In this document: one piece after another, positions 1 through 64,000 of the stretch
Numbering within the stretch: the stretch's first letter is position 1
How the letters are laid out: every line of letters begins with the position of its first letter
NCBI GenBank assembly: GCA_002070375.1
Contig: MWDD01000001.1
Span: 17,425 to 81,424 of the forward strand
Length of the DNA stretch: 64,000 nt
Origin: a bacterium ADurb.Bin157
GTDB taxonomy: Bacteria; Muiribacteriota; Ozemobacteria; Ozemobacterales; Ozemobacteraceae
Direction of reading: 5' to 3'
Translations under genes and position numbers: made by a program
The notes under the pieces: generated by a model
What the model saw: the letters and a program-made list of their open reading frames with translations, nothing else
What the model was told of the DNA's origin: nothing
Databases searched by the model: none

Positions 1-28
1 TGACTTTTTTGTTTTTCGACATTAAAAC

Positions 29-409
29 TTACTTCATCATAGATTCAGGGACAATTTCAAGCCAATATCCATCAGGATCAACAATGAAATAAATGTTCAT
101 TTCGTGGTTTTCAAAACAAATACAGCCTAAATTTTCATGCAGTTTATGCGCAGCCTCAAAATCAGCGGTCGTAAAGGCTATGTGGAACTCATTTTCACCC
201 AAATTATAAGGCTCTTTTCTGTCTCTCAGCCATGTAAGCTCAAGCGTGTGCCCACCGCTTCCATCGCCCAAATACACCAAAATAAAACTCTTCTCCGCCC
301 CCTCTATTCTTTTAACTTCTTTTAAACCAAGAGCCTTACGATAAAAATCTAAACTCTTCTCCAAATCAAGCACGTTTATATTATTGTGATTAAACTTAAA
401 AGCTGTCAT
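29..409 (-). CDS. glyoxalase / VOC-family protein (lactoylglutathione lyase-like)
   Basis: 126 aa. Glyoxalase-I fold signature: HIAF..., paired His/Glu metal ligands, ...GYWLEIV C-terminus. Confidence 0.7.
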   Translation of the reverse strand: MTAFKFNHNNINVLDLEKSLDFYRKALGLKEVKRIEGAEKSFILVYLGDGSGGHTLELTWLRDRKEPYNLGENEFHIAFTTADFEAAHKLHENLGCICFENHEMNIYFIVDPDGYWLEIVPESMMK

Positions 410-420
410 TACATTTTCCT

Positions 421-2340
421 TTATTTATGATCTTTGCACGCAAAAACTTTATTCACGACAGCGCAGACATCGACCACTCTGATCTGGTGAAACTTAAGCA
501 TATCCGACAAACTTAATGCTGACTGTGAATAAGCTCTTGCCCCTATTCTAACGGGATTTTTAAACCCAAGCGCCCCAATAAAAGCCCCCAACCCTGTTTC
601 GCGCCGGTGGTCCTCTAAAGTAAACACATTGTTGTATTTTGCTATCAAGTTTTTCAAGACTTGATTTTCATCCGTGAATCGCTGAACTATAACCACATCT
701 AAAGCGATTCCAATGTCTTCCAGGGCTCTTTGCGACTTTAGCGCTGTTTTTGTCATGTGCGGCCCTGAAGTAAACAAAACTCCGCGTTTTACCGATTCTA
801 ATGCCGAAATGAATTTGCGACAGCCCGAATCTGCCAAAGGCGATGATATGCCTGTGTTGCAGGGCGTTCTGTGTAATCTGATATAAGTCGGTCTGCATTT
901 TCCGGTTTCGGAAAATTCCTTTCGCATCCGCTCAATAGCATAGGCCAGTAATGCTTCGGTGCTTTTTTCATCAACAGGCTCAACCATTTCAATATCACCT
1001 ATACATCGCATTAAACCAATATCATTTACCGCTTGATGGCTTTTACCGTCTGTAAAGTAATCTGCGCCCGAATAATGCGCCGCAAAAATAACAGGCACTT
1101 TTTCGGTCGCAACAGCAAAAATTTGATCAAGAGAACGCTTAAAGAAAGATGCATAAGTGTTAACAACGGCGATTTTGCCCGTCAAACCGATTCCTGCCGC
1201 AATTGAAGTCATATCTTGCTCGCTTATTCCGACTTCAATATATCTTTCATTAAAAAGACGCGCAACCTCGGTAAGTTTGCATGATTTTTCTAAATCTGCG
1301 TCTAATACAAAAATGTTCTTATCATTTGCATACTTAGCAAGAGCCGCCGTAAAAGCTTCGCCGGTAGACAAGTTTTTGTTATCGCTCTTATCATCGAACT
1401 CTTCTTGATTATCGCAGGTGTATTGTTCTTTGAATTCTTTAAACGATTGCCTCAAAGCTTTATGATCAATTTTGCCGACCAGCTCTTCAAGAATTTGTAA
1501 ATATTCGCCATCAGAAGGAATCTTACCATGCCACACACCCTCTCTTCTGGCGACATCTTTTGACATGGACGTTATTGAGCTGCCTGCGCCTTTAATGGTA
1601 TGAGCGATTATTATCGCCGGTGCGTTGCCGCTTAATACCTTTTCAATTGCACCTACAATTTCCTCAAAATTATGCCCGTCAATTTCATACACAACTAAGC
1701 CAATGCCCTCAAAGACCTTAACCCAATCAGCCGCATCTTTAATGTCTGCGGTGCAACTGTCAGACTGCAAATAATTTCTGTCTAATATGGGAACAACGCC
1801 GCGCGGGTTATGTTTTGCCAAAGTTAAAAGAGCCTCAAAGAGCTGCCCCTCCTGCATTTCGCCATCCCCCATCAGTGCAAAAACCGGCTTTATTTCTGTC
1901 GAATCAATATTGTTACTTAAAGCGTTGCCTATTGCCTTCGATAACCCCTGCCCCAGAGAACCGCTGTCAGAATCAACACCGGGAACAGACCTGTCACAAT
2001 GAGCGGGCAACCCGTCGAGTTGCTTATAAGTATTGAGCCTTTCAAGTTCGAAGCAACCCAACGCAGCCAAAATTGCATACTGCGCCATTGCTGCATGCCC
2101 CTTCGACATATGCAACGCACCTCTTTGGGTGCTTTCAATTGAAGGGTTAGGTATAAATCTGTGATAAATACTGCTCAAAATATCTATCCCGGAAAAACAA
2201 GCGCCTAACCAGCCATGAGAGGCAGACTTTAAGCCGGCAAGACAATTAATGCGATGGATATTCGCCAGTTTTTCTAATTGTCCAAAATCGTTAGAATCAA
2301 ACAAATCAATAATACTTTTATCAACAATAAATGTTTTCAT
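421..2340 (-). CDS. transketolase (single-chain, TPP-dependent)
   Basis: 639 aa. N-terminal TPP-binding motifs SKGHAAMAQYA and ALMGDGEMQEG. C-terminal pyrimidine-binding domain GISEQDMTSIAAG...NTYASF. Confidence 0.75.
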   Translation of the reverse strand: MKTFIVDKSIIDLFDSNDFGQLEKLANIHRINCLAGLKSASHGWLGACFSGIDILSSIYHRFIPNPSIESTQRGALHMSKGHAAMAQYAILAALGCFELERLNTYKQLDGLPAHCDRSVPGVDSDSGSLGQGLSKAIGNALSNNIDSTEIKPVFALMGDGEMQEGQLFEALLTLAKHNPRGVVPILDRNYLQSDSCTADIKDAADWVKVFEGIGLVVYEIDGHNFEEIVGAIEKVLSGNAPAIIIAHTIKGAGSSITSMSKDVARREGVWHGKIPSDGEYLQILEELVGKIDHKALRQSFKEFKEQYTCDNQEEFDDKSDNKNLSTGEAFTAALAKYANDKNIFVLDADLEKSCKLTEVARLFNERYIEVGISEQDMTSIAAGIGLTGKIAVVNTYASFFKRSLDQIFAVATEKVPVIFAAHYSGADYFTDGKSHQAVNDIGLMRCIGDIEMVEPVDEKSTEALLAYAIERMRKEFSETGKCRPTYIRLHRTPCNTGISSPLADSGCRKFISALESVKRGVLFTSGPHMTKTALKSQRALEDIGIALDVVIVQRFTDENQVLKNLIAKYNNVFTLEDHRRETGLGAFIGALGFKNPVRIGARAYSQSALSLSDMLKFHQIRVVDVCAVVNKVFACKDHK

Positions 2341-2341
2341 A

Positions 2342-3946
2342 CTAATCAGCCTGTGAATACCCTTCTACGTCTTTTTTTGCGTATTTGACTATAACATTGG
2401 CGGAAACAAGATTATTTAAAGCCTTTTTTAAATTTTTGTCTGATAGCTTGGTTTCCTTCTTTAATTCATCATAAGTTTTAAATGCTTCTCTGTCTAAAGC
2501 AGAATGTACCTTTTGATTGTTTTTGTTGCTCAAAAGTTTGATCATTTTATTGTGCAATGCCTTGCCCTCAGCAAGAGTAACAGTTTGAGGCTCGCCTTTT
2601 TTAGGGCCGTCCGCCATTTTTTTTGACATTTCTGAGTTCCAAAGATGCTCAAACTCTGCTTTGAAAGCATCGATGATCTTTTGATTGTGTTCGTAAAGAG
2701 CGTTGAAAAACATCACATTTTCAAAATTAAGAAACTCGCCGGAATTTGACCAATTGTAGCTTCCCACCGCCAATTCATTGTTGTTGACACACAAATTTTT
2801 GTGGTGCCAAAATAAACTTAAATAACTTATAAGACCTACTTTTTTCTTTTCCGAATCATAACCATAGGCATTTTTTCTGAATCGGTATCTGACTTGAATA
2901 TTAGAGATATTACGTTCCTTTGCCTGTTTTTCAAGCCAAGGCCCTAATTTGCCTTCTTTGGGGTCTTCGTCATTTAATTGCGCATGATCAAGTAAAAGCC
3001 TAAATTTGGCATTTGGATTTCTGGCGGCCGCAAGAAGAATGGCTTCCGCCAATTCGGTGCGTGTAAGGCTGAACATTCCAAGATCTAATGAACCTTCGGG
3101 CTTAACTCTGCCAATCATGCTAATAAGCTCTGAATCAATACGTGTTAGTTCTAATTCATTTTTGGGCTCTGAATTAAAGACAATTCCGGTATAACCCGGC
3201 ACAGGAGAAGCCTCTATATATTTTTCCGGGATCCATTCTCCGAATACAACCTCAGAGTATTCGTTCCAAAGTCTTGCAAACTCTTCTGCGAGCTGACGTG
3301 CCACTGCGGGTTGATTATCAAAAAACACTCTGTTTTCACCATATATTTGGTCTGAAGTAACGGAAATGTTTGCGCTCCCATTAAAACAACTGTGAGGAAC
3401 AGGATTATCGGGTGCATAAAAAATTCCGAATTTTTCATGCATCGTACCATAAATAACCGTTCCGTCATCTAAGGTCGCCTCTCGCTTGTTTCTTTTCATC
3501 GCTTTATCAGTAACCGCAGCAAGAGTGAAATCAAAGGGTTTGCCGTCTTCTTTTGCTTTTATTGCGCCCTTTTCAATTACATTAGCGATTTTATCGCGGC
3601 TTTCTTTGGCCCAAGAAGTCACACCGTCTAATAGCAACAGTACTTTTACGTTTTTATCTGATGCCGCCTTAATCATTGCATCAAGACATCCGTAATCGCT
3701 CATAGAATACATAGCTATTTTTGCGGTGCTGCCCGGTTCTAACTTGTCAAAAGCATATTTTATTGAATTCGACAAAGTCGCTTTTCTGGATATATTGTCT
3801 GAAAAAACTAGTTTTCTGGAATTATTAACGGGGCTAAAACCGCCCTTAGGGCCGAAATAAATATTAATATCATCGGCGTTGGCGGCATTTAAGCCGAGTA
3901 AAAAGACAAAAGCGACAACGAACCCTTTAAGCATTCTTTTAATCAA
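2342..3946 (-). CDS. secreted phospholipase-D-like (two HxK...GSxN modules) protein
   Basis: 534 aa with an N-terminal signal peptide. Two PLD-type motifs: MHEKFGIF...GSANIS and WHHKNLCV...GSYNWSNSG. The motif Asp is replaced by Tyr in the first motif and Asn in the second. Confidence 0.55.
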   Translation of the reverse strand: MIKRMLKGFVVAFVFLLGLNAANADDINIYFGPKGGFSPVNNSRKLVFSDNISRKATLSNSIKYAFDKLEPGSTAKIAMYSMSDYGCLDAMIKAASDKNVKVLLLLDGVTSWAKESRDKIANVIEKGAIKAKEDGKPFDFTLAAVTDKAMKRNKREATLDDGTVIYGTMHEKFGIFYAPDNPVPHSCFNGSANISVTSDQIYGENRVFFDNQPAVARQLAEEFARLWNEYSEVVFGEWIPEKYIEASPVPGYTGIVFNSEPKNELELTRIDSELISMIGRVKPEGSLDLGMFSLTRTELAEAILLAAARNPNAKFRLLLDHAQLNDEDPKEGKLGPWLEKQAKERNISNIQVRYRFRKNAYGYDSEKKKVGLISYLSLFWHHKNLCVNNNELAVGSYNWSNSGEFLNFENVMFFNALYEHNQKIIDAFKAEFEHLWNSEMSKKMADGPKKGEPQTVTLAEGKALHNKMIKLLSNKNNQKVHSALDREAFKTYDELKKETKLSDKNLKKALNNLVSANVIVKYAKKDVEGYSQAD

Positions 3947-4040
3947 TTATAATCTCCGTATTTCAGATTTTGACCTGTATTATTCTATCTGAAAACACCG
4001 AATTATAACAATCTATTTTTAAAAATATGCTTTTTAAATC

Positions 4041-5510
4041 TTATTTAAGCATCTTTTCAAGGAATTTTTTCGCAATAACAGGACTGCTCGTTACGCCCGG
4101 CCCGTTAAGACAACCGCCCTCACAGGTCATTACCTCTACAAATGCGGGTTCTTTAATAGTTTTATCCAAAACTCTTAACAATGACACAGTTTTATTGTTA
4201 ATGCCGTTAACCGGCTTGCTTACCGCTTTAACTCCACAAGAGGCTGCGCTTGCAATGACAGCATTCGCAACACCGCCCGACACGGCAAAGCCCCTTCCGA
4301 CAGAACTTGCTGACTTATCGGGTTCTTGCTCGTCACACTCAACAACATCAACACCGGCCGCTATAAATATCGAACCTAATTCCTCATAAGTCATAACGTT
4401 GTCGACATAAGTCGACTCGCGAGCTTCAAACCTCTTTGCCACACAAGGCCCTATAAACACACGGGTTGCACCGGGCCATTGATTTGAAACCCACTCGCCT
4501 GTGTATATCATAGGGCTAAGAGTGGTTGACACATAAGATTGTATTGAAGGAATATGCTTTTTAACAACCTGAACATACGCCGGGCAACATGACGATGTCA
4601 TAAAAGATTCTTTGTGCTCAAGGCGTTCTACAAATTCTTCTGTTTCTTTCTGAGCCGTAATATCTGCACCATAAGCGACTTCAACAACTTTATCAAAACC
4701 CATTTTTTTAAGAGCAGAAACTACTTTGCCGAAATCCGTATTAAATTGACCCGCAATAGATGGCGCAACCATAGCTACCGTGGTTTTACCCGGATCTTTT
4801 ATGTCTCTTAAAACATCAAACATCTCAGAACGCTCCATTATAGCCCCAAACGGGCATGCCAGCATGCACTTACCACAATAAACACATTTTTGCGGGTCTA
4901 TTTTTTCTTTGCCAAATTCATCTTTGCTAATCGCGTTAACAGGGCACGCTTCTTCGCAAGGTATCGGCTGATAAACAATTGCGTGATAAGGACAAACCTT
5001 TTCGCATATTCCGCAGCTCACACATAGATTTTCATCAATTATTGCATGTCCGCCTTCAAAGCGAATAGCTTTTTTGGGACAATTCATTATGCATGGCCTT
5101 GCCACACAACCCCTGCAAGCATTCGTCACTTGATATTTTGACCTTATACAAGCAGAACAAGCATCGTCTATAACAGTCAAAATACTTTCGTCAAATTTGT
5201 CTTCGCCCTTTTGCACGGCATCAGCAGCGTAGTCTTTTAATAATTTAACTTCGTCTGACTGACTCTCGCTTGCTGCGGCGAAGCCAAGAAGAACCTTAAC
5301 TCTGCTTCTAACAACGGCTCTGTCATGATGAATACAGCATCTTACCGATTCTGAGTTTTTCGGAGTCATTAAAACGGGAATAAGGTCTATGTTGTCTTGA
5401 ATAGTATCGTCTAGTATTAACTTTGCTAAACGAACCATAACTTGTCTTTTAATTATTGCTGCATTGTTTATGTAATTCATATATTTATCTGTGCTCTCGA
5501 ATGTAATCAA
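4041..5510 (-). CDS. [FeFe]-hydrogenase-like H-cluster domain protein (4Fe-4S dicluster plus H-domain, no PAS)
   Basis: 489 aa. Two CxxCxxCxxxCP ferredoxin motifs. H-cluster motifs TSSCCPAYV, FIGPCVAKRFE (Met to Gly) and EVMTCEGGCLNGPG. Confidence 0.75.
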   Translation of the reverse strand: MITFESTDKYMNYINNAAIIKRQVMVRLAKLILDDTIQDNIDLIPVLMTPKNSESVRCCIHHDRAVVRSRVKVLLGFAAASESQSDEVKLLKDYAADAVQKGEDKFDESILTVIDDACSACIRSKYQVTNACRGCVARPCIMNCPKKAIRFEGGHAIIDENLCVSCGICEKVCPYHAIVYQPIPCEEACPVNAISKDEFGKEKIDPQKCVYCGKCMLACPFGAIMERSEMFDVLRDIKDPGKTTVAMVAPSIAGQFNTDFGKVVSALKKMGFDKVVEVAYGADITAQKETEEFVERLEHKESFMTSSCCPAYVQVVKKHIPSIQSYVSTTLSPMIYTGEWVSNQWPGATRVFIGPCVAKRFEARESTYVDNVMTYEELGSIFIAAGVDVVECDEQEPDKSASSVGRGFAVSGGVANAVIASAASCGVKAVSKPVNGINNKTVSLLRVLDKTIKEPAFVEVMTCEGGCLNGPGVTSSPVIAKKFLEKMLK

Positions 5511-5733
5511 TAACTTTTGTCATACTTGCCGATTCCATAAGATAATCGTTAATTAAGACAAAAGGCGGTTTGGCATTAGGCTCATGACACTTTTGAAGAC
5601 AAGATGAACCCACAACCTCAACTTCATCTTTGATGTCAGCCGGCAAACAATCTTCCAAAACCATCATCTGCGCTCCGCCAAGAACATAACAGGTAGTGCC
5701 GGAACAAATAGAAACTTTGAATTTTTTACTCAC
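5485..5733 (-). CDS. thioredoxin-like [2Fe-2S] ferredoxin (NuoE/HydC-like)
   Basis: 82 aa. Cys pattern CSGTTC ... SSCLQKC, typical of NuoE-type 2Fe-2S proteins. Overlaps the downstream gene by 26 nt. Confidence 0.6.
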   Translation of the reverse strand: MSKKFKVSICSGTTCYVLGGAQMMVLEDCLPADIKDEVEVVGSSCLQKCHEPNAKPPFVLINDYLMESASMTKVIDYIREHR

Positions 5734-5748
5734 AACGGGCTCCTTAAA

Positions 5749-6954
5749 TTAAATATACTGAATGGTCGTTTCTTTATAATATTGCTCTTCAAGCTGTTTT
5801 GATATTTTCTTTATGACATTTCTTCTGATCTCTAAATCAACAGGCATATTTGGATCTTGGTGAAATTCATTGATTCTCGTACCTACAACGAAATTTATTA
5901 CATCGCTGTCAAGCATCAATTTTACTATCTTTGCTCCCGGGTCGTCTGTAAAGAAGTCAAGTTCGGTCTTATCTTCAAGATATTTTGCCGCTCTGCCGAT
6001 AGTTAAAATGCCTTCCGTTACCAAATCAGCGCCGTCCATTATTGATTCGGGAGGCAAATCAGCGGTTAGCTTGTCAAGCCTCACGTGAACCTTACGACCT
6101 GTTTCTCTTGAAATAATATTTGCGGTAGTGCCCCCGCATATTATTTTTTTACCGGGAAACTCCTCTACAAGCGATGCAAGCATTTTATCTTTTTGCCGAT
6201 CATATGGCGGGCCGGTCATTATTAACAAGCGTCTTGGATTTCTAAAATAAATTACACCGCAAGTAATATCATCTAAGGCTTTATGCGAATTATTTAACCA
6301 AGATTTCTCTACAATAGCCCTTGACAGATCATGAGCAGATATTTCAGGCTTTGAGGCAATTTTATCTAAAATAAATTTTCCGACCCTCTCAATGCCCCAT
6401 CCGAATGGAAGCTCTTTGCTGCCGATTCCGCTCTGACTGACACCGTCAGAAAACATTATAATGCGATCCCCAATTTTTGCGTCAAACCCCGACACATTTA
6501 TTTGCACAGGCTCTTTATCTGCTCTTAATACGTCTGCTTCTTGCTTTTGGGTATCCATAACAGAGCCATTTCTAGTAATCAAAACAGGTGGGTTATCATA
6601 CTCAACAATTCTGACTTCATTGTCAAAATCTATGTCAACCATCGAAAATGTACTGTAACTTATGTTTCTTTTAGAACATACAGGTAATGTTTCCATAATG
6701 CTCTTTGCAGCTTTGGCGGGATCTCTGAAGCTACCCATGTAGTTTAACCCCATAACAGAGGTTAAAGTGGCTAACACCCCTGCTTTAACTCCGCTTCCCA
6801 ATCCATCGGAAAGCACAGCCAACACCCGACTCTGTTCTTTAATTTTTTTAGACAAAAAAACATCGCCGCCAATTCGATTTTTTTCGCAGTATCTTTGGCA
6901 ATAATCAACTTCTATCGCACAATCAGATGTTTTCGGTGTGAACTCCATTATCAA
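5749..6954 (-). CDS. PP2C/SpoIIE-family serine phosphatase with C-terminal uncharacterised domain
   Basis: 401 aa. Has GGDVF, LSDGLGSG, MFSDGV and DDIT motifs of RsbU/SpoIIE PP2C phosphatases. Overlaps the upstream gene by 32 nt. Confidence 0.7.
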   Translation of the reverse strand: MIMEFTPKTSDCAIEVDYCQRYCEKNRIGGDVFLSKKIKEQSRVLAVLSDGLGSGVKAGVLATLTSVMGLNYMGSFRDPAKAAKSIMETLPVCSKRNISYSTFSMVDIDFDNEVRIVEYDNPPVLITRNGSVMDTQKQEADVLRADKEPVQINVSGFDAKIGDRIIMFSDGVSQSGIGSKELPFGWGIERVGKFILDKIASKPEISAHDLSRAIVEKSWLNNSHKALDDITCGVIYFRNPRRLLIMTGPPYDRQKDKMLASLVEEFPGKKIICGGTTANIISRETGRKVHVRLDKLTADLPPESIMDGADLVTEGILTIGRAAKYLEDKTELDFFTDDPGAKIVKLMLDSDVINFVVGTRINEFHQDPNMPVDLEIRRNVIKKISKQLEEQYYKETTIQYI

Positions 6955-8665
6955 CCTCCGCTGTTTCTTTAAAGGCCTCTAATACATTGTTCAAACGAAT
7001 TTCAGTTTCAGAAGCATTCTCTCCCAGCAAATAAGCTATCTTTTGAACAGTCTCCAAATTTAGTTTAATTACTTCTTCAACTCTTTTGACTACTTGCTCC
7101 CTTCTGACATGAGGCACTCTTATATCTTGAATTACAGCGCCGACTACCTGATTTCTTTCAATTGAAAAAACAGAAATATTTAATCTGTGATTGTTGTAAT
7201 CCATCTCGGAATCAACCAAATCTTCACCCGTCACCAAAACTTTTTGAAAAAGCTTATAGAACGGAACAATTTTATTCAGCATAGCACCTTCCAACCCCGG
7301 GGTTGCTTCAAAAATCATTTCTATTTCTGAGCCGAAAATAGAAGCAAAATGCTTGTTGCACTCAATAATTCGCATCGCAGAATCGGCAATTACAACTCCC
7401 GCAGGCATTGCCTTTATTAAAGCGTTTGCTTTTTTACTGGCTAATTTTCGCATATAAGAAGCGCACATGTTTTCCATCGCTTTTCCGTTTAAGAGAGCTA
7501 CTGCAAAATCTCGACACGAATCATAACCGCAACTGCCACAGTTCAACTCGTCTTTCAACGAGCTTTTACCAACCCTTTGCAAAGCGCTCCTGATCATCGG
7601 TTCAGAATAAACTCCCGAAATTATCGGCTTTATTTGAATTTCTGCACCAATGTTTATGCCATATAGGGGCTTGTCAAAATCAATCGTGTTTACAACATTG
7701 CTGTAAACATTATCCCGTTTAAGAACCGTAGACTCTTTATGTCTCATGCCGGGACCATTAACGCATCCTCCGCCACAAGCCAAAAGTTCGATAAAAATCT
7801 GTCTGTTTGGCGAAAATTTATCCAGATCTCCCATTGCCGCAATTATGGCTTTTATACCGGAAAAACACATAAACTCCACATTTTGCTTTTGCAAACGCCC
7901 CTTTATACCCGAAATCATTCCGCCGTCAATGGGATATAAACCCCCGTCTGAGGAATCAAAAGGATAAAATGTTTCTGAGCTGTCAGGATCTAATGCATAT
8001 GGATCAATATTTGACTCTTCAAACCACTTATGAAGATTTTCAAATGTCAAAGCAGCTAAAATATTTTCGTTAAATAAGTCAAATTCAATTTTCTTTGCAG
8101 CGCAAGGCCCAACAAAAGCAAATTGTGTATTAGGTGCCGATATGCTCGCTAAGTATTTAACATGAGCTGCCAGCGGTGAAACCAACGGCGTAAAGTACGC
8201 AACAAACTTTGGATAATACTTGTACATCATTTCAACTACTGTAGGACAAGCCGTCGAAAGAAATATTTTGTTATCTGAACTGTCAATCAAATCAGCTACC
8301 CCTTTTGAAACCATCTGAGCGCCGATAGCTGTTTCTGAAACTTGAGAAAAACCCAACTTTTTAATAGCTGATATAAGCTGCGATGAATGTAATTGAACAA
8401 ATTCAGCCCGCCACGAAGGAGCAACAGAAAGAATGACATTTCTTCCCATGTCTATAGCCTGTCGCACTTTTGCAACATCATTACGTATTTTTTTTGCGCC
8501 TGATGGACAAACCAAAACACATTTTCCGCAATGAATACACAGCTCATCAACAATACAAGCGCTGTTGTCTTCAATTTTTATTGCCTTAACAGGACACTCT
8601 CTGACGCATTTATAGCAATCTTGGCAATCTGCTTTTTTTGTGTATATAGGCTTTAACTCATTCAT
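6923..8665 (-). CDS. hydS: sensory [FeFe]-hydrogenase-like protein HydS (H-domain, extra Cys cluster, C-terminal PAS)
   Basis: 580 aa. N-terminal 2x[4Fe-4S] ferredoxin motifs. H-cluster motifs STACPTVV (proton-relay Cys to Ala), FVGPCAAKKIE (Met to Gly) and ELLACGGGCVNGPG. Then CGSCGYDSC and a PAS-like C-terminus. Confidence 0.75.
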   Translation of the reverse strand: MNELKPIYTKKADCQDCYKCVRECPVKAIKIEDNSACIVDELCIHCGKCVLVCPSGAKKIRNDVAKVRQAIDMGRNVILSVAPSWRAEFVQLHSSQLISAIKKLGFSQVSETAIGAQMVSKGVADLIDSSDNKIFLSTACPTVVEMMYKYYPKFVAYFTPLVSPLAAHVKYLASISAPNTQFAFVGPCAAKKIEFDLFNENILAALTFENLHKWFEESNIDPYALDPDSSETFYPFDSSDGGLYPIDGGMISGIKGRLQKQNVEFMCFSGIKAIIAAMGDLDKFSPNRQIFIELLACGGGCVNGPGMRHKESTVLKRDNVYSNVVNTIDFDKPLYGINIGAEIQIKPIISGVYSEPMIRSALQRVGKSSLKDELNCGSCGYDSCRDFAVALLNGKAMENMCASYMRKLASKKANALIKAMPAGVVIADSAMRIIECNKHFASIFGSEIEMIFEATPGLEGAMLNKIVPFYKLFQKVLVTGEDLVDSEMDYNNHRLNISVFSIERNQVVGAVIQDIRVPHVRREQVVKRVEEVIKLNLETVQKIAYLLGENASETEIRLNNVLEAFKETAEVDNGVHTENI

Positions 8666-8951
8666 GACCGCTCTCCGATTCTCCGATTGCCTGATTCAAC
8701 AACTCTGTAACCGACTGTGGCGGAACCTGCTCGTATATTTTTTCGTCAATTTTTATCACAGGAGCAGATTTGCATTTTTCTGAACACAAACAACCGCGAA
8801 ATTCAATATTTTCAGCTATTTTTCTGTTGTTCTTTAAGTATTCTGTAATTATTTCTACACTAAGTCTATTGCCCCTTGTAAAACAAGCACTGCCCATACA
8901 CAAAACTACTTCATGTTTTTTCTGAATTGTCGAATCGGAAATATTGCTCAT
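8658..8951 (-). CDS. thioredoxin-like [2Fe-2S] ferredoxin (NuoE-like)
   Basis: 97 aa. Cys pattern CMGSAC ... GCLCSEKC. GGAGG ribosome-binding site upstream. First gene of the cluster; overlaps hydS by 8 nt. Confidence 0.6.
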   Translation of the reverse strand: MSNISDSTIQKKHEVVLCMGSACFTRGNRLSVEIITEYLKNNRKIAENIEFRGCLCSEKCKSAPVIKIDEKIYEQVPPQSVTELLNQAIGESESGHE

Positions 8952-9001
8952 AAAAGCCTCCGGTTTATTATTTTAAAACCATCAAGATATATTATAAATG
9001 A

Positions 9002-9019
9002 TTGTGAAAAAATTCACAA
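9002..9019 (-). promoter_or_regulatory. Rex (redox-sensing repressor) operator TTGTGAA-AAAA-TTCACAA
   Basis: Perfect 18-bp match to the published Rex consensus TTGTGAAnnnnTTCACAA. Its left half serves as the -35 (TTGTGA), 17 nt from a TATAAT -10 at 8996..8991, about 45 nt upstream of the first ferredoxin ATG. Confidence 0.6.
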
Positions 9020-9032
9020 GCCTTTTGTTTTG

Positions 9033-9077
9033 ATAAAAAAAGCAGCATCAAAAAGATTATCTATTTTAATGCTGCTT
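9033..9077 (-). terminator. putative rho-independent terminator downstream of glgX
   Basis: Inverted repeat AAGCAGCAT/ATGCTGCTT with 9-bp arms, followed on the minus strand by a T7 run. Confidence 0.45.
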
Positions 9078-9091
9078 TCCGAATAAATATT

Positions 9092-11203
9092 TTACGGGTT
9101 TACTTTCTGACAACACCTAAAGAGCTTTAGAGAGCGACTTTTCAATTTTGTGCTTTGCCCCGAGAAAACCAATTCTTCGGCATTTGGATCAAAGGTTGAT
9201 ATCATCAACTCCCAATGCGCTTCGAATTTTGGCAAAATATACACTTTATCTTCACTTGATGCGTTTAACATAAGTAAAAGATTGTCATCATGAAGCGGGA
9301 CTCCGTTCTCATCAACATCGTCTACCCCGCTTCCTGCCAAAAACATGCTTAAACTTCTGGTATTATGACTCGACCAAGCTTGATCATCCATTTCAGTACC
9401 GTCAGGCTTATACCAAATAATATCCCTGACATTGCTTCCTCTTATTAATCTGCCCTGAAAAAACTTAGTTCTGTGCAACACAGGGTGATCTCGCCTAATC
9501 TTAATTACTTTTCTAGTAAACTGAAGCATTTTTTGACTTTCTTCATCAAGGTTCCAATCAAACCAGCTTATTTCGTTATCTTGACAATATGCGTTATTGT
9601 TACCCTTTTGCGTTCTTCTTATTTCGTCACCGCCGCACAACATTGGTGTTCCCTGCGAAAACATCAAAGTCGCCAAAAAGTTACGCATTTGTCTGTTTCT
9701 TAATTCTTTGATTCCCGGATTATTGGTTTCGCCTTCGACCCCATGATTCCATGACCTATTATCGTTGGTTCCGTCGCGGTTGCTTTCAAGATTGCTTTCG
9801 TTGTGCTTATCATTATATGAAACCAGGTCTCTTAACGTAAAACCGTCGTGAGCTGTAACAAAATTAATGCTCATATATGGCCTGCGGCCATCGTTCTCAT
9901 ATAAATCGCTGCTGCCGGTAAGACGATATCCCATTTCTCCGACACAACCGCCGTCACCTTTCCAGAATGAACGCATTACATCTCTGTATTTCGCATTCCA
10001 CTCCGCCCACAGCACAGGAAAATTTCCGACTTGATAGCCGCCCTCACCTACATCCCACGGTTCCGCAATCAATTTAACTTGGCTTATTGTCGGGTCTTGG
10101 TGAATAATAGTGAAAAAACTTGAGAGCTGATTCCAGTAATGCATTTCACGAGCCAAAGTCGAGCACAAATCAAACCTGAATCCGTCTACATGCATTTCTG
10201 TCACCCAGTATCTCAGTGAATCCATTATCAATTGCAATGTCTGAGGACTTACAACATTAATTGTATTGCCTGTTCCGGTATAATCCTTGTAATACCGTTT
10301 ATTATCTTTTTGCAGCCTATAATAGGTTAAATTATCTATACCCTTATACGACATTGTCGGCCCTTCATGATTTCCTTCGCAGGTATGGTTGTAAACAACA
10401 TCCAAAATCACTTCAAGCCCGGCTTTATGCAGTTTTTTTACCATTTCTTTAAATTCACGAACCGCTCCGCCCGGAGACTTATCTGAAGCATATCTTATTT
10501 CGGGACTAAAAAATGAAAGAGTGCTGTACCCCCAATAATTCTGCAAACCTTTATCATACAAGAATGGATCGTCAATATGCTGGTGCACAGGCAAAAGCTC
10601 AACTGTAGTAACCCCAAGATCTTTAAGATACTTAATAATTTCATCAGAAGCCAGCCCTGCATAAGTTCCCCGTATTTCATTGGGTATATGCGGACAATTT
10701 TTCGTTATTCCCTTTACGTGAACTTCATAAATAACCGAACGGTGAAACGAGTGTTTTGGCTTAACGTCGCCTTCCCAATCAAAATCAGAATCAATTACTA
10801 TTGACAATGGGGTTCCGGAAGCATAGCTCATTCCCTCTTCAAGGTCTTTATTGGGACTGAAAAGATTATAAGCGTGTATACCGTCTTTGTGACTTTCTAT
10901 TCCGCTAAGAGCCTTCGCATATGGGTCCATTAACAAAACACGCGGGTTAAATCTCAACCCGGCCTCAGGCTTATACTGCCCGTATACCCTGTATGCATAC
11001 ATTTGCCCGGGCTTAAGACCGGCAATATAAATATGCCATACAAATGCAGTTCTGTGGCGCAAAGGAATTCTTACCTCTGCCCGTTGATCATCAAAAAGAC
11101 ATAAATCTACTCCCTGAGCATGTTCACTGTATAAAGCAAAATTTACACCCTTGCCGTCATAGCTCGCGCCAAGCGGATAAGGAGTTCCGGGTTTAACCTG
11201 CAT
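9092..11203 (-). CDS. glgX: glycogen debranching enzyme GlgX (isoamylase, GH13)
   Basis: 703 aa. N-terminal [25 protein letters not shown] catalytic motif, EPWD, NHD. Confidence 0.9.
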
Positions 11204-11217
11204 ATTATCTCTTTTCT

Positions 11218-11496
11218 TTATTTTCGCTCTAAAATTTCAATCAAATGAAAACCAAACTGCGTCTTTATAGGCCCATAAACTTCATTTAAGTTCCCGCTAA
11301 AAACGACTTTATCAAATTCTTTTACCATCATACCGGGCCTAAATTCACCCAAGTCGCCGCCCTTTTTTCCGGAAGGACATTGCGAATGTTTTTCTGCCAA
11401 TGCCGCAAAATCTGCTCCGGCGTTAACCTGTTCAAGCAAATCTAGGCAGTCCTTTTTTTCTTTAACGAGTATGTGTCTCGCGCGTGCTGTTGTCAT
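11218..11496 (-). CDS. ppiC: parvulin-type peptidyl-prolyl cis-trans isomerase (PpiC-like)
   Basis: 92 aa. ARHILVK...[13 protein letters not shown]...GFHLIE parvulin signature. Confidence 0.8.
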
Positions 11497-11516
11497 ATTT
11501 ATTACCTCAGTTATAT

Positions 11517-12293
11517 TTATTTTTGTGCTACGGCCAAAATTGAATCGGATAATTCATTATTAAACGGAGTTCCGTTTAGTCCAAAAATATGTATTTCTTT
11601 GAATCCCGCTTTGTTCAGTAATCTTACAATCTGATCAGACGTGTATATCTGCATTTGCCAGTTTTCAGACCATTTTTCAGGTTTATGTGTTCCATCTTGA
11701 GAGCAAATCAAAGAAGATATCTCTATTTGCTTTTTTCTTTTATTAAGCGTGCAATTACGAACATGGCTTATCAAATGATCTTTAATTATCACTTCTTTGC
11801 TCATATGTGCATACTCTTCAAAAATTGAAGTTTTCATGGCCTCGTAGTTAAGTATGTCAAATACAAGCAACCCGCCGGCATTCAAATTATTTTTTGCATT
11901 TAACAAAAACTTTAAAAATGCCGCCCTGTTAAGGTGACCAATCGCATTAAACATACATATCGCAGCGTCGAATGTTCCATATTTTTCACGGCACATATCA
12001 CCGCAGCAAAAGGTTATGTTTTTTAATCTTTTTGACTTTTTTTGAGCAACTTTAACCATCTCGGGATTTAAATCGCTCGCAGTTAGTTTAAAACCGGCTT
12101 TCGCCAAACCTATTGTTTGCGCACCGGTTCCGCAAGCGAAATCTACAACCGTTTGAACACCATTGATGCCAAACAAATCAACCAAAAAAGAATTTGTGTT
12201 TTTCGATTCCGAAAACCCGGCCAGTTCAAAAAAATCGTAGTATTCTGCGTATCTTGTGTAATCAGGCTGATTCAACATGCTTATAAAACACAA
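11517..12293 (-). CDS. class I SAM-dependent methyltransferase
   Basis: 258 aa. [15 protein letters not shown]-binding motif I. Abuts the upstream esterase gene with no gap. Confidence 0.75.
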
Positions 12294-13022
12294 TCACAAT
12301 ATGTGCGGCAAAAAATATCTCATCATAATTTTCCACCACGGCCAGTCGTGATCAACATCAAAACCCCACAAATCAACCCAAGCAGGAATATTCTTCTGCT
12401 CAAAGATTTCTTTTATCTTTTTAGTGTCTTCGGGGTATTCCCAGGGGCCTTGCCCTGTGCAGACAATAATTTTGGTTCTTCTGATATGGTCAAGAAAACA
12501 ATTGTCGGTCAGACCGGGCAAATAGTCCAATGGAGAATTATAATATACATTGTTATCCCAATAATCGCCAACAATGCGCTTGAGGGTATAAACTCCACCC
12601 AATGCTATACAGGCATCAAAAATGTCGGGATGACGCAAAAGAAAATTGACTGAGTGATAAGCCCCCATACTATTACCTGTTAAAGCTATTTTTACATCGC
12701 TTTTGCAGTTATTTCTAATAAAAGGCACCACTTCATTTATAACATAAGAATTGTATGCTTCGTGTCTGAATACATTATCGCCCATGTTTCCGTCTTTTTT
12801 TAAAAAAGATTCGTTATCAAGACTGTCTATACAAAATATTTTAACTTTTCCGGCCTCGACTTGATCTTTAACAACATCAAGCATGCCAAAGTCTTCAAAT
12901 TCATTTACAGAGCCCCCGGCACAAGGGAAAACCAATAAAGGTCTCCCGTAATGCCCATAAAGTTTTAAACGCATTTCATGACCGATCGCGGGGCTGTGCC
13001 AAGAATGATACTCAGTATACAT
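12294..13022 (-). CDS. putative esterase (alpha/beta hydrolase, PF00756-like)
   Basis: 242 aa. GNSMGAY nucleophile elbow (GxSxG). Paralogous to the catalytic domain of the CBM20-esterase at 45985. Confidence 0.65.
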   Translation of the reverse strand: MYTEYHSWHSPAIGHEMRLKLYGHYGRPLLVFPCAGGSVNEFEDFGMLDVVKDQVEAGKVKIFCIDSLDNESFLKKDGNMGDNVFRHEAYNSYVINEVVPFIRNNCKSDVKIALTGNSMGAYHSVNFLLRHPDIFDACIALGGVYTLKRIVGDYWDNNVYYNSPLDYLPGLTDNCFLDHIRRTKIIVCTGQGPWEYPEDTKKIKEIFEQKNIPAWVDLWGFDVDHDWPWWKIMMRYFLPHIL

Positions 13023-13115
13023 CGATTATTCTCCGATTATTTTGATTCAGGTAAAGATTATACCATAACTTGTAGGTCTTCAAGAAATTTTATGGCAAAC
13101 TGCCTACCAAATTCG

Positions 13116-14489
13116 TTAATCCTTATTTTCTTGTTCATCCTTATTTTCTTGATCTTCCTCTTTATTTAAGTCGTTTTTCTTTTTGACGCTCATCTTGAAA
13201 CCAAGGGTAAGAAAAACAAAAGATACAATAATAAACAAAAATGCCAACATTGTCTTACTTATGCTTCTTTTTAAATAAATTACACCGTCACAAATCATTA
13301 TCACAACGTCATAAACGCTGTTAAAAAGGACCTTAAACAGCTTAGCGGCGGCCTCAATAATTTTAACGAAAAACATGTATATTTTTTCAAACCAAAGAGC
13401 CGCAGATTCAAGAATTTTTTCGATAGTCTGAACTAAAGAACCCCCAACATCTTTAACATCTTTAACAAAAAGCTCTAAGCTACCCGATATAAGATTGCCA
13501 AAACTTAAAACAACCGAGATTCCAAATACAGTCAAACCCACCTTATTTTTGCGAGTAAACCAAATCGCAGATGATAAAACAAATAAAAACACAGAATTGA
13601 TGAACTGGGCGCTAAAAGACACATGAGGTCTGAAAAATATTATTAAAAATGAAGTAATAAGAACTGTGTTATCAATTTTTTCCTCATATTTCTCAAACAA
13701 ATCGATCCACATGCTTTTACAAAAATACACACTGCACAGCACCCAAGGCAAGACAACTGTTTCTACAGGCACCTCAGGCATCATAATTCTATAAGAATCC
13801 ATTACATTCAGAAAAATTTGTATCGGCAAAAGAAAAAATACAAAAATCATGCCCCAACGCCATATTCGGGTTTCATCACCTAAATAGGGATTGTTTATTG
13901 TCTCATGAATCTCGGCTTTGCCCCAATTCTCAACAATGAACGGAACTTGTATCAACGCTGCAGCAAGCCAAATATAATAAATTATAGGTATTTCATACAC
14001 ATACTTAAAGTTTATTGAATCAAGAATTAAATAGGTTAGCTTTGGGGAAATCCATACCAATAAAAATGAAGATAACAAAAAAAGAATTCTGCTCTTATAA
14101 ACCTTAAGATTTAACACTTTAATTACCGCCACAAACTTAATAAGCGCAAGCAGAATATACAGTAAAGTAGCACCCCAACCGATTAAAGTACTTAATGAAG
14201 AAATTCTTACCTGATAAAAGGTTATATCACCCATTAAAATAAGTCCAAAAGCAAGCAGCATTTTGCCATGTTCATTCTGAATCTTGTTTTTCAACAGGTA
14301 AATTGCCATGCCAACAACAATTAGTTCATAAACATTTTGTATGGCAAATATACTTAAAATAGCACTGACAGAAACTTCGGACGGATTATCAATGGTCGTG
14401 CCCGCCAAATATAACCCTAATAGCATAAAAAGAACGCTGATCAGATATAATGGATTGTTTTTTTCTAACCACTCTTGTAATGTTTTCAT
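13116..14489 (-). CDS. polytopic membrane protein, unknown function, acidic repetitive C-terminus
   Basis: 457 aa, about 10 hydrophobic segments. C-terminal KEEDQENKDEQENKD repeat is encoded by the direct DNA repeat tccttattttcttg x2 at 13120-13160. Confidence 0.5.
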   Translation of the reverse strand: MKTLQEWLEKNNPLYLISVLFMLLGLYLAGTTIDNPSEVSVSAILSIFAIQNVYELIVVGMAIYLLKNKIQNEHGKMLLAFGLILMGDITFYQVRISSLSTLIGWGATLLYILLALIKFVAVIKVLNLKVYKSRILFLLSSFLLVWISPKLTYLILDSINFKYVYEIPIIYYIWLAAALIQVPFIVENWGKAEIHETINNPYLGDETRIWRWGMIFVFFLLPIQIFLNVMDSYRIMMPEVPVETVVLPWVLCSVYFCKSMWIDLFEKYEEKIDNTVLITSFLIIFFRPHVSFSAQFINSVFLFVLSSAIWFTRKNKVGLTVFGISVVLSFGNLISGSLELFVKDVKDVGGSLVQTIEKILESAALWFEKIYMFFVKIIEAAAKLFKVLFNSVYDVVIMICDGVIYLKRSISKTMLAFLFIIVSFVFLTLGFKMSVKKKNDLNKEEDQENKDEQENKD

Positions 14490-14634
14490 AATAATCTCCG
14501 CAAAAAAAATAATAAAAATAATGTATTATTATGAATCGCAATTATCTTGCCAAAAACCATATTAGCACCCAAACCCCGAAATAGTCTGCAAAAATTCATT
14601 TTAAGCGCGACTAATCTGTCTTAACGCGACAACA

Positions 14635-16515
14635 TTAGCGCAATGAAGACAAAAAGAGCTTAATTCTTGACACTATTCCATTGGTATCCAAGCCGACTAA
14701 TTTATTCAGTTCGCTTACTGAGGCGTGCTCGATAAAATTGTCAGGAATGCCGATTCGACAAACAGGAATATTTGCCCCAAAGTCTGCAATCTTTTCTGAA
14801 ACCATGCTGCCAAAACCACCCGCCAATACGTTATCTTCAACAGTAATAACCGGCATAGAATCATTGATTACATTTTTTAATTCGTTATCATCAAACGGTT
14901 TTACAAATCTTGGGTTTATGAGCTTTACGGAAATTCCTTCGTCAAAGAGAATTTTTGCCGCCTCAAAACTGTTTTTAATTGTATTACCCAATGCAAAAAC
15001 GGCTACATCTTTACCGTCAATTAATACTTCCGACTTGCCCTTAAATAAGGGTGAGTGATCTTTTTGATCTGTTATTTTCTCAAACACTTTACCTCTCGGA
15101 TACCTTATAATCACCGGCGAAAGGCTCTCGGAGGCATACTCAAGCATATCACGAAACTCTGACTCATCGCCGGGAGCAAGAATTTCAATTCCGGGTATTG
15201 TTCTAAAAACAGAAACATCAAAAACGCCATGGTGAGTTGAGCCGTCTTCCCCTACTAAACCGGCTCTGTCAAGACAAAATACAACCGGCAAATTCATAAG
15301 TGCGACATCATGAAAAACCTGATCATACGCCCGTTGCATAAAAGTGGAATATATTGCGACAAAAGGCTTCAATCCGGATTTTGCCATTCCGCCGGCCATT
15401 GTAACCGCATGTTGTTCAGCTATTCCGACATCAAAGAATCTGTTCGGGAATTCTTTTCCAAATGCTGTTAGGCCTGTCCCTTCTTCCATGGCAGCCGTAA
15501 TTGCAACTATCTTTTTATTTTTTCGGGCCATTTCGCAGATTTTATCGCCAAATACAGATGTAAAAGTTTTTTTGTTAAGTTCATCGGAACAGATTACATT
15601 GCCCGTGTCAATTTCAAATGGGCCGACTCCGTGGAATTTATTAGAGTGGCACTCTGCCGGTTCGTATCCTTTTCCTTTTTGAGTAAGCACATGAACTATA
15701 GCCGGGCCGTTTCGATCTTTGGCTCTTTGAAGAGCTCTTTCCAAAACATCAAAATCATAGCCGTTTACAGGGCCAAAGTATTTAAAGCCCAATTCTTCGA
15801 AAAGCATACCGGGCGTAAGTAAATACTTAAAGCTTCCTTCTATTCGGCTCAATATATTATATAAACGGGTTCCAAAACCGGGAATTTGCTTAAGAACGTA
15901 AGCTAAATAATCCTTGGGGGTTGTAAACGCCGGCTCTAAGCGCAGCCGGTGCAAATACATGGCAACAGCACCGACATTTGCCGAAATCGACATCTCATTG
16001 TCATTTAATATTACAACTAAATTGCTCTTTTTATGACCGGCGTAATTTAGCGCTTCAAAGGCCATTCCCCCGGTTAAAGCCCCATCTCCTATGACTGCAA
16101 CGGTTTTTCCGGGCAAATTTAATGTCTCACGGGCAATTTGAATGCCTTGTGCCGCTGAAATTGAAGTTGAACTATGCCCCGTATTAAAAACGTCAAATTT
16201 ACTTTCCGATATCTTGGGAAACCCGCTTATGCCGTCTTTTTTTCTTAAAGTATCAAATACTGCATTGCGACCGGTAATTATTTTATGAGTATAAGACTGA
16301 TGACCTACGTCCCAGACTATATTGTCGGTAGGAGCATGAAAAACACGATGTATTGCGAGAGTTAACTCAATAACACCAAGATTACTGGCTAAATGGCCAC
16401 CGTTTTTAGAAACCACATCAATAATTCTCTTACGAATTTCATCGCTTAAAATTTTAAGCTCTTCGAGAGAAAGATTTTTTAAATCATGTGGTGAATTTAT
16501 ATTTTCGAGTAACAT
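14635..16515 (-). CDS. dxs: 1-deoxy-D-xylulose-5-phosphate synthase
   Basis: 626 aa. GGHLASNLGVIELT...DVGHQSY, GDGALTGGMAFEALN (TPP motif), full-length match to DXS architecture. Confidence 0.9.
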   Translation of the reverse strand: MLLENINSPHDLKNLSLEELKILSDEIRKRIIDVVSKNGGHLASNLGVIELTLAIHRVFHAPTDNIVWDVGHQSYTHKIITGRNAVFDTLRKKDGISGFPKISESKFDVFNTGHSSTSISAAQGIQIARETLNLPGKTVAVIGDGALTGGMAFEALNYAGHKKSNLVVILNDNEMSISANVGAVAMYLHRLRLEPAFTTPKDYLAYVLKQIPGFGTRLYNILSRIEGSFKYLLTPGMLFEELGFKYFGPVNGYDFDVLERALQRAKDRNGPAIVHVLTQKGKGYEPAECHSNKFHGVGPFEIDTGNVICSDELNKKTFTSVFGDKICEMARKNKKIVAITAAMEEGTGLTAFGKEFPNRFFDVGIAEQHAVTMAGGMAKSGLKPFVAIYSTFMQRAYDQVFHDVALMNLPVVFCLDRAGLVGEDGSTHHGVFDVSVFRTIPGIEILAPGDESEFRDMLEYASESLSPVIIRYPRGKVFEKITDQKDHSPLFKGKSEVLIDGKDVAVFALGNTIKNSFEAAKILFDEGISVKLINPRFVKPFDDNELKNVINDSMPVITVEDNVLAGGFGSMVSEKIADFGANIPVCRIGIPDNFIEHASVSELNKLVGLDTNGIVSRIKLFLSSLR

Positions 16516-16550
16516 GGTAGGCTAGGATTATATCACATAAAAAATTAAAA

Positions 16551-17741
16551 TCAAATTTTTGATGGGTCTTTTTCAAGATACTTATCGGCTGTAAAATCAA
16601 TCAAAAAAGCCCCTATCGGCGCCGTAACAACTATTGAAAGCACCGCCATCGCTAACACAGAGCTCCCGCATCGCAAACCCATTGCCGACGGAACACCTCC
16701 TATCGCTGCTTGTACTGTAGCCTTTGGAATCTCCGCAAACATACAAAATATTTTCTCTTTAAGGTTTAAGGGAGTTTTCACAAGACACAAAAACATGCCA
16801 AATAGTCTGAATATCAAACCAATCATCAACAGTAAAAGCATCATAAATCCCGAAGCAATAATCTGCTTAAAATCGACAAACGCACCAACAAGAACAAACA
16901 AAAGTATTTCTGCAAACACCCACATTTTACCGAATTTTAAAGAGATGCGCCCCGCTAAAACGGGGTAAAATTCGTATATTGCTATCGCCAAACCCATTAC
17001 AGCCAATAAACCTGACATCGGCAAGGATCCTTCGAGCGCTGACTCCAGAGTAACCATAAAAAAAGACAACGAAAGAATAATAACTACTTTTACAGTATCT
17101 CGCATATGAAAAGCTTTAAAAAACCTTACCAAAGTATAACCTAGAATAATTCCAAGAATAATACCCGTAACTATCGAAACCGGAATTTTAGACAAACTAC
17201 CGAGTCCGAATTCACCGCCGCTTGCCAGAGAGAGCATAGAAGTAAAAACCACTATAACAAAAACATCGTCGGCAGATGAGCCCGCTATAAGCATTTGAGG
17301 AATTCTGCGATTTGTGCCGCGACCCTCTTCAATAAGACGTGTCATTTTAGGAATTACGACCGCCGGCGAAACAGCAGCAATTACAGCACCCATTATGCCT
17401 GCCTCTATAAGGTTTATCCCTAATAAATAAGGAGCAAAAATCAGGTAAGAAGCAATCTCAAACAAAGCCGGCAAAAAGCTCATTAAAATGGCAGGACGAC
17501 CAACTTTTTTCAAATCTTGTATATCAAGCGAAAGACCCGCTTTGGTAAGAATGATGATTAAGGCAATTTTACGTAAATCATCAGAAATAAGCAGAATATT
17601 CACATCTAATAAGTTCAAAACATGAGGTCCTAATAAACCACCGCTTAAAAGCATACCGATTATATACGGTAACCCGATTCTTGAAAGCAAATACCCTGCA
17701 ATTAAACCGCTAATCATTATCAAAGCAACGCTCAAAAGCAT
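16551..17741 (-). CDS. cation:proton antiporter (CPA1/NhaP-type Na+/H+ exchanger)
   Basis: 396 aa, 11-12 TM helices, Kef/NhaP-like N-terminus. AAGGAG ribosome-binding site. Immediately downstream of the fluoride riboswitch. Confidence 0.7.
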   Translation of the reverse strand: MLLSVALIMISGLIAGYLLSRIGLPYIIGMLLSGGLLGPHVLNLLDVNILLISDDLRKIALIIILTKAGLSLDIQDLKKVGRPAILMSFLPALFEIASYLIFAPYLLGINLIEAGIMGAVIAAVSPAVVIPKMTRLIEEGRGTNRRIPQMLIAGSSADDVFVIVVFTSMLSLASGGEFGLGSLSKIPVSIVTGIILGIILGYTLVRFFKAFHMRDTVKVVIILSLSFFMVTLESALEGSLPMSGLLAVMGLAIAIYEFYPVLAGRISLKFGKMWVFAEILLFVLVGAFVDFKQIIASGFMMLLLLMIGLIFRLFGMFLCLVKTPLNLKEKIFCMFAEIPKATVQAAIGGVPSAMGLRCGSSVLAMAVLSIVVTAPIGAFLIDFTADKYLEKDPSKI

Positions 17742-17761
17742 ATAAGCTCCTTATCTATTGC

Positions 17762-17852
17762 TAAAAAAAACTGATGACTTCTGCATAATACAGAAGTCAT
17801 CAGCTGTTATTAGCGGTTTAGGCAAGCCAAGGGAGCACTTCATTCCCTTAAA
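17762..17852 (-). promoter_or_regulatory. fluoride riboswitch (crcB RNA motif) with expression-platform intrinsic terminator
   Basis: Minus-strand RNA reads AAGGGAAUGAAGUGCUCCCUUGGCUUGCCUAAACCGCUAAUAACAGCUGAUGACUUCUG. P1 stem GGGA/UCCC; loop GAAGU is complementary to the 3' ACUUC (pseudoknot); AAACCGC junction; small P3 stem; conserved CUGAUGAcuUCU tail. The tail forms the 5' arm of a perfect 13-bp hairpin (CUGAUGACUUCUG/CAGAAGUCAUCAG) followed by U8. Confidence 0.7.
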
Positions 17853-18054
17853 GTGAGACTATCATAACCGCATAAACAAGTCAATTTTTTTACCTGAAAC
17901 GAAATTTTTAAAGAAAACAAAAATAACAATAGAAATATAAATGAAACACAACAAAATGGTATAAAATATAACAAAGCAAAATGAAAAAAATCAAATGAGA
18001 GAAAATCCTCAAAAGCAAAGGATACAAAATTAAATAAAAAACCCATTAAAAAGT

Positions 18055-18072
18055 TTGTGAAAAATTTCACTT
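18055..18072 (+). promoter_or_regulatory. Rex-like operator 1 upstream of adhE (TTGTGAA-AAAT-TTCACTT)
   Basis: 16 of 18 match to TTGTGAAnnnnTTCACAA, about 105 nt upstream of the adhE ATG. Confidence 0.5.
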
Positions 18073-18087
18073 GCATTGTTAAAAAGT

Positions 18088-18105
18088 TTGTGATATATTT
18101 CACAT
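18088..18105 (+). promoter_or_regulatory. Rex-like operator 2 upstream of adhE (TTGTGAT-ATAT-TTCACAT)
   Basis: Near-consensus palindrome 7 nt upstream of a TATAAA -10-like hexamer at 18113-18118. Confidence 0.5.
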
Positions 18106-18174
18106 AATTAAGTATAAATGTTTTAAATTTTTTGTTTTGCTTCCACATATCTGAACTTCAGAAAGGATCATAAA

Positions 18175-20760
18175 ATGACGGTTAACAATCTTGAAACATT
18201 AAAAAGCACAATCGAAAAAGTTCGCGCGGCACAGAAAATTTTTTCAAATTATTCACAAGAACAGGTTGATGAAATATTTCGACAAGCCGCTATGGCTGCC
18301 AACAATAACAGAATTAAACTTGCTAAAGCCGCTTATGAAGAAACAGGTATGGGAATTGTTGAAGATAAAGTTATAAAAAATCACTTTGCTTCAGAATATA
18401 TTTATAATCAATACAAAGACGATAAAACCTGTGGGGTAATCGAATACGACAAATCATTCGGCATTACTAAAATAGCCGAGCCGATAGGTGTAATTGCCGC
18501 TGTCGTCCCAACAACAAACCCGACATCCACTGCAATCTTTAAAGCGTTATTAACTTTAAAAACCCGAAACGGGATCATTTTTTCTCCTCATCCAAGAGCG
18601 AAAAACTGCACAATCGAAGCCGCCCGAATAGTATATCAGGCAGCTCTTAAAGCCGGAGCGCCCGAGAACATAATTGCCTGGATAGATGAGCCAAGTGTTG
18701 AACTGTCTCAAAGTGTGATGCGCGAAACGGATTTAACTTTAGCAACGGGCGGTCCGGGAATGGTAAAAGCAGCTTATTCATCAGGCAAACCGGCTATCGG
18801 AGTCGGAGCCGGTAATACACCGGCAATAATTGATGAAACAGCACACATTAAAATGGCTGTAAACTCAATTTTACTTTCAAAAAGTTTTGATAATGGAGTC
18901 ATTTGCGCATCTGAACAATCGGTAATCGTTTTAGATGAAATATATGATTCCGTCAGAGACGAATTCATTGCCAGAGGAGCATATGTTTTAAAAGAAGATG
19001 AAATTGACTCTGTAAGACAAATAATTTTAATCAATGGAAAACTTAACGCAAACATCGTTGGGCAGAGTGCTGCGAAAATAGCAGAAATGGCAGGGATACA
19101 AGTTTCCCAAGATACTAAAATTTTAATTGGAGAAGTGGACTCAGTCGAATTGTCTGAACCTTTTGCACACGAGAAACTTTCCCCTGTGCTTGCTATGTAT
19201 AGAGCTCAATCTTTTGATGAAGCCGTAAATATGGCTGAAACTTTGGTTGAGCATGGCGGGTTTGGGCACACATCTGTTCTTTACACCGACCAAAACACCT
19301 CTAAAGATCGAATAGCACAGTTTAGCGCAAGAATGAAAACAGGGCGCGTAATTTTGAATATGCCTTCTTCACAAGGTGCTATCGGCGACATTTACAATTT
19401 CAAACTGGCTCCTTCGTTAACATTAGGGTGCGGATCGTGGGGAGGAAACAGTATTTCTGAGAATGTGGGGGTTAAACATTTGCTCAATATAAAGACGGTA
19501 GCAGAAAGAAGAGAAAATATGTTGTGGTTCAGAGTGCCTGAAAGAGTATATTTCAAATACGGGTGCTTAAGCATTGCCATTGATGAATTAAAGGATTTGG
19601 GCAAGAAACGTGCTTTCATTGTAACCGACAAATTCTTATTCGATAAAGGATTTGTAGATAAAATTACGCATGTTTTAGAAAGCAACGGAATAGATATTAA
19701 AATTTTCACGGGAGTTGAACCTGACCCGACTTTAGCTGTTGCAAGACGAGGTGTCCAGGAAATGATTTCATTTGAGCCTGACACAATAATTGCATTAGGT
19801 GGCGGCTCACCCATGGATGCTGCGAAAATTATGTGGGTAATGTATGAACATCCTGAAGTAAGATTTGAAGATTTGGCAATGCGATTTATGGATATCAGAA
19901 AACGTGTTTATAAGTTTCCGACGTTAGGTAAAAAAGCCATGATGGTTGCTATACCGACTTCAGCCGGTACCGGTTCTGAAGTAACCCCATTTGCGGTTAT
20001 AACCGATGAAACAACCGGTGTCAAATACCCATTAGCAGATTATGAGCTGACTCCTGATATGGCTATTATAGATGCAGAGCTTATGTCAGATATGCCAAAA
20101 GGTCTTACAGCAGCGTCAGGCATAGATGCTTTGGTTCATGCCATTGAAGCTTACGTATCTGTTTTGGCATCTGAGTTTTCAAACGGAATGGCTCTTGAAG
20201 CCATTAGGCTTGTTTTTAAATATTTACCTCAGGCTTATTCAGAAGGCAGTGCAAACTTCAAAGCGCGAGAAAAAATGGCACATGCTGCGTCAATGGCCGG
20301 AATGGCGTTTGCGAATGCATTCTTAGGAGTCTGCCACTCCATGGCTCATAAACTGGGTGCTCATCATCACCTTCCACACGGGCTGGCAAATGCACTTTTA
20401 ATAAATGAAGTTATTAAGTTTAACGCTGTTGACAACCCGCGCAAACAAACAGCATTCCCTCAATACAAATATCCGAATGCACAATGGAGATATGCAAGAA
20501 TAGCTGATTATTTAAGACTTGGTGGAAACACCGATGAAGAAAAAGTAGACCTCTTAATCGAAGCTATTAATAAATTAAAAAATGTGGTTAATATACCATC
20601 AAGCATCAAAGATGCAGGAATTTCTGAAGTTAAATTCTTTGCCGGGTTAGATGAAATGAGTGAAGAAGCATTTGACGATCAATGCACCGGGGCAAACCCC
20701 AGATATCCGCTGATAAGCGAAATCAAACAAATGTATATAAATGCATTTGAAGGTAAATAG
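18175..20760 (+). CDS. adhE: bifunctional acetaldehyde-CoA / alcohol dehydrogenase AdhE
   Basis: 861 aa. N-terminal aldehyde dehydrogenase domain and C-terminal Fe-ADH domain (GGGSPMDAAK, HxxxH metal site). GAAAGGA ribosome-binding site. Confidence 0.95.
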   Translation: MTVNNLETLKSTIEKVRAAQKIFSNYSQEQVDEIFRQAAMAANNNRIKLAKAAYEETGMGIVEDKVIKNHFASEYIYNQYKDDKTCGVIEYDKSFGITKIAEPIGVIAAVVPTTNPTSTAIFKALLTLKTRNGIIFSPHPRAKNCTIEAARIVYQAALKAGAPENIIAWIDEPSVELSQSVMRETDLTLATGGPGMVKAAYSSGKPAIGVGAGNTPAIIDETAHIKMAVNSILLSKSFDNGVICASEQSVIVLDEIYDSVRDEFIARGAYVLKEDEIDSVRQIILINGKLNANIVGQSAAKIAEMAGIQVSQDTKILIGEVDSVELSEPFAHEKLSPVLAMYRAQSFDEAVNMAETLVEHGGFGHTSVLYTDQNTSKDRIAQFSARMKTGRVILNMPSSQGAIGDIYNFKLAPSLTLGCGSWGGNSISENVGVKHLLNIKTVAERRENMLWFRVPERVYFKYGCLSIAIDELKDLGKKRAFIVTDKFLFDKGFVDKITHVLESNGIDIKIFTGVEPDPTLAVARRGVQEMISFEPDTIIALGGGSPMDAAKIMWVMYEHPEVRFEDLAMRFMDIRKRVYKFPTLGKKAMMVAIPTSAGTGSEVTPFAVITDETTGVKYPLADYELTPDMAIIDAELMSDMPKGLTAASGIDALVHAIEAYVSVLASEFSNGMALEAIRLVFKYLPQAYSEGSANFKAREKMAHAASMAGMAFANAFLGVCHSMAHKLGAHHHLPHGLANALLINEVIKFNAVDNPRKQTAFPQYKYPNAQWRYARIADYLRLGGNTDEEKVDLLIEAINKLKNVVNIPSSIKDAGISEVKFFAGLDEMSEEAFDDQCTGANPRYPLISEIKQMYINAFEGK

Positions 20761-20787
20761 CTTTCATTCGAGCTCCTCTCTAATTTT

Positions 20788-21468
20788 TCATCGGTCGGAC
20801 TCACTTTCGAGACCGGCCGATTTTTTATCTAATATCATATTTATCTTGCTGTATATGCCATTAATTTCATCGATTGCTTCATGCCCCGAGCATCTGCGAA
20901 ATTTGTCGCCCGTTAAATTTGCATTTAATACGGCGTTTATCTCTTCATAAGGATAAATTATGTCTTTTAGGAAAACTCTTTTATAATACATTCCCAAGAA
21001 AAACATTCCGGCGGCCCAAAATACGACAAACCACGAACCGGCAACAGCAAACTTTTTACTTACTTTGTCAGCTGTATTAATCGCCTTTCTGTTTATCTCT
21101 GATAATGAACTGATTTTTTCTACCGTTTTCTCTAAAGCTTCGATATCACCGTTCAAAGCATATTTATAGTAGACTCTTATTTGTTCAATCAACTCACCCT
21201 CATTTTCCTCAGTTATATTTTCAGAAGCCATTTCTAAAAGTTTTTCAAAATCATTGCTTGTGTTATTATTTTCATCTTTGAAATTGCTAACTTTAATCAG
21301 CAGAACAAACATTTTTTCGCAAATTCCAATAGAGCGGTCATTTTTATGTATTATATTTTGAACGGCAGGCGCCATTCTTGAAAGAGACCAAATGCAAGCG
21401 ATAGCCATGAGCAAATTTAAAAAAATGAAAAATGTCATTCTGATTCTTACGGTCTGAGCAATAACCAT
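20788..21468 (-). CDS. two-TM membrane protein of unknown function, co-transcribed with ktrAB
   Basis: 226 aa. TM at about 10-30 and about 137-160 with a roughly 105-aa loop between. Start codon is 1 nt after the ktrA stop. Confidence 0.5.
   Translation of the reverse strand: MVIAQTVRIRMTFFIFLNLLMAIACIWSLSRMAPAVQNIIHKNDRSIGICEKMFVLLIKVSNFKDENNNTSNDFEKLLEMASENITEENEGELIEQIRVYYKYALNGDIEALEKTVEKISSLSEINRKAINTADKVSKKFAVAGSWFVVFWAAGMFFLGMYYKRVFLKDIIYPYEEINAVLNANLTGDKFRRCSGHEAIDEINGIYSKINMILDKKSAGLESESDR
20790..20826 (+). terminator. rho-independent terminator downstream of adhE (likely bidirectional)
   Basis: ATCGGTCGG-N14-CCGGCCGAT hairpin followed by TTTTTT. Overlaps the 3' end of the convergent membrane-protein ORF. 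Confidence 0.6.
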
Positions 21469-21469
21469 C

Positions 21470-22129
21470 TCAAACTCCCTTTAACAATTTTCTTATTGAA
21501 GCCTCATTTGATACGATGACAATACTTTCGTTTTCTTTCAATGGAACATTCGGTAAGGGCTGTATAATTTTGTTGTTACTTTTATCTCTGATTCCGGCAA
21601 CAATTACGCCAAACTTTTTGGGCAACTCCAACTCAATGAGAGTTTTTCCAATCATTGAAGGCTGAACGCTTATTTCAGTAATACTGAGATCCTCAGATAT
21701 ATTTGTGTCAGCAATTACATCGCTATATAAGAGCTTATTTGCAAATTTAACCCCAAATTCTTGTTCAGGGTTTATAATCTGATGGGCCCCCACTAATTTC
21801 AATATTCTCTGGTGCATTGTAGTATTGGCTCTGGCAACAACTTTTTTTGAACCCATTTGCCTAAGTAATGCCGTGCAAATAATCGATGATTCTCGGGATT
21901 CTTCACCAATTGCACAGACCGAAATATCTCTTTTCCCGGGTGCAAGTTCAGCCAATTCAAGTTCATCTGTTGCATCAGCCCAAATAGCCTCTGTCGCGAA
22001 CTTTGCCGCTTCTTCAACCAAAGCCTTTTTATTGTCAACCGCAAGCACCTCTGCTTTATTTGCAGCCAGAGAACGCGCAAGTGACATTCCAAAATGCCCA
22101 AGGCCTATCACAATAATCTGTTGAGTCAT
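21470..22129 (-). CDS. ktrA: K+ uptake system NAD-binding subunit KtrA/TrkA (RCK_N + RCK_C)
   Basis: 219 aa. IIGLGHFG Rossmann motif and TrkA-C domain. Confidence 0.85.
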   Translation of the reverse strand: MTQQIIVIGLGHFGMSLARSLAANKAEVLAVDNKKALVEEAAKFATEAIWADATDELELAELAPGKRDISVCAIGEESRESSIICTALLRQMGSKKVVARANTTMHQRILKLVGAHQIINPEQEFGVKFANKLLYSDVIADTNISEDLSITEISVQPSMIGKTLIELELPKKFGVIVAGIRDKSNNKIIQPLPNVPLKENESIVIVSNEASIRKLLKGV

Positions 22130-22138
22130 ATTTCCCCC

Positions 22139-23593
22139 TCAGCTGAGCAAAATTTTTGCTTCAAGATGATTTATTCGAGTTGATTGTCTATTATTGCTTA
22201 ACAACATAAAAAGAGTCAGAGGTCCGACCCTACCTGAATACATAATGAACGCCACTATAATTTTTCCGAGAGAATCCAGTTGTGACGTTCCGCCAATCGA
22301 AAGACCAACAGTAGCAATAGCCGATATTACTTCAAAAATTATCGCCTTAAGACTAATATCTTGAGTCACCTCAAGCATAAAAACTCCCGCAAAAACCATG
22401 ATTAGGCCGGCAAAAACTATTGTAACTGCCTTGTAAACTATTTCATACCCGATTTTTCTGTTTTGTAAAATTATGTTTGAACGGCCTGTAATATTCGCCC
22501 AAAATGTTAAAAACAACAATGCAAGTGTTGTTGTTTTTATTCCCCCTGCCGTACCTCCGGGGTTGCCTCCTACAAACATAGCAAATAACATTATTAAGTA
22601 AGTAATACTCGAGATCCCTGAAAAATCTACAGAGTTAAAGCCGGCTGTTCGGAGCGTTACGGATTGGAATATTGCGTTGTGAAATTTATCGGCCACAGAA
22701 AGGTATTCCATGGATTTTTCCCACTCAAAAACAAGTATAAAAAATGCGCAACCGAAAATCAACACAAGGGTGGTCACAATCGGCAACCAATGCATTAGCT
22801 CTATTTTTTTACCCATTATCCATTTTGGAATTATTAAAGTTGTAGCAGGCGCAAGGCCGCCCAATACAATCAGTATGGCAACAGTATAAAGCACACAAGG
22901 GGAAGTTTGAAAACTAATAAGACTGTCATACTGCAAAGAAAAACCCGCATTACAAAAAGCAGAAACTGCCGTAAACAATCCACGCCAGATAGCGTCTTTA
23001 TATTTTAAACCCGAATCAATGAAAAGCAACGATAAAACAATAGCACCGATACCTTCAATCAGTATTGTTGTCTTCAATATCAAGCTTAATGAGCATAAAA
23101 TATCCTTATGATTTGTTTCTGTAAGGTTTTTTAATAAAACTTCCTCTTTTAAGCTAAACCTGTAACCTACTATTGCCAAAGCAACTGTTGTGATTGTCAT
23201 AATCCCAAGACCGCCGAGCTGTATGAGCAATAATATAAAAAATTGTCCGTAACTTGTAAAAACGCTAGGCGTATCCAGTGTTATCAACCCTGTCACACAA
23301 GAGGCGCTAACGGCTGTAAACAGTGCATCAGAAAAAGTTATGCCGTTATAAGTAGCAATCGGCGACAAGAGCAGCAAAGTGCCCATAAGTCCAAGTAAAA
23401 AAAAGGTTGAAAGGATAACAAAAGCAGGGTTTCCGACAAACAAAAACAATAAATTTTTATTTATATGTTTATGATATTTAATGCTTTTATAAAGTCTGCG
23501 AAAACCTAATTTTCTGTCTTTACTTATAAAATATAACCAAAACACAGTAACAATAACCAACAATACAAAAATCGGATAATCTAATATATTCAT
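22139..23593 (-). CDS. ktrB: K+ transporter membrane subunit (TrkH/KtrB family)
   Basis: 484 aa, polytopic. Repeated GLS/GLT selectivity-filter-like segments typical of TrkH/KtrB. Confidence 0.8.
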   Translation of the reverse strand: MNILDYPIFVLLVIVTVFWLYFISKDRKLGFRRLYKSIKYHKHINKNLLFLFVGNPAFVILSTFFLLGLMGTLLLLSPIATYNGITFSDALFTAVSASCVTGLITLDTPSVFTSYGQFFILLLIQLGGLGIMTITTVALAIVGYRFSLKEEVLLKNLTETNHKDILCSLSLILKTTILIEGIGAIVLSLLFIDSGLKYKDAIWRGLFTAVSAFCNAGFSLQYDSLISFQTSPCVLYTVAILIVLGGLAPATTLIIPKWIMGKKIELMHWLPIVTTLVLIFGCAFFILVFEWEKSMEYLSVADKFHNAIFQSVTLRTAGFNSVDFSGISSITYLIMLFAMFVGGNPGGTAGGIKTTTLALLFLTFWANITGRSNIILQNRKIGYEIVYKAVTIVFAGLIMVFAGVFMLEVTQDISLKAIIFEVISAIATVGLSIGGTSQLDSLGKIIVAFIMYSGRVGPLTLFMLLSNNRQSTRINHLEAKILLS

Positions 23594-24318
23594 CTTTTTA
23601 GGTGTAAAGATATTTGGTCTTTGAATTTTGTTACTCCGCCATTGGCGGGATGTCTGACCTTATTATGCTCTATACCGGCTTTAGTCAGGCATAAAGAAGC
23701 TTTTTCGCCCACAGCGATTATTTTTTGCGGAGAAAACATATCAATAATTTTAAGAAGAATCGGCAACCCTGCACTTAGCTCAAACTCGGTCGGAGTTCGG
23801 TTTGAAAGCAAGCCTTTGGCATCAGAATAGGGATGCCAAGGAAAAGCATTCCATATCAAGAATGTATATGGAGATATACCGGAGTTAAGCAAATGCTGCC
23901 AAACCACCGTTGCCGTAGGCTCATTAAACCCGTCTTTTTTGATTTCGCACTTACTTGTTCTGCAAGGCATCATATTTTTAAACACATGCTCAGGGAGTAT
24001 TCCTTTGTGTGAAAGAGACCCAAGCAACATGCGTTCGGAAGTCATAGCAATTCCGCTGAAATGACCGCCTTGGTATCCCAAGGCTTCGCCAACCAGCAAG
24101 ATTTCAACTTTATCAATTCTTTCAGACAAATAAGTCTTAAGTTGATGTTGTCTGATTTCATAAGAATTTGAGTAATCGTCATTTTCTAAATCATTTTGCC
24201 ACCAAGGATTAAAAACGTTATCCGTGGGTGTATCACGTAACAAATCAATAAAATCATCCATATTGTATACGAGCTTTTTCATAGGGCAAATACTAATACA
24301 AAATAAGCAAAAAAACAA
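23590..24318 (-). CDS. uracil-DNA glycosylase superfamily protein (family 4/5-like)
   Basis: 242 aa. LLVGEALGYQGG motif (GEAPG-like) and C-terminal HPANGG motif. 4-nt ATGA overlap with the ktrB start. Start codon uncertain (an internal Met at 24282 is possible). Confidence 0.55.
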   Translation of the reverse strand: MFFCLFCISICPMKKLVYNMDDFIDLLRDTPTDNVFNPWWQNDLENDDYSNSYEIRQHQLKTYLSERIDKVEILLVGEALGYQGGHFSGIAMTSERMLLGSLSHKGILPEHVFKNMMPCRTSKCEIKKDGFNEPTATVVWQHLLNSGISPYTFLIWNAFPWHPYSDAKGLLSNRTPTEFELSAGLPILLKIIDMFSPQKIIAVGEKASLCLTKAGIEHNKVRHPANGGVTKFKDQISLHLKR

Positions 24319-24395
24319 AACTAATTTTTTGTTGGCATTTTGCCGATATTACAAGTGAATAATATGCTTCAAAGAAAAACAAATAGGAGCAGGGC

Positions 24396-25472
24396 ATGCA
24401 GGTAAACAAATATTTCACAAACATATTTATCATTTTAACATTATTCCTGTCATTTAACACTTATAACACTTGTTATGCACAGGCTTCAGTCAGAATTAAA
24501 GATATTTCGGCCCTAAGCGGCAACCGAGAATATCAGATTATAGGCTATGGACTTGTTACCGGGTTAAACGGAACCGGAGACAAGAGCGAAATGAGCCTCG
24601 AAATGATAAAAGGCATGTTTCGTAATTTAGGGATGGAATTATCTGATTCTCAAGTTGCATCAAAAAACTCCGCAGCCGTAATAGTGACTTCAATGTTGCC
24701 GGGCTATGGAAGGCCCGGCGAATTTATAGACGTAACAATAAGTTCTATCGGCGACGCTAAAAGCTTACAAGGCGGCGTCTTATTGCCAACCATGCTTAAA
24801 GCTAACGACGGAAACATTTATGCGGTCGCACAAGGTGCGGTATCTGTAGGTGGATTTGAAAGCGGCTCAAGCGGCTCTGCCAAAGGGGTCCAAAAAAATC
24901 ATTTAACAGTAGGCTACATTTCGAAAGGAGCGACTGTTGAAAGAGGAGTTGACGACAAGTTTGCAAAATCAGGTAAATTCAGTATTTTGCTTCAAGAGAA
25001 AGATTTAATTCTTTCCAGAAAAGTTAAAGAGGCTATTGATCAACGCTACGGAATGGGCTGGGCCGCTATAACCAACCCGGGCCAAATAGAAGTCACAATT
25101 CCTAGGGGGTTATCTGACGACCCGGTTAGTTTTGCCGCAAACATCGAAAACCTTACACTAAAAATTGAAGAACCAAACAGAGTTGTAATTAATGAGCGTA
25201 CCGGAACTGTAATAGTTGGAAACAATGTTAGAATAAGTAAGACAGCGATATCACATAACGGGATAAAAATTGCGGTCGGAGATGATAACAAACAAAACGG
25301 AGACAAAAAGAATGCCGTCCAAGGCACTTTGATTGGAGTTGAAGCCGAAACGACTGTTGACGATCTGGTTACAGCTCTAAATGCTGTCGGAGCGACCCCT
25401 AAGGACTTAATTGCTATTTTTCAGGCTCTGAACGCCGCAGGAGCTCTGCACGGGGAACTGAAGCTCATGTAA
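24396..25472 (+). CDS. flgI: flagellar P-ring protein FlgI
   Basis: 358 aa. Signal peptide then RIKDISALSGNREYQIIGYGLVTGLNGTGD, a canonical FlgI N-terminus. Confidence 0.9.
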   Translation: MQVNKYFTNIFIILTLFLSFNTYNTCYAQASVRIKDISALSGNREYQIIGYGLVTGLNGTGDKSEMSLEMIKGMFRNLGMELSDSQVASKNSAAVIVTSMLPGYGRPGEFIDVTISSIGDAKSLQGGVLLPTMLKANDGNIYAVAQGAVSVGGFESGSSGSAKGVQKNHLTVGYISKGATVERGVDDKFAKSGKFSILLQEKDLILSRKVKEAIDQRYGMGWAAITNPGQIEVTIPRGLSDDPVSFAANIENLTLKIEEPNRVVINERTGTVIVGNNVRISKTAISHNGIKIAVGDDNKQNGDKKNAVQGTLIGVEAETTVDDLVTALNAVGATPKDLIAIFQALNAAGALHGELKLM

Positions 25473-25492
25473 AATAGCCGACAACGACTCTG

Positions 25493-25858
25493 TCAACCGC
25501 CCCAAGTTGATTCAGAACATCCGTGAATACTACATTCAACCTTTATTCCATCGTCGTCCCAGGTTGCTTTTTCAATAAACCTAAAAACCCCCGCAGAAGG
25601 ACAAATAGGTACCCTTTCATTGCTAAGCAGATATTTTAGATCTTCTACATTTTTTGGATGCGTCTTCTGTTCTATTGCATAAAGGTCAGCAGTTCTGGAA
25701 AGAAGAGCACTAAACTCAAAGCATTTGGTTTGTTTTGCCCTATCGCGCGATTGCTTGAATGAAGGCATTGCCATGGCAGCCAGAATACCGATGATTGCAA
25801 TAACTATCATTATTTCGATCAGAGTGAAACCGAGTTTATAAAATCTTTTGTTTTTCAT
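25493..25858 (-). CDS. prepilin-type N-terminal cleavage/methylation domain protein (type IV pilin/pseudopilin)
   Basis: 121 aa. GFTLIEIMIVIAIIGILAAMAMP class III signal sequence. Confidence 0.75.
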   Translation of the reverse strand: MKNKRFYKLGFTLIEIMIVIAIIGILAAMAMPSFKQSRDRAKQTKCFEFSALLSRTADLYAIEQKTHPKNVEDLKYLLSNERVPICPSAGVFRFIEKATWDDDGIKVECSIHGCSESTWGG

Positions 25859-25974
25859 AAGAAGATTTTACCATAAAAAAAATCTTTTGCAAATAAAAAA
25901 GAAGAAATAGTGGTTTAATAAAAAACATTTTGCAAATTACAGATTTTTAGATTAAACTGTAAAAAGAAAAAGAT

Positions 25975-26898
25975 ATGGTGCAAAAAATGACAAATAAAAA
26001 AATATTTCTGTGTGTTGTTATTCTTTTAACCGCTACCCTTACAGGTTGTGTACCCGATAAATTTCAATTTGAGAAAGAAATTTGTGAATCGGGTTCTAAT
26101 AGTGGACAATTACTCGGCGGAACCGACATTGATCTGACAAAAGAAGGGTTCATTGTAGTTGCTGATTCCGGGAATAAGCGCTTTCAAGTAATTAGCCCCG
26201 AAGGAACACCTGTATTAACCGGCGGTGACGATAAAAGCGTGCACGAAAACTACAAACTGGGAAGTTTAACCGGAATAGGTGTAGACAAAGTCACAAACGA
26301 TATTTGGGTTTGTGACCAAAGAGAAAACAAAATAATCAGATTTGACAGCAACGGCAAGCCTAATCTAAGAGTGACAAAAAATGTAAGGCGCCCAATGGAT
26401 GTTGCCATAGGCAAAGATGGCTCGGCTTACGTCATAATGTCGAAGAAATCTACTATTTTTAAATACGACAAAAACGGCAAGTTTCTTGAAGCAATTGGCG
26501 GAACAGGTAAAGGCTCCATGATTTACCCAACCACAATTACTGTTTCAAATGATTTTATATACATCACCGACTACGCCGGAAAGCGAATTCTAAAACTGGA
26601 CATTATGGGTGAGTTTATCGCCGAATTTTGCTCAAAAGGCGAACAGGAACCTCTAATGGGGCCTTCTTGCCTTCATACTGACAATGATGGCAATATGTAT
26701 GTATTAGACCTCGGAGAAATCCCCATAGTGATCTTGTCTCCCGACGGAAAACTAATTTCTAAGATCGGAGAATTTGGAGAAGGAAAAGGGCAGTTTTTGT
26801 ATCCTACCGGTATTTTGGCTAATTCAAACGAAGACATTTATGTGTTGGACAACACAAAAAACACTATTTTGAACTTTAAAAAGAAACCGGATAAATAA
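25975..26898 (+). CDS. NHL-repeat lipoprotein
   Basis: 307 aa. Lipobox LTGC, six NHL-type blades (e.g. FIVVADSGNKRFQVI). Confidence 0.7.
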   Translation: MVQKMTNKKIFLCVVILLTATLTGCVPDKFQFEKEICESGSNSGQLLGGTDIDLTKEGFIVVADSGNKRFQVISPEGTPVLTGGDDKSVHENYKLGSLTGIGVDKVTNDIWVCDQRENKIIRFDSNGKPNLRVTKNVRRPMDVAIGKDGSAYVIMSKKSTIFKYDKNGKFLEAIGGTGKGSMIYPTTITVSNDFIYITDYAGKRILKLDIMGEFIAEFCSKGEQEPLMGPSCLHTDNDGNMYVLDLGEIPIVILSPDGKLISKIGEFGEGKGQFLYPTGILANSNEDIYVLDNTKNTILNFKKKPDK

Positions 26899-26904
26899 CT
26901 TTTC

Positions 26905-27933
26905 TTGTTTGGCGTGAAGACATTTAAATACTTTCTGATTCTTTTATTTGCAGCTTATATCGGCTTATTGAGTTTTACTTTAAGCGCATATTTTTGGATA
27001 AAAGAAATGTCTGAACCGGTTAATTCGGGACAAAAGCATGAAGTCTTGATTGAATCGGGAGCAAACACAAGAAAAATAGCTTCGCTTCTTAAAAATAAAA
27101 ATACAATCAAAAGCGCCTTGCTCTTTAGAATTTACATTAAATTTTTATCAGTGGACAACCGGCTCAGGCCGGGATTATATGCATTCAGCGGCAAAGAAAC
27201 CATTAACGAAGTTATACAGCTTCTCTTGCGCGGCAACGAAAAAACTATCTCTGTAACTGTTCCGGAAGGCGTAACCAATAAAAGAATAGCCTCAATAATG
27301 CATGATTCCGAAATTTGCAGCATCAATGATTTTATTGAAGCAACAATGAACCCATCAATAACCGGTCGAGTTTTCTCGAGCTGGGAATACATTCCCGAAA
27401 TGGAAGGCCTTCTTTTTCCTGACACCTATTATTTTCGAAAAAACACTCCGGCTGAAGTAGTTGTTGAACGCATGCTACGCATGACTAAGCACCAAATCGA
27501 CAAAATTTTTACCAAACCTCTTCCCGGGGGCTTAAGTCAATATGAGGGATGCATTCTCGCTTCAATAATAGAAGAAGAGGCCGCCCTAGACAAAGAACGC
27601 GATTTGATAGCTTCGGTATTCTATAACAGATTAGCTAAAAATCAAAAGCTTGAGTCTTGCGCAACTGTACTATATGCGTTAGGTGGTCACAAAAGCCGAA
27701 TCCTTTACGAAGATTTAAAAGTTAAATCTCCATATAATACATACCTAAATACAGGATTGCCTCCGACTCCCATATCAAATTTCGGAACTTCCGCACTACA
27801 GGCCGTAGCAAATCCTGCCAAAACAGACTACTTATATTTTGTTTCTGATAATGCGCGAGGGCACCTTTTTTCTAAAACTATAAATGAGCACAATAAAAAT
27901 CGTCATCTCTATTTTAAAAAAAGGAAAAACTGA
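26905..27933 (+). CDS. mltG: endolytic murein transglycosylase MltG (YceG family)
   Basis: 342 aa. N-terminal TM, LRPGLYAF, EEEAALDKERDLIASVFYNRL, SPYNTYLNTGLPPTPI. TTG start. Confidence 0.8.
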   Translation: MFGVKTFKYFLILLFAAYIGLLSFTLSAYFWIKEMSEPVNSGQKHEVLIESGANTRKIASLLKNKNTIKSALLFRIYIKFLSVDNRLRPGLYAFSGKETINEVIQLLLRGNEKTISVTVPEGVTNKRIASIMHDSEICSINDFIEATMNPSITGRVFSSWEYIPEMEGLLFPDTYYFRKNTPAEVVVERMLRMTKHQIDKIFTKPLPGGLSQYEGCILASIIEEEAALDKERDLIASVFYNRLAKNQKLESCATVLYALGGHKSRILYEDLKVKSPYNTYLNTGLPPTPISNFGTSALQAVANPAKTDYLYFVSDNARGHLFSKTINEHNKNRHLYFKKRKN

Positions 27934-27934
27934 C

Positions 27935-28756
27935 TTGAAAAAAAAAACAATTTTACTTTACACCTTATTTTTTCTTATTATTAACTACGAATTATGTGCA
28001 TCGAACAATAGAATAATAACCTTGGCTCCCTCTCAAACAGAATTAGTTTATGCAATGGGCTTGGGCGAACAAATTGTTGGCGTATCTGATTACAGTGATT
28101 ACCCTAAAGATGCCTTAAATAAAACGAAAATAGGAGACATTGAGTTAAAAGTTGAACTGATCCTTTCGTTATCACCGACAATAATTATTGATGTTAATTC
28201 AATGCGAAAAAGTTACGAGCCACTTTTTAGACGATTAAATTTAAACTACGTAAATTATAACATTTCCGAAATGGAAGACATAGCTTCAATGGCCCTTGAG
28301 ATTGGTAAATGCCTCAAAGAAGAAGAGAAGGCCAATAAATTCGCCTCGAAATGGTTAAGTGAAGTGCAAGCATTAAACTTGAAAAAACCGGAAGTTCCCT
28401 TTACTTTTTACGCAGAAATTTGGGGAACCCCCATGCAGGCTGCAGGCAATAAAAGCTTCATCAGCAAAATCATTGAACGATCCGGCGGAAAAAACATCTT
28501 TAACAGCAAAATTGAATATCCCGTAATTAACAAGGAGTCTGTAGTCAGCCTTAATCCAAACGTTGTTTTTCTTTTTTATCCTATAAAAGAAGAGGAAATT
28601 CTTAACGTAAAAAACAGACCTGCCTGGAAACACATCTCTGCAAGCAAAAACAATAACATCTATGCGCTTGATCAAGATCTTTTTGTAAGACCCGGCCCAA
28701 GAAACTTAGACGGTTTAAAAATAATCAATAAAATATTAAATAAGGCTATTAAATGA
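27935..28756 (+). CDS. ABC-transporter periplasmic binding protein, BtuF/FhuD-like (cobalamin or siderophore binding)
   Basis: IITLAPSQTELVYAMGLGEQIVGVSDYSDYP is the cluster-A-II BtuF motif. Likely TTG start at 27935 directly after the mltG stop with an AGGA ribosome-binding site. The ORF track's 27884 start would overlap mltG by 50 nt. Confidence 0.65.
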   Translation: MKKKTILLYTLFFLIINYELCASNNRIITLAPSQTELVYAMGLGEQIVGVSDYSDYPKDALNKTKIGDIELKVELILSLSPTIIIDVNSMRKSYEPLFRRLNLNYVNYNISEMEDIASMALEIGKCLKEEEKANKFASKWLSEVQALNLKKPEVPFTFYAEIWGTPMQAAGNKSFISKIIERSGGKNIFNSKIEYPVINKESVVSLNPNVVFLFYPIKEEEILNVKNRPAWKHISASKNNNIYALDQDLFVRPGPRNLDGLKIINKILNKAIK

Positions 28757-29943
28757 CCAAAACAATGCTACTCATCTTCTGTTTAATATCTTCTCTTGCA
28801 ACCGCTCAGCATAGCGCGGACAAGATGTGGGTCAAACTTGAAACAGCTTCTCAAACGGCTAACTTTTATATAAACATTCCGGAAAACGGCTGTGTCTCAC
28901 TTTCAACCATTTCACAGGGCAAAAAAAGCAATGATATAATTTGGGGCCCAAGACTAATGAATAAAGGGCTTTTCAAACTGCCGATCCCTGCTTCGGCAAT
29001 TATTGGGAAAAAAGGAATTGTCGAATTATTCACCGTAGAACTTACTGCAGCAAAAGAAACAGGTTCAAGAGGGAATGGAGAGCGACAGTTCAACTCACCT
29101 ATGGGCATTGACTATGACCGCACAAGAAATGAGTTGCTGGTTGCCGACACCGGTAACGACAGGATTATCAGACTCACACAAGATGGCAGATACCTGGGAA
29201 AACACGGGGGATTCGGAGTCTCTTTCGGAGACAAAAGCGAAGAGAGGGAAGATAGTCTTGATACCCCGTATGACGTTGCAACAGGGGGGTTTTCAAACTT
29301 TTACGTTTCTGATCAAAACAACAAGCGCATATGTGTTTTTGATTCTTACCGGACATACAAAGGAAAATTTTACCCTACAGACGCTCAAAGGCGGAATTCT
29401 CTTAACCGTCCGAAAGGTATTAAAGTCGACTACGAAAATAATATTTGGATAGTTGACGGTAGGTCAGACAAGATTATCAAAATTGCTCCAAATGGCGATA
29501 AACTACTTGAGCTTGGGGGATTCGGAAGAGGAAAACAACAACTTCGTTCTCCGAATCAGATTGATGTTGGTCCCAGCGGTGAAATTTTTGTAGCCGACAC
29601 AGGAAAATCTCGTATAGTCGTTTTTGACAGATTTGGTTCATTTTTAAGAGAAATAACAAATATTTTTAAACAACCAACAGCCGTAGCAATAGACCCGGAC
29701 GGCTTATTGGTAGTCTGTGATGCAAGCAAAAAGGATATTTCGCTTATAACTCCTCTTGGGGTTTTATTATCGAACTTAAGCACCGACTCAACCGGCAGTA
29801 AGTTAAAAACTCCGGCAGATTTGGCCTGCAATAACGATTATGTCTTTTGTGTCGATTCGGGCAATCACCGTCTTTTACATATTAAACGCAAAAAACTTAC
29901 AACAATCGTATCTTGGCAATGTGCAGACTCTGTGATAGAATAA
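28753..29943 (+). CDS. NHL-repeat secreted protein
   Basis: 396 aa. Signal peptide, six NHL blades (e.g. LVADTGNDRIIRL, FVADTGKSRIVVF). ATGA overlap with the preceding gene. Confidence 0.7.
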   Translation: MTKTMLLIFCLISSLATAQHSADKMWVKLETASQTANFYINIPENGCVSLSTISQGKKSNDIIWGPRLMNKGLFKLPIPASAIIGKKGIVELFTVELTAAKETGSRGNGERQFNSPMGIDYDRTRNELLVADTGNDRIIRLTQDGRYLGKHGGFGVSFGDKSEEREDSLDTPYDVATGGFSNFYVSDQNNKRICVFDSYRTYKGKFYPTDAQRRNSLNRPKGIKVDYENNIWIVDGRSDKIIKIAPNGDKLLELGGFGRGKQQLRSPNQIDVGPSGEIFVADTGKSRIVVFDRFGSFLREITNIFKQPTAVAIDPDGLLVVCDASKKDISLITPLGVLLSNLSTDSTGSKLKTPADLACNNDYVFCVDSGNHRLLHIKRKKLTTIVSWQCADSVIE

Positions 29944-29990
29944 CAAAATATAATCGCGGTTTTCCCGTGAAGTAACAGGAGCTAATACAA

Positions 29991-30968
29991 TTGAAATTTA
30001 GACGAATAAAACTACCGGTTTTTTTGCTTATAGCAATATGTTTATTATCTTTTCAAACCGGTTGCCGTAAAAAAAGAGCAGAAAGACCTAAAAAACCTGC
30101 AGCAAGATTATCGGAATCAACAAAAAACATAAAAATCGAAGATTTGTTGCCTAAAAATAATGTTGTAACAGGAAAACTAAAACGTGAAATTCCTGAAAAG
30201 GTAATGAATGAGTATATGTACGGCACTTTGGCAGGCCAATATGGAAAAGTTGACACAGCTGAAGAATATCTTCTCAAAACCATAAAAATGGAACCCTTGT
30301 TCGTTGACGCTCACCATAATTTGGGCCTGGCGTATTACAAACAAGGCCGTATTGACGAAGCGGTTAAATGTTGGCGAAAAACCCTAGAATTAGCCCCAAA
30401 TTATGCTGAAGCCTATTATAATCTGTCTATTTTTATGATGGCGCTGGGCAGAACCGATGATGCAATTAAATTGTTGGATGTATGCACGCAATATGAACCG
30501 TTTCACTTAAAGGCAAGATACGCCCTTGGCACGATAGCTAAGAAGAGCGGCCAAAACAAAGAAGCCATCAAGCATTTCAGAGCATACCAAAACAAAGATA
30601 AAGGTGATCCCAGGGTTTTGATAGCGCTTGGCGAACTATATTTACTTGAGGGACAAGAAGACGCTTCTTTAAAAGAGTTTGAATCTGCCGCAAGAATCGA
30701 CGAAAAAAACGGAAAAGTTCAATACCAGCTTGGAGTGGCATACCACAAGCGCGGATTGCTAGATCATGCTATTATTAATTACAAACGAGCCAGCGAACTA
30801 TTGCCCAACAATGTCGACCCATACATTAATCTTGGCGATATTTACGCAAGCAGAGGTGAATATGCATCAGCACTCGCATCATATAACACCGCTTTATCAA
30901 TCGACCCGACAAATGCATATGCATCCCGAAGGGCAAAGCAAGCTGAAAATCGTTTATTGGAACAGTAA
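29991..30968 (+). CDS. TPR-repeat lipoprotein
   Basis: 325 aa. Lipobox FQTGC. Multiple TPR units (AYYNLSIFMMALGRTDDAIKL, ...). TTG start with AGGAG ribosome-binding site. Confidence 0.7.
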   Translation: MKFRRIKLPVFLLIAICLLSFQTGCRKKRAERPKKPAARLSESTKNIKIEDLLPKNNVVTGKLKREIPEKVMNEYMYGTLAGQYGKVDTAEEYLLKTIKMEPLFVDAHHNLGLAYYKQGRIDEAVKCWRKTLELAPNYAEAYYNLSIFMMALGRTDDAIKLLDVCTQYEPFHLKARYALGTIAKKSGQNKEAIKHFRAYQNKDKGDPRVLIALGELYLLEGQEDASLKEFESAARIDEKNGKVQYQLGVAYHKRGLLDHAIINYKRASELLPNNVDPYINLGDIYASRGEYASALASYNTALSIDPTNAYASRRAKQAENRLLEQ

Positions 30969-30970
30969 TT

Positions 30971-31228
30971 TTGTCTATCGATTCAAACAACACAGTAAAT
31001 TCATCTGAACTTAAAGCAATTGATAAAACTAAGCTTGAAATTTTGGCAAGCAGACTTGGCATAAGTTTTAATGAAGCAAAAAAATTGCAGGCCGACCTAA
31101 GAATCAACCTCGCAAAAACTCTGGGAATTACTGCATCTGCAGTCTTCCCTGACATAGAACCGGCAGGACGAGAACTTAATTTAGCTTTCGTCATAAATAA
31201 ACAGAATCTGCCACGCAAAAAACAATAA
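30971..31228 (+). CDS. small hypothetical protein (85 aa) preceding the radical-SAM gene
   Basis: TTG start 2 nt after the TPR stop. Its stop overlaps the radical-SAM ATG (TAATG). Helical, non-repetitive sequence. Confidence 0.4.
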   Translation: MSIDSNNTVNSSELKAIDKTKLEILASRLGISFNEAKKLQADLRINLAKTLGITASAVFPDIEPAGRELNLAFVINKQNLPRKKQ

Positions 31229-32934
31229 TGACAAATATAATTGACCACCTTTCACATTGGGAACTTCTAAACATTGAAAAACCGGCTCGCTATTTGGGTG
31301 GAGAAGCAAATCAAGCACAAAGCAAAACTGATCCTGCGCTGAAAGTAGCGTTGGTTTTTCCTGATCTTTATGAATTGGGAATGTCTAATCTAGCCATAAA
31401 AATATTCTATGAATCTCTAAATAATACAGAAAACATAATGGCTGAAAGAGTGTTTTCTCCATGGATCGATTTTGAAGCCTTGCTCAGAAAAAAGGATTTA
31501 CCGATTTATTCGCTTGAAACGGGAAGACCTTTATATGAATTTGATGTTATTTTCATTTCTTTTCCTTATGAAATGACCTTTACCAACGTATTAAACATAC
31601 TTGATCTTGGCAAAGTGGAATTATGTACAAAAAACAGAACAAACTGGCCAATAGTAATAGGCGGAGGTCCATCAGCCTCAAATCCCTTACCGATGGCAAA
31701 GTTTATGGACGGTATTTTTATCGGCGACGGTGAAGAGAGCATTTTAGAAATTTGCAATAAACTGATTGAATTCAAAAAACAGAATTTGTCGCTTAAAGAA
31801 GTCAGAATGGCTCTTGCGGAAATAGAAGGGCTTTGGGTGCCCGAGTTTCCAAGAAATGTTCGGCGAAGAATTTTTAAAGGATTTGCAAATTCAGCACCGC
31901 CTTTAAAGCCTGTCATACCTAATGTTCAAGCTATTCACAACCGTGCGCCCATCGAAATATTCAGGGGCTGTATTAACGGATGCAGATTTTGTAACGCGGG
32001 TTATTATTACAGACCCAAAAGAGAGCGTTCCAGCGAATCTCTTATTAAATATGCCCACCAACTCCTCGAAAACACCGGTGAGGAATCTCTTGGACTACTC
32101 TCTCTTTCAACCTCTGATTATTCTGAACTCTCATGCTTAATTGAAGGACTTGACAGGGATAAGCTGTATCCTGAGCAAACTGTTTCTATTCCGTCAATGA
32201 GAATGACTGATAACACTATTAAACTGCTTAATTCTTCTTCCAGAATAAGAAAGGGCGGCTTAACTTTCGCACCCGAGGCAGGAACGCAAAAATTAAGAAA
32301 TATAATCAATAAAAACATAACCGAAGAAGACATAATTCATGTAATGAAAACTACGGGCGGCTCTGAGTATAGAACGGTCAAGCTCTATCTGATGATGGGC
32401 TTACCCTTTGAAACAGACGAAGACATTAGCGGAATTGTTAATTTGGTTGAGAAATTAGATAATATTGGGCGGACCTGCAGCCCGAAAAAGCAAATAACCG
32501 TTAGTCTTTCCGGGTTTGTTCCGAAGGCGTTTACTCCGTTTCAGTGGTCCCGACAGAACACAATCGAAGAGCTTAAAAACAAGCGTTTTGCCGTGTGTAA
32601 AGGGCTTGAACGCAGGCGAGTTCAAATTTCATGGCGAGATGAATATTTATGCTTACTGGAAGCCGTCCTTTCAAGAGGAGACGAACAAGTCGGAGACTTA
32701 GTTTTGGCCGCTTTCAGAAACGGATGTAAGTTTGACGGCTGGCACGAGTGTTTTTCTAAATCAGGTTGGGAAAAAGCTTTTGAAGACACGCAAATCCAAA
32801 CAAGTAAATATACATCTGAGCTTTCTATTAATAGCCCCCTACCCTGGGATTTCATTGACTTCAGAACTCCCAAAGCATTTTACCGGGAAGAATATCTAAA
32901 AGCAGCTCAAATAGCCGGAGTAACACCCGAATGA
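31228..32934 (+). CDS. B12-binding-domain radical SAM protein (TIGR03960-like, uncharacterised)
   Basis: 568 aa. N-terminal cobalamin-binding-like domain, CINGCRFCNAGYYY CxxxCxxC radical-SAM motif. Conserved neighbour of DUF2344 and RNase G. Confidence 0.75.
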   Translation: MTNIIDHLSHWELLNIEKPARYLGGEANQAQSKTDPALKVALVFPDLYELGMSNLAIKIFYESLNNTENIMAERVFSPWIDFEALLRKKDLPIYSLETGRPLYEFDVIFISFPYEMTFTNVLNILDLGKVELCTKNRTNWPIVIGGGPSASNPLPMAKFMDGIFIGDGEESILEICNKLIEFKKQNLSLKEVRMALAEIEGLWVPEFPRNVRRRIFKGFANSAPPLKPVIPNVQAIHNRAPIEIFRGCINGCRFCNAGYYYRPKRERSSESLIKYAHQLLENTGEESLGLLSLSTSDYSELSCLIEGLDRDKLYPEQTVSIPSMRMTDNTIKLLNSSSRIRKGGLTFAPEAGTQKLRNIINKNITEEDIIHVMKTTGGSEYRTVKLYLMMGLPFETDEDISGIVNLVEKLDNIGRTCSPKKQITVSLSGFVPKAFTPFQWSRQNTIEELKNKRFAVCKGLERRRVQISWRDEYLCLLEAVLSRGDEQVGDLVLAAFRNGCKFDGWHECFSKSGWEKAFEDTQIQTSKYTSELSINSPLPWDFIDFRTPKAFYREEYLKAAQIAGVTPE

Positions 32935-33587
32935 CAACCGAAAACATCGAAATTAAAGTAAAAATTGAATATACAAAAACCTCACAGTCAAGATATGTGT
33001 CTCACTTGGACAACATCGATGTAATTACTAAAGCCTTAAGACGCCTTCAGTTGCCTTATGCCGTAAGCCAAGGCTGTCATATCCGCCCCAAACTTTCTTT
33101 TGCACCGCCTTTACCTCTTGGGCATGCCAGTTATTGTGAATATTTGATAATAACGCTAGAGAAAGAAATCGAACCTGAAAAGCTAAAGACAGATCTAACC
33201 GATCAATTACCCGAAGGAATGACAGTTACTAATGTTATTCAACCCTGGATAGAAAAGAAAAGCAAAAACATTGGAGAAAGACTTGAATACTTGCTTCACT
33301 TCAGAGATCTAGCAACAGCACAAATTGCCAAGGAATATTTAAGCGATCCCGAATCATCATTTGAAGGGCATCATAAAGGGAAGACAAAAAAATATAAATT
33401 AGGCAAAGCCGTAAGTAAAATATCGCTGTCCGCATCAGAGGGAAAAAACCTTCTGGCAGTAGAATTTGAGCAGGGCATTGAGGGTATACCTTCTGTATCT
33501 AAGATTATTACTGCGCTTGCAGAAGCATTAGATAAAGACAAAGACAGCTTGTATTTAATTGAGCGCATATCGCTTACAGAACTTTAA
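32931..33587 (+). CDS. radical-SAM-linked protein (DUF2344/TIGR03936-like)
   Basis: 218 aa. 4-nt overlap with the radical-SAM gene. Family assigned from gene context and size. Confidence 0.5.
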   Translation: MTTENIEIKVKIEYTKTSQSRYVSHLDNIDVITKALRRLQLPYAVSQGCHIRPKLSFAPPLPLGHASYCEYLIITLEKEIEPEKLKTDLTDQLPEGMTVTNVIQPWIEKKSKNIGERLEYLLHFRDLATAQIAKEYLSDPESSFEGHHKGKTKKYKLGKAVSKISLSASEGKNLLAVEFEQGIEGIPSVSKIITALAEALDKDKDSLYLIERISLTEL

Positions 33588-33602
33588 AAAATAGGAAAAC
33601 AG

Positions 33603-35183
33603 ATGAGCCGAAAAATTTTATTAAACGTTGGACCTTATGAATCACGTGCAGCCATTATAGAGGATGGAAAACTTTGTGAATTGATGTATGAAATTGAAGA
33701 CGACGAGAAAATCGTGGGTTGTATATATAAAGGGCGTGTTGCAAACGTTGTAAGCGGAACCCAAAGTGCTTTCGTTGACATTGGCATACACAAAGATGCC
33801 TATTTAACTTTAACCGGCGTAGAAAACGATTTTGACATGGATTTGCAAGATATCTTCAAAAGTCCGATACAAGATTTGCTAAAAGTTGGGCAAGATGTGA
33901 TTCTTCAGATTTTAAAAGAACCCACACCGACTAAAGGGCCCAGATCTACGATGACCATATCGCTTCCCGGCAAATATTTGGTTTATATGCCGAAACTAGA
34001 CCACATCGGAGTATCTAAGAAAATATTTCAAGATAAAGAACGAGAAAGACTTAGGGGCATCGGACGCCGTATTTTGCCCAAAGGTAGCGGATTAGTTTTC
34101 AGAACAGCGGCCGAAGGTTTAGAAGAGAATATATTAAAGCGAGATTTAGATCTTCTGTTGAAAATGTGGAAAAGAGTTGAGGAAAAAATAGCTTCTTCAC
34201 CCCCAAAAACAATGTTACACCGCGACATTCCCTTGCCGATGAAAGTTGCAAGAGACTTTTTCACCGATGATGTCGAAGAAATGATCATAGACTCAGAAGA
34301 AGCTTATAAAAGCATTGTCGAGGACTGTGAATTCTTAACTCCGATGCAAAGAGCTTCGCTAGAACTTTATAAAGATAAAACACCATTGTTTGAAAAATAT
34401 GGTATCGAAAAAGAAATTGAAAAGGCTTTTTCAAGAAAAATTTGGCTTGATTCCGGAAGTTATATATTTATAGATAAGACTGAAGCCATGTACTGCATTG
34501 ATGTTAACAGCGGACGTTTTTCCGGTGGAAACGGTCTAGAAGAAACTGTTTTCAAAGTAAATATGGAAGCAGCCAAAGAGATTGCCAAACAAATCCGGTT
34601 AAGAAATTTAGCCGGAATGATCATTATAGATTTTATTGATATGGAATCAAATTCCCACAGGAATCAAGTTTTAAGAGCACTTAAAGAAGGTTTTAAAGGA
34701 GACAAGAATAAACCACATATCCTTGACTTTTCCGAACTTGGCCTCATTCAGATGACCCGAAGACGCACTTCTTCAAGTCTTGACGAATTGCGAAAAACGC
34801 AATGTCCTTGTTGCAAAGGAACAGGCAAAACCTTGTCTGTAAGGACTATAGCCAACACCTTAAAAACTGATTTAATAAAAGAATCTGAAAGATATCAAAC
34901 GGCAGAAATTACGGTACAATTACACAAGTCAGTTCTTGATGTTTTTAAGGCTCACTCAAACAAAGAACTCAAGGACATTGAGTCTGTAATAAAACGCAAG
35001 CTGATCTTTAAACCCAAAGAAGATTTGGATATTGAATATTATAAAATTGAACCTTCTTTGAATACAGAACCGATTGATACTGATGTTACAGAAATGCCAA
35101 ATTCCGCTGTTCCCACTAATAGAACAAATAAAAAACGAAGATTCAAATACAAGAAAAACCGTAATTCAATCCCAGAGAGTTAA
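33603..35183 (+). CDS. rng: ribonuclease G/E family endoribonuclease
   Basis: 526 aa. S1 domain, DNase-I-like catalytic core (DVNSGRF), Zn-link CPCCKGTG, basic C-terminus. Confidence 0.85.
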   Translation: MSRKILLNVGPYESRAAIIEDGKLCELMYEIEDDEKIVGCIYKGRVANVVSGTQSAFVDIGIHKDAYLTLTGVENDFDMDLQDIFKSPIQDLLKVGQDVILQILKEPTPTKGPRSTMTISLPGKYLVYMPKLDHIGVSKKIFQDKERERLRGIGRRILPKGSGLVFRTAAEGLEENILKRDLDLLLKMWKRVEEKIASSPPKTMLHRDIPLPMKVARDFFTDDVEEMIIDSEEAYKSIVEDCEFLTPMQRASLELYKDKTPLFEKYGIEKEIEKAFSRKIWLDSGSYIFIDKTEAMYCIDVNSGRFSGGNGLEETVFKVNMEAAKEIAKQIRLRNLAGMIIIDFIDMESNSHRNQVLRALKEGFKGDKNKPHILDFSELGLIQMTRRRTSSSLDELRKTQCPCCKGTGKTLSVRTIANTLKTDLIKESERYQTAEITVQLHKSVLDVFKAHSNKELKDIESVIKRKLIFKPKEDLDIEYYKIEPSLNTEPIDTDVTEMPNSAVPTNRTNKKRRFKYKKNRNSIPES

Positions 35184-35186
35184 AAC

Positions 35187-35894
35187 ATGAAGCTTTTATT
35201 TCGTTCTTTACTGCTATGTTTCTTTATTTCTGCATCTTCCATCATTTACTGCGCAGAAATTAAATATTCATTTAAACCCGGAATCACCTACACATATAAA
35301 TACACATTTGAATCATCTTCATCTGTAACTTCATTGGGTAATGTGAAAACCAATGTGCAAAAGCCGATTTATAATACTTTTACGATTAAAACAATTGCGT
35401 TTCAAGATAACGCATTTGTTCTGGATATCGAACATAACAAATCAACCTACAGAAGGTATATTAAACCAAATGGGGAAATAAAGGGCGCTGTTTCAGAAAC
35501 CGGCACAGAGCTTCCCGTGTTTCTGTCTTTCCCTGACACAGACTGGAAAATCGGCGAATCACACCAAATAACCAAAAGCGTTAAGATCAAAAATACTGAT
35601 TTTACAACTGTTTGGAATATTTTATTGAGGTCTGTCAATAACGATACAGGATTAGCAGAAATTGCATTTACGGCAACCCTTCCCTTGCCTCAAGACCAAT
35701 TAAGAAGAAAAACTTTTTCCTTAAACGGAACAGTAATTTTTAATGTGTTTGAAGGTGTTGTATATCGTGCAGACTGGGTTTCAAAGTATAGTTTAGATTT
35801 TTACAATAAAGAAATTGCAGTCATTCGTAATATGTGGAAATTTGAAAATGAACTTCGTCATTCCCTAATAATGGAAAACCTGGAGGAATACTGA
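35187..35894 (+). CDS. secreted hypothetical protein
   Basis: 235 aa, signal peptide MKLLFRSLLLCFFISASSIIYCAE. Confidence 0.5.
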   Translation: MKLLFRSLLLCFFISASSIIYCAEIKYSFKPGITYTYKYTFESSSSVTSLGNVKTNVQKPIYNTFTIKTIAFQDNAFVLDIEHNKSTYRRYIKPNGEIKGAVSETGTELPVFLSFPDTDWKIGESHQITKSVKIKNTDFTTVWNILLRSVNNDTGLAEIAFTATLPLPQDQLRRKTFSLNGTVIFNVFEGVVYRADWVSKYSLDFYNKEIAVIRNMWKFENELRHSLIMENLEEY

Positions 35895-36697
35895 TGAAAA
35901 AGCACATGTTGGTCGTCATCTTCACTTTTTTTGCTTCAGTTTCCTATTCGCAAGTAATGTTTGATATCACCACTCCCTTTAAACTGTGGCTCTTAAATAA
36001 CGAAGCGCGAGTTTTTTCATCATTAAACCTAGACCAGAAGCTAATATGGGAAATGTCTCTTCCATTTTCTTTCATCCCTACCATAAGAACGGAAAACACA
36101 GGTGCCGAAGAAGAACTATGGAATACTCACCGCAAATATTACAGATTGTTAGACGATATACAAAGCATTTACACAATGACAAAACGCTTTGGGAATGGCA
36201 GATTATCTGTTTTAACAAAGCAGGCACGCCCTGAAATATGGTCAGTATCTATGTTTAATTTTTTTATGCCACTGATTCAAAACTCAACTTCTGCTCGCTA
36301 CAGGGAAAACTGGCATCTTACCCTGCTAAAGGCCTTAAGACTCGACGCGGAAAGAGATTACAACTTAAACCAAAGACTTCATAATTCCACATCAAAGCTT
36401 TCAAGCGAAGAATACAGACTACTGAAATCATATTTTTCAAATTTTTCGGCATTATATCCGGGAAACACAAAAATTAAACTGTTACAAGCATTTTTAGAGA
36501 GAAGTAATCGGAATTCGACCCCAATTGGGGCAGGTATACAAGACCTTTTAAAACCAACCCAAACAATTACTACAGACGATGTTGAAGACAACGCGCTTGC
36601 CGAACTTGAAAAAATAGCCGGAATGGGTGAATCAGAGGCAACGGGGACATTTGAAGACACGCCACAGCCCGAAGACGATATGTTCAATATCTGGTAA
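35894..36697 (+). CDS. secreted hypothetical protein
   Basis: 267 aa, signal peptide. 1-nt overlap with the previous gene. Confidence 0.5.
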   Translation: MKKHMLVVIFTFFASVSYSQVMFDITTPFKLWLLNNEARVFSSLNLDQKLIWEMSLPFSFIPTIRTENTGAEEELWNTHRKYYRLLDDIQSIYTMTKRFGNGRLSVLTKQARPEIWSVSMFNFFMPLIQNSTSARYRENWHLTLLKALRLDAERDYNLNQRLHNSTSKLSSEEYRLLKSYFSNFSALYPGNTKIKLLQAFLERSNRNSTPIGAGIQDLLKPTQTITTDDVEDNALAELEKIAGMGESEATGTFEDTPQPEDDMFNIW

Positions 36698-36712
36698 ATT
36701 TATTATCGGTTA

Positions 36713-37732
36713 TTATCGGTTATAGTAGTCTTGTAATCTGGGTGAAGAATTTTTTCTCAGTTTTCTGAGAGCTTTTTCTTCAACCTGTCGAACTCTTTCG
36801 CGCGTTACTCCCATTATTCTGCCGATTTCTTCGAGAGATCTGGGAATACCGTCATCAAGACCAAATCTTAATTTGATGACTGTTTGTTCTTTTTCGGTCA
36901 AGGATAACAAAACTCTTGAAATCTGCTCGTGCAACAACGAGTCGATTACTGCTTCTTCAGGGCTCACAGCATCATCATTTGAAATATAATCTTCAAGAGA
37001 AGAATCTTCTTTGTTCCCAACAGAAACATCAAGCGAAACGGGTTCTTGAGTGAGTCTGACAACTTCTTCTATTCTTTCAAGCGGAAGATCCATTAAAGCA
37101 GAAAGCTCTTCAGAGGAAGGTTCTCTGCCATGCTCCTGCAAAAAGCCTCTGATATGCCTTTTAACCTTATTCACTATTTCCATGACATGAACAGGGATTC
37201 TGATAACGCGTGACTGTTCCGCTAAAGCTCTTGTTATTGCCTGTCTTATCCACCAGGTTGAGTAAGTTGAAAACCTATAGCCCATTGTGTAATCAAACTT
37301 TTCAATTGAACGCATTAATCCAAGATTTCCTTCTTGGATAAGGTCCAAAAAAAGCAAGCCTCTATTTGTGTATTTTTTGGCTATACTGACTACAAGTCTC
37401 AGATTTGCGGTAACCAAGGCATCTCTTGCTTCTTGGTCGCCTTCAAGAATTCTTTTTGCGAAAGCACATTCTTGGTCGTGAGAAACCAAATCAACTTTAG
37501 TAAGTTGCTGAAGATAAAGTTTAACAGTATCATCAAAAATAGACTCTTCCTTTTTCTTTTCTCTTTCATCTTGAAAGTCTATTACATCGTCATGATGCTC
37601 ATTATGATGTTCTTCAGTATCAGTTTTTGCAGGTTTAACAGATTTTGGCACAGATTTATTCAAATTTTCTTTGCCCTTAACTGCTTGTCCGTTCACAGCC
37701 TTAGCCATTTTCCTGCTCCTCTTCGCCGGCAA
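36713..37732 (-). CDS. rpoD: RNA polymerase sigma-70 family primary-like sigma factor
   Basis: Region 2 ([37 protein letters not shown]) and region 4 ([16 protein letters not shown]). Lys-rich N-terminus. Start may be the ATG at 37708, which has a GAGGAG ribosome-binding site and overlaps the accA stop as ATGGCTAA. Confidence 0.85.
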
Positions 37733-38678
37733 ACTTTCCTATTCGGCGAAACCTGTTGTAGCGTTCTTCAATTAAATTATCGGCACTTACGGCAATTAAC
37801 GTAGGCAAATATTTCAAAATAGTTTTTTTAATTTCCTCTGCCGCTTTTTTGTGATCTCTATGAGCTCCACCCAGCGGTTCATTCAGAATTTCATCAATTA
37901 TTCCGGCTTTCAAAAGATCTGTCGACTTAAACTTAAGTGCAGATGCGGCTTCTTTTGCTTTATTTGGATCATTCCACAATATTGCAGCACACCCTTCGGC
38001 TGATATTACCGAATAAATAGAAAATTCAAACATAAAAACTTTATCGCCGACTCCAAGTGCCAATGCACCCCCGCTTCCGCCTTCACCGGTTATGAAACAG
38101 ATAATCGGAACTCTTAAAGCAGACATTTCAGCTAAGTTTTTTGCAATTGCCTCGCTTTGTCCTCTTTCTTCAGCTCCGATTCCCGGGAATGCTCCGGGGG
38201 TGTCAATAAATGTAACAACCGGCATATTAAATTGTTCGGCAAAACGCATAAGTCTGAGAGCTTTTCTGTAGCCTTCGGGATGGGGCATACCAAAATTTCT
38301 GTAAATATTGGTTTGGGTGTCACATCCTTTTTGATGACCGATAATCATTACACTGCGCCCGTCAATTAGTCCGATTCCTCCGACTATTGCAGGATCGTCT
38401 CCGAATAATCTGTCACCATGCATTTCAACGAAATCATCACCGCAGATATGCTTAACGTATTCAAGTGTCGAAGGACGATCAATATGCCTTGCAAGCTTGG
38501 CGACCTGCCAAGATTCAAGATTGTTGTAAATCTCTTTTTTTAAAGGCTCAATTTTAGAGCTTAAAAGAGCGATTTCTTCAGTTAGATCGACATGGCCCGC
38601 ATCAGAAATTACTTTAAGGTCTTCGATTCTCTTTTCAATTTCGATGATCGGTTTTTCAAAATCAAGTTCTAATGCCAT
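37701..38678 (-). CDS. accA: acetyl-CoA carboxylase carboxyltransferase alpha subunit
   Basis: 325 aa. [11 protein letters not shown], GGSGGALA motifs. Confidence 0.9.
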
Positions 38679-38684
38679 TTAATA

Positions 38685-39554
38685 TTACCTGCCATTATTC
38701 AGAATGTGCAAAATTTTAGCGATCTGCTTTTTTAAAGTTCTTCTATGAACTATGCAATCAAGCATCCCGTGTTCTAACAAGAACTTTGATTTTTGAAAAC
38801 CCTCGGGAAGTTTTTGTCTGATTGTCTGTTCTATAACACGAGGCCCTGCAAAGCAAATTAAAGCTCCCGGCTCAGCAATGTTAAAATCACCCAAGCTTGC
38901 AAAGCTGGCCGAAACACCACCGGTAGTCGGATCTGTAAGAATAGATATGAAAGGCACTTTTGCTGCATTTAATTTTTTAACGGCAGCCGAAGTTTTCGCC
39001 ATTTGCATCAATGAGAAAATTCCTTCTTGCATTCTTGCTCCACCGCTGGTAGCAACAATTACAACCGGAGTTTTTTCAGAAGCCCCTCTTTCGAGGGCTT
39101 CTGCAAGCTTTTCTCCAACCACAGAGCCCATACTTCCGCCCATAAACTCAAAATTCATTACTCCTAAAATTGCTTTTATCCCGTCAATTTGGACATATCC
39201 GGTCATTGCCGCATCAAAAGCGTCTGTTTTTTCTATTGCTTCTGCAATTCGTTGCGGATATTCTTTTGAGTCAACAAATTTTAACGGATCAGCAGATTTC
39301 AATTCTTGATTGAATTCAACAAAAGAATTGTCGTCTGACAAAAGAGCTACTCTGTCCCAGACAGGCATTCTCATGTGATAGTCGCATTTTACACAAAGGA
39401 AAAGATTCCGAACTAAGTCTTTGGTAAGGATTGTTTCACCGCACCCCGGACATTTTTTCCATAAATCAGGAGTTTTTTGTGAAGGTGCTTCTTGCTTAGG
39501 CTGATCTTCCTGCGACTTAGCGGTCTTTGAACGTAACTTATCAAACCAACCCAT
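38685..39554 (-). CDS. accD: acetyl-CoA carboxylase carboxyltransferase beta subunit
   Basis: 289 aa. N-terminal Zn ribbon CPGCGE...CVKCDYH, carboxyltransferase fold. Confidence 0.9.
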   Translation of the reverse strand: MGWFDKLRSKTAKSQEDQPKQEAPSQKTPDLWKKCPGCGETILTKDLVRNLFLCVKCDYHMRMPVWDRVALLSDDNSFVEFNQELKSADPLKFVDSKEYPQRIAEAIEKTDAFDAAMTGYVQIDGIKAILGVMNFEFMGGSMGSVVGEKLAEALERGASEKTPVVIVATSGGARMQEGIFSLMQMAKTSAAVKKLNAAKVPFISILTDPTTGGVSASFASLGDFNIAEPGALICFAGPRVIEQTIRQKLPEGFQKSKFLLEHGMLDCIVHRRTLKKQIAKILHILNNGR

Positions 39555-39631
39555 GCATTCGCCCCTTAATAATTAAAAATTTGTATTTCATTTCTACGTT
39601 TATACCAGAATGAATCAACTTTTTCAACAGC

Positions 39632-39657
39632 AAAAAAAATCCCCTGCCGTAGCAGGG
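39632..39657 (-). terminator. rho-independent terminator after the Ca-ATPase gene
   Basis: CCCTGC-cgta-GCAGGG hairpin followed on the minus strand by U8. Confidence 0.6.
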
Positions 39658-39670
39658 TATTTTATGATTT

Positions 39671-42646
39671 TTATTCAAACGGCGAGCTTTCAAACAAATC
39701 TTCTTTCTGAGGCGTAGCAAAAAGCCATCTAAATAGCTCGCCCACCCACAAAACCAGAGAAGTTCCAAATATAATTGAGAGCCACGTCTGCAAATCAAGA
39801 GGTTCTGTTCTGAACATTTTTCCTCCAAAATGAACGATCAAAAACTGCCCAATAATAATTGCAAAGAATATTAATACGAAACTCTTATTTGAGATAACAT
39901 CTTTAATCGTGGTCTTATTTAATCCTAGGGCACGTGCATTAAACAGATTCCAGACTTGAAGCATGACAAATATTGTAAAGAAAATCGTAAGCTCTTTGTC
40001 AGATATCATCCCGTCCGAACTCATGAAAAATTTAAGTATGCCGACTAATAAGAGATAGAATGATAAACCCACCCCGAAAATATGCTTATACATCGGCTTG
40101 GTAACTATAAAATCATCAGGCTGCCTTGGTTTTCTTGCCATTACTTTCCAATGAGGAGGTTCTGTAGCAAGAGCAAGAGCAGCAAATGTATCCATTATTA
40201 AATTTACCCAGAGCATTTGAACCACAGTAAGAGGCATTTTAATACCTATAAAAGGCCCTGTAAGTGCAATTGCAAGAGCCACCACATTTATTGTCAGCTG
40301 AAACATAACAAATCTTTGTATGTTGTCATAGAGAGAACGGCCCCACATGATACCCTTAACAACGCTTGGAAATGAGTCATCCAACAAAATAATATCACTT
40401 GCTTCTTTTGCCACAGAAGTGCCCGTTTTACCCATTGAAAGGCCAACATTAGCGTGATTTAGAGCCGGCGCGTCATTTGTTCCGTCACCGGTTACAGCAA
40501 CCACATTTTTCGATTTCTGCAAAAGCTTAACAAGCCTAAGTTTATCATTTGGCCTTGCTCTTGACATTATTTTAATTTTATCGGCCACGATCAGTGCTTC
40601 TTCGTCAGAGAGACTCTGAAAGTCCCTTCCCGTAATATGAACTTCGTCTTTGTTATCAACAGTATCAATCAACCCGCTTTGCCTTGAAATTTCCCAAGCC
40701 GTATTGGAGTTATCTCCGGTTATGACCTTCACTTTTACGCCTGCATTTCTGCATACAGAAAGCGCTATCGGCACATCCGGTCTAATCGGATCTGCAATCG
40801 CAACGAACCCTAACCAAACCAAACCATTTGCAACATCTTTTATTTCGCTTCCCGCAACCGCTTCTAAGTTTGTTTTAAAAGCATAACCAAGAGTTCTCAT
40901 CCCCCTATCTTGCTGCGATTTCAACTCTTTGATTATGTCAGGCATAACAGACGAAATGGTTTGCAGACCGGTTTTTGTCAATACTTCGGTGCATCGTTCA
41001 AGTATTATTTCAGGGGCGCCTTTTACATATAATATGTTTTCTTTTCCTGCATCTGAAACTCCGAAAGTGCCCATCATCTTTCTTTCAGTCGAAAAAGTCC
41101 ATTGTTTTTTAATATCAAAAGACTCTCGTTTTGTCGCATAATCAATACCATTGTCTTTCAGCCAAATAAGGGTCGCCGCCTCGGTCGGGTTTCCTATCGG
41201 CGAAAACACGCCCTCTTTTACAGCAATATTAGCAGTGCTGTTTACAGCAATTGCCTCTATAATTAACTTTTCGGCGTCATTAAGCTTATCTGCACTCAAT
41301 TCAGCATCTTTAAGAACGTGAAAGTGAACAGAACTCATCAACATTTTATTTTGTGTGAGCGTCCCCGTTTTATCTGAACAAATAACAGTTGCCGCACCAA
41401 TAGTTTCACACGCGTGCATTCGCCTAACCAGATTATTTGCTGCTGTCATTTTTCTCATGCTGTATGCCAAACTTAGAGTAACGCTCATGGGCAAGCCTTC
41501 AGGAACAGCGACAACAATGATTGTAACCGCTATCATAAAAAACTGTAAAAACTCTTTTGCACCTTCAAGCGTCATCCATAAACTCGGATCTGTTGGCAAA
41601 ATCTTAGTCAAAACCCCTAGCCCTAAAGCTAAACCACAAAACACCAAACCGACCAACATTGTTTTTAACCAAGAGGCGATCCCCGCTTCTTCGGTTATCT
41701 TAGGCAATTTTATTTCCCTTCCCATGAATTCAAAGGCATCCGCTACAATAGGCATCCAAACCTTTGAAAGCATTATCATGCCGCCGATAAAAACAATTAT
41801 GGAAAAAATCCATTGATAGGTTTCAAGAATCAATTCTTTTGTAAAATAATCGCGAGCTATAAGAGAAGTGAAAGTAAGAAAAGCTACAAAAAAACCCACA
41901 ACCCCAATAAGCTTGCTTAATTTATCAAGCTGTATATTCAAGGGGGTTTCTTCGCCACTTTCTTCGCCGGCCGACCTAGCGGCTTTTCCTATTTCGGTTT
42001 TGTCTCCGACAGCCGTTACTTGCATTGTTCCGTGACCGTCGCTTATAAGAGTGCTTCTTAATAAAACATTCATAGGATAAGCATGCCCCGTGTCGCTCTT
42101 GTAACCTTCTGTCCCCTCGGGAAATTTTTCAACCGGAAGCGACTCCCCTGTTAATTTAGCTTCATCGACCTGCAAAGACACAGATGACAATAAAATACCG
42201 TCAGCCGGGATTTCTTCTCCGGGTTCCAACATTACTATATCGCCCACAACCAAATCTTTTAAGGGAACCGCCGCAAAGACATTGTCTCTTATTACGTTTA
42301 CTTCAGCTTCATCTGACACTTTATTAAGGATATCAAATTCTTTGGCTGCCTTATATTCATTTATAAATGCCAATATAGTTGCCAAAAGAATTGCAATTAT
42401 TATTCCGATCCCCTCAAAAAATTCTTTACTCACAAAACCTACGCCTACTGCAATAACAGCTGCAATCATTAAAATTCTTATGATCGGATCATCAAATTTT
42501 TCCAACAACAACTTCCACCAAGGTTCTCTTTCGGCAGGAGTAAGAATATTAGAACCATATTTCTCACGGCTTTCAAGCACCTGTTGCTCAGTCAAGCCCC
42601 TAAAAACATGACGGTCCCGGGGCAATTTTTCAGGTTGATTTAACAT
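39671..42646 (-). CDS. calcium-translocating P-type ATPase (P2A/P2B)
   Basis: 991 aa. DKTGTLT phosphorylation motif, TGDN, GDGTNDAPAL, 10 TM helices. Confidence 0.9.
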   Translation of the reverse strand: MLNQPEKLPRDRHVFRGLTEQQVLESREKYGSNILTPAEREPWWKLLLEKFDDPIIRILMIAAVIAVGVGFVSKEFFEGIGIIIAILLATILAFINEYKAAKEFDILNKVSDEAEVNVIRDNVFAAVPLKDLVVGDIVMLEPGEEIPADGILLSSVSLQVDEAKLTGESLPVEKFPEGTEGYKSDTGHAYPMNVLLRSTLISDGHGTMQVTAVGDKTEIGKAARSAGEESGEETPLNIQLDKLSKLIGVVGFFVAFLTFTSLIARDYFTKELILETYQWIFSIIVFIGGMIMLSKVWMPIVADAFEFMGREIKLPKITEEAGIASWLKTMLVGLVFCGLALGLGVLTKILPTDPSLWMTLEGAKEFLQFFMIAVTIIVVAVPEGLPMSVTLSLAYSMRKMTAANNLVRRMHACETIGAATVICSDKTGTLTQNKMLMSSVHFHVLKDAELSADKLNDAEKLIIEAIAVNSTANIAVKEGVFSPIGNPTEAATLIWLKDNGIDYATKRESFDIKKQWTFSTERKMMGTFGVSDAGKENILYVKGAPEIILERCTEVLTKTGLQTISSVMPDIIKELKSQQDRGMRTLGYAFKTNLEAVAGSEIKDVANGLVWLGFVAIADPIRPDVPIALSVCRNAGVKVKVITGDNSNTAWEISRQSGLIDTVDNKDEVHITGRDFQSLSDEEALIVADKIKIMSRARPNDKLRLVKLLQKSKNVVAVTGDGTNDAPALNHANVGLSMGKTGTSVAKEASDIILLDDSFPSVVKGIMWGRSLYDNIQRFVMFQLTINVVALAIALTGPFIGIKMPLTVVQMLWVNLIMDTFAALALATEPPHWKVMARKPRQPDDFIVTKPMYKHIFGVGLSFYLLLVGILKFFMSSDGMISDKELTIFFTIFVMLQVWNLFNARALGLNKTTIKDVISNKSFVLIFFAIIIGQFLIVHFGGKMFRTEPLDLQTWLSIIFGTSLVLWVGELFRWLFATPQKEDLFESSPFE

Positions 42647-42940
42647 ATAAAGCGACTCCTCAAAAAACAGTTTGATTATTTTCGCCGATTATACAGTTTA
42701 AGAGTTTAACAAGCAAGATAAATATTAGCAAAACACTGACTAACAAAGGAGTTCAAGAACAGAAAAAACAAAGCAATTTTTTTGCCAATTTATAAAGCTC
42801 CCCTTAATTTAGGCTTTACAGAAAAAAAACTATGACAAAAATGACACACCCAAAGACAATATTGTCGCACTTCAGAATATACATTGAAAAAACAACTCTG
42901 AAATAGTAGACTTAAGCCAATCAATCATTAAGGAAAAATT

Positions 42941-43705
42941 ATGGTTCAACGCAAACCCCGCTATCTGAAATACATGAACACGATTCAAACCGAGTCTGTA
43001 TTAAAAGAAAACGCACCCTTATTCATACCGATAGGCACATTAGAAGCACACGGCCGACACTTACCCATATCTACCGATACAATTTGCGCAGAAAAAATCG
43101 CAGAAAAACTTTGTATTGAAGTCGGCGGCGTAATCGCTCCGCCCATTGAATACGGGCTTACTAATGTTTTTCTTCAAACAGCCCCCGGCAGCTTTTTTCC
43201 GGAAGATGTTTTTAAAAGTTACGTTGAGCACATTGTAAGAAATTTTAGAAAGCATGGTTTCAAAACAATAATAATTGTAAATGGTCATGGCGGCAACAGA
43301 GACTCGCTAAAACAAATAATTCGAACCATCCCCCGCGAAGAAGCAATAGCGCTTTCAGTCATTAATTGGTGGATTTTGGCTGAAAAGTATGTTGAAAGAG
43401 TTTATGGGTGCAAACCGGGAGGGCATGCGGCGGTAGAAGAAACTGCAGCTATGTTAAACTTTTACCCCACCTTGGTGAGCCCGGCAAAGTATTCGCCAAA
43501 TATAGATGATTATGTTCCGGAAGAATCTCTTTGGATGTATCCTCCGCCCGGCGAAGTATTATTGCAAGAAGAAGGCGAAGGCCGCCCCTCTTTTGATTCA
43601 GACAAAGCAGAAATGTTTATGTCTCTGGTCATTTCAGACTTAAGCACTAAAATTAAGCGCTGGCTTAATTCTTTCAACAGAATAAAAGGGAGCTTGAGAC
43701 CATAA
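42941..43705 (+). CDS. creatininase-family amidohydrolase
   Basis: 254 aa. GTLEAHGRHLP...NGHGGN metal-binding signature. Confidence 0.75.
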   Translation: MVQRKPRYLKYMNTIQTESVLKENAPLFIPIGTLEAHGRHLPISTDTICAEKIAEKLCIEVGGVIAPPIEYGLTNVFLQTAPGSFFPEDVFKSYVEHIVRNFRKHGFKTIIIVNGHGGNRDSLKQIIRTIPREEAIALSVINWWILAEKYVERVYGCKPGGHAAVEETAAMLNFYPTLVSPAKYSPNIDDYVPEESLWMYPPPGEVLLQEEGEGRPSFDSDKAEMFMSLVISDLSTKIKRWLNSFNRIKGSLRP

Positions 43706-43926
43706 TGGAAGAACCATCAACCCTGTCTCTTATTGCAAAATATAGTATAGACATTTTTTTGGCTGCAGTATTTTTTTATATTTTGTTTTTTTGCAAACCG
43801 GACCCCAAAAACGCCCCAAAAAGCAATCCCGATGAAGAAGAGCCAAACGAACTTGAAAAAAGACTAATGAGCGACTCTGAAGATGAGGACGACGACAATG
43901 CCGATATAGATGACGGCTTACAATAA
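43705..43926 (+). CDS. small membrane protein with acidic C-terminus (73 aa)
   Basis: TAATG overlap with the creatininase gene. One TM helix then a D/E-rich tail. Confidence 0.4.
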   Translation: MEEPSTLSLIAKYSIDIFLAAVFFYILFFCKPDPKNAPKSNPDEEEPNELEKRLMSDSEDEDDDNADIDDGLQ

Positions 43927-44027
43927 ATAAAAAACCCTCTTGCACTTTTGCGCATTTCCTGCTTAAATAAGCAAGAAAATAAGCATTCTGACTATCTACT
44001 TAAATTTTGAAAAGGAGTTTTCAGACT

Positions 44028-45980
44028 ATGGTTACCACCACACACGAATTTAAAACGGAAGCAAGACAATTATTGGATCTTATGATCCATTCTGTCTATT
44101 CCCAAAAAGAGATTTTTTTAAGAGAGCTGATTTCAAACGCCTCAGACGCTCTTGATAAATTAAAATTTGAGGCTTTGACCAATGATACCTACAGCTCTTT
44201 GACCGATGATTTGCACATTCGAATATCACCGGACACCACAGCTCAGACAATAACAATCAGCGACAACGGCATCGGCATGACCCACAATGAAATTGTTGAT
44301 TATATAGGCACCATAGCGAAGTCCGGCACAGGTGAATTTATCAAAAGCCTTAATGAAGCCAAAGATAAAAAAGGAATGTCTTCAGATCTTATTGGACAAT
44401 TCGGCGTCGGTTTTTACTCCGCATTTATGGTTGCGAACAAAGTAGAACTTACCAGCCGCAAAGCCGGCAGCAATGAAGCTTGGACCTGGTCTTCTGCAGC
44501 AGAAGGCAATTATACTATGTCCGAAGCCACCAGAGAGACAAATGGCACCACTGTCACTTTGCATCTTAAACCGAAAGCCGAAAATGATGAGACCCACGAA
44601 GATTTCACTCAAGAATGGACTATCAAACAAATAGTAAAAAAATATTCTGATTTTGTCGGTTATCCTATTAAAATGCAAATAACCAGAACTGAGGTTGAAC
44701 GCGACGAAAAAGGAAATCGCAAAGAAGGGGCAGAAGAAAAAACTATAATTGAAGATGAAGTTTTGAATTCAATGAAAGCAATTTGGCTTCGCCCTGAAAA
44801 AGAAGTCACCGAAGAAGAATACAAAGACTTTTACCGTCACATCAGTCACGACTGGAATCCGCCTCTTAAATGGATTAACTTCAAGGCAGAAGGCACTACC
44901 AACGAATTCACTTCTCTTCTCTACATTCCGGAAAAACCGGGGTTCGACATGTTTATGCCTGAAAAGAAGCATGGCATAAGTCTTTATGTTAAGCGCGTGT
45001 TTATCATGAATGACTGTGAAGAGCTGATTCCGGATTATCTGCGCTTTGTCAAAGGAGTTGTAGACTCAGAAGATCTTTCGCTCAATATTTCTCGTGAAAT
45101 ATTACAAAAAGACAGACAGATCCAAACAATTCGTAAGACAGTAATCCGAAAAGTATTAGATACCTTCAAAAAACTTTTAAAAGAAGACAAAAATAAATAT
45201 GTCGAATTCTGGAAAAATTTTGGTTCGATTATTAAAGAAGGCTTATTCAAAGAAACAAGTAACAGTGATAAAATCTTTGAATGCGCATTATTCAAAACTA
45301 CCGCTTCTCCAAGCGAATATTTTACCCTTGACGAATATATTGAACGCATGAAACCTGGACAAGAAAAAATTTATTTCTTGAGCGGGGAATCAAGGGAAGC
45401 AATTGAAAACAGCCCGCACATTGAGGCTTTCAGAGACAAAGGATATGAAGTTATTCTTTTAACTGATCCTGTTGATGAAGTGTGGCCGCAATACACAAAT
45501 GAATATAAAGGTAAAAAAATTAAAACGTCTGCCGGCTCTGCCAACGAACTCGGTTCAGAAGAAGAAAGACAAAAGACCACCGAAACATTAAAGAAAAAAG
45601 AAGAAGAATGGAAACAGCTTCTCGAGCTTATCAAAAACAAATTAGAAAAGCACGTAAAAGCTGTTAAGCTTTCTAGTGGCATGAGTACTTCCGCAGCCTG
45701 TCTGGTTAGCGGAGAAGGCGAAATGACACCGCACCTAGAAGCATTGCTCAGAGCATCCGGCAAAGACGTACCTGCTGTTAAGCGCACTTTGGAATTAAAC
45801 CCGACTCATCCGTTAATGAGCAAAATGTATGACGCTTTCACTCGAGATCCTAAGAGTCCTCAGATTGAAGAATATTCTGAGTTACTTTACGGACAGGCTC
45901 TTTTAGCCGAGGGCGGTCAGTTACCTGACCCTGCCGGCTTTAATCGAAAAATTGCAGAGCTTATGGCAGGTGCTCTATAA
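44028..45980 (+). CDS. htpG: molecular chaperone HtpG (Hsp90)
   Basis: EIFLRELISNASDALDK N-terminal ATPase motif. AAAGGAG ribosome-binding site 10 nt before the ATG at 44028. The ORF track's 44007 start is a TTG inside the ribosome-binding site. Confidence 0.9.
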   Translation: MVTTTHEFKTEARQLLDLMIHSVYSQKEIFLRELISNASDALDKLKFEALTNDTYSSLTDDLHIRISPDTTAQTITISDNGIGMTHNEIVDYIGTIAKSGTGEFIKSLNEAKDKKGMSSDLIGQFGVGFYSAFMVANKVELTSRKAGSNEAWTWSSAAEGNYTMSEATRETNGTTVTLHLKPKAENDETHEDFTQEWTIKQIVKKYSDFVGYPIKMQITRTEVERDEKGNRKEGAEEKTIIEDEVLNSMKAIWLRPEKEVTEEEYKDFYRHISHDWNPPLKWINFKAEGTTNEFTSLLYIPEKPGFDMFMPEKKHGISLYVKRVFIMNDCEELIPDYLRFVKGVVDSEDLSLNISREILQKDRQIQTIRKTVIRKVLDTFKKLLKEDKNKYVEFWKNFGSIIKEGLFKETSNSDKIFECALFKTTASPSEYFTLDEYIERMKPGQEKIYFLSGESREAIENSPHIEAFRDKGYEVILLTDPVDEVWPQYTNEYKGKKIKTSAGSANELGSEEERQKTTETLKKKEEEWKQLLELIKNKLEKHVKAVKLSSGMSTSAACLVSGEGEMTPHLEALLRASGKDVPAVKRTLELNPTHPLMSKMYDAFTRDPKSPQIEEYSELLYGQALLAEGGQLPDPAGFNRKIAELMAGAL

Positions 45981-45984
45981 CATA

Positions 45985-47115
45985 ATGGCAAAAAGATCAT
46001 ATCGCCGACATAACGGCATTTGCACTATCAAACTATTAGTCACACTCAAAACCAAAATGCCTAAAGGCGATTCTTTGTACATTACCGGCAATCTTCTTGA
46101 GCTAGGCGACTGGGAGCCGACGGGCAAACAATTACACCTTTGCGAAGACGGAACTTACAGCATTGAGTTTAACGCCCGCAAAGGGACTATTATCGAGTGT
46201 AAGCTCACCCGCGGCACCTGGAAAAGTCAGGGAATATACATTAACAACGGCAAACCGCCCGACAATTATGTAATAAAGGCCGATAAAGACAAAATCGTCA
46301 AAGTATCGATTTTGGACTGGCTCGACAAGAGAGTTATGGTAAGTGATCCCGTCAAAGGCAAGTTACTTGCCTTTGACAGGTTTACCTGCAAAGGCCTCAA
46401 ATATAAGCGCGGAATCGAAGTATGGCTTCCCGAGACTTATTCAGAAGCGCACCAGCCCTATTCTGTAATCTACACACATGACGGTCAAAATCTTTTCGAA
46501 CCCGGCAACGCTTTTGCCGGCATGGACTGGAAAGTTGACGAAACCGTAACAAAACTGTTAAATGAGGGAAAGATCAAAAATTGCATAGTTGTCGGGATTC
46601 CGAATTCGCCCGATCGTATGAAAGAGCTGAATCTCGAAACGACTTTAGGCAAGAGCTACGCTCAGTTCATAATAGAAGAAGTAATGCCTTTTGTGGAAAC
46701 AAAATTTAACGTATCTCGCAATTTTTCCGATTCGTTCATAATGGGCTCATCAATGGGAGGGCTCATGGCTTTTCAGATGGGCTTTACTTTTCCCCATAAG
46801 TTTGGCGGTGCCGCTTGCCTTTCATCTGCTTTCCAAAGCAAGTTCAGCAAAATAATAGAACAAGTTAAACATAGCGACCATCTTCCTCAAGGCTTACGTG
46901 TTTACATTGACACAGGTGAATACGAGAAAGAAATCAACGAGCGGGAAGACATCTGCGAGTGCTACTACAAAATGATGGAAATCCTTGTAAAGAGGGGTTT
47001 TAAAGAAGGTGAAAACCTTATGGGGTATTTTGATGAAAAGGCAACCCACACCGAGTCGGCATGGGCTATGCGTCTTAAAATTCCTCTGATGTTTTTACTG
47101 GGCAAAATCAAATAA
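45985..47115 (+). CDS. CBM20 (starch-binding) domain fused to PF00756-type esterase
   Basis: N-terminus LYITGNLLELGDWEP...GTW matches CBM20. C-terminus HDGQNLFEPG...GSSMGG matches the esterase. Likely ATG at 45985. Confidence 0.65.
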   Translation: MAKRSYRRHNGICTIKLLVTLKTKMPKGDSLYITGNLLELGDWEPTGKQLHLCEDGTYSIEFNARKGTIIECKLTRGTWKSQGIYINNGKPPDNYVIKADKDKIVKVSILDWLDKRVMVSDPVKGKLLAFDRFTCKGLKYKRGIEVWLPETYSEAHQPYSVIYTHDGQNLFEPGNAFAGMDWKVDETVTKLLNEGKIKNCIVVGIPNSPDRMKELNLETTLGKSYAQFIIEEVMPFVETKFNVSRNFSDSFIMGSSMGGLMAFQMGFTFPHKFGGAACLSSAFQSKFSKIIEQVKHSDHLPQGLRVYIDTGEYEKEINEREDICECYYKMMEILVKRGFKEGENLMGYFDEKATHTESAWAMRLKIPLMFLLGKIK

Positions 47116-47124
47116 GGCAATATA

Positions 47125-49716
47125 TTAAAGCCTTGCATCTATAATCGTTTTTAGTTTACCGGTACGACTGTTTCGGGTTATTTTTCCAGGTTTGTACCAT
47201 TCAATAGCAACAGTCATCCAGCCTTCATGCAAAGACTCGGCGATCTTATAAGACTCGTTTTTGAGTGCCTCTAACACAGCAACGTCAGAAACGGGTTTTT
47301 CAGCTTCAAGTCTGAGACAAAGCCGGTCTTTGCCTTCAAAGGTCTGAGCTTCAATCTGGAAAGACTGGCTGACAGGCAGCTTAGCAAGCCCTGCAGCCAC
47401 ATCAGCGGGCATAAGATTTATGCCCCCGATTACGATGAGTTCATCACATCGGCCCAGCAACTCAAACGATTTGCCTTTAAACCCGCACTTGCATGGTTCC
47501 GAGACAATCCATCGCCCCATGTCTCCGGTTTTATACCTAATTACAGGCATCAGTGTTTTATTCAAATTAGTTACAACTATTTCGCCCGCCTCATTAATTT
47601 CAGCCTGTTTACCGGTAATCGGCGAAATTATTTCACAGTAGCAATACTGGTCCAATACGTGGTGAATTGTGCCTGAAAGATGTTCGCACTGCCAACCTAC
47701 CGGCCCTGTATCAACGCAAGCATAGCCGGCAGAACGAATAATTTTTGCCCCTACAGTTTCTTTTAAAAACTTGCAGGTTTCAGGTCTTAGATGTTCACCG
47801 CCATATAATATTTTTTCGATCTTTATGTCCGATTTAAGTCGTTTAATTTCTTCCGCAAGTTTAATAATTATTGAAGGAAGCCCAACTACAGCATTCACAT
47901 CAAAAATTTTCAAATATTTCAAAGTGTTGCTTAAGTCAGAAGAACCGCCTACCGGCAAATTTAAGCATCCGAGATTCTCTAATGCTCTTCCGGCAACGTT
48001 AAAGCTTGTCCACAGATTGCCCGCAATAAACAAATTGGCAACTCTGTCAAATTTTGATAAACCGGCATTTCTGTAGATATCAGTCAGTAAATCTGTTACA
48101 TATTTGTATTCATCATTTGAATAGAAAGAAAATTTTGGGTTTCCGGTGGTTCCGCCCGAAGCGTATACATAAGCGTCAATTGGCTCTCTTGTTAATATAT
48201 CATTAGATTCGGGGGGTGAATTTTTGTAAAAGGTTTCTCTGTCAAGCAAAGGGAGTTTTTCAAAATTTTCAAATCCGCACCCGCCGGCCTTTTCAATAAT
48301 TGAGTTGTAATAAACAGAAGAATTAATTTGTGAAAGCAACTTTTCCACTCTGCTTTCGGGGGTATCTCTGTATTCAAGGGCAACCATATCTACTAAGCGT
48401 CTAAGCATAAATTCGCCCTCGTGAGGCGCTCCGTCGTGTCCTTCACTCATTCCGCCAATTTCGGTTACTCTTTTTGCTCCCAGTTCAAACAATTCGTCTT
48501 CAAGCCGAGCAAAACACTCAGGATATGCGCAAACACCTACTGTTTGCAAATATGATGACAAAGGCTTAACTTGAACAATTAAATCTTCTATCGAAGAAAT
48601 TCTTTTAATAAACAAAGTTCTGTTAAGGCATGAGACTTTAAACACGGGGTCATATTCAAGCACAAGCGTAAAACTGAAATCTTCCGGGCACTCAAGCCTT
48701 CCTTCGCCTTTAGCCTGCGACATTGTAGCCAGCTCGCGAACTTTTCTGATTTCTACTTTTTCATCGAAAGTTAAATTTCCCGCCGGCAAATCTTCGCTAA
48801 GCTTCAATAGCTCATCATAAAGATATTCCATCAACAAATGCGACGTTTTAATATCTTTGTCTAAAACATACACAACATGGGGCGAAGAGCAAGCCTGTTG
48901 ATCCCAGCGTGCCACATCCAATGCCAGTGAAGCGGCAATCTGAGGGGCAGTCGAAACCTTAATCTTTCGCCCTTCAATTACAGCAAAAGAAAATCTCGGG
49001 CCGTTTTCAACCAGCCTTGCAGCATCTCCCAATCTTGATTTAAGCGATTTCAAGGCCTCATACCCGCCCCAGAAAACAATAGTTGCAGGGGAATTAAGTA
49101 TCGGGTTCTCTATGCTTTCATCGCCGCCCTTCCACGAAATCGCCGCCTGATTGGGCCAAATAATACCGGCCGGGTCGTGCTCTTTTATGCTTTCTATGAA
49201 CAAAACAGGAAAAACCGTGTCTACACGAGACATTTTAAGAATATTTACATTTTTTGTGATTATACCTGATACAAGGCTATCCACAGCTCCGACAAAAACA
49301 TTGCCGGCAGTAAGATGCACTAAAACCCCACGGCTCTTGGCTTTGAGCTTGTAGCCCAAATGAGGCTGTTCTTCGCCCTCGTCAAATAATCGCAAAGAAT
49401 TAAACTCACCTTTAAGGCGTTTTTCCAGATTTTTTCTTGCGCAAATTTGACTTACCACATCAAACCCGGCGTCAGTCATTTCGGGGCTGAAATCTGTAAG
49501 TTTGGGCATAACCTCGGCCGCTTCAACCCTTAAGTGATAATTCGGATCTGCCCAAGCCGCAGAAACATTATCAAGAATATCAAGAATGCAGTCTATATCG
49601 GGGGTCGCCGCAATAGCAGCTCTCTCAAATGCTTCAGAAAGTATATCGGATATATTTTCTGAAGAAACAAATTCAGATTTGACAAATTTTCCAAAAACAC
49701 AGCATTTATTTTTCAT
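47125..49716 (-). CDS. fusion protein: LuxC-like acyl-CoA/acyl-protein reductase (N-terminal) plus PaaK/LuxE-like adenylate-forming domain (C-terminal)
   Basis: 863 aa. N-terminal aldehyde-dehydrogenase-like LuxC fold (about 1-450). C-terminal ASGGTTGNPKF adenylation motif and a PaaK-like body. Confidence 0.65.
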   Translation of the reverse strand: MKNKCCVFGKFVKSEFVSSENISDILSEAFERAAIAATPDIDCILDILDNVSAAWADPNYHLRVEAAEVMPKLTDFSPEMTDAGFDVVSQICARKNLEKRLKGEFNSLRLFDEGEEQPHLGYKLKAKSRGVLVHLTAGNVFVGAVDSLVSGIITKNVNILKMSRVDTVFPVLFIESIKEHDPAGIIWPNQAAISWKGGDESIENPILNSPATIVFWGGYEALKSLKSRLGDAARLVENGPRFSFAVIEGRKIKVSTAPQIAASLALDVARWDQQACSSPHVVYVLDKDIKTSHLLMEYLYDELLKLSEDLPAGNLTFDEKVEIRKVRELATMSQAKGEGRLECPEDFSFTLVLEYDPVFKVSCLNRTLFIKRISSIEDLIVQVKPLSSYLQTVGVCAYPECFARLEDELFELGAKRVTEIGGMSEGHDGAPHEGEFMLRRLVDMVALEYRDTPESRVEKLLSQINSSVYYNSIIEKAGGCGFENFEKLPLLDRETFYKNSPPESNDILTREPIDAYVYASGGTTGNPKFSFYSNDEYKYVTDLLTDIYRNAGLSKFDRVANLFIAGNLWTSFNVAGRALENLGCLNLPVGGSSDLSNTLKYLKIFDVNAVVGLPSIIIKLAEEIKRLKSDIKIEKILYGGEHLRPETCKFLKETVGAKIIRSAGYACVDTGPVGWQCEHLSGTIHHVLDQYCYCEIISPITGKQAEINEAGEIVVTNLNKTLMPVIRYKTGDMGRWIVSEPCKCGFKGKSFELLGRCDELIVIGGINLMPADVAAGLAKLPVSQSFQIEAQTFEGKDRLCLRLEAEKPVSDVAVLEALKNESYKIAESLHEGWMTVAIEWYKPGKITRNSRTGKLKTIIDARL

Positions 49717-49730
49717 ATAAGATTTCCCGC

Positions 49731-50858
49731 TTACTTTAGCAAATCAAGGGCATTAATAGCGCAGCCTTTATGTTTGGCCAAGCCCGCACGCCCAACTATT
49801 CTGAATGTTTTACCCGGTCTTTTGCATGGGCAGTTATCCTCGATAACCGCTTTATCGGTTGTCAGCAAAGAAATTGACGGGTAGGAAGACAAATAGGGTG
49901 TCATAAGATAAAGCAGCCCCTCTTCGCCGTCTTTAACCGGTTGCAATGTTTCGGGGTCAACAGCCATAGCCCTAGAGTAAATAGGAACATGAAGCCTGCC
50001 ATGTTCGCAGTCGACATACGGAATACCATGTTCGACCATTCCAAACAAATCTCTCAAGTTTTCACCGGGAATATTCAGAATTTTATTGATTCTCTTTTTG
50101 AAAACATCTTTTGTTACTTCAAGATTCTTATGCATTTTCCAACCGCCGCCGGTAATAATGAAAGAATCGCGGTTGAAATTCAGATTAATCCCTCTTTTTT
50201 CGAGCCAATCGCATACTTGCCACAAGTAAGCGGGGAAACCGAGAATTCTGACCGGTTCGGGTCTTTGCGAAAAATCTATAAGTTTTTTTGCGGTAGCTTC
50301 GAGATCGAAACTAAAATCATTCAATTTTTTATTCCATTTTATTGCATAAAAGACAGTTCTGTGAGCAGTCAAATCGGTTAGTAATTTATCGGAAAAAGCT
50401 GTTCCAACACTTTTAGCGTATTTGGGGTCATATGTAAAACACAAGTAGTTAACCTTTTGAGAATGATTTACCATACCGAGAGACGAAAAAATATTTTCTA
50501 CAATTTTTAAGATTCTTTTGTATGATCTGGCATCAAGTATTATAGAACTTTTTCGGCCTCCTGTGCCTGAAGATGTGAGTTCGAGTTTTACTTGCTTATC
50601 GGGAACAGAAGCCAGCTTAAACTCTTTAAAAACTGTCACGAGCAATGGCGGAATCTGTTCGGGCAAATAGTCGCTTTTAAAATCTATCAAGCCCGACAGG
50701 TTTAAAAAAGATTTAAATTCAGGACATTTAGAAACATGCCACCTTAAAGCTTCGTTCATAGCTTTATTAAACAATTCTTCGGTTTGTGGTGTATGATCGA
50801 ATGCCCGGGTAATATCGAAAAGTTTGCCGCAATTTTCAAAAGGTTTACCTTCAGCCAA
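49731..50858 (-). CDS. LuxE-family acyl-protein synthetase
   Basis: 375 aa. LTSSGTGG motif. Size and architecture of luciferase-operon LuxE. Confidence 0.65.
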   Translation of the reverse strand: MAEGKPFENCGKLFDITRAFDHTPQTEELFNKAMNEALRWHVSKCPEFKSFLNLSGLIDFKSDYLPEQIPPLLVTVFKEFKLASVPDKQVKLELTSSGTGGRKSSIILDARSYKRILKIVENIFSSLGMVNHSQKVNYLCFTYDPKYAKSVGTAFSDKLLTDLTAHRTVFYAIKWNKKLNDFSFDLEATAKKLIDFSQRPEPVRILGFPAYLWQVCDWLEKRGINLNFNRDSFIITGGGWKMHKNLEVTKDVFKKRINKILNIPGENLRDLFGMVEHGIPYVDCEHGRLHVPIYSRAMAVDPETLQPVKDGEEGLLYLMTPYLSSYPSISLLTTDKAVIEDNCPCKRPGKTFRIVGRAGLAKHKGCAINALDLLK

Positions 50859-52035
50859 GTCTCCACTCCTCGTCGAAATCAGGCTGGCAGCGGACTAGCA
50901 AATCATACCAGCATTTCATAAAAGCATCTAAAAATCTACGATTATTATCTACTAAGTTCATATCCATAAAATCAAGTTTCTCGAAAGACCTTGAAAATAT
51001 AAGATAATCCTCGCGCAACCCTTCGTCGTTCATTCTCATGCCGGGGAAATACGCGCAAGGCAAAAACTTAGCGTCTAAAGCAAGTCTTTGTCTTTCGGGA
51101 AGAAACGCACTAACCAGCATTTCAATGTATCTCATTCCTGATTTGGCGGCTTCTTCACAAAACCACATTAAGGTTTTTCTTAAATTTTTCCCTGAGAACC
51201 TGTAGCCCAGTATAACTCCGTTACCGTCTAAGGGATTAAAGTTTACAAAAAAATCAGCCGAATTGTCCTTTGCCGAATAAAGCATATTAGGGTCGGTAAA
51301 GGGAAAAAATACTCTTTGCATCATATCTTTGTTTTGATATTCATAAAATTTATCGGTTACGGCTTTTATATCGCTGCAAACATCAAAACATATAGGTCGG
51401 CCCATTTTTCGAGGGTCTTTTGATTCAAGCTCAATAATTTCGGGATCTTCAAGATTTAAATCAGTTTGCACAATTTTGTAAAAATCAAGCATTTGAGGAA
51501 TCAATTTAGGTGTTTTTCTTCGGAATTCAAGACATTTTGGGCCAAAATAGACCTCTAACCCGTGTGTTTCGAACGATTCCACTTTTCTGACGTTAGGGAA
51601 AATACCGGTCGATTTAAAATTTAAATGTTCAAGCACCATTTGCGGTGCAAAGCTGACGGTTCTGGTTGTGGCATAAATAGCATCGCAGGTTCTTGTTTTT
51701 TCGGTGAGTTTTTCAAGGCTGTCCTTTACCATCACCCGCATCACATCTTGCCCTCGAAATTCACTGAGCACAACAGCAGCGTAAGACTTGCCAAGTTTAT
51801 TGACCGGGTCTATCGCAAAAATAACGGAGCCAATAAGCCTGTCACCTATTTTTGCCACAGTCCAAAAGTAGCCGGGATCTTCAACTTTAGCCGCAACAAC
51901 TTCAGGGTCAGCTACTTCCGGTAGGGTATATTTTCCTTTATAGACTTCGATATAAAGGTTAATTATCGCATCAACATCTTCAATTGAAGCAGTAGAGAAA
52001 CGCACAATTCTATTGTCTTTAAGAATCAGTTGCAA
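50851..52035 (-). CDS. tandem GNAT-fold acyltransferase
   Basis: 394 aa. N-terminal GNAT core (IGSVIFAIDPV...) and a second GNAT-like half. TTG start. 8-nt overlap with luxE. Confidence 0.55.
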   Translation of the reverse strand: MQLILKDNRIVRFSTASIEDVDAIINLYIEVYKGKYTLPEVADPEVVAAKVEDPGYFWTVAKIGDRLIGSVIFAIDPVNKLGKSYAAVVLSEFRGQDVMRVMVKDSLEKLTEKTRTCDAIYATTRTVSFAPQMVLEHLNFKSTGIFPNVRKVESFETHGLEVYFGPKCLEFRRKTPKLIPQMLDFYKIVQTDLNLEDPEIIELESKDPRKMGRPICFDVCSDIKAVTDKFYEYQNKDMMQRVFFPFTDPNMLYSAKDNSADFFVNFNPLDGNGVILGYRFSGKNLRKTLMWFCEEAAKSGMRYIEMLVSAFLPERQRLALDAKFLPCAYFPGMRMNDEGLREDYLIFSRSFEKLDFMDMNLVDNNRRFLDAFMKCWYDLLVRCQPDFDEEWRLG

Positions 52036-52111
52036 ATATTATTTACCTTAACTGAAATATTCCGCACACATTACCTGAATATAACAAACACCGTCATAAA
52101 TATCAATAGAC

Positions 52112-52142
52112 AAAAACGCCGCCTTAGTTTAATTAAGGCGGC
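52112..52142 (-). terminator. rho-independent terminator after the hsp20 pair
   Basis: GCCGCCTTA-N7-TAAGGCGGC hairpin followed on the minus strand by U5. Confidence 0.6.
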
Positions 52143-52163
52143 ATTTAAGTTAATCAGATCTAA

Positions 52164-52565
52164 TCAGTGAATCTTTACGCTTATCATTCGGGGCTGCGTT
52201 TCTTTTGCAAAGGGCAAGAACACCTTCAACACGCCATTATTAAGCTCGGCATTGATGTTTTCCTGATCGACCGATTCTGCCAATTCAAATTGTCTGAAAT
52301 AATTTGAGGGCTCATATTCTCTCATCAAAAAACCGGTATCAAGATCAGGAGTAATGTGCCCCTCGATTGTCAATATGTTTTTATCTACTGACAACTTCAA
52401 ACCCTCTTTATCTACCCCCGGCAAGTCCGCAACAAGCTTCAACCCGTTTTCTTCTTCATAAATATCTGTTAATGGGGTTATAAATGAATCCGGTTCTCTT
52501 GTAACCTCGCGTTTAACCATCTGAGTTTCGTTATTTTTTGTATTAGGTATAGTTTTTTCAGCCAT
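52164..52565 (-). CDS. Hsp20/alpha-crystallin small heat-shock protein
   Basis: 133 aa. Alpha-crystallin domain, ...GVLKVFLPF C-terminus. AAGGAG ribosome-binding site. Confidence 0.85.
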   Translation of the reverse strand: MAEKTIPNTKNNETQMVKREVTREPDSFITPLTDIYEEENGLKLVADLPGVDKEGLKLSVDKNILTIEGHITPDLDTGFLMREYEPSNYFRQFELAESVDQENINAELNNGVLKVFLPFAKETQPRMISVKIH

Positions 52566-52603
52566 GACTTTTATCTCCTTTTCGTTTTTATTCAGGTCTC
52601 GCC

Positions 52604-53050
52604 TCAGTTAACTTTAATTGAAATTTGCTTCGGTTTCGCTTCTTCTGCCTTAGGCATTGTAATTTTCAAAATGCCGTTAACATATTCGGCTTCGACCTTT
52701 TCCGGTTCGATTGGCACAGGAAGCTCTATCGTTCTCACAAATTTACCCGCAGAGCGTTCGCTTCTGTGGATCTTTTCTTCGGGAATATCCAATTTGATTT
52801 TTTCACCGCTGATTGTGAGCTTGTCACGCAGGGCAGAAACTTTCAGATTTTCAACATCAATACCGGGCGCAAGCGCTTCAACAGTAATTTTTTCATCATC
52901 GGCAGACACATTCATCATGGGAAAATGCCTTCTGGATATTCCCGGCAAAAACGCATTTCTCGGATAGTTTTCCCAGGCATTCAACCGCGCGAGTTCACCA
53001 ATTTGACTTTGCAATTGTTCCATTTCTTTGAAAAAGTTCCATATAGACAT
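52604..53050 (-). CDS. Hsp20/alpha-crystallin small heat-shock protein
   Basis: Alpha-crystallin domain, GILKITMPK. Start set at the ATG at 53050, which has an AGGAGG ribosome-binding site 7 nt upstream. The ORF track's 53071 GTG start lies inside the ribosome-binding site. Confidence 0.85.
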   Translation of the reverse strand: MSIWNFFKEMEQLQSQIGELARLNAWENYPRNAFLPGISRRHFPMMNVSADDEKITVEALAPGIDVENLKVSALRDKLTISGEKIKLDIPEEKIHRSERSAGKFVRTIELPVPIEPEKVEAEYVNGILKITMPKAEEAKPKQISIKVN

Positions 53051-53118
53051 ATCTATTCCTCCTTTGACCACCCTTTCGAGGGCGTATTCAAATTAAATTT
53101 CATTCACGCAAATATATA

Positions 53119-53135
53119 TTGCAAACACCGTGCCA
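53119..53135 (-). promoter_or_regulatory. sigma-54 (RpoN) -24/-12 promoter TGGCACG-GTGT-TTGCA upstream of hsp20
   Basis: Exact match to the TGGCACG-N4-TTGCW consensus, about 70 nt upstream of the hsp20 ATG. Confidence 0.6.
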
Positions 53136-53251
53136 ACTTTTAAAACTCGCTTCCAATGCGGATTTAAGATTATTTAATGGAATGGCGCAACGCAGTCTGC
53201 AACGATGCGCTACGTTGCAACAAGACGTCTGTCGGTGGTATAATCCCGTAA

Positions 53252-54469
53252 ATGAAAAAATACGACACAATTGTAATAGGTGCGGGTCCCTCAGGCATTA
53301 TGGCAGCGATCACCGCAACAAAGAACAACAAAAAATGTTTACTGATTGAACGCAACAGTTACGTCGGCGCAAAAATTTTAGCCAGCGGCGGCGGACGATG
53401 CAACTTAAGCAACACATTACCGACCGAAGCTTTCGTAAGTATGTTTAGCCGCGAAGGCAAGTTCATGTTAAGCAGCTTAAAAACATTCGGAAGCAAAGAA
53501 TTAACGGAATTTCTGGCCTCTGTCGGCGTTAAATGCCACGCTCCCGACGGGTTCAGGATTTTTCCCACAACCCACGATTCTAAAACCGTTGTAAACGCTT
53601 TAACCCAAGAGTTACAGCGTTTGAACACCGACATTCTTATGTCTCATCGGGTTACTGAAATAAACAACCGTAACGGCAGCTGGGAAATAGATAACGCTTA
53701 TTTTTGCAACAAACTGATTATTGCCACCGGCGGTCTTGGTTTTATGCACTTGGGGACCGAAGGCGACGGCTACAAATTCGCGACCGCAACCGGGCACAAA
53801 ATTACGAAGCTTTTTCCGGCAATGCTGCCGATTGAGACAAAAGAAACCTGGGTTAAAAACTGCCGCGCGGACACTATCGGCAAAGCGGTCGTTCAGATTA
53901 ACCTGCCAAAACACTGCAATAAAAAGGCTGTCGGAGATTTAATTTTCACATCGACAGGCATCAGGGGGCCTGTCGTATTAGATTTTGCGCGAGAAATAAC
54001 GCCTTTAATCGATGAATACGGCGAGGTTCCTTTGCTGATCAATTTGGTTGGCGGGCTGAACGAAGAACAAATAAGAGCTAAAATTAAAAGTTTGCCGCAA
54101 AACAAAATTTCCCTGCCGCTGCCCGAGATGTTAAACACATTGGTGCCGGAACCGCTTTGCGTAGAATTATGCAAATTAGTCGGGATCGATTTTTCTTGCA
54201 CTATCAGTAAAGTTGAAAAGATAAAAAGAGACAAACTGATAAAATTACTCGCAAAGACCCCTCTTACCGCAATAAGCTGCGGAGGGTTCAAAGAAGCCAT
54301 GGTTACGAGGGGCGGAGTGAGTCTTAAAGACATCAATTGCCAAACCTTAGAAAGCAAAATAAGTAAAAATTTATATTTTTGCGGCGAGGTATTAGACCTA
54401 GACGGGCCGTGCGGGGGATATAACCTTCAATGGGCATTCACGAGCGGATTTATAGCAGGATCAAATTAA
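53252..54469 (+). CDS. HI0933/YhiN-family FAD-dependent oxidoreductase
   Basis: 405 aa. IVIGAGPSGIMAA dinucleotide-binding motif, GGGRCN. Consensus -35/-10 (TTGCAA-18-TATAAT) ends 7 nt before the ATG, so the mRNA is probably leaderless. Confidence 0.75.
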   Translation: MKKYDTIVIGAGPSGIMAAITATKNNKKCLLIERNSYVGAKILASGGGRCNLSNTLPTEAFVSMFSREGKFMLSSLKTFGSKELTEFLASVGVKCHAPDGFRIFPTTHDSKTVVNALTQELQRLNTDILMSHRVTEINNRNGSWEIDNAYFCNKLIIATGGLGFMHLGTEGDGYKFATATGHKITKLFPAMLPIETKETWVKNCRADTIGKAVVQINLPKHCNKKAVGDLIFTSTGIRGPVVLDFAREITPLIDEYGEVPLLINLVGGLNEEQIRAKIKSLPQNKISLPLPEMLNTLVPEPLCVELCKLVGIDFSCTISKVEKIKRDKLIKLLAKTPLTAISCGGFKEAMVTRGGVSLKDINCQTLESKISKNLYFCGEVLDLDGPCGGYNLQWAFTSGFIAGSN

Positions 54470-54540
54470 TTTTTTTAGGGTATTGTACTTAAAAAAAACC
54501 TGTGGTAGGATTGCCCTATCAAAATTCGAGGTTAGAGATT

Positions 54541-55458
54541 TTGCTTATATCTACGCTTGTTGACGACTTTTTAACCGTCATAGAAAAAGAAAAAAGAATG
54601 TCTGAGCACACCGTTCGCGCTTACAGGAATGATTTAACCGTATTTTGCGACTGGTTGGCAGAAAATGGCATTTTTGATGCTATTGAGCTCGACAGCTTGA
54701 GTCACGCAAAAATCAGATCATACTGGGCAAAGCGCCGCACCGAAGGGCTTTGCGCATTAAGTATGAGGCGCGGGCAGTCGGCTTTACGCGGTTTCTTTAA
54801 ATACGCGATGCGCAGAAAAGAAATAACCAAAAATGCAGCTGAGACTATGGAATCGCCGAAAACACGCAGAGGCCTGCCAAAAGCGCTAAGCGAAAACATC
54901 ACGGAGACCTTTTTAAACGCACCGGACAAGTCGACTTTAATGGGGCTAAGAGACAGAGCAATACTTGAAACAATTTATGGCAGCGGATTGCGCGTGTCGG
55001 AAGCATCAAATTTAACCTATGACAACGTTGATTTTTCAAATCAAATTGCGCGAATTACCGGAAAAGGAAACAAAACCAGATTAGCACCCATGACCCCGTC
55101 GTCTTGCGAGGCTATAAGATCATATTTAGAGGCAAGAAACAATAAATTGCCTGAACTTAAAGATGTAAAACACATTTTTTTAAATAAAGCAGGAACCCAA
55201 TTAAGCACGAGAAGCATCGGAAGAATGATAAACAAATACACGTTGCAAAGCGCTTTAATGCTTCATGTAACGCCGCATCAGTTCAGACACAGCTTTGCGA
55301 CGCATCTGCTGAATAACGGAGCGGACATAAGAGCGGTTCAAGAAATGCTTGGACACGCGAATCTTTCAACTACACAAATATACACGCAAATCAGCAAAGA
55401 AAAGCTGATGCAAACGTATCAGCTTTGCCACCCGCGGTCGGGGCATAAAGATTTATGA
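54541..55458 (+). CDS. site-specific tyrosine recombinase XerC/XerD family
   Basis: R...HxxR...Y catalytic residues (RHSFATHLL, GHANLSTTQIYT). TTG at 54541 with a GAGGT ribosome-binding site preferred over the GTG at 54502. Confidence 0.8.
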   Translation: MLISTLVDDFLTVIEKEKRMSEHTVRAYRNDLTVFCDWLAENGIFDAIELDSLSHAKIRSYWAKRRTEGLCALSMRRGQSALRGFFKYAMRRKEITKNAAETMESPKTRRGLPKALSENITETFLNAPDKSTLMGLRDRAILETIYGSGLRVSEASNLTYDNVDFSNQIARITGKGNKTRLAPMTPSSCEAIRSYLEARNNKLPELKDVKHIFLNKAGTQLSTRSIGRMINKYTLQSALMLHVTPHQFRHSFATHLLNNGADIRAVQEMLGHANLSTTQIYTQISKEKLMQTYQLCHPRSGHKDL

Positions 55459-55528
55459 TAAAAAGACTAAATAAATGTTGCCAATGTTCCGATTGATATT
55501 GAAGAAACTAAAAAACGGGGGCAAAAAA

Positions 55529-55951
55529 ATGTTTGAACGAGTAACCAACACAACAACTTTACAGCTTTTACAAAAGGGCTTGGATGTGTCTTCAAAGAGA
55601 CAGTCTGTTATATCGAACAACATTGCAAACGTAAATACTCCCGGCTACAAGAGACAATTTGTTACTTTTGAAGAAGAAATGGCAAAAGTCATCGACGGAG
55701 TTTCAGACTTGCGCGGACTTCGCAGCGACGTTAGGCATTTCCCTATAAATGATATTTCGCACAAGGCTTGTGAGCCTGTAACAGTCACTGACAAAGGGCG
55801 CATCATGCGCAATGACAAGAATAATGTAGACATAGACATGGAAATGGGAGATCTGGCAAAAAACACTATGAGTTACCAAATATTTGCCAACAGAATTTCA
55901 GGAATGTTCGCACAGCTAAACGATGTAATTGTCAGAGGAGGTAAAGCATAA
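55529..55951 (+). CDS. flgB: flagellar basal-body rod protein FlgB
   Basis: SNNIANVNTPGYKR rod N-terminal motif. ATG at 55529 preferred (141 aa) over the track's 55475. Confidence 0.85.
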   Translation: MFERVTNTTTLQLLQKGLDVSSKRQSVISNNIANVNTPGYKRQFVTFEEEMAKVIDGVSDLRGLRSDVRHFPINDISHKACEPVTVTDKGRIMRNDKNNVDIDMEMGDLAKNTMSYQIFANRISGMFAQLNDVIVRGGKA

Positions 55952-56391
55952 TGGGTATATTTAATTCGATTAATATCTCTGCTACAGGTTTGAGCGCTGA
56001 GCGCCTCAGAATGGACGTTATCTCTAATAACATAGCGAATGTGAATACAACCAGAACAGAAGACGGCGGGCCTTTCAGAAGGCAGATGGTTATTTTTCAG
56101 TCGATCGAAGACCCAAAAAAATTGCCGATGGGCAAACAACCCCAGGAACCTTCTTCGGGGCGCGGCGTGCGCGTTAAATCCATAATGGAAGATATGAGTC
56201 CGTTTAAGATGGAATATGACCCCGAAAACCCTGATGCGGACGCAGATGGATATGTGAGAAAGCCAAATGTAACCATAGTGCACGAAATGGTTGATATGAT
56301 AACCTGCACCAGAGCGTATGAAGCAAACGTTACTTGTATAAATTCAGCCAAAGATATAACTTCTGCGGCACTCAGCATAAGCAAAAATTAA
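55951..56391 (+). CDS. flgC: flagellar basal-body rod protein FlgC
   Basis: 146 aa. SNNIANVNTTR, C-terminal TRAYEAN motif. TAATG coupling with flgB. Confidence 0.9.
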   Translation: MGIFNSINISATGLSAERLRMDVISNNIANVNTTRTEDGGPFRRQMVIFQSIEDPKKLPMGKQPQEPSSGRGVRVKSIMEDMSPFKMEYDPENPDADADGYVRKPNVTIVHEMVDMITCTRAYEANVTCINSAKDITSAALSISKN

Positions 56392-56437
56392 TATAATATA
56401 AATAAATAGGGAAAATTAGGGTATTAGGAGTAAACAA

Positions 56438-56734
56438 ATGAGAATTAATGAAGGTTTCTTACATGGCGCGGACTGCAAGCCGCAAAAATCGCAGGTCAAC
56501 TCAAAAGAGCAATGGAATTCATTTTTAGACACACTACAAACGGCTATTGAAGAGGTTGACAATCTTGGCAAGGCATCAGAAAAAATGACGCAGGATGCGG
56601 TTTTGGGTCGGGTAGAAAACCTTCACGATGTAATGATTGCAGCGGAAAAAGCAAAAACTGCCATGAATTTAACGTTAGAAGTGCGTGGTAAAGCCCTTGA
56701 AGCGTATAAAGAAATTATGCGCCTTAATTTTTAA
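56438..56734 (+). CDS. fliE: flagellar hook-basal body protein FliE
   Basis: 98 aa, position and size. C-terminal LEVRGKALEAYKEIMRL. Confidence 0.8.
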   Translation: MRINEGFLHGADCKPQKSQVNSKEQWNSFLDTLQTAIEEVDNLGKASEKMTQDAVLGRVENLHDVMIAAEKAKTAMNLTLEVRGKALEAYKEIMRLNF

Positions 56735-56831
56735 AAATTAGGTCTTTACATAAAACATAATACGTACTATAAATAAGTCGTGCACTAAAAAAAACAAATA
56801 ATGTGCATGTCAACTAACGGGAGCAATAGGT

Positions 56832-58733
56832 ATGGCGGACTTTTTACGGCAACTATGGGAGCCTATCTCGAAATTATCTCGGGGCAAACAGATCGGTTTA
56901 GGCAGTATCATTCTTTTGGTATTTATCGGGGTTTCAACAGCCTCTATGTGGAGCACCCAAAAGACTTATATTCCACTATTTGAAGAAAAGCTTAAACTTG
57001 AGGATGCAAGCAAAATCATTACTCAATTAAAAGCGAGCGGCATCTCACATAAATTAGGCGACAGCCCTGTTGATATTTTAGTTCCGATTGAAGACAAAGC
57101 TTTGGTATTATTGAATTTAGCCGAGAACAAAAACTTACCTCTTGCCAAACCGGGTTGGACACAACTGATAGACAGCAGAACACTTTTTTCGGGAACAACA
57201 GACAAAGAATTCGACTTAAACTACATACGCGGTCTTCAAGCATCATTAGAAGAAGCTCTAAAGAGAATGGGGCCCATTAAAGATGCAACCGTAAATATTG
57301 TTAAACCCAAAAAAGAGTTATTTAAAGACGAGCAAGCTGAGCCTACAGCAAGCATTTTGTTAGAGCTGGATCCTTTAAAAACGATCACTCCCGAAAACAT
57401 TCGCGCAATCAGAGACTGGGTTTGCTCAGCGGTTGAAGGCTTAGAGCCCGAAAACGTAAGAATAGCGGATTTTGAAGCTCATGATTTAACGCGCCTCATC
57501 GAAGAAGAAGACGCCATGACCTTAGACAAAGCGCAAACCACACAGATGCGCGTTACCCGTGACAGAGAGAAACACTTGGGCAGCAAGCTTACAAAAATGC
57601 TCAGTAAAATGTTTGGCGGGCAAGATAAAGTAATAGTAAGCATCAGCTTGGACATGGATTTTGACCAAAAAGAAGCTGTCAGTGACGTAGTTATACCATT
57701 AGAGGGAACTACAAAGGGTATTTTGATATCTCAAAAAACCGAACAGGAAGAATATAAAGGCACTGACACAATTAAAGATGGTGAGCCCGGCTTAAACTCG
57801 AACCTTCAGCCCGGCGCTCCGTCATACCCCGGCAATGAAGGGGCAGGCAACAACGAATATAAGCGAAGCGGCAATATAGAGAATTACGAAATAACGAAAT
57901 CTAAAGAGAAGTTTATAAAAGAACAGGGCTCAATAAGAAGACTGACTGCTTCTGTTGTAATAAACGACGACCCTGACAAGCTAAAAACTATTGAAGACCA
58001 AATAACCAGTGTTGCCCAAAACGCAATTGGCTATAACAAAGACAGGGGCGACAAACTTACTTTAATGGTAATGAAATTCAAAAACGAAAGCGCGCTGGCA
58101 GCAGTCTCTGCGGCAAAAAACAAGAGAGAGCAGGAGAAAAAGATGTTCATGATCGTTGTTGGTTTATTCATGGCGATCCCGACTTTTATAGGCATAATAT
58201 ATATATTTGTAAGAACCTCAAGAGTCAGGGCTATTGCACGTGAAGAAGCACGTCTCAAAGAAGTGGCCCTCGAGGCAGAAAAACACAGAAAAATTAGAGA
58301 AGACGAAATTAAGCGCCAAATGCAAGCCCAATGGAAAGAATGGGAACTCAGATACGAAGACATCAAGAATTTCTTTCCTGAAATCACTGACTTTAACGAA
58401 AAGAAAAATAGGGTTCAAAATCTTCGTCTCGAAGCTTATAAGTTTGCAAAAGAAAATGATTCTTACCCCTTTGACTTCGAAGAAATGCGTCCTGAGGAGC
58501 AATTCACATACAGAAAAGCTTTCGACAGCAAAAATGACGGCACAATTGACAAGCATATTGAGCGTCTCGAAGCTCTCATTCAAGAACGAAATAAAGCTCG
58601 CGAAGAGGAGCTTAAAGATCTTAACAGAGAAGCTAACGCTCGCGAACAGCTTGAAGCACGAATCCGAGACCTTGTTGTTACTAAGCAGGAAGATGCTGTT
58701 CAAGTCATGCGCCTATGGCTTGGCAAAAGCTAA
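56832..58733 (+). CDS. fliF: flagellar MS-ring protein FliF
   Basis: 633 aa. TM1 at about residue 25, TM2 at about 440-460. Extended K/E-rich coiled-coil C-terminus. Confidence 0.9.
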   Translation: MADFLRQLWEPISKLSRGKQIGLGSIILLVFIGVSTASMWSTQKTYIPLFEEKLKLEDASKIITQLKASGISHKLGDSPVDILVPIEDKALVLLNLAENKNLPLAKPGWTQLIDSRTLFSGTTDKEFDLNYIRGLQASLEEALKRMGPIKDATVNIVKPKKELFKDEQAEPTASILLELDPLKTITPENIRAIRDWVCSAVEGLEPENVRIADFEAHDLTRLIEEEDAMTLDKAQTTQMRVTRDREKHLGSKLTKMLSKMFGGQDKVIVSISLDMDFDQKEAVSDVVIPLEGTTKGILISQKTEQEEYKGTDTIKDGEPGLNSNLQPGAPSYPGNEGAGNNEYKRSGNIENYEITKSKEKFIKEQGSIRRLTASVVINDDPDKLKTIEDQITSVAQNAIGYNKDRGDKLTLMVMKFKNESALAAVSAAKNKREQEKKMFMIVVGLFMAIPTFIGIIYIFVRTSRVRAIAREEARLKEVALEAEKHRKIREDEIKRQMQAQWKEWELRYEDIKNFFPEITDFNEKKNRVQNLRLEAYKFAKENDSYPFDFEEMRPEEQFTYRKAFDSKNDGTIDKHIERLEALIQERNKAREEELKDLNREANAREQLEARIRDLVVTKQEDAVQVMRLWLGKS

Positions 58734-58749
58734 TTAAGGAGAAATGTGA

Positions 58750-59796
58750 ATGCCTCCGGAACCATTAATAAATTTACCTGAAGGTGAAATAGGTAACCTT
58801 CAAATATCAGGCAAAACAAAAGCAGCAATTTTGCTTGTATTTCTGGGACCAGAAACCAGCGGCGGAATCTTAAATTCTCTGACAGACGCTGAAATAGAAG
58901 TTTTGACTATAGAAATAGCCAAACAAAGAAAAATTTCCAGCGATGAAAAACTTCAGGTTTTGCTTGAATTCGAGCAAATGATGATGGCCCGAAAGTTTTA
59001 TTCCGAGGGTGGTCTTGATTACGCAAAGTCTCTGTTGGAACAAACAATAGGACCCGGCAAAACTCTCGAAATACTCAACAAAATGGGGACGACCTTGCAG
59101 GTTCAGCCATTTGAAGCAGCCAGGACAGCAGATCCGACGCAGCTTGCATCCTTAATACAAAACGAGCATCCACAACTGATCGCAATGATACTCGCTTATT
59201 TACAGGCTGACAAATCGGCAATTATTCTTCAGTCTATGGCTCAAGAAAGCCAGGTTGAAATAGCGAAAAGATTGGCTTTAATGGACAGAACCAGCCCGGA
59301 AGTAAGCCGGGAAGTTGAAAACTATCTTGAAGAATGCTTGTCTTCGATTATTGGACAAGATTTCACTCAAATTGGCGGTATAGATTCTCTTATCGGCATA
59401 TTAAATACGGTTGAGCGCTCAACTGAAAAGAACATCATTGAAACCATGGAAGTTCAAGAGCCTGCTCTTGCCGAAGAAATCAAAAAACGCCTGTTTGTAT
59501 TCGAAGATGTTGTTCTTATTGATGATCGCGGCATACAAGCACTATTTAAAGAAATCGATCAGAAAGATCTTTCTATTGCTCTTAAGGGTGTAACAGACGA
59601 AGTTAAAGACAAATTCTATCGAAACATGTCAAAACGCGCCGCAGAAATGTTAAAAGAAGAAATGACTTTTATGGGTCCGGTGAGAATGCGCGATGTAGAT
59701 CAGGCTCAGCAGCGTATTGTTGCCATAGTTAAGAAACTTGAAGCAAATGGAGACCTTGTTATAGCAAGACCCGGCGAGGAGGAATTAGTTGGCTAA
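58750..59796 (+). CDS. fliG: flagellar motor switch protein FliG
   Basis: 348 aa. EHPQ motif (NEHPQLIAMIL), C-terminal torque helix (RAAEMLKEEM). Confidence 0.9.
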   Translation: MPPEPLINLPEGEIGNLQISGKTKAAILLVFLGPETSGGILNSLTDAEIEVLTIEIAKQRKISSDEKLQVLLEFEQMMMARKFYSEGGLDYAKSLLEQTIGPGKTLEILNKMGTTLQVQPFEAARTADPTQLASLIQNEHPQLIAMILAYLQADKSAIILQSMAQESQVEIAKRLALMDRTSPEVSREVENYLEECLSSIIGQDFTQIGGIDSLIGILNTVERSTEKNIIETMEVQEPALAEEIKKRLFVFEDVVLIDDRGIQALFKEIDQKDLSIALKGVTDEVKDKFYRNMSKRAAEMLKEEMTFMGPVRMRDVDQAQQRIVAIVKKLEANGDLVIARPGEEELVG

Positions 59797-60238
59797 TTTT
59801 AATCATCAGGTACCAAATAAAAATCTTACGGGATTAGAAATACTCGCGAATATCATGCAGCATTGCACACCTCAAACGAATCGCAATATCATGAGCGGAC
59901 TTCAAGCTTCTATGCCTGATATCGTTAGCAAATTGCGCCAAAAAATAATAACTTTTGAAGATCTGGCTTACGCTGATTCAAGAGGAATTCAGAAGCTTAT
60001 TAAGATGGTTAACATGAGAGACTTGGCAATAGCTGTAGTAGGCTGCTCCGAGGCTCTGGTCAAAAATATAGCTCAAAATTTATCTCAAAATCGCATGGCA
60101 GATTTCAAATCAGAAATTACCCTTGTAGGTCAGGTATCTCAAAATAACGTTTACGAAGCCAGAGACCGGATAATGAGCATAGTTCTTGAACTTATTGAAA
60201 GCAGAGATTTATTTATCAATCGTCCCGGAAGCGACTAA
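59789..60238 (+). CDS. FliG C-terminal-domain-like (MgtE_N-like) paralog, 149 aa
   Basis: Aligns to FliG residues about 230-348 (FEDxxxxDxRGIQxL...DLxIA...RIxxIVxxL...RPG). 8-nt overlap with the fliG stop. Confidence 0.6.
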   Translation: MANFNHQVPNKNLTGLEILANIMQHCTPQTNRNIMSGLQASMPDIVSKLRQKIITFEDLAYADSRGIQKLIKMVNMRDLAIAVVGCSEALVKNIAQNLSQNRMADFKSEITLVGQVSQNNVYEARDRIMSIVLELIESRDLFINRPGSD

Positions 60239-60256
60239 AAAGGCTAAGGTAAAATA

Positions 60257-61369
60257 ATGGGAAGAATTCTTAAAGCACACCAAATCAGAATAGACACCGA
60301 ACACCCGGTTTTTATATCTAACAATAAAACAACTGAGGCTCCCGCAGAAAAAAGAATTGTCACAGAATATGATGACGGGTTTGCTGATGAGGTGTTCAAA
60401 GCTCTGTCGCCTGAACGATTAGCCGGCTCAGGTGAAAAAATGGTCTCAAAAAACAAACCCAAAAACAATGAGGATGCAGAAACAGCAGCCCCCCCAAAAA
60501 AGCCTGACTCTGCACTTTCCGCAGACGCAAAAAAAACAAGATCCTTTGCTGCGCTTGAAGCAATAAGAGTTAAAGAACTCGAAATTGAGGCACTTAAACA
60601 GGAACTTCAAAACTGGGAATCAGAATTACAAGCAAAAGAAAAAGAACTTTCGGCAAAGGAAAAAGAAATAAGCGAAACACTTATAAAACGACGCCAAGAA
60701 ATTGAAGCCGAAGCGTCGAACACTCTTAAACTGGCAAAAGAGGCGGCTTCCTCAATTACACAATCTGCGCAAGCAGAGGCAGAGGCGATAAGAAAAACCG
60801 CACGTGCCGAAGAAACGGCAATAAGAGAAAAAGCTTATAATGAAGGTCATAAAGAAGGTTACGCGGTCGGCGAGTCAAAAGGCATATCAGCCGGCGAACA
60901 ATCCGCAGTCCAAGAAATTAACTTTGACTGGCAAAATCTGATGAAAGAATCGGAAATGCTCGTGAAAGAGCTTCAAACAAGCAGAATGGGCATATTAAAA
61001 TCATCAGAAGAGGAAATGTTAAAGCTTGTTGTCGCTTTCGCCAAAACAGTTATAAAAACAGAGCCTTTGATACAGCCGGAAATAGTGTTAAAAAACTTAG
61101 ACGCGGCGATTAACAAAATTTCCGAAACAGATAAAATCATTCTCAGAGTCAACCTGCGAGACAAAAATATGTGTGAAGACCACAAGAACAAATTCTTGTC
61201 TAAGTTGGCTTCGATATCCGAGCTTTCAATAGTTGAAGATAACAGCCTCTCTCCCGGCGGCATTAAAATTGAAACCGAAGCAGGCACAATAGATGCAACC
61301 GTCGACTCGCAAGCGAAGGAACTTGAAAAAGCATTGCTTGAAAAATATAACCGCAACAACCAAAGCTGA
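60257..61369 (+). CDS. fliH: flagellar assembly protein FliH
   Basis: 370 aa. Coiled-coil E/K-rich N-terminus, FliH C-terminal domain. Precedes fliI. Confidence 0.8.
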   Translation: MGRILKAHQIRIDTEHPVFISNNKTTEAPAEKRIVTEYDDGFADEVFKALSPERLAGSGEKMVSKNKPKNNEDAETAAPPKKPDSALSADAKKTRSFAALEAIRVKELEIEALKQELQNWESELQAKEKELSAKEKEISETLIKRRQEIEAEASNTLKLAKEAASSITQSAQAEAEAIRKTARAEETAIREKAYNEGHKEGYAVGESKGISAGEQSAVQEINFDWQNLMKESEMLVKELQTSRMGILKSSEEEMLKLVVAFAKTVIKTEPLIQPEIVLKNLDAAINKISETDKIILRVNLRDKNMCEDHKNKFLSKLASISELSIVEDNSLSPGGIKIETEAGTIDATVDSQAKELEKALLEKYNRNNQS

Positions 61370-61372
61370 TAA

Positions 61373-62686
61373 ATGAACGAAAATAATTTTTTTAACAAAT
61401 ATTTCCGGACCTTAGAAAATACGGAGACAATAAAAGCCAACGGGCGTGTCACGCAAGTTGTAGGTTTGCTGATTGAAGCGACCGGTCCTCAAAACCCTGT
61501 CGGCGATGTTTGCAATATTATGACAGCCGGCGGGCCGCTCCCATGCGAAATTGTCGGCTTCAGACGCAACAGCGTTTTACTCATGCCATTGCTTCACACC
61601 GAAGGCATACGACAAGGCTGTGCCGTAGTTCCCACAGGAACACCTCTGACGGCACCTGCCGGGGACGCGCTTCTCGGGCGTCTCATAGACGGTCTTGGAA
61701 ACCCTATAGACGACAAAGGCGATTTGCCCGACAATTTAAAGCGCGTGCCGATTAATAACACCCCGCCGAACCCGATGACCAGAAAAAGAATTTTATCCCC
61801 AATCGAAACCGGAATAAAAGTTATAGACGGGCTTCTTACAATAGGCGCCGGTCAAAGAATGGGAATTTTTGCAGGCTCGGGCGTAGGCAAGAGCACCCTG
61901 ATGGGCATGATATGCAGATCATCAAAAGCAGACATAAATGTTATTTCTCTTGTCGGAGAACGCGGACGCGAAGTTAAGGATTTTTTGGAAAAAGATCTTG
62001 GCCCGGAAGGCTTGAAACGTTCTGTTATAGTTGTGGCCACCTCTGATCAACCGGCCTTAGTAAGAGTTAAAGCCGCCTTCACCGCGACAGCTATTGCAGA
62101 ACATTTCCGAGACCAAGACAAGAATGTAATGCTGATGATGGACTCAGTAACAAGGTTTGCAATGGCACAAAGAGAAATTGGACTTGCCGTGGGCGAACCA
62201 CCTACAACAAGAGGTTTCCCGCCATCTGTTTTCGCCATGCTGCCAAAGCTTCTTGAGCGAGCGGGTACGGCCAGGAGAGGTTCAATAACAGGAATTTATA
62301 CTGTCTTGGTAGATGGGGGAGATATGGATGAGCCTATCACCGACGCTGTTCGCGGCATACTTGACGGCCATCTTCTGCTAAGCAGACAGCTTGCCACCCA
62401 AAACATTTTTCCTGCAGTCGATATTTTGGGAAGCATATCCCGACTTATGCCTGAGATTGCCGAAAAAGAGCACTTTAATGCGGCGGGAAAACTCAGAAAC
62501 ATTTATTCAACATACAACAAAAACGCGGATGCGATAAGTTTGGGAGCCTACAAAGCCGGCTCTGACCCAAAAATTGACGAAGCCATAAAAAAACAACCTC
62601 TGATTGAGAACTTTATAAAACAGCCCATAATCGAAGGAATTCCCTTTGATCACAGTATAGCAGAAATAAAAAAAATAGTAGGTTAG
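61373..62686 (+). CDS. fliI: flagellum-specific ATP synthase FliI
   Basis: 437 aa. Walker A GSGVGKST, Walker B LLMMDSVTR. Confidence 0.95.
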   Translation: MNENNFFNKYFRTLENTETIKANGRVTQVVGLLIEATGPQNPVGDVCNIMTAGGPLPCEIVGFRRNSVLLMPLLHTEGIRQGCAVVPTGTPLTAPAGDALLGRLIDGLGNPIDDKGDLPDNLKRVPINNTPPNPMTRKRILSPIETGIKVIDGLLTIGAGQRMGIFAGSGVGKSTLMGMICRSSKADINVISLVGERGREVKDFLEKDLGPEGLKRSVIVVATSDQPALVRVKAAFTATAIAEHFRDQDKNVMLMMDSVTRFAMAQREIGLAVGEPPTTRGFPPSVFAMLPKLLERAGTARRGSITGIYTVLVDGGDMDEPITDAVRGILDGHLLLSRQLATQNIFPAVDILGSISRLMPEIAEKEHFNAAGKLRNIYSTYNKNADAISLGAYKAGSDPKIDEAIKKQPLIENFIKQPIIEGIPFDHSIAEIKKIVG

Positions 62687-62694
62687 CTTATTAA

Positions 62695-63138
62695 ATGGTA
62701 TTCAAATTCAGATTTCAACAATTACTGGACATATCTTTATTTGAAGAAGATGAAATCAAAAATAGACTTACGGCAAAAAATGCGCAAATAGCTGAGATCA
62801 CAGCAAAGATTAACAAATATGAAGAGGATTACGAGCGCAATATTGCCGAGAGAGCAGAAGAAATGAGTAAAGGTCATTTTGAAAAGTTTCAAATGTATGA
62901 GCCTTACCTAAATGTTATTTTAAAATCTAAATTATTTTTTGAAAACGAGCTTGAAGTTCAAGAGCGACAAAAACAAAAAATAATGACGGAACTATTAGAA
63001 AAACAGAAAACCAGAAAAACATATGAGATATTAAGAGAAAGAGATTTTGAAAACTTTAGGAAAGAAATGTTTAAGCGAGAGCAGAAGGTTTTAGATGAAT
63101 TCGGGAAAAAATCGATTTTAACCTTAGATGACGAATAA
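62695..63138 (+). CDS. fliJ: flagellar export chaperone FliJ
   Basis: 147 aa coiled-coil directly after fliI. Confidence 0.7.
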   Translation: MVFKFRFQQLLDISLFEEDEIKNRLTAKNAQIAEITAKINKYEEDYERNIAERAEEMSKGHFEKFQMYEPYLNVILKSKLFFENELEVQERQKQKIMTELLEKQKTRKTYEILRERDFENFRKEMFKREQKVLDEFGKKSILTLDDE

Positions 63139-63176
63139 TAGTTAAACAAGCTAAATAACACAATAAGGAATAAATA

Positions 63177-64000
63177 ATGGCGGAAAAAGGGATAAAAGAA
63201 AATCAGACCTTAAATAATGAAGAAAAACAGACACAAAACTTTGCCGAAGAAATTTTAGCAAAAGACAAACCTAAGGAAAAAAGACCGCCTTCGGCTGTTT
63301 TTGCACTCTTGAGCAATATCATGTTCGCTCTGTTATTGGGTATGCTCGCCATAACTTCAATATTAACATTATTCGTTATTGATTTTTTAGATATCTACAC
63401 CTTTCGATACAAAATACCTGAACACTTGAGAAAATCATGGCCTCTTTCTTCTTATTATGACTTTGTTCAAAGACATCAGTTGCCCGAAGAGCAGAAATAT
63501 CATGAAATGATGCTTGAAATGCAATCCAAACTTAACAAAGCTTTGGTTCAAACAAACAAAGATCTTTCCGAAAGAGCACAGCAACTTGAAACTTCGTATA
63601 AAGCACTCGTAAAAACCCAAAAAGAAATACATTCTGCCGAAATGGAGAAACTGCGAAAAAACCAAGAAAAATACGAAACAGAAAAGAAAAAGCTCGAAGA
63701 GGAAAAAGCTGCTTTTTCTATAAAACAACAAAAAAATGAAGAGTTGGCAAAGCGTTTAGCATCTGAAACAGCAAACGTTGAATCAAGCCTAATAAGATTT
63801 ATGGAAAATCAAAACAGATTAGACCAAATTTGCAGCATTGCAGCGCAAATGGATCCAAAATCATTGGCAAAAATATTTGACGAACTTCCCGATGATAAGT
63901 TGATATATGACATAATGGGTGGGTTGGAGCCTTCGCAATCAGGTAAAATATTGGGTGCAATGGATTCGGAAAAGGCCAGCAAAGTCATGAGAATAGGGAA
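63177..64000 (+). CDS. flagellar-operon protein with TM helix, coiled coil and MgtE_N-like domain (YlxF/FlbB-like); 3' end beyond window
   Basis: Absent from the ORF track because no stop codon falls inside the window. Open frame from the ATG at 63177 to the window edge. AAGGAA ribosome-binding site. C-terminal LAKIFDELPDDKLIYDIMGGLEPSQSGKILGAM. Confidence 0.6.
   Translation, partial: MAEKGIKENQTLNNEEKQTQNFAEEILAKDKPKEKRPPSAVFALLSNIMFALLLGMLAITSILTLFVIDFLDIYTFRYKIPEHLRKSWPLSSYYDFVQRHQLPEEQKYHEMMLEMQSKLNKALVQTNKDLSERAQQLETSYKALVKTQKEIHSAEMEKLRKNQEKYETEKKKLEEEKAAFSIKQQKNEELAKRLASETANVESSLIRFMENQNRLDQICSIAAQMDPKSLAKIFDELPDDKLIYDIMGGLEPSQSGKILGAMDSEKASKVMRIG

Follow-up and report, generated by a model that had tools for sequence, protein, structure and literature searches.

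Genes of the locus

The window, that is, the whole stretch of 64,000 nucleotides of bacterium ADurb.Bin157 DNA which was analyzed, carries five consecutive minus-strand ORFs between positions 4041 and 8951 (Table 1). All are intact and tightly packed, the junctions in gene order being an 8-nt overlap, a 26–32-nt overlap, a 15-nt gap and a 4-nt gap. The initial annotation had described such a five-gene cluster, and both its ORFs and every motif that it quoted were recovered. The closest relatives of the host are Riflebacteria MAGs (63–74% identity).

Table 1. Features of the hydrogenase locus and of the adhE region, in window coordinates
Feature	Position	Strand	Description
Group B monomeric [FeFe] hydrogenase (HfsD/HydM-like)	4041–5480	-	479 aa; TIGR04105, B1/B3
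FdB	5485–5733	-	82-aa thioredoxin-like [2Fe-2S] ferredoxin
PP2C/SpoIIE-type Ser/Thr phosphatase (HfsC-like)	5749–6948	-	399 aa (401 aa from TTG at 6954)
HydS	6923–8665	-	580 aa; group C (M2f/C3-type) sensory-type [FeFe] hydrogenase
FdA	8658–8951	-	97-aa thioredoxin-like [2Fe-2S] ferredoxin, HfsA-like position
Sigma-70-like promoter, best match before the operon	8991–9019	-	TTGTGA-17-TATAAT
Rex-operator-like palindrome	9002–9019	.	TTGTGAAAAAATTCACAA; TTGTGAA-AAAA-TTCACAA
Hairpin and T-run	9034–9078	-	AAAGCAGCAT...ATGCTGCTTT then TTTTTTT; read directly from the sequence
Two Rex-like boxes	18055–18105	.	2 mismatches each; 70–120 nt upstream of adhE
adhE	18175–20760	+	Aldedh + Fe-ADH (Pfam)

FdA was identified through PF01257 (E=1.7e-9, 38.2 bits, cut-off 24.8), its cysteine ligands forming a Cx4C...Cx3C pattern. 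FdB matched the same model weakly, at 20.7 bits and under the 24.8 cut-off; among 33 aligned FdB members (that of the window and 32 orthologues) 31 match PF01257, and the cysteines of the Cx4C...Cx3C pattern do not vary. The two are divergent paralogues with 22% identity. In related loci FdA lies before HydS in most cases, and FdB is always the gene immediately before that of the group B hydrogenase. The earlier observation that both hydrogenase genes follow a small thioredoxin-like [2Fe-2S] protein of their own was confirmed.

The phosphatase, which probably starts at 6948, possesses a SpoIIE/PP2C domain (residues 42–235, Pfam) and, at the C-terminus, an alpha/beta domain (residues ~240–401) that is specific to the family and highly conserved. 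All of its metal-binding Asp motifs are present, and its translational coupling to HydS was likewise confirmed. A Pfam scan of the 37 larger ORFs of the window, with about a dozen more inspected by eye alone, revealed no kinase, STAS, anti-sigma factor, Rex, HydABC or HydEFG among those 37, in keeping with the earlier remark that the target of the PP2C is absent from the window. For the last gene a start at 5510 (489 aa) is an alternative; its relatives point to the ATG at 5480 (MNYINN..., 479 aa; P0001 is 100% identical).

A group C and a group B hydrogenase

According to Pfam the 580-aa protein possesses two Fer4 domains, Fe_hyd_lg_C, PF04060 [FeS] and PAS_8, such that two N-terminal [4Fe-4S] sites are followed by the H-domain, a Cx2Cx4Cx16C motif and PAS. 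Its H-cluster motifs are FLSTACP, FVGPC and ELLACGGGC. Relative to CpI it displays C299A, E279G, R286S, S319T, M353G and M497L, which leaves the proton pathway broken. All 70 orthologues compared retain the cysteines of the H-cluster and the four at the C-terminus (70/70); 64 of them have C299A and 67 have M353G, while the positions of E279 and R286 are occupied by varying residues. An NJ tree with separate group C, B and A clades placed the protein in C. The same architecture and substitutions have been described for TmHydS and the M2f enzymes (PMC8163306, PMC13104023). Judged from its sequence the protein is, as first proposed, a sensory-type [FeFe] hydrogenase (HydS), namely a group C, phosphatase-linked, PAS-bearing one. 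Thermotoga maritima HydS (group C, M2f) and the HydDB group C3 “phosphatase-linked” class share with it the two N-terminal [4Fe-4S] sites, an H-domain without C299, M353G, the C-terminal Cx2Cx4Cx16C, PAS and an adjoining Ser/Thr phosphatase gene (PMC8163306, PMC5037454). It differs in having Leu at the M497 position, which is Ser in TmHydS, and a group B enzyme as partner.

For group C enzymes a role in H2 sensing is still called “putative” in the literature. One might suppose instead that HydS serves in slow H2 uptake or in redox poising, shuttling electrons between H2 and FdA, and that the signal to which PAS and PP2C answer is not H2 but a metabolite or the cellular redox state. Characterized group C and D enzymes do interconvert H+ and H2 slowly (PMC8163306), the C-terminal cluster of TamHydS is unresponsive to H2, against the simplest signalling model (PMC13104023), and the possibility of hydrogenase activity of HfsABC without HfsD has been raised (PMC13277313). 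We nevertheless consider this very improbable, given that HydS is invariably paired with PP2C in related loci; furthermore, since the relay Cys is so commonly lost (64/70) and the E279 and R286 positions vary, a sensor fits HydS better than does a turnover enzyme.

The 479-aa protein has four Fer4-type sites and Fe_hyd_lg_C (Pfam), and lacks both a PAS domain and the C-terminal Cx2Cx4Cx16C. Its motifs are FMTSSCCP, FIGPC and EVMTCEGGC. It passes NCBIfam TIGR04105 [monomeric [FeFe] hydrogenase, group B1/B3] with 521 bits against a cut-off of 450, does not pass the group A model TIGR02512 (173 bits versus 406), falls into the group B clade of the NJ tree, and is 47–51% identical to “monomeric [FeFe] hydrogenase” proteins of Bacteroidales and spirochaetes. 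All five CpI proton-relay residues (E279, E282, R286, C299 and S319) are kept; C299, E279 and S319 are retained in 36/36 orthologues adjoining HydS-PP2C.

The initial annotation had taken this protein for a second sensor, reading its GPC as a sensor mark, and had proposed a dual-input relay in which both H-cluster proteins sense H2 or redox state through different inputs and act jointly on the one PP2C. Such a relay is favored by the Gly which both proteins have in place of CpI M353, by the separate small [2Fe-2S] partner of each, and by the tight coupling of the five genes. FIGPC, however, occurs in 100 of the 120 closest homologues of the 479-aa protein, and F-x-G-P-C is, to judge from these, the usual group B state; Gly353 with Phe351 is also present in catalytic CpIII, whose F266/G268 pair is the same and which produces H2 at 305 umol per min per mg (PMC12138974). 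Together with the family model, the tree, the missing PAS and C-terminal motif, and the occurrence in other genomes of FdA-HydS-PP2C joined to HydCBA, this makes a dual-input relay most unlikely. Grouping of both proteins with catalytic group A hydrogenases together with retention of all proton-relay residues, or a phosphatase lacking its metal-binding Asp residues, had been named as evidence against it; half of this applies, the relay being kept in the 479-aa protein, and the Asp motifs are in place.

Group B enzymes are ferredoxin-linked and catalytically active (PMC12578642, PMC12138974), and the 479-aa protein is presumably a ferredoxin-dependent catalytic hydrogenase. With Bacteroides HydM, C. 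pasteurianum CpIII and T. oceani ToHydA, all of group B, it shares four accessory [4Fe-4S] sites, among them a ferredoxin-like module at the N-terminus, as well as Phe and Gly at CpI 351/353 and the proton-relay Cys (PMC12578642, PMC12138974, bioRxiv 10.1101/2025.03.17.643706). Unlike the characterized M2a group B enzymes, which are defined by a TSCCCP signature (bioRxiv 10.1101/2025.03.17.643706), it reads TSSCCP in the L1 motif, with Ser in place of the supernumerary Cys. All 36 syntenic orthologues carry this Ser, and TSCCCP does not occur among the 120 closest homologues. The enzyme may thus depart from the M2a type in properties such as O2 protection.

Conservation of the gene order and its probable function

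Relatives of the PP2C are encoded in at least 596 species genomes, from which the best 80 loci (one per species genome) were kept for synteny. The order FdA-HydS-PP2C-FdB-GrpB recurs in 26 of these 80, its carriers being Riflebacteria, spirochaetes, Bacteroidales, Alphaproteobacteria and Planctomycetota, and seven more show it minus one small-ferredoxin call. The arrangement had been thought unusual; by this comparison the operon is an ordinary, widely conserved one. About 20 of the best 80 loci have FdA-HydS-PP2C alone, and in others it lies beside HydCBA bifurcating hydrogenase genes and/or Rex. We take these three genes, therefore, to be a portable regulatory core serving different catalytic hydrogenases, the downstream hydrogenase being the interchangeable, regulated part. 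Since the second H-cluster protein is not of the sensory type and the arrangement is common, the relay gives way to one sensor and an enzyme which it probably regulates. In our judgment the cluster is likely an hfs-type hydrogenase operon, with a sensor and phosphatase beside a normal H2-producing enzyme.

The hfsABCD operon of Thermoanaerobacterium saccharolyticum and T. thermosaccharolyticum, compared through published descriptions rather than sequences, is alike in order and domain content: a small Fe-S protein, a PAS [FeFe] hydrogenase (HfsB), a Ser phosphatase (HfsC) and a ferredoxin-linked [FeFe] hydrogenase (HfsD). Genetic evidence ties it, too, to adhE and Rex. When hfsB is deleted, hydrogenase activity and the expression of adhE rise, and the deletion is believed to deregulate hfsD (PMC5707799, PMC11837493, PMC12288451). 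The window differs in its fifth gene, FdB, between phosphatase and catalytic hydrogenase, and in that its host is not a thermophilic Firmicute. In Ruminococcus albus, according to Zheng et al. (2014) as related in PMC6776011 and PMC5707799, a group C sensor, phosphatase, ferredoxin-only hydrogenase and AdhE are co-transcribed, and HydS/HydA2/AdhE are proposed to act as an H2-dependent fermentation switch. On that account gene order and domain content are again alike, the window having one extra small ferredoxin; the regulated hydrogenase of R. albus is group A1 rather than group B, and its AdhE belongs to the same regulatory unit, whereas that of the window lies 9 kb off on the other strand.

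Alternatively, all five products might form one “Hfs” complex, in which HydS and PP2C act post-translationally upon operon-encoded partners, for example gating electron supply by reversible phosphorylation of the group B enzyme or FdB, without signalling to a transcription factor. The overlapping genes and conserved order are consistent with this, the neighbourhoods of the 80 loci revealed neither a conserved external substrate nor a conserved Ser/Thr kinase or STAS gene, and the C-terminal domain of the PP2C could serve as a docking module. HfsABCD are moreover treated as subunits in the Thermoanaerobacterium literature, where hfsB deletion alone raises hydrogenase activity (PMC5707799). Yet the core also occurs alone or beside HydCBA without a group B gene, and its target therefore cannot be group B- or FdB-specific; the altered adhE transcript levels after hfsB deletion point to a transcriptional output (PMC5707799), and phosphorylation of [FeFe] hydrogenases is not reported in the literature consulted. 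We regard such a complex as unlikely.

Under the favored reading of a sensor controlling an enzyme, the group B hydrogenase with its dedicated FdB would most likely reoxidize reduced ferredoxin by H2 evolution during fermentation, and FdA, HydS and PP2C would constitute the regulatory core. H2 would bind at the H-cluster of HydS, and because the proton exit is blocked HydS would report the H2/redox state rather than turn over fast, FdA as its redox partner probably poising it. The signal would pass via the PAS domain to the co-translated PP2C, which would dephosphorylate a partner encoded outside the window. On balance the group B hydrogenase would be under feedback control, as would probably ethanol formation via AdhE.

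The upstream region and adhE

A second, transcriptional layer is suggested by the palindrome at 9002–9019, which has zero mismatches to TTGTGAANNNNTTCACAA and also conforms to TTGTGAAW4TTCACAA, the Rex site of S. aureus (PMC2883068). The best promoter before the operon agrees with consensus at 10/12 positions (a consensus match only), and the Rex box encloses its -35 hexamer. The match suggests that transcription of the operon is under NADH/NAD+ control, in which case Rex, bound over the -35, should repress it when NADH/NAD+ is low. Four Rex-like boxes with ≤2 mismatches occur in the window against 0.75 expected, a number reached by 0/100 shuffles. Hydrogenase operons and adhE are both classic Rex targets in fermentative bacteria (PMC2883068, PMC6391272), and from the two boxes upstream of adhE we tentatively assign this gene to the same Rex regulon as the operon. 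As against those regulons the window has no rex gene, and a box of the same consensus stands upstream of the block in only 2/67 related loci. Of the best 80 loci, about 10 carry a Rex gene next to the block and 8 have AdhE in its vicinity.

Further upstream, the hairpin at 9034–9078 was omitted by the consensus scan because its loop is about 20 nt. It is probably the terminator of the upstream glgX-like gene, parting that gene from the hydrogenase operon.

Operon layout and gene calls

The region 4041–8951 is filled by five minus-strand ORFs, which were recognized by ORF reading together with Pfam and NCBIfam profiles (see table). The genes are tightly packed, with overlaps of 8 nt and 26–32 nt and gaps of 15 nt and 4 nt, the PP2C gene overlapping the 3' end of the HydS gene. 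The initial annotation had described such a cluster, with the motifs STACP and GPC in HydS and TSSCCP and GPC in GrpB, and all of these are present. Two of the products are probably shorter than the longest ORF: for GrpB the likely start codon is the ATG at 5480, giving 479 aa (a database protein is 100% identical), while near-identical database proteins place the probable start of PP2C at 6948, giving 399 aa.

Features of the operon and of the adhE region
Feature	Coordinates	Strand	Description
FdA	8951–8658	-	Thioredoxin-like [2Fe-2S] ferredoxin, 97 aa; PF01257, E=1.7e-9
HydS	8665–6923	-	580 aa; two Fer4 sites, Fe_hyd_lg_C, PF04060 Fe-S motif, PAS_8
PP2C	6954–5749	-	SpoIIE/PP2C protein, 401 aa as longest ORF
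FdB	5733–5485	-	82 aa; PF01257 match sub-threshold
GrpB	5510–4041	-	489 aa as longest ORF; four Fer4-type sites and Fe_hyd_lg_C
Rex-like box	18055–18072		2 mismatches; just upstream of adhE
Rex-like box	18088–18105		2 mismatches; just upstream of adhE
Rex-like box	18241–18258		Inside adhE
adhE	18175–20760	+	Bifunctional aldehyde/alcohol dehydrogenase (AdhE), 9 kb from the operon

When the window protein was aligned with 32 orthologues of FdB, PF01257 was matched in 31 of the 33 members and C10, C15, C45 and C49 were invariant, and on this basis FdB does belong to the ferredoxin family. With FdA, of which it is a divergent paralogue, it shares 22% identity and aligned cysteines.

The genes on either side of the operon are unrelated to it, namely a GlgX-like debranching enzyme (9092–11203) and, directly downstream, a secreted PLD-like protein (2342–3946, minus strand). 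The latter has two PLDc_2 domains and a C-terminal segment that weakly matches a winged-helix-like domain (TFIIE alpha).

Group assignment of the two hydrogenases

Relative to CpI, the reference [FeFe] hydrogenase of C. pasteurianum, HydS carries the replacements C299A, E279G, R286S, S319T, E282D, M353G and M497L. It keeps all four cysteine ligands of the H-cluster (CpI C300, C355, C499 and C503), which are invariant in 70/70 orthologues; C299A is found in 64 of these 70 and M353G in 67. The C-terminal motif is exact (C376-x2-C379-x4-C384-x16-C401), its four cysteines again being invariant in 70/70 orthologues. PF04060 is matched with E=1e-9, and a PAS domain (PAS_8, E=7.4e-7) follows the cluster motif. 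In group C the proton pathway is not conserved and M353 and M497 are replaced (PMC8163306), and the substitutions of HydS, combined with Cx2Cx4Cx16C and PAS, are the published signature of the group C (M2f) putative sensors (PMC8163306, PMC13104023). The pairing of HydS with PP2C, a feature of the phosphatase-linked C3 subtype, holds across the best 80 loci of at least 596 genomes. As judged by these residues and domains, HydS is a group C (M2f/C3) putative sensory [FeFe] hydrogenase, in agreement with the sensory type proposed for it at the outset.

GrpB had been read as a second sensor, and here the evidence points elsewhere. It matches NCBIfam TIGR04105 (“monomeric [FeFe] hydrogenase, group B1/B3”) with 521.1 bits against a cut-off of 450, over profile positions 3–460 of 462, and JGI labels its homologues “[FeFe] hydrogenase (group B1/B3)”. 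The nearest relatives come from Riflebacteria MAGs (63–70% identity), and proteins called “monomeric [FeFe] hydrogenase” in Bacteroidales and spirochaetes share 47–51% identity with GrpB. Upon alignment to CpI the whole catalytic proton pathway (E279, E282, R286, C299 and S319) proved identical in GrpB, and K358 and M497 are also kept. Among GrpB orthologues adjoining HydS-PP2C, C299, E279 and S319 are each present in 36/36 and E282 in 35/36, while position 286 is R or K in 33/36.

The “GPC” of GrpB arises from Phe and Gly at the positions of CpI T351 and M353 (VFIGPC), and FIGPC occurs in 100 of its 120 closest homologues. CpIII, a group B enzyme for which 305 µmol H2 per min per mg has been reported, has F266 and G268 at these same positions (PMC12138974). 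Since the Phe/Gly pair is common to group B, CpIII included, we regard it as a family trait and not as a sensor substitution; together with the profile score and the intact relay this makes a second sensor very unlikely. From its alignment GrpB is a catalytic-type group B hydrogenase with an intact proton relay. Ferredoxin-dependent H2 evolution has been demonstrated for group B enzymes of Bacteroides (PMC12578642), and recent work has established the group B [FeFe] hydrogenases as the main source of H2 in the human gut.

The L1 motif of GrpB is TSSCCP (FMTSSCCP), the extra position being Ser in 36/36 syntenic orthologues, whereas the characterised M2a group B enzymes have TSCCCP, which was found in 0/120 of the closest GrpB homologues. 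In ToHydA and CpIII the TSCCCP motif has been linked to protection against O2 (bioRxiv 10.1101/2025.03.17.643706). Because it has TSSCCP and not TSCCCP, GrpB is filed under group B/TIGR04105, outside the TSCCCP M2a subclass. The closest group B clade around GrpB shows T(T/S)SCCP or SSCCP throughout in place of TSCCCP, so that the supernumerary cysteine is not universal among TIGR04105 proteins.

Two other assignments were considered and rejected. Membership of group A is contradicted for either protein by the TIGR02512 scores (173 bits for GrpB and 89 for HydS, cut-off 406) and by the neighbor-joining tree, in which HydS falls in the group C clade and GrpB in the group B clade, both apart from CpI and HydA. 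The best PDB group A matches of the two hydrogenases scored 147 and 86 bits, and no solved group B, C or D structure was found as a reference among the PDB entries searched. Over the H-domain HydS and GrpB share 29% identity. Members of group D (M2e, TamHydS-like) have Cx2Cx4Cx16C in a C-terminal domain, have lost C299 and carry Ser/Thr at the M353 position (PMC8163306). GrpB keeps C299, has Gly at 353 and lacks the cluster domain, its C-terminus lying some 20 residues past the L3 motif.

The phosphatase and its gene neighbourhoods

The 399-aa protein matches the family profile of SpoIIE/PP2C. GGD31, SD50GLGSG, SD170G and D228-D229-IT are invariant in 29 PP2C homologues, the motifs around D31, D50 and D170 aligning with SGD, SDGMGNG and SDG of B. 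subtilis SpoIIE. From established knowledge of PPM phosphatases we take the conserved aspartates to be the metal ligands. Their absence had been named beforehand as a finding that would refute the proposed module; D31, D50, D170 and D228/D229 are present, and PP2C is a putative phosphatase with a competent active-site signature.

Residues ~240–401 of PP2C form a conserved alpha/beta domain (invariant C273-GGTTA, T313-EG, G358-T, N362 and H365-Q) which matched no Pfam family. A library of 1.84 billion representatives yielded 857 matches to it, virtually all of them the C-terminus of ~390-aa proteins. The domain is always present in the HydS-associated PP2C family, private to it and almost absent elsewhere. 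Long “PP2C” ORFs at two related loci (L060 and L080) had the appearance of HydS-PP2C fusions, which would have spoken for direct contact of the two proteins, and were dismissed as spurious read-through extensions in high-GC sequence.

Relatives of PP2C were found in at least 596 genomes when a single genome of each species was scanned, and the best 80 loci were analysed after annotation by phmmer, the queries being the proteins of the window together with Rex and HydCBA from a Riflebacteria contig. The exact order FdA-HydS-PP2C-FdB-GrpB occurs in 26 of these 80, carried by Riflebacteria, Treponema and other spirochaetes, Bacteroidales, alphaproteobacterial MAGs and Planctomycetota, and a further seven miss only one small-ferredoxin call. 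The block is conserved over at least five phyla, and the arrangement is not the unusual one that the initial annotation took it to be. FdA-HydS-PP2C stands alone in about 20 of the 80 loci; the remainder include loci at which it abuts HydCBA (the bifurcating group A3 hydrogenase) and/or Rex. As these three genes occur alone, with GrpB or with HydCBA, we consider FdA-HydS-PP2C a portable regulatory core and FdB plus GrpB an interchangeable partner.

In the five closest relatives (L001–L005) the order is Rex-HydC-HydB-HydA, the five-gene block and then a second HydS-PP2C pair, this divergent pair (HydS 590 aa, PP2C 382 aa) also following the block in L020. The window locus consists of the five genes only, without the Rex-HydCBA and second-pair extensions seen in L001–L005. 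Among cultured carriers, Treponema sp. OMZ 840 (L012) has FdA-HydS-PP2C-GrpB, with an FdB-like ORF (11198–11446) overlapping the extended GrpB ORF call, and Plebeiibacterium sediminum (L085) has at 1786–8449 four of the genes, FdB being absent, with a gene for a PAS/sigma-54 activator before them.

No kinase, STAS protein or anti-sigma factor was found among the 37 window ORFs profiled, as the initial annotation had stated, nor were Rex, HydABC or HydEFG. Likewise, all-against-all clustering revealed no conserved kinase, STAS or anti-sigma neighbour around the best 80 loci. The only recurrent neighbours there were HydF, a HydE/G-like radical SAM protein, PAS histidine kinases, ABC ATPases and AdhE, and the PAS histidine kinases (17/80 loci) are fixed neither in position nor in strand.

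The near uniqueness of the PP2C C-terminal domain and the lack of a conserved kinase, STAS or anti-sigma partner nearby led us to consider whether PP2C might target GrpB or FdB of its own operon directly, in which case the five genes would be a self-sufficient valve giving post-translational feedback by H2. Electron supply to the hydrogenase would then be gated by reversible phosphorylation, and the two small ferredoxins would serve as the reference electrode of the sensor and as the gated electron entry of the enzyme. We think this improbable, and favor a target of PP2C encoded elsewhere. These facts of distribution narrow the search for the signalling partner, the cultured species just mentioned being among the carriers.

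Likeness to hfs systems and putative control by Rex

The gene order in the window is that of hfsABCD: a small Fe-S protein, a PAS hydrogenase, a Ser phosphatase and a ferredoxin-linked hydrogenase (PMC11837493). Judged by how its genes are arranged and by their domains, it is an operon of the hfs type with a HydDB group C3 sensor and a group B partner, the comparison with HfsA–D (ACU11594–ACU11597) being one of gene order and domain descriptions. It differs from the published four-gene hfsABCD in having the additional FdB gene, and no Thermoanaerobacterium locus was found among the best 80 of the at least 596 genomes. In Thermoanaerobacterium, deletion of hfsB leads to higher hydrogenase activity and adhE expression, hfsD being thought to become deregulated (PMC5707799, PMC12288451).

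The 140-nt gap upstream of the operon holds a terminator-like hairpin, which with a T-run probably ends the glgX-like gene, a promoter-like site (TTGTGA-17-TATAAT being the best before the operon) and a Rex-like box. This box, TTGTGAAAAAATTCACAA at 9002–9019, lies over the -35 element of the operon and matches exactly the Rex operator consensus TTGTGAA-W4-TTCACAA (PMC2883068). With up to 2 mismatches four boxes were observed in the window against 0.75 expected, and 0/100 shuffles reached four. By the same measure a box lies upstream in only 2/67 related loci, which makes the Rex inference local to the window. A rex gene adjoins the block in about 10 of the best 80 loci, and there is none in the window.

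The operon and adhE may share control by NADH/NAD+, as the positions of the boxes suggest. In 8 of the best 80 loci AdhE is found close to the HydS-PP2C block, immediately upstream in four of them (L064, L069, L071 and L077). This, along with the proximity of adhE in the window, recalls the cluster of R. albus and the hfsB-adhE link of Thermoanaerobacterium. In fermentative bacteria, a role in switching between the formation of H2 and that of ethanol is ascribed to group C sensors.

Based upon the literature on these families, we would propose that GrpB, with FdB, reoxidises ferredoxin by H2 production (PMC12578642), while HydS, with FdA, would use its PAS domain to inform PP2C of H2 and redox state, and PP2C would in turn dephosphorylate a protein encoded elsewhere. 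As a result hydrogenase activity or expression would presumably come under feedback control, as would AdhE, and Rex could add transcriptional control by NADH/NAD+ over the putative operator. Such a scheme parallels Thermoanaerobacterium hfs and R. albus (PMC6776011). Of the dual-input relay originally suggested, the sensor type of HydS and the phosphatase survive, and the second sensor and the unusual layout do not. The need to identify the sensor's interaction partners was still being stressed in the literature of 2026 (PMC13104023), so the question of output is general to the field and not peculiar to this locus. The window holds no new kind of system; what stands out is the conservation of the block, its portable core, the private PP2C domain and the lack of a travelling kinase or STAS protein.

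Genes for the flagellar P-ring (FlgI), FliF and FliG are found at 24396–25472 and 56832–59796 (plus strand), in DNA of about 39% G+C. These genes show that the host is a motile diderm, in keeping with the resemblance of the hydrogenase genes to those of Riflebacteria. On the minus strand at 47125–52035, an 863-aa protein joins a LuxC-like acyl-CoA reductase to an AMP-binding domain. It is followed by a LuxE-like acyl-protein synthetase of 375 aa and a 394-aa protein with no Pfam match. This region may represent a fatty aldehyde/alcohol module.

Follow-up and report, generated by a model that had tools for sequence, protein, structure and literature searches.

The window, i.e. the whole stretch of 64 kb that was analysed, contains on its minus strand a five-gene operon, which encodes in this order a [2Fe-2S] protein, a HydS-type sensor, a PP2C phosphatase, a second [2Fe-2S] protein and, as the last gene product, a group B [FeFe]-hydrogenase (Table 1). 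Since the five genes overlap or stand at most 15 nt apart, they may plausibly be expressed as one transcript. No tblastn match to the maturase genes hydE, hydF and hydG was obtained within the 64-kb window; they may be located elsewhere in the genome. Likewise, no match was obtained within the 64-kb window when the Ser/Thr kinase of R. albus served as tblastn query; because this kinase is adjacent in the R. albus locus and absent here, the signalling route is incomplete.

Table 1. Genes and sequence features of the hydrogenase operon, in the direction of transcription.
Feature	Position	Strand	Basis
Sigma-70-like promoter match (TTGTGA-17-TATAAT) upstream of first gene	8991..9019	-	consensus match only
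97-aa thioredoxin-like [2Fe-2S] (NuoE-like) protein, first operon gene	8658..8951	-	PF01257, 38.2 bits; conserved in related loci
HydS-type sensory (group C) [FeFe]-hydrogenase	6923..8665	-	Fer4, H-domain, PF04060 Fe-S, PAS
PP2C/SpoIIE-family Ser/Thr phosphatase, about 399-401 aa	5749..6954	-	PF07228, E = 8e-13
82-aa thioredoxin-like [2Fe-2S] protein (Cx4C...Cx3C), 4 nt upstream of hydrogenase start	5485..5733	-	
Group B (B1/B3, HydA2/HfsD-type) [FeFe]-hydrogenase, 479 aa	4041..5480	-	ORF list, P0001, TIGR04105, PF02906
N-terminal helical region, residues 1-100	5181..5480	-	specific to TIGR04105-type hydrogenases
Conserved motif R47-C48-C49-x-[H/Y]-x-x-R54 in N-terminal helical region	5319..5342	-	
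C108-S-A-C111 pair	5148..5159	-	invariant, 112/112 sequences
Extra 2x[4Fe-4S] ferredoxin-like domain, residues 118-170	4971..5129	-	Pfam Fer4_21, Fer4_6, Fer4_2
F-domain adjoining H-domain, residues 171-228	4797..4970	-	Pfam Fer4_7; HydS alignment
H-cluster domain, residues 232-461 (L1, L2, L3)	4098..4787	-	Pfam, CpI and HydS alignments, 112 homologues
Proton-path residues E279, E282, R286	4623..4646	-	alignment to CpI
L1, TSSCCP	4581..4598	-	translation
Proton-path residue S318	4527..4529	-	alignment to CpI
L2, GPCVAKRFE	4425..4451	-	translation
L3, EVMTCEGGCLNG	4101..4136	-	translation

The neighbouring HydS shows degenerate motifs in its H-domain (LSTACP, GPC and ELLAC) and shares 29% identical amino acids with the HydS of R. 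albus over the full length. Its H-domain scored 175 bits against the group B model in comparison to 89 bits against the group A model and is thus nearer to group B. The phosphatase exhibits 33% identity over almost its whole length to the SpoIIE-family phosphatase adjoining hydA2 in R. albus, and a Pfam search of its C-terminal region (~165 aa) revealed no significant match. For the 82-aa protein, the match to PF01257 was sub-threshold (20.7 bits vs 24.8); it is 31% and 28% identical to the two 2Fe-2S proteins of R. albus and is kept at the same position in the loci of Riflebacteria and Bacteroidales. This small protein is a probable electron-transfer partner of the hydrogenase.

In the ORF list, the minus strand is open at 4041..5510 (489 aa counted from a TTG codon). 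Almost certainly, the hydrogenase gene in fact starts with the ATG at 5480, since a database protein with 100% identity to the gene product (P0001) has a length of 479 aa and since M1, N5 and A7 of this shorter form (MNYINN...) are conserved across homologues. Residue numbers throughout refer to the 479-aa form.

The original prediction had named the motifs TSSCCP, GPCxxKxxE and ExMxCxxGC; translation and an alignment to CpI of C. pasteurianum (phmmer) confirmed them as TSSCCP, GPCVAKRFE and EVMTCEGGC at L1, L2 and L3. At L1, MTSSCCPAY faces MFTSCCPGW of CpI; both the proton-relay residue Cys299 and Cys300 are retained, and the additional Ser is a Thr-to-Ser substitution and no insertion. GPCVAKRFE faces MPCTSKKFE, so that Met353 is replaced by Gly precisely at L2. 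The objection that the motifs, in particular GPC, might have been misplaced therefore fails. At L3, EVMTCEGGC faces EVMACHGGC, and Met497 of CpI is retained as M451. Glu279, Glu282, Arg286 and Ser319 of CpI as well as all four Cys residues of the H-cluster are also present in the hydrogenase.

According to Pfam, the protein possesses Fe_hyd_lg_C (PF02906, E = 8e-57) and Fer4-type domains alone. The absence of a PAS domain was thereby verified, and the view of this gene product as another H-cluster protein, devoid of a signalling domain, was borne out. The first ~100 residues are helical; that the N-terminal region does not form a standard ferredoxin fold had been supposed correctly. No significant match was obtained in a Pfam search of residues 1-118, and a profile of the N-terminal region matched solely hydrogenases of the B1/B3 type. 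The helical region and its RCC motif occur in HydA2 of R. albus and in the Bacteroides enzyme too. It is followed by the C108/C111 pair and by the extra ferredoxin-like domain, which corresponds to the 'smaller ferredoxin-like domain' of the Bacteroides group B enzymes (PMC12578642) and comprises two Cys runs (C122x2C125x4C130x3C134P and C153x2C156x2C159x3C163P), all eight Cys residues of which are invariant in 112 homologues.

In the F-domain, the first Cys run is degenerate (P-C175-EEA-C179-P) and the second is intact (C199x2C202x2C205x3C209P); the match to Fer4_7 spans profile positions 8-52 only. The degenerate run aligns with the intact first motif of the neighbouring HydS, and this run is variable within group B (bioRxiv 10.1101/2023.06.23.541094). 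C108 and C111 may provide the two Cys ligands that are absent from it, an assignment based on motif spacing only. In the phmmer alignment to group A, C153-C163 took the place of the first run; this was set aside in favour of C175/C179 because of the classical 20-residue spacing to the next run, the start of the Fer4_7 match at position 8 and the HydS alignment. Altogether, 18 accessory Cys residues are conserved in this hydrogenase family. The protein terminates ~20 residues past L3 and thus carries no C-terminal extension. The AF2 model is of high confidence (pLDDT 94.5, pTM 0.91), and its top matches in the PDB are [FeFe]-hydrogenases. To our knowledge, no structure of a group B [FeFe]-hydrogenase has been solved.

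The hydrogenase belongs to TIGR04105, the NCBIfam model for monomeric [FeFe]-hydrogenases of group B1/B3 (521.1 bits, cut-off 450; residues 15-475 in the numbering of the 489-aa form cover positions 3-460 of the 462 in the profile), which is also passed by HydA2 of R. albus (577 bits) and by the group B enzyme of Bacteroides finegoldii (542 bits). It carries the motif set of group B (xT[T/S]SCCP, FxGPCxAKxxE, ExMxCxGGC), as seen in the alignments to CpI and the 112 homologues, together with the accessory plan of this group, i.e. the extra 2x[4Fe-4S] domain and an F-domain whose first Cys run is degenerate. Membership in group A was rejected (TIGR02512, 173 bits vs a cut-off of 406; Met353 replaced by Gly), as was membership in group B2/M2a, to which CpIII and ToHydA belong: L1 reads TSSCCP and lacks the triple-Cys TSCCCP that defines B2/M2a (bioRxiv 10.1101/2023.06.23.541094). 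Group C (HydS) was rejected too, for the PAS/PF04060 module is missing and both the relay Cys and Met497 are kept. Gly344 is a small residue at the position of Met353 (Gly, Ser or Thr), as is typical of group C; it does not discriminate between the groups because such a residue is common to group B too.

Among the 112 homologues, T295, S297, C299, F342, P345, C346, K349, E352, E449, M451, C453 and C457 are invariant, the proton-relay residue Cys298 is present in 111 and Gly344 in 105, and L1 occurs as TTSCCP in 71 and as TSSCCP in 41 sequences. The motif combination is far beyond chance, yet it is the signature of the whole family and not peculiar to the protein in the window. The notion of a special, 'mixed' motif set has to be abandoned: Gly at L2 also occurs in H2-producing group B enzymes, and the hydrogenase is an ordinary member of the widespread group B, a known kind of enzyme.

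The identical five-gene order was found in Riflebacteria and Ozemobacteraceae and in several Bacteroidales, and nearly so in Melioribacter. A PAS-bearing HydS and a PP2C phosphatase lie directly upstream of the hydrogenase on one strand in at least 14 related loci, as they do here. In seven related loci, the hydrogenase is present without HydS/PP2C within 8 kb; the association is therefore frequent but not obligatory. The proposed functional tie to the neighbouring HydS gains from this conservation across phyla and from the match to the hydS-hydA2 locus of R. albus.

Taken as a whole, these observations are best explained if the gene product is a catalytically competent, monomeric [FeFe]-hydrogenase of group B1/B3, which we consider very probable. 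It would be the counterpart of HydA2 of R. albus, HfsD of Thermoanaerobacterium and the Bacteroides group B enzyme. Most likely, the operon has in this ferredoxin-linked enzyme its catalytic output, under control of the HydS/PP2C module, and neither a signalling input nor a second sensor. Electrons would be delivered by reduced ferredoxin or by the adjacent 82-aa [2Fe-2S] protein and pass via the accessory [4Fe-4S] clusters to the H-cluster, protons would arrive through a relay formed by Glu282, Ser318, Glu279 and Cys298, and H2 would be released. Gly344 and the invariant Phe342 two residues upstream form the usual active-site lining of group B, an arrangement that in CpIII accompanies high activity and a bias to H2 production. 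The catalytic direction is not readable from the sequence. HydS probably senses H2 or the redox state and, via its PAS domain and the phosphatase, may tune the amount or the activity of the hydrogenase. Precedents for H2-dependent regulation of such a hydrogenase come from co-culture transcriptomics of R. albus (PMC10838669) and from hfs genetics (PMC5707799, PMC11837493). As sensor and enzyme share one operon, a simple scheme in which transcription controls only the enzyme is not an easy fit.

As an alternative, the hydrogenase might associate physically with HydS, the phosphatase and the 2Fe-2S proteins in a complex, in which control would be post-translational, by phosphorylation or dephosphorylation of the enzyme or of its partner. 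The five-gene order is strictly kept across distant phyla with overlapping or nearly abutting genes, transcription alone cannot regulate sensor and enzyme separately if both are encoded by one transcript, and the operon revealed neither a kinase nor a DNA-binding regulator. Nevertheless, such a complex is unlikely: in R. albus the effect is documented at the transcript level, with hydA2 transcripts 90-fold lower in H2-consuming co-culture (PMC10838669), and the NCBIfam label for the TIGR04105 family is 'monomeric'. Moreover, the only alignment columns that separate sensor-linked from unlinked hydrogenases follow phylogeny, given that most unlinked sequences come from a single Rikenellaceae/Coprenecus clade, and no phospho-acceptor stands out. 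The more specific proposal that the cassette encodes a sensor-enzyme complex in which HydS and the C-terminal domain of the phosphatase switch the hydrogenase on and off post-translationally, with the family-specific N-terminal helical region and its conserved vicinal pair Cys48-Cys49 as docking site or redox switch, is to be regarded as decidedly unlikely. If true, a concrete output mechanism would for the first time be available for [FeFe] H2 sensors.

It was also considered that the enzyme mainly takes up H2, or works at low flux, and passes electrons to the small [2Fe-2S] proteins, which would set the redox state that is read by HydS and PP2C. Two dedicated thioredoxin-like 2Fe-2S genes in the operon, one of them directly before the hydrogenase gene, would suit such a role, and in the model of Welsh et al. 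the extra ferredoxin-like domain is too distant from the main electron chain for fast transfer (PMC12578642 supplement), so that a non-standard route is possible. However, the relatives act as H2 producers, as is the case for the Bacteroides group B enzymes (PMC12578642), for CpIII (PMC10055695) and for HfsD, the main H2-evolving enzyme (PMC11837493), and expression of hfsD without the rest of its operon suffices for the metabolic phenotype (PMC11837493); this function is thus very improbable. The suggestion of a 'reference sensor' or a low-activity enzyme does not agree with the presence of the complete set of relay Cys, Glu279, Glu282, Arg286, Ser318 and Met451 or with the passed group B model. 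That the hydrogenase is a second, PAS-less H2 sensor working with HydS is extremely doubtful, even if both proteins share FxGPC at L2, are encoded with PP2C in one operon and the H-domain of HydS is nearer to the group B model, since the hydrogenase lacks a signalling domain, keeps the relay Cys, the Glu/Ser/Arg proton path and Met497 where HydS has Ala and Leu, possesses at L2 the Gly that is usual in catalytic, H2-producing group B enzymes, and has TIGR04105 relatives in Bacteroides that adjoin hydEGF without any sensor.

Gly at L2 is no marker of sensors, but a trait common to [FeFe]-hydrogenases of groups B and C. The result has little weight as a discovery; its main yield is the correction of an over-read sequence motif. 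The Riflebacteria locus represents a clean and compact sensor-phosphatase-hydrogenase cassette, which could serve as a model for HydS signalling because it recurs in Bacteroidales and R. albus.

In comparison with known systems, the hydrogenase and the HydS of the window are homologous in the H-domain and the adjacent F-domain (29% identity), and the group C proteins, namely TmHydS and the HydS of the window, likewise carry Gly at the position of Met353. In TmHydS (PMC10055695) and the HydS of the window, however, the relay Cys is replaced by Ala and the residue at the Met497 position by Leu or Ser, whereas the hydrogenase keeps both. Every HydS compared has PF04060 Fe-S and PAS domains, neither of which is found in the hydrogenase.

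CpIII and ToHydA of Thermosediminibacter (B2/M2a) are both active and have F-x-G-P-C in place of T-x-M-P-C (PMC12138974), as in the hydrogenase of the window. They carry TSCCCP, and CpIII was modelled with only two accessory clusters; the protein of the window, in contrast, has TSSCCP, the extra ferredoxin domain and the N-terminal helical region. CpIII, which has the same F-x-G pair, shows an activity of ~305 umol H2 per min per mg (PMC12138974, PMC10055695) and is biased toward H2 production (bioRxiv 10.1101/2023.06.23.541094, PMC10055695).

The group B enzymes of Bacteroides show near-identical motifs at L1, L2 and L3 (TSCCP, GPCVAKRxE, EVMxCEGGCxxGP; for B. fragilis TSCCPSY, GPCVAKRKE and EVMACEGGCISGP, PMC12578642 supplement), with TTSCCP instead of TSSCCP at L1, and the same domain plan consisting of an H-domain with two [4Fe-4S] clusters and an extra 2x[4Fe-4S] ferredoxin-like domain. 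The orthologue of B. finegoldii is 48% identical to the hydrogenase of the window and has the motifs and the N-terminal RCC in common with it. Three of the Bacteroides enzymes gave H2 after maturation with [2Fe]adt (PMC12578642). Unlike the gene in the window, the Bacteroides gene adjoins hydE, hydG and hydF and lacks the HydS/PP2C module.

In Thermoanaerobacterium, hfsABCD encodes a PAS-containing, hydrogenase-like sensor (HfsB), a Ser phosphatase (HfsC) and the hydrogenase HfsD, which is described as ferredoxin-linked and highly similar to HydA2 of R. albus (PMC5707799, PMC11837493). This operon resembles that of the window in its combination of sensor, phosphatase and ferredoxin-linked hydrogenase, a likeness by description, with orthology indirect via HydA2. 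According to its description, HfsA has no resemblance to any known protein; the operon of the window, by contrast, begins with the gene of a clear NuoE-like 2Fe-2S protein, and the cassette has a fifth gene beyond hfsABCD.

A match in gene content is the hydS-hydA2 transcription unit on plasmid pRUMAL01 of R. albus 7, with the order 2Fe2S-2Fe2S-HydS-PP2C-HydA2. There, both 2Fe-2S genes precede hydS, and a Ser/Thr kinase, adhE and rex lie directly upstream, whereas in the window one 2Fe-2S gene stands between phosphatase and hydrogenase, no kinase was found and adhE is ~9 kb off. In HydA2 (WP_013483413.1), ~26 residues are missing from the N-terminal helical region; this enzyme likewise belongs to TIGR04105, is 39% identical to the hydrogenase of the window (478 vs 479 aa) and has TSSCCP, FIGPC, ExMxC, the N-terminal RCC motif and the CxxC pair in common with it. 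The genes of the two operons are homologous one to one.

The hydrogenase gene appeared in the ORF list as a minus-strand open reading frame of 489 amino acids starting with TTG (4041..5510). It was taken to begin at the ATG at 5480 (479 amino acids; own residue numbers refer to this form), because a 100% identical database protein (P0001) has this length and starts with MNYINN, because the first residues are kept among the homologues in the alignment, and because the TTG start produces an overlap with the upstream gene, whereas the ATG lies 4 nt past the stop codon of that gene. The only Pfam matches were the [FeFe]-hydrogenase H-cluster domain (PF02906, E = 8e-57) and two regions of the 4Fe-4S dicluster type. 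A 120-amino-acid ORF wholly antisense inside the gene is most likely spurious. The hydrogenase is one of five minus-strand genes, which overlap or are at most 15 nt apart.

Features of the hydrogenase operon and of its surroundings
Feature	Positions	Strand	Basis or remark
Promoter-like site	9019..8991	-	sequence match
NuoE-like 2Fe-2S protein, 97 aa	8951-8658	-	Pfam
HydS (Fer4, degenerate H-domain, PF04060 Fe-S domain, PAS)	8665-6923	-	Pfam
PP2C/SpoIIE phosphatase	6954-5749	-	Pfam
Phosphatase C-terminal part, residues 236-401	5749..6249	-	
82-aa Cx4C...Cx3C protein	5733-5485	-	sub-threshold 2Fe-2S_thioredx, 20.7 vs 24.8 bits
Hydrogenase	5480-4041	-	Pfam, TIGR04105
Vicinal C48-C49 of the hydrogenase	5334..5339	-	
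Antisense ORF	4027..4389	+	
PLD-like gene	2342..3946	-	
PLD-like and transketolase-like genes	421..3946	-	directly downstream of operon
AdhE, 861 aa	18175..20760	+	Aldedh + Fe-ADH

The H-cluster motifs were placed by phmmer against PDB sequences, with alignment to C. pasteurianum CpI and to HydA1, the catalytic subunit of T. kivui HydABC, and their coordinates were verified through translation. The original prediction of TSSCCP with the proton-relay cysteine, GPCxxKxxE and a normal ExMxCxxGC was right for all three motifs. In L1 (MTSSCCPAY; CpI MFTSCCPGW) Cys299 and Cys300 of CpI are retained, and the apparently extra serine is a Thr-to-Ser substitution without insertion. GPCVAKRFE sits exactly opposite CpI MPCTSKKFE and is thus the true L2, with Met353 replaced by Gly, and L3 (EVMTCEGGC; CpI EVMACHGGC) retains Met497. 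The same alignment showed Glu279, Glu282 and Arg286 (ETEEFVER) and the equivalent of CpI Ser319.

The glycine in L2 had been taken as a sensory mark, which did not hold. Of the top 120 database homologues, 113 have GPC in L2 and 7 have SPC; L1 is TTSCCP or TSSCCP, and the Met of L3 is present in all. In the 112-sequence alignment F342, P345, C346, K349, E352, E449, M451, C453 and C457 are invariant, Cys298 is found in 111 and Gly344 in 105 sequences, and residue 296 is Thr in 71 and Ser in 41. Glycine is therefore the norm in this family; at the Met353 position it is also found in CpIII, a group B enzyme that is active and favours H2 production, and in roughly half of the sensors (PMC10055695). 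Where CpI has T-x-M, CpIII has an F-x-G pair whose Phe ring occupies space near the bridging CO (PMC12138974); this pair is present here as F342-I-G344. The B. fragilis group B enzyme likewise has glycine (L1 TSCCPSY, L2 GPCVAKRKE, L3 EVMACEGGCISGP; PMC12578642, Supplementary Note 2), and H2 production was shown for three group B enzymes of Bacteroides that had been matured semisynthetically (PMC12578642). The Bacteroides finegoldii orthologue adjoins hydE, hydG and hydF, without a sensor there.

The protein passed TIGR04105, the NCBIfam model of monomeric group B1/B3 enzymes (521 bits; cut-off 450), and failed the group A model (173 bits; cut-off 406). Membership in B2/M2a was ruled out, since the triple-Cys motif TSCCCP that defines only this subgroup (bioRxiv 10.1101/2023.06.23.541094) is absent, which leaves B1/B3. 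HydS itself fits the group B model (175 bits) better than the group A model (89 bits), and the glycine common to both proteins reflects the relatedness of H-domains in groups B and C. The hydrogenase is an ordinary, probably fully active group B1/B3 enzyme.

The N-terminal region was correctly predicted not to be a ferredoxin fold. In an AlphaFold2 model calculated with the 112-sequence alignment (pLDDT 94.5, pTM 0.91), five helices span residues 6-95, with two short strands and then the ferredoxin-type units behind them. Foldseek matched the model with group A hydrogenases only (TM about 0.55), and no solved group B structures were found. A profile of the region, searched against 1.84 billion proteins, matched 629 cluster representatives, and nearly all matches listed begin within a few residues of the protein start; the eight outliers that were inspected proved to be truncated fragments, Fer4/Fe_hyd_lg_C proteins or an evident chimera. 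The database protein P0141 (551 aa) consists of the first half of a group B hydrogenase, which breaks off inside the H-domain, and an IMP dehydrogenase domain; a chimera from assembly or gene calling seems likelier here than a genuine fusion. The region, including its RCC motif, also occurs in R. albus HydA2 and the Bacteroides enzyme and is a standard extension of the TIGR04105-type family. The vicinal C48-C49 at the start of helix 3 is about 98% conserved, with His (69/112) or Tyr (41/112) at position 51, and seems to be surplus to the 16 cysteines required by four [4Fe-4S] clusters.

Eighteen accessory cysteines are conserved in the 112-sequence alignment. Residues 118-170 represent a classical 2x[4Fe-4S] ferredoxin unit, whose two Cys runs are separated by a 19-residue gap, and residues 171-228 the F-domain adjoining the H-domain. 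The first Cys run of the latter is reduced to P-C175-EEA-C179-P; C175 and C179 align with the third and fourth cysteines of the complete first run of HydS, and the Pfam Fer4_7 match starts from profile position 8. The simplest source of the missing Cx2C would be the invariant C108-SA-C111, which immediately precedes the extra ferredoxin unit; the first Cys run of the F-domain would then enclose this unit. Such nesting fits the B. fragilis enzyme, modelled with four clusters and 'interdomain loops' (PMC12578642, Supplementary Note 2), and the variable first Cys run of group B (bioRxiv 10.1101/2023.06.23.541094).

In both Riflebacteria and Bacteroidales, the gene of the 82-amino-acid protein immediately precedes that of the hydrogenase; its relatives have no precomputed Pfam match, and the protein is probably a [2Fe-2S] partner that is under-annotated. 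For the C-terminal part of the phosphatase (~165 aa) Pfam gave no significant match (FIST_N, E = 0.13 only). It aligns throughout with the R. albus SpoIIE-family phosphatase and is a conserved uncharacterised domain of HydS-associated phosphatases. No kinase or DNA-binding protein was found among the operon genes.

Synteny was analysed by tblastn with the five operon proteins; the closest genome, at 89% identity, belongs to a Candidatus Riflebacteria MAG. The five-gene order is shared by Riflebacteria/Ozemobacteraceae loci (L001, L002, L004, L005) and by Bacteroidales and related Bacteroidota (L006, L007, L011, L012, L035, L063). The same order occurs in L003 (labelled Erysipelotrichia), whose 7.8-kb contig ends inside HydS so that the first gene is not visible, in two further loci of the Bacteroidota group (L009, without a tblastn match to the first 2Fe-2S gene, and L010, whose short contig ends within the phosphatase), and in Melioribacter (L016), where tblastn did not detect the 82-aa gene. 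At seven other loci (Spirochaetota MAG, Coprenecus, Rikenellaceae and related Bacteroidales) the hydrogenase stands alone; comparison of sensor-linked and unlinked hydrogenases gave no candidate regulatory residue beyond phylogenetic signal. Within this conserved sensor-phosphatase-hydrogenase cassette, the hydrogenase is the enzymatic component.

The operon is followed immediately by genes for a secreted PLD-like protein (534 aa) and a transketolase-like protein (639 aa). A 70%-identical relative (L067) has both genes downstream of its hydrogenase as well, and the wider neighbourhood is therefore conserved within the lineage. Where the window has the PLD-like gene, three relatives carry, right after the group B hydrogenase, a second, divergent pair of HydS (~32% identity) and PP2C (~28% identity) (L002:9481-12239, L003:4413-7171, L005:9486-12313).

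Thermoanaerobacterium mutations in hfs change adhE expression. In the window AdhE, a bifunctional aldehyde/alcohol dehydrogenase, is encoded ~9 kb from the operon, whereas in R. albus rex and adhE lie directly upstream of the kinase/2Fe2S/hydS/PP2C/hydA2 cluster; co-regulation of the window AdhE with the operon is conceivable.

A tblastn search of plasmids matched R. albus 7 pRUMAL01, with the order rex, adhE, phosphotransferase, two (2Fe-2S) ferredoxin-domain genes, HydS-type gene, SpoIIE-family phosphatase and HydA2 (478 aa, annotated as '4Fe-4S dicluster' protein; 577 bits on TIGR04105). Identities to the window proteins were 39% for the hydrogenase, 33% for the phosphatase (over almost the whole length, the unannotated C-terminal part included), 29% for HydS (full length) and about 30% for the 2Fe-2S proteins. 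Both HydS proteins match the group B model better than the group A model, but L1 is LSTACP in the window (relay Cys replaced by Ala), whereas R. albus HydS (L065:4107-5783) keeps the Cys-Cys pair (ISSCCH). R. albus HydA2 is described as a ferredoxin-dependent, H2-forming hydrogenase in one transcription unit with HydS, and hydA2 transcripts were 90-fold lower with an H2-consuming partner organism (PMC10838669). Thermoanaerobacterium hfsABCD is likewise described as encoding a PAS hydrogenase-like sensor (HfsB), a Ser phosphatase (HfsC) and a ferredoxin-linked hydrogenase similar to HydA2 (HfsD), and hfsD expressed alone suffices for its metabolic effect (PMC5707799, PMC11837493).

Follow-up and report, generated by a model that had tools for sequence, protein, structure and literature searches.

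The archetype of the fluoride riboswitch family RF01734 is the crcB riboswitch of Bacillus cereus (PMC8752731, PMC8004769), which combines a P1 and a P3 helix with a pseudoknot between a loop and the 3′ tail. In the published model of this class, terminators overlap the motif and the ligand raises expression (PMC2864571). According to PMC11139923, Na+/H+ antiporters are the second commonest gene class associated with fluoride riboswitches, after exporters, and their presence is interpreted there as a response to acidification driven by HF. An instance from Clostridioides difficile, CD0656-7, has a fluoride riboswitch that precedes a gene whose annotation reads 'NhaP-type Na+/H+ or K+/H+ antiporter' (PMC11477304).

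Here, we describe a locus of this kind in the metagenome-assembled genome (MAG) ADurb.Bin157 (Ozemobacteraceae). It lies in a stretch of 64 kb which we analysed as a whole and refer to as the window. The switch type and the cargo class are known, and the locus adds a new instance from the candidate phylum Riflebacteria. Very probably, the region constitutes a complete and self-contained fluoride-response unit, made up of a riboswitch and an NHA2-like antiporter, next to an independently expressed dxs gene (Table 1). A first-pass annotation made from the letters of this DNA had proposed a fluoride riboswitch controlling an antiporter of the NhaP type and possibly also dxs, and had recommended a search with the Rfam model; below, we report what became of these proposals.

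Table 1. Coordinates of the riboswitch, antiporter and dxs features in the window
Feature	Position	Strand	Details
Predicted sigma70-type promoter	17856..17884	-	-35 TTGACT 17884..17879, 17-nt spacer, extended -10 TGaTAGTCT
Riboswitch -10 parts	TG 17864..17863; hexamer 17861..17856	-	
Fluoride riboswitch aptamer	17784..17856	-	extent of the RF01734 match
P1	G17847-A17844 with U17834-C17831	-	read from sequence
Pseudoknot	GAAGU 17841..17837 with ACUUC 17797..17793	-	P1 loop to 3′ tail
Extra hairpin GG-CUUG-CC	17821..17828	-	between P1 and the AAACCGC junction
Junction UAAACCGC	17820..17813	-	UAAACC part, 17820..17815
P3	17814..17812 with 17805..17803	-	
Aptamer tail CUGAUGACUUCUG	17803..17791	-	
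Intrinsic terminator	17763..17805	-	5′ arm CUGAUGACUUCUG 17803..17791, the aptamer tail
Terminator parts	7-nt loop 17790..17784; 3′ arm 17783..17771; U8 17770..17763	-	
Shine-Dalgarno AAGGAG	17747..17752	-	5 nt before the antiporter ATG, outside the terminator
Cation/proton antiporter gene	16551..17741	-	396 aa; PF00999 Na_H_Exchanger 130.9 bits; ATG at 17741, stop codon 16553..16551
Predicted dxs promoter	16527..16554	-	TTGATT 16554..16549, 16-nt spacer, perfect extended -10 TGaTATAAT
dxs -10 parts	TG 16535..16534; hexamer 16532..16527	-	
dxs (1-deoxy-D-xylulose-5-phosphate synthase)	14635..16515	-	626 aa; TIGR00204 792.7 bits; ATG at 16515

The search with Rfam indeed returned RF01734, and no other family reached threshold in the whole 64 kb. 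The match covers model positions 1-64; its 42.1 bits (E 2.8e-8) exceed the gathering score of 34. The match score is modest because of a 9-nt insertion in the Rfam alignment, which represents an extra hairpin that is not part of the Rfam consensus; with a covariance model specific to the family described below, the window aptamer scores 81.2 bits. The features of the crcB motif that had been read by eye, namely P1, the GAAGU/ACUUC pseudoknot, the AAACCGC junction and the tail, were all found in place. That is, the leader contains both the AAACCGC junction and the GCUGAUGACUUCU tail, it keeps the conserved RF01734 core of GGGAAUG, AAACCGC and GCUGAUGAC, and it shows the combination by which the crcB motif is recognized, P1 and P3 together with the conserved AAACCGC and GCUGAUGA nucleotides. 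Relative to the Rfam consensus GGAGU/ACUCC, the window pseudoknot carries one compensatory change, from G-C to A-U. Downstream of the -10 box the full leader reads AAGGGAAUGAAGUGCUCCCUUGGCUUGCCUAAACCGCUAAUAACAGCUGAUGACUUCUGUAUUAUGCAGAAGUCAUCAGUUUUUUUU, followed by AAGGAG and the ATG of the antiporter gene, and it folds with a minimum free energy (MFE) of -42 kcal/mol (z = -5.06 versus dinucleotide shuffles). An ORF of 102 aa (17840..18148, minus strand) that overlaps the promoter and the aptamer has no family match and was treated as spurious, and opposite-strand matches of the custom model, for example at window positions 17716..17790 (+), were ignored as echoes of the palindromic terminator.

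The antiporter is a member of a large family that is well conserved. Relatives of the antiporter locus were collected by a scan of one genome per species, which yielded more than 585 of them, and the best 80 loci were kept together with 4-kb flanks. These 80 loci are from other species, including members of the Bacillota, Bacteroidota and Spirochaetota. Rfam, applied to the first 20 loci, placed RF01734 immediately upstream of the antiporter in 18 of them, and from these matches we built the family covariance model with which aptamers were called at E < 1e-3. Of the 80 species-level loci (best 80 of >585), 67 have an aptamer directly in front of the antiporter. The aptamer is present, too, in two near-identical metagenomic relatives of the window, L001 and L002, as it is in the window itself. 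The remaining 13 loci (L014, L017, L022, L024, L028, L033, L039, L053, L054, L062, L066, L076 and L077) gave no RF01734 match at the gathering score within the 4 kb searched upstream; L014 and L028 have tail fragments only.

Covariation was counted on the 66 strongest aptamer matches. Standard pairs fill 94.9% of the cells, versus 36-69% in controls whose partner columns are shifted by 1-3 positions, and 9 of the 16 pairs show changes on both sides; the observed values were reached in none of 500 shuffles. Among 64 distinct related sequences, P1 is 98.0% and P3 97.3% paired, each with a compensatory pair. The pseudoknot, which was left out of the model that produced the covariation alignment, is nevertheless 97.5% paired. 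Three of its five pairs have changed on both sides in relatives, bearing out the earlier statement that GAAGU/ACUUC covaries, and the variants include GAGGC/GCUUC, GGAAC/GUUCC, GGAGU/ACUCC and GAUGC/GCGUC. The extra hairpin is common to most antiporter-linked aptamers (alignment of L004-L082), and all four of its tested pairs covary. In addition, RNAalifold, run on an unfitted MAFFT alignment, predicts the pseudoknot helix, P3 and the extra hairpin. Every helix of the aptamer is backed by covariation.

The riboswitch is preceded by a predicted promoter whose -10 hexamer, TAGTCT, is a poor match to the consensus (3/6) and depends on the TG extension; its boxes are kept in L001 and L002. Of the related loci, 63 gave a good promoter match, and 45 of these have 7-12 nt between the end of the -10 box and the first G of P1; in the window this gap is 8 nt. 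Given this spacing, transcription is predicted to start at the foot of P1, at about A17849.

At the other end of the leader, aptamer and terminator share nucleotides. The first-pass annotation had described a perfect 13-bp terminator with the aptamer tail as its 5′ arm, and this is present, together with a run of eight U residues. The 3′ strand of the pseudoknot falls within its 5′ arm. The stem has 13 perfect pairs, a count that rises to 17 when G-U and inner pairs are included, and is extendable by A17805-U and G17804-U; the hairpin has a dG of -23.6 kcal/mol. To survey this arrangement in related leaders, an exact-stem search proved blind to bulges, finding terminators in 41 of 69, and ViennaRNA folding was used instead. 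In all 70 leaders (the window plus 69 others), folding of the region after P3 gave a U-tailed hairpin whose 5′ arm is the aptamer tail AGCUGAUGACUUCUG, with stabilities ranging from -9.7 to -37 kcal/mol. The transcriptional ON-switch design suggested at the outset is thus supported by the same design in 70 of 70 leaders, and it matches the class model of PMC2864571. Translational control was considered and rejected: the Shine-Dalgarno sequence (AAGGAG:anti-SD duplex, -7.4 kcal/mol) is located outside the terminator, which argues that control is transcriptional, and its sole pairing in the MFE fold is with nucleotides that precede the predicted start of transcription. Because 67 of the 80 loci share the aptamer, all with a terminator overlapping the tail, and because covariation is seen in every helix, we consider the leader, on its sequence, a standard ON switch that acts on transcription and has a known class of cargo and predict that it responds to fluoride.

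As to the cargo, the first-pass annotation had called it an NhaP-type antiporter of the CPA1 group, and this assignment had to be revised. CPA1/NhaP proteins carry ND at the ion-binding motif, CPA2/NHA-type proteins DD. In 16 of 16 members of the antiporter family we found an invariant SADDV motif (D158-D159), and the lysine of PKATVQAA (K340) is likewise invariant. When a family profile was compared with all PDB sequences, NHA2/SLC9B2 (7b4l), by sequence the nearest relative of known structure, scored 188.5 bits (E 1.6e-54, residues 3-392), while the same profile gave 39.7 bits for MjNhaP1, 38.8 for NapA and 29.1 for PaNhaP. The window protein alone scores 138.8 bits with NHA2 versus 20.5 with PaNhaP. 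SADDV aligns with SFDDI of NHA2, and the PKATVQAAIG segment is identical in both. A CPA1/NhaP-type identity therefore fails, on an invariant DD instead of ND and on 20-40 bits to NhaP and NapA versus 139-188 bits to NHA2, and the DD motif together with the NHA2 scores makes the antiporter an NHA2/SLC9B-like protein of the CPA2 type, with transport activity predicted. The 'NhaP-type' label is a generic database name, and one JGI annotation within the family does read 'solute carrier family 9B'. The protein itself is identical to OQB50908.1 (bacterium ADurb.Bin157), publicly annotated as 'potassium/proton antiporter'; other window proteins are identical to OQB50907.1 and OQB50914.1.

The further claim that the antiporter belongs to the known fluoride-riboswitch cargoes other than CrcB agrees with PMC11139923. 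What changes is its identity: the 'NhaP-type' antiporters linked to these riboswitches do not belong to the CPA1 group but are bacterial homologues of the mammalian NHA2/SLC9B2. By aptamer count (67 of the 80 species sampled), this NHA2-like clade is mostly fluoride-gated, and it offers a well-defined target for asking what the second commonest cargo of fluoride riboswitches does. In the literature searched, we found nothing relevant that links NHA2 to fluoride and no description of the transport function of the riboswitch-linked clade.

Antiporter and dxs differ in their nearest relatives. Identity of the antiporter is 90-98% within the lineage and then about 62%, where the named matches are Lachnospiraceae and other Clostridia; matches at 57-59% identity include Sphaerochaeta, Pleomorphochaeta and Bacteroidales. 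The nearest relatives of dxs, at 57-70% identity, are all Riflebacteria. In addition, the window aptamer is of the insert-hairpin type, the dominant one among loci from Clostridia. With an antiporter whose nearest outside relatives are clostridial, a dxs that tracks the phylum and an aptamer resembling those of Clostridia, these comparisons suggest that riboswitch and antiporter were transferred horizontally into the Riflebacteria lineage as one unit. A compositional test for transfer gave no signal, the GC content of the cassette (0.395) being equal to that of the window (0.395), and composition hence lends no support to a recent transfer; the antiporter has a GC3 of 0.35 and dxs one of 0.344.

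The start codon of dxs follows the antiporter stop codon on the same strand after exactly 35 nt, as the first-pass annotation had noted. No terminator-like site was found in this 35-nt gap, so that read-through into dxs is physically possible. dxs has no Shine-Dalgarno sequence (anti-SD duplex of only -2.1 kcal/mol), which is uninformative as an argument against translation from read-through transcripts because about half of the genes in the window are without a strong one (22 of 48 have it). The gap also accommodates a predicted promoter that scores 10/12 plus the TG extension, from which dxs transcription is predicted to start at about 16520, leaving a leader of only about 5 nt. L001 and L002 share both boxes unchanged, the spacer showing one change versus several substitutions in the adjacent coding sequence, and the sister Riflebacteria loci L085 and L086 have TGnTATACT just upstream of dxs.

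How far can these observations be read differently? With a Rfam score only 8 bits above threshold, one might suspect a chance likeness or a decayed, non-functional relic, but this has next to no probability given the E value of the match and the 81 bits obtained with the family-specific model; moreover, promoter, aptamer, terminator, Shine-Dalgarno sequence and start codon are all intact and are kept in L001 and L002. Hardly more probable is a variant of the fluoride class with changed ligand or tuning, which would sense something nearer to cation/proton exchange. Such a variant could explain why most antiporter-linked aptamers have the insert hairpin and a subclass-specific pseudoknot sequence; yet the core nucleotides of RF01734 are kept, the insertion does not push the score below the gathering threshold, and in L058, L003 and L031 antiporters of the same family follow aptamers of canonical length that lack the extra hairpin. 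The occurrence of both forms in front of one antiporter family indicates a single ligand for both. The extra hairpin thus looks like a peripheral decoration in the linker that leaves the ligand unchanged, and it may tune folding or affinity.

The alternative that deserves more weight, improbable as we consider it, is a two-gene operon of antiporter and dxs, in which a fluoride-induced rise of dxs would have been selected as part of how this lineage responds to fluoride. Strand, spacing and the lack of a terminator-like hairpin between the genes fit an operon, and so does the persistence of the adjacency in L001, L002 and six or more MAGs that belong to a single cluster (at least 90% identity), as judged by consecutive accession numbers; the AU-rich gap could moreover allow initiation independent of a Shine-Dalgarno sequence. 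The adjacency is, however, confined to that cluster. By tblastn, L001 and L002 were alone in having dxs downstream of the antiporter (98% dxs identity), each of the 80 other genomes lacking it at that place, and four of four sister Riflebacteria dxs loci have neither antiporter nor aptamer, dxs there following a DUF1858 or pilin-like gene. In the 80 other genomes the antiporter usually stands alone: 33 loci continue with a convergent gene, 14 lack any ORF of 90 aa or more that begins within 400 nt, and 31 have a same-strand ORF next, at a distance of up to 60 nt in only 9 of them. Such close same-strand neighbours are heterogeneous (Usp, PCC, GCAxxG, MerR-methyltransferase, pseudouridine synthase, MCP, sigma factor) and never dxs. 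The conserved near-consensus extended -10 promoter predicted in the gap likewise speaks against an operon. As the enzyme of the first step of the MEP isoprenoid pathway, dxs should need to be expressed without fluoride. In the literature searched, we found no paper connecting a fluoride riboswitch with DXP synthase. The suggestion that dxs might be under fluoride control thus holds as far as strand, the 35-nt distance and the open path between the genes are concerned, and is countered by a predicted promoter of its own and an adjacency restricted to one lineage. Gene adjacency alone does not place dxs in a fluoride regulon; dxs is probably not under deliberate fluoride control, with incidental fluoride-dependent read-through being possible. 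A bolder reading, which we hold to be unlikely, would see in the insert-hairpin aptamer and the NHA2-like antiporter a mobile fluoride-defence cassette with a fluoride-specific transporter, and would expect dxs to be measurably inducible by fluoride, with the coupling retained by selection. The transporter role in this reading draws on about 84% of the clade, in several phyla, being fluoride-gated.

Returning to the self-contained unit with an independent dxs, which we favor, we envisage the following course of events. The sigma70-type promoter would start transcription about 2 nt before P1, and the first ~55 nt of the RNA would fold into a crcB-motif aptamer with P1, the extra hairpin, P3 and the pseudoknot between P1 loop and 3′ tail. 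Fluoride, bound as a Mg2+-F- cluster, would stabilize the pseudoknot and hold the tail CUGAUGACUUCUG inside the aptamer; being then unavailable as the 5′ arm of the 13-bp terminator, the tail would let RNA polymerase read through into the antiporter gene. When fluoride is lacking, the far more stable terminator hairpin would form and transcription would stop at the U8 tract. The NHA2/SLC9B-like antiporter would presumably offset the cytoplasmic acidification or ion imbalance that results from HF influx. The cassette would now sit in front of a native dxs which keeps its own strong predicted promoter and, with this promoter in the 35-nt gap, would be expressed independently. Under fluoride, riboswitch read-through may add a transcript that contains dxs, as a by-product of position and not as a designed regulon.

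Several other features of the window and of the related loci are recorded here in their own right. Extended -10 elements close to start codons recur: TGaTATAAT ends 11 nt before the dxs ATG (16516..16535, minus strand), TGgTATAAT ends 7 nt before the ATG at 53252 of an HI0933-like flavoprotein gene (53235..53254, plus strand), and the dxs of L083 has TAATAT 7 nt before its ATG. Such positions suggest leaderless or near-leaderless mRNAs in the Riflebacteria genome. Divergent from the riboswitch unit lies adhE (18175..20760, plus strand), with two tandem palindromes resembling Rex operators, TGTGA-N6-TCAC[TA], 70-120 nt upstream (18056..18071 and 18089..18104, plus strand); L001 has two similar boxes. 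A third is found at 9003..9018, upstream of an Fe-hydrogenase-like gene (6923..8665, minus strand). With 3 boxes found versus 1.34 expected in the window, their number is not significant; their positions would fit redox control of adhE and the hydrogenase by Rex. A protein of 863 aa (47125..49716, minus strand) shows an unusual architecture, a LuxC-type acyl-CoA reductase fused to an AMP-binding (adenylating) domain. Two ORFs are without Pfam or NCBIfam match: one of 457 aa directly downstream of dxs (13116..14489, minus strand), conserved in L002, and one of 226 aa beside the TrkA and TrkH genes (20788..21468, minus strand), conserved in L001. In the related loci, Rfam identified a group II intron domain (L033, 692..769, plus strand), a pemK RNA (L030, 3397..3454, minus strand) and, shortly after the antiporter in L020, a 6S RNA (1899..2076, minus strand).

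Set against the described systems, the window riboswitch has the same P1, P3 and loop-to-tail pseudoknot as the B. cereus crcB riboswitch and the same ON logic, with the 3′ pseudoknot strand doubling as the 5′ arm of the terminator. It differs by the added covarying hairpin, by GAAGU/ACUUC in place of GGAGU/ACUCC, and by its cargo, an antiporter instead of the Fluc/CrcB channel. The C. difficile locus shares the combination of fluoride riboswitch and antiporter; there, the antiporter comes second, after a CLC-F exporter, whereas it comes first, and is usually the only cargo, in the window as well as in the majority of the 67 loci. With the NhaP-type CPA1 proteins (MjNhaP1, 4czb; PaNhaP, 4cz8) the window antiporter has the PF00999 superfamily and the fold class in common, at only 20-40 bits and with DD in its family where those proteins carry ND. 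To mammalian NHA2/SLC9B2 (PDB 7b4l, 7p1i), in contrast, homology extends over the full length (query 3-392 versus NHA2 116-520, 188.5 bits), with the DD ion-binding motif aligned and an identical LPKATVQAAIG segment; the bacterial protein lacks the N-terminal extension of ~115 residues found in NHA2, and it stands behind a fluoride riboswitch.

What the first reader, a model, noticed from the sequence alone, without database searches (positions are those of the whole stretch)
30971..35183. Small ORF plus B12-radical-SAM / DUF2344 / RNase G conserved triad
The TIGR03960-type radical SAM, its linked DUF2344 partner and the rng gene are tightly coupled (overlaps of 1 and 4 nt), as in many bacteria. 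The function of this radical-SAM pair is unknown, though the context suggests RNA modification or RNase G regulation. Here an additional 85-aa ORF is translationally coupled upstream and could be a substrate or partner.
Basis: partly seen in the sequence, partly recalled or inferred. Interest (0 to 1): 0.5.

Follow-up and report, generated by a model that had tools for sequence, protein, structure and literature searches.

The report
MinE-like small gene before radical-SAM/RNase operon
The 85-codon ORF is a real gene found across one uncultured phylum (Riflebacteria); it looks like a degenerate copy of the cell-division protein MinE, and it is translationally coupled to a widespread but uncharacterised radical-SAM / pseudouridine-synthase-fold / RNase E/G gene set.

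Summary
All four ORFs are at the stated coordinates. TIGR03960, TIGR03936/DUF2344 and Rne/Rng HMMs match above their curated cut-offs. The 1-nt and 4-nt overlaps are real, but they join small ORF/rSAM and rSAM/DUF2344; rng follows after a 15-nt spacer.

The small ORF (30971-31228, TTG start) is a real gene. dN/dS is 0.16 against an 89%-identical relative, versus about 1-1.9 in the other frames. It lies directly upstream of the rSAM in 13 of 13 Riflebacteria-type loci, within 4 nt in 12. The family has 39 clusters at 50% identity and no Pfam or NCBIfam hit.

It is probably not an rSAM substrate peptide. AF2 gives a folded helix-helix-hairpin, and its best solved-structure match is MinE. Profile-profile comparison with MinE gives P=6.7e-5 (0 of 300 shuffles reach it). 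In Firmicutes, minCDE lies upstream of the same rSAM-DUF2344-rng cluster. However, it lacks MinE's membrane-targeting N-terminus, gets no Pfam MinE hit, and has no minC/minD nearby.

Verdict: the triad is a known conserved neighbourhood. The small gene is a new, divergent MinE-like variant of unknown role, most likely a co-produced partner of the operon's enzymes.

The parts
29913..29941 (+). Best sigma-70-like promoter match (TTGGCA-17-TAGAAT with TG) just upstream of the TPR gene; possible operon start
   Evidence: Consensus match only; the number of sites in the region is no higher than in shuffles.
29991..30968 (+). TPR-repeat lipoprotein gene (signal peptide plus lipobox ...LSFQTGC). It is the conserved upstream neighbour, and its stop lies 2 nt before the small ORF start.
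   Evidence: It is syntenic in 11 of 12 related loci that reach it; it is absent in L085.
30971..31228 (+). Small gene, 85 codons, TTG start: a MinE-like protein of a Riflebacteria-restricted family
   Evidence: dN/dS 0.156; in-frame conservation; 78 clusters at 90% identity and 39 at 50%; no Pfam/NCBIfam hit.
31016..31057 (+). Helix 1 (residues 16-29, AIDKTKLEILASRL). hhalign aligns it to the MinD-contact segment of MinE, placing the family's invariant R28 on MinE's invariant R30.
31067..31195 (+). Helix 2 plus beta-hairpin (residues 33-75), the counterpart of the MinE topological-specificity domain. The hairpin and tail (EFxGRDLDLVFTINKQNTP in the family) are the most conserved part.
31226..31230 (+). 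TAATG stop/start overlap between the small gene and the rSAM. The rSAM has no Shine-Dalgarno-like purine run upstream (A-rich ...aaaaaacaata).
   Evidence: The same overlapping or near-abutting junction occurs in 12 of 13 related loci.
31228..32934 (+). TIGR03960-family radical SAM protein (Radical_SAM_N2 plus Radical_SAM core)
   Evidence: The nearest solved sequences are only distant: 9ccb_A E 1.8e-5 and RimO.
31969..31992 (+). CX3CX2C [4Fe-4S]/SAM motif (CINGCRFC, residues 248-255)
32931..33587 (+). TIGR03936/DUF2344 radical-SAM-associated protein with a pseudouridine-synthase-like fold
33603..35183 (+). Rne/Rng-family endoribonuclease (RNase_E_G plus thioredoxin-like domain), 15 nt after DUF2344
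35187..35894 (+). Conserved 235-aa protein with an N-terminal signal-peptide-like segment and no known family; downstream operon member
   Evidence: It is syntenic in Riflebacteria loci.
35894..36697 (+). Conserved 267-aa protein with an N-terminal signal-peptide-like segment and no known family; last gene on this strand
36754..36771 (+). Terminator-like hairpin plus T-run after the last gene
   Evidence: consensus match only.

Best explanation
The window comes from a Candidatus Riflebacteria-type genome. In it, 29991-36697 reads as one compact transcription unit: TPR lipoprotein, small protein, TIGR03960 radical SAM, DUF2344, Rne/Rng ribonuclease, and two exported proteins.

Shown by the tools: the 85-codon ORF is a genuine gene for a small cytoplasmic protein folded as helix-helix-beta-hairpin. 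It belongs to a family restricted to this phylum and always sits directly upstream of the rSAM gene, usually overlapping it.

Inferred, about 0.7: this protein is a remote, degenerate descendant of MinE, left over from an ancestral minCDE-(rodA)-rSAM-DUF2344-rng arrangement that survives in Firmicutes. It keeps the MinE contact-helix motif and the alpha/beta dimerisation-domain fold. It has lost the N-terminal amphipathic membrane anchor and the link to minCD, and it has gained a near-invariant C-terminal hairpin and tail.

Inferred, about 0.4: it no longer works as a classical division-site factor. Instead it is made in fixed proportion with the rSAM, by termination-reinitiation at the TAATG/ATGA junction. 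It would act as a small, probably dimeric, partner or adaptor of the operon's enzymes, not as their substrate.

Inferred for the enzymes: the rSAM supplies radical chemistry, and the DUF2344 subunit, which has a pseudouridine-synthase fold, holds an RNA substrate. The adjacent RNase E/G points to rRNA or other stable-RNA maturation as the process served.
For: Real gene:
- dN/dS is 0.156, with a 4/4/18 codon-position pattern.
- It is conserved in frame in 5 of 5 complete Riflebacteria loci from the genome collection.
- The family has 78 clusters at 90% identity and 39 at 50% identity in an exhaustive hmmsearch of 1.84 billion proteins.
- The context is identical in 13 of 13 loci, including members only 24-30% identical.

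MinE link, three independent lines:
2. Sequence. hhalign of the family against 13 MinE sequences gives P=4.6e-4. This improves to P=6.7e-5 (prob 64%, 58 columns) when divergent members are added. None of 300 column- or block-shuffled MinE alignments reaches the score (means 10.7 and 14.0, maxima 20.2 and 27.9, real 28.5). The register agrees with the predicted secondary structure and puts the invariant family Arg on the invariant MinE R30.
3. Gene order. minC-minD-minE lie upstream on the same strand in 18 of 52 non-Riflebacteria loci, and MinE is the immediate upstream gene in L017 and L059.

Neofunctionalisation:
- The N-termini have 2.1 bulky hydrophobic residues in positions 2-11 (MinE has 4.5) and 1.2 prolines in positions 1-16 (MinE has 0.17).
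- No MinC, MinD or MinE hit in the 64-kb window or in the flanks (up to 10 kb where the contig allows) of the related loci.
- The strongest conservation is in the C-terminal hairpin, not in the contact helix.
- The rSAM start has no SD and overlaps the small gene's stop.

RNA role of the pair: the DUF2344 model has a PUS fold, and Pfam places DUF2344 with the pseudouridine synthase domain (PMC7955657).

Precedent for a Min-RNase link: MinD binds RNase E and shapes the polar transcriptome (PMC10897333), and E. coli rng is the last gene of the mre operon (PMC4319933).
Against: - The Pfam MinE HMM does not hit any of the 77+10 members scanned.
- The hhalign probability is only 64%.
- Foldseek E-values are not significant (0.8).
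- A helix-helix-hairpin is a simple fold that could arise independently.
- The gene-order argument rests on Firmicutes, a distant phylum.
- Whether Riflebacteria encode MinD elsewhere could not be tested, so a classical MinE role is not excluded.
- No direct evidence of any physical interaction with the rSAM, DUF2344 or the RNase.
- The whole seven-gene block is conserved, so adjacency alone does not single out the rSAM as partner.
- The DUF2344 catalytic residues and the RNA target are untested.
Confidence: 0.4

Rival explanations
1. It is still a working MinE. The protein acts with a MinD (and MinC) encoded elsewhere in the genome to position the division site. Its place in front of the rSAM is only a historical leftover of the min-rSAM-rng neighbourhood.
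For: The contact-helix-like motif (E-K-V-R-L-A-I-L-x-D/N-R against MinE E-R-L-K-L-V-L-I-H-D-R) and the invariant Arg are retained across the family. This would be expected if MinD is still bound. The TSD-like fold is retained. The neighbourhood contains cell-envelope genes such as MltG and Amidase_3 and GerM in relatives.
Against: There is no amphipathic membrane-targeting N-terminus. There is no minC/minD within 30 kb in the window or in the flanks (up to 10 kb where the contig allows) of the relatives, whereas minE normally follows minD. Conservation is concentrated in the C-terminal hairpin and tail rather than the anti-MinCD segment. Pfam MinE does not hit.
Confidence: 0.2
2. It is a lineage-specific accessory subunit or regulator of the TIGR03960/DUF2344 enzyme (or of the RNase) that arose independently. 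Its resemblance to MinE is convergent.
For: It is directly upstream of the rSAM in 13 of 13 loci and within 4 nt in 12, including L085, where the TPR gene is absent and rSAM and DUF2344 are fused. The rSAM lacks its own SD. No curated HMM recognises the protein. The structural scores to MinE are modest.
Against: Three independent lines converge on MinE: the best structural hit, hhalign P=6.7e-5 with 0 of 300 shuffles reaching it, and minE lying at the equivalent position in Firmicutes. The hhalign score rises as family diversity is added, which is typical of true homology.
Confidence: 0.2
3. It is a ribosomally made substrate (RiPP-like precursor) that the radical SAM enzyme modifies.
For: It is a small ORF coupled to a radical SAM gene, and it has a near-invariant C-terminal segment (FTINKQNTP) that could be a core peptide.
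Against: It is predicted to be a compact folded protein (pLDDT above 90 over residues 20-70). No SPASM/twitch or RRE/PqqD domain is detected in the rSAM or its neighbours. The TIGR03960/TIGR03936 pair is widespread in Firmicutes, Deltaproteobacteria and Anaerolineae without this peptide. The NKQNTP tail is lost in divergent members that keep the same operon. The rSAM's partner has an RNA-enzyme fold.
Confidence: 0.05
4. The 258-nt stretch is not protein-coding but a leader or regulatory RNA (for example a cobalamin or SAM riboswitch) for the rSAM operon.
For: The start codon is TTG, there is no ATG in frame and the SD is weak.
Against: Rfam at E up to 5 finds nothing relevant in 29500-36000. 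The substitution pattern is that of a protein. There is amino-acid-level conservation at 24-47% identity without frame breaks.
Confidence: 0.02

Closest known systems
MinE, cell-division topological specificity factor (Pfam PF03776)
   Same: The length is similar (about 80-95 aa). The order of elements is the same: N-terminal basic segment, contact helix, long helix, beta-hairpin. It is the best structural match (6u6r, 3r9j, 1ev0). The hhalign register conserves E/K-R/L...D-R. MinE sits at the same position relative to the TIGR03960-DUF2344-rng cluster in several Firmicutes.
   Different: No Pfam MinE hit. No amphipathic membrane-targeting N-terminus. Not next to minD/minC. The conservation pattern is inverted, with the C-terminal hairpin and tail most conserved. 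It is translationally coupled to a radical SAM gene.
TIGR03960 radical SAM / TIGR03936 (DUF2344) pair, a conserved pair of unknown function that is often fused
   Same: Both HMMs match above their cut-offs. The genes are adjacent and overlap by 4 nt. A fused version occurs in a relative (L085). An Rne/Rng gene follows, as in many Firmicutes.
   Different: Only in this phylum is the pair preceded by the coupled small gene and embedded in a TPR-lipoprotein/exported-protein operon.
Pseudouridine synthases of the TruA/PUS10/PUS1 type
   Different: There is no detectable sequence similarity to TruA (hhalign P 0.41), and the catalytic Asp was not located. DUF2344 may be a non-catalytic RNA-holding module.
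E. coli mre operon (mreBCD-yhdE-rng) and the MinD-RNase E interaction
   Same: An RNase E/G-family gene is embedded among cell-shape and division genes, and there is a documented functional link between a Min protein and RNase E (PMC4319933, PMC10897333).
   Different: In E. coli the partner is MinD, which binds the RNase E membrane anchor. No rSAM/DUF2344 is present there, and no MinE-like gene lies in the operon.

Membership tests
TIGR03960 B12-binding radical SAM family | Full-length match to the TIGR03960 HMM above the curated cut-off | tested here: met
   576.7 bits vs 462.3, residues 13-567 on profile positions 4-586 of 605.
TIGR03960 B12-binding radical SAM family | CX3CX2C cluster motif in a Radical_SAM core | tested here: met
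   CINGCRFC at residues 248-255; PF04055 E 2.5e-14.
TIGR03960 B12-binding radical SAM family | Cobalamin binding by the N-terminal domain | not testable with these tools
   Only PF19864 Radical_SAM_N2 is reported for the N-terminus. Weak matches to the B12-rSAM families TIGR04013/04014 fall far below their cut-offs. 'B12' rests on the family name.
TIGR03936 / DUF2344 radical-SAM-associated protein | HMM match above cut-off, and a gene adjacent to or fused with TIGR03960 | tested here: met
   124.2 bits vs 71.9; PF10105; 4-nt overlap; adjacency in 72 of 75 loci.
Pseudouridine synthase superfamily (for DUF2344) | PUS core fold | tested here: met
Pseudouridine synthase superfamily (for DUF2344) | Catalytic aspartate in the conserved active-site loop | not tested
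   No residue-level structural alignment was available. hhalign against E. coli TruA finds no sequence alignment.
Ribonuclease G (NF008689 equivalog) | Score above the equivalog cut-off | tested here: not met
   427.1 bits vs cut-off 594. The Rne/Rng subfamily model TIGR00757 is met (446.7 vs 326).
MinE (PF03776) | Match to the Pfam MinE HMM | tested here: not met
   No MinE hit for the 8 family members scanned singly at E up to 10, nor among the 25 best-represented families (of 43) for the 77 members scanned at E up to 1. True MinE controls score 74-94 bits.
MinE (PF03776) | Profile-profile similarity covering the anti-MinCD segment and the TSD helix | tested here: inconclusive
   hhalign P=6.7e-5, prob 63.7%, 58 columns. 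None of 300 shuffles reaches the score.
MinE (PF03776) | Alpha/beta topological-specificity-domain fold | tested here: met
MinE (PF03776) | N-terminal amphipathic membrane-targeting sequence | tested here: not met
   2.1 vs 4.5 bulky hydrophobic residues in positions 2-11, and 1.2 vs 0.17 prolines in positions 1-16.
MinE (PF03776) | Encoded with minD (minDE or minCDE operon) | tested here: not met
   No MinC/MinD tblastn hit in the 64-kb window or in the Riflebacteria-type loci. Presence elsewhere in the genome is unknown.
MinE (PF03776) | Stimulates MinD ATPase; forms a dimer | not testable with these tools
   Needs biochemistry or multimer modelling.
RiPP precursor with radical SAM maturase | Maturase carries an RRE/PqqD and/or SPASM domain, and the precursor is an unstructured leader-core peptide | tested here: not met
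   Only Radical_SAM_N2 plus Radical_SAM are found. The small protein is predicted to be folded.

The most novel reading that the evidence does not exclude
A component of the Min division-site system has been captured by an RNA-processing operon. The MinE-derived protein would act as a dimeric adaptor. It would tie the uncharacterised TIGR03960/DUF2344 RNA-modifying enzyme and RNase E/G to a MinD/ParA-type positioning ATPase or to a cell pole. RNA maturation would then be spatially organised by a repurposed Min protein. This would be a hard-wired version of the MinD-RNase E interplay recently described in E. coli.
Probability: 0.15. Interest if true: 0.75.

Novelty: new variant of a known kind. 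Interest (0 to 1): 0.45.

Why it matters
The TIGR03960/DUF2344 pair is one of the most widespread radical SAM systems with no known function. Its steady association with RNase E/G, and in Firmicutes with mre/min/rodA, has not been explained.

This work shows that its partner has a pseudouridine-synthase fold. That narrows the substrate to RNA and gives a direct experiment: RNA-modification mapping in knock-outs of culturable carriers.

The small gene adds an unannotated, phylum-wide protein family. If the MinE ancestry holds, it would be, to my knowledge, an unusual case of a MinE-type protein surviving without a nearby minCD and without its membrane anchor. It would also link the Min system and RNase E/G at the level of operon structure.

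The practical limit is that the carriers are uncultured, so tests must be heterologous.

Tried and rejected
- Riboswitch or ncRNA in the TPR-rSAM spacer. Rfam at E up to 5 gave only sub-threshold noise: R2 element 16.9 bits, and IMES-1 30 bits vs 81 inside rng.
- 4-oxalocrotonate tautomerase / MIF beta-alpha-beta. Profile-vs-PDB E values are 0.03-0.1 over about 30 residues. No Pro1 and the wrong topology. Rejected.
- Weak Pfam hits (Homeodomain, HTH_10, RepA_N, DUF6257) are all far below cut-off and inconsistent among members.
- RiPP precursor: rejected (see rival explanations).
- Sequence-level link of DUF2344 to TruA: none. Profile search against PDB sequences gave only spurious protein A hits.
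- Literature. No paper in the library mentions TIGR03960, and DUF2344 appears only in a Pfam-clan clustering paper. No paper links radical SAM with RNase G.
- The AFDB50 Foldseek library was not available.
- P0003/L082 is a low-coverage contig (cov 0.49) whose genes are broken into frameshifted pieces. It was not used.
- I could not determine whether Riflebacteria encode MinD.

Full report
**1. What is there**

The + strand carries back-to-back ORFs:

| Coordinates | Product |
|---|---|
| 29991-30968 | TPR lipoprotein, 325 aa |
| 30971-31228 | small ORF, 85 aa, TTG start |
| 31228-32934 | rSAM, 568 aa |
| 32931-33587 | DUF2344, 218 aa |
| 33603-35183 | ribonuclease, 526 aa |
| 35187-35894 | protein with no family hit and a signal-peptide-like N-terminus |
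| 35894-36697 | protein with no family hit and a signal-peptide-like N-terminus |

- The junctions, in gene order, are +2, -1, -4, +15, +3 and -1 nt.
They join small ORF/rSAM and rSAM/DUF2344; rng is separated by 15 nt.
- HMMs confirm the identities above curated cut-offs: TIGR03960 576.7 vs 462.3 bits; TIGR03936 124.2 vs 71.9; PF10105; TIGR00757 (Rne/Rng) 446.7 vs 326.
- The RNase G equivalog model is not reached (427 vs 594).
- The rSAM has one CX3CX2C motif, at residues 248-255.
- The best promoter-like site lies just upstream of the TPR gene, and a terminator-like hairpin follows the last gene. Both are consensus-level evidence only.
- The closest genomes are Candidatus Riflebacteria/Rifleibacteriota MAGs, with 61-69% identity for the rSAM.

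**2. The triad is a widespread neighbourhood**

- Among 80 loci fetched with the rSAM, DUF2344 lies within 400 nt downstream in 72 of 75 loci that extend far enough.
- An Rne/Rng gene lies within 2 kb in 29 of 62.
- In a deep-branching relative the rSAM and DUF2344 are fused into one 877-aa product (L085).
- No paper in the library mentions TIGR03960. DUF2344 appears only in a Pfam-clan study that groups it with the pseudouridine synthase domain.

**3. DUF2344 has a pseudouridine-synthase fold**

- There is no sequence-level similarity to TruA, and no solved relative by sequence.
- I could not locate or exclude a catalytic Asp.
- The nearest solved sequence relatives of the rSAM are distant: 9ccb_A and RimO.
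- Inference: the pair is an RNA-directed radical SAM enzyme in which DUF2344 holds the RNA. The neighbouring RNase E/G suggests stable-RNA maturation.

**4. The small ORF is a real gene**

- Against L081 (89% aa identity) the 26 substitutions fall 4/4/18 by codon position. dN/dS is 0.156 in this frame, versus 1.9 and 0.95 in the other two. For comparison, the rSAM gives 0.05.
- tblastn finds the protein in frame, ending at the rSAM start, in L006, L001, L002, L003 and L004 at 28-47% identity. Usable ATG or GTG starts are visible 8-18 codons before the conserved core in L001-L004.
- A profile search found 78 clusters of 41-104 residues (most 60-100). All the named ones but one (labelled Erysipelotrichia by NCBI) are from Riflebacteria, nearly all annotated 'hypothetical protein' (one JGI entry carries a spurious 'glutamate/leucine dehydrogenase' name), and none has a Pfam domain.
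- An exhaustive hmmsearch of 1.84 billion representatives found only 39 clusters, so the family is small and confined to this phylum.
- In all 13 loci examined, including members only 24-30% identical, the gene lies directly upstream of the rSAM. The distance is -4, -1, +2 or +4 nt in 12 loci and +137 nt in one.
- The rSAM start has no purine-rich SD (aaaaaacaataATG), while rng, DUF2344 and the last gene do. This fits translation of the rSAM by reinitiation after the small ORF.
- Rfam finds no riboswitch or known RNA in the spacer.

**5. What the small protein is**

No curated HMM hits it. The AF2 model (pLDDT 81 overall, above 90 in the core) has a disordered N-terminus, helix 16-29, helix 33-51 and a hairpin 58-65/68-75.

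*Structure.*
- MinE 3r9j_D (60 residues aligned) and 1ev0_B appear further down the list.
- Foldseek ranks the same entry second by E-value but gives it by far the highest probability (0.85, TMt 0.75).
- These scores are low in absolute terms, as expected for a 44-residue domain.

*Sequence.*
- I tested the lead independently by sequence. hhalign of the family against 13 MinE sequences gives P=4.6e-4. Two of those sequences were recalled from memory and verified as MinE by Pfam; the other eleven were taken from the fetched loci.
- With the divergent members added, the result improves to P=6.7e-5, probability 64%, over 58 columns.
- None of 150 column-shuffled and 150 block-shuffled MinE alignments reaches the real score of 28.5 (means 10.7 and 14.0; maxima 20.2 and 27.9).
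- The register matches the predicted secondary structure. It aligns the family motif E-K-V-R-L-A-I-L-x-D/N-R with MinE E-R-L-K-L-V-L-I-H-D-R, and puts the family's invariant Arg on MinE's invariant R30.

*Gene order.*
- minC-minD-minE lie upstream on the same strand in 18 of 52 non-Riflebacteria loci.
- In L017 and L059, MinE is the gene immediately before the rSAM.

Taken together, I put the probability of MinE ancestry at about 0.7.

**6. How it differs from MinE**

- The N-terminus is basic and proline-rich, not amphipathic.
- Pfam MinE does not match.
- No MinC or MinD is detectable in the 64-kb window or in the flanks (up to 10 kb where the contig allows) of the related loci.
- The most conserved part of the family is the C-terminal hairpin and tail (EFxGRDLDLVFTINKQNTP), not the anti-MinCD segment.
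- The window's own copy departs from the family consensus at F64P, D70N and T74V.
- In divergent members the NKQNTP tail is replaced, while the hairpin core and the operon are kept.

**7. Mechanism**

*Shown:*
- The small ORF is a real gene, conserved across the phylum.
- It is coupled to the rSAM start.
- Its product is predicted to be folded.
- DUF2344 has a PUS fold.

*Inferred:*
- The small protein descends from MinE within an ancestral min-rSAM-DUF2344-rng cluster.
- After losing its membrane anchor and its minCD neighbours, it was kept because it acquired a role with the co-translated enzymes. That role would be as a small, probably dimeric, partner or adaptor, not as a substrate.

*Precedents for a Min-RNase connection:*
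- MinD binds the RNase E membrane anchor and shapes the polar transcriptome (PMC10897333).
- E. coli rng closes the mre operon (PMC4319933).

*Alternatives I cannot exclude:*
- It is still a plain MinE that works with a distant minD.
- It is an unrelated accessory subunit.

The substrate and RNA-leader readings are unlikely.

**8. Novelty and score**

The triad itself is a known, annotated neighbourhood of unknown function. The small gene is an undescribed family and, if the ancestry holds, an unusual MinE derivative. I rate the finding a new variant of a known kind, interest 0.45. The key open test is whether these genomes encode MinD.

Noticed in passing
window 27884-28756 (+): A BtuF-like (vitamin B12 / heme type) ABC substrate-binding protein gene lies three genes upstream of the 'B12-binding' radical SAM (100 bits, below the BtuF cut-off of 234). 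In the window it has no adjacent permease or ATPase, whereas relative L083 has Peripla_BP_2-FecCD-ABC_tran at the same place. A possible cofactor-supply link; not examined.
   Followed up: partly
window 26905-27933 (+); L083 1-4911; L084 1931-6860: The operon sits in a cell-envelope neighbourhood. MltG/YceG and NHL-repeat proteins are in the window. Amidase_3 and GerM ('Germane') lie further upstream in relatives. This echoes the mre/min/rodA context of the same rSAM cluster in Firmicutes.
   Followed up: partly
window 35187-35894 and 35894-36697 (+): Two proteins with signal-peptide-like N-termini and no Pfam/NCBIfam hit follow the RNase. They are syntenic in all Riflebacteria-type loci, at 22-48% identity. 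Function unknown.
   Followed up: partly
L085 5529-8162: In a deep-branching relative (GCA_964483805.1) the rSAM and DUF2344 are fused into one 877-aa ORF. The TPR gene is replaced by a HAMP/guanylate-cyclase gene, yet the MinE-like gene still overlaps the rSAM start by 4 nt.
   Followed up: yes
window 34087-34311 (+), inside rng: A sub-threshold Rfam match to the IMES-1 RNA motif (30 bits vs gathering 81, E 0.0019). It lies within coding sequence and is most likely chance.
   Followed up: no
loci L011, L016, L018, L020, L024 and others (Oscillospiraceae/Clostridia MAGs): In about half of the loci with enough downstream sequence, no Rne/Rng gene follows DUF2344 (29 of 62 have it). The rng link is therefore lineage-dependent, whereas the rSAM-DUF2344 link is nearly universal.
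   Followed up: partly
L082 (ENA ERZ2647912, coverage 0.49): A close relative's contig has the TPR, small, rSAM and DUF2344 genes broken into frameshifted pieces, while stretches are 98-100% identical to the window. This looks like a low-coverage assembly artefact rather than pseudogenes.
   Followed up: partly
window 36713-39554 (-): A convergent rpoD-like sigma-70 gene plus accA and accD directly abut the operon's end. The same arrangement is kept in L083-L085, so the whole region is a stable syntenic block in the phylum.
   Followed up: no
window 24396-25472 (+) and 18175-20760 (+): A flagellar P-ring gene (flgI) with no flagellar gene among its immediate neighbours, and a bifunctional AdhE (1436 bits), lie upstream. 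Both are unrelated to the finding.
   Followed up: no
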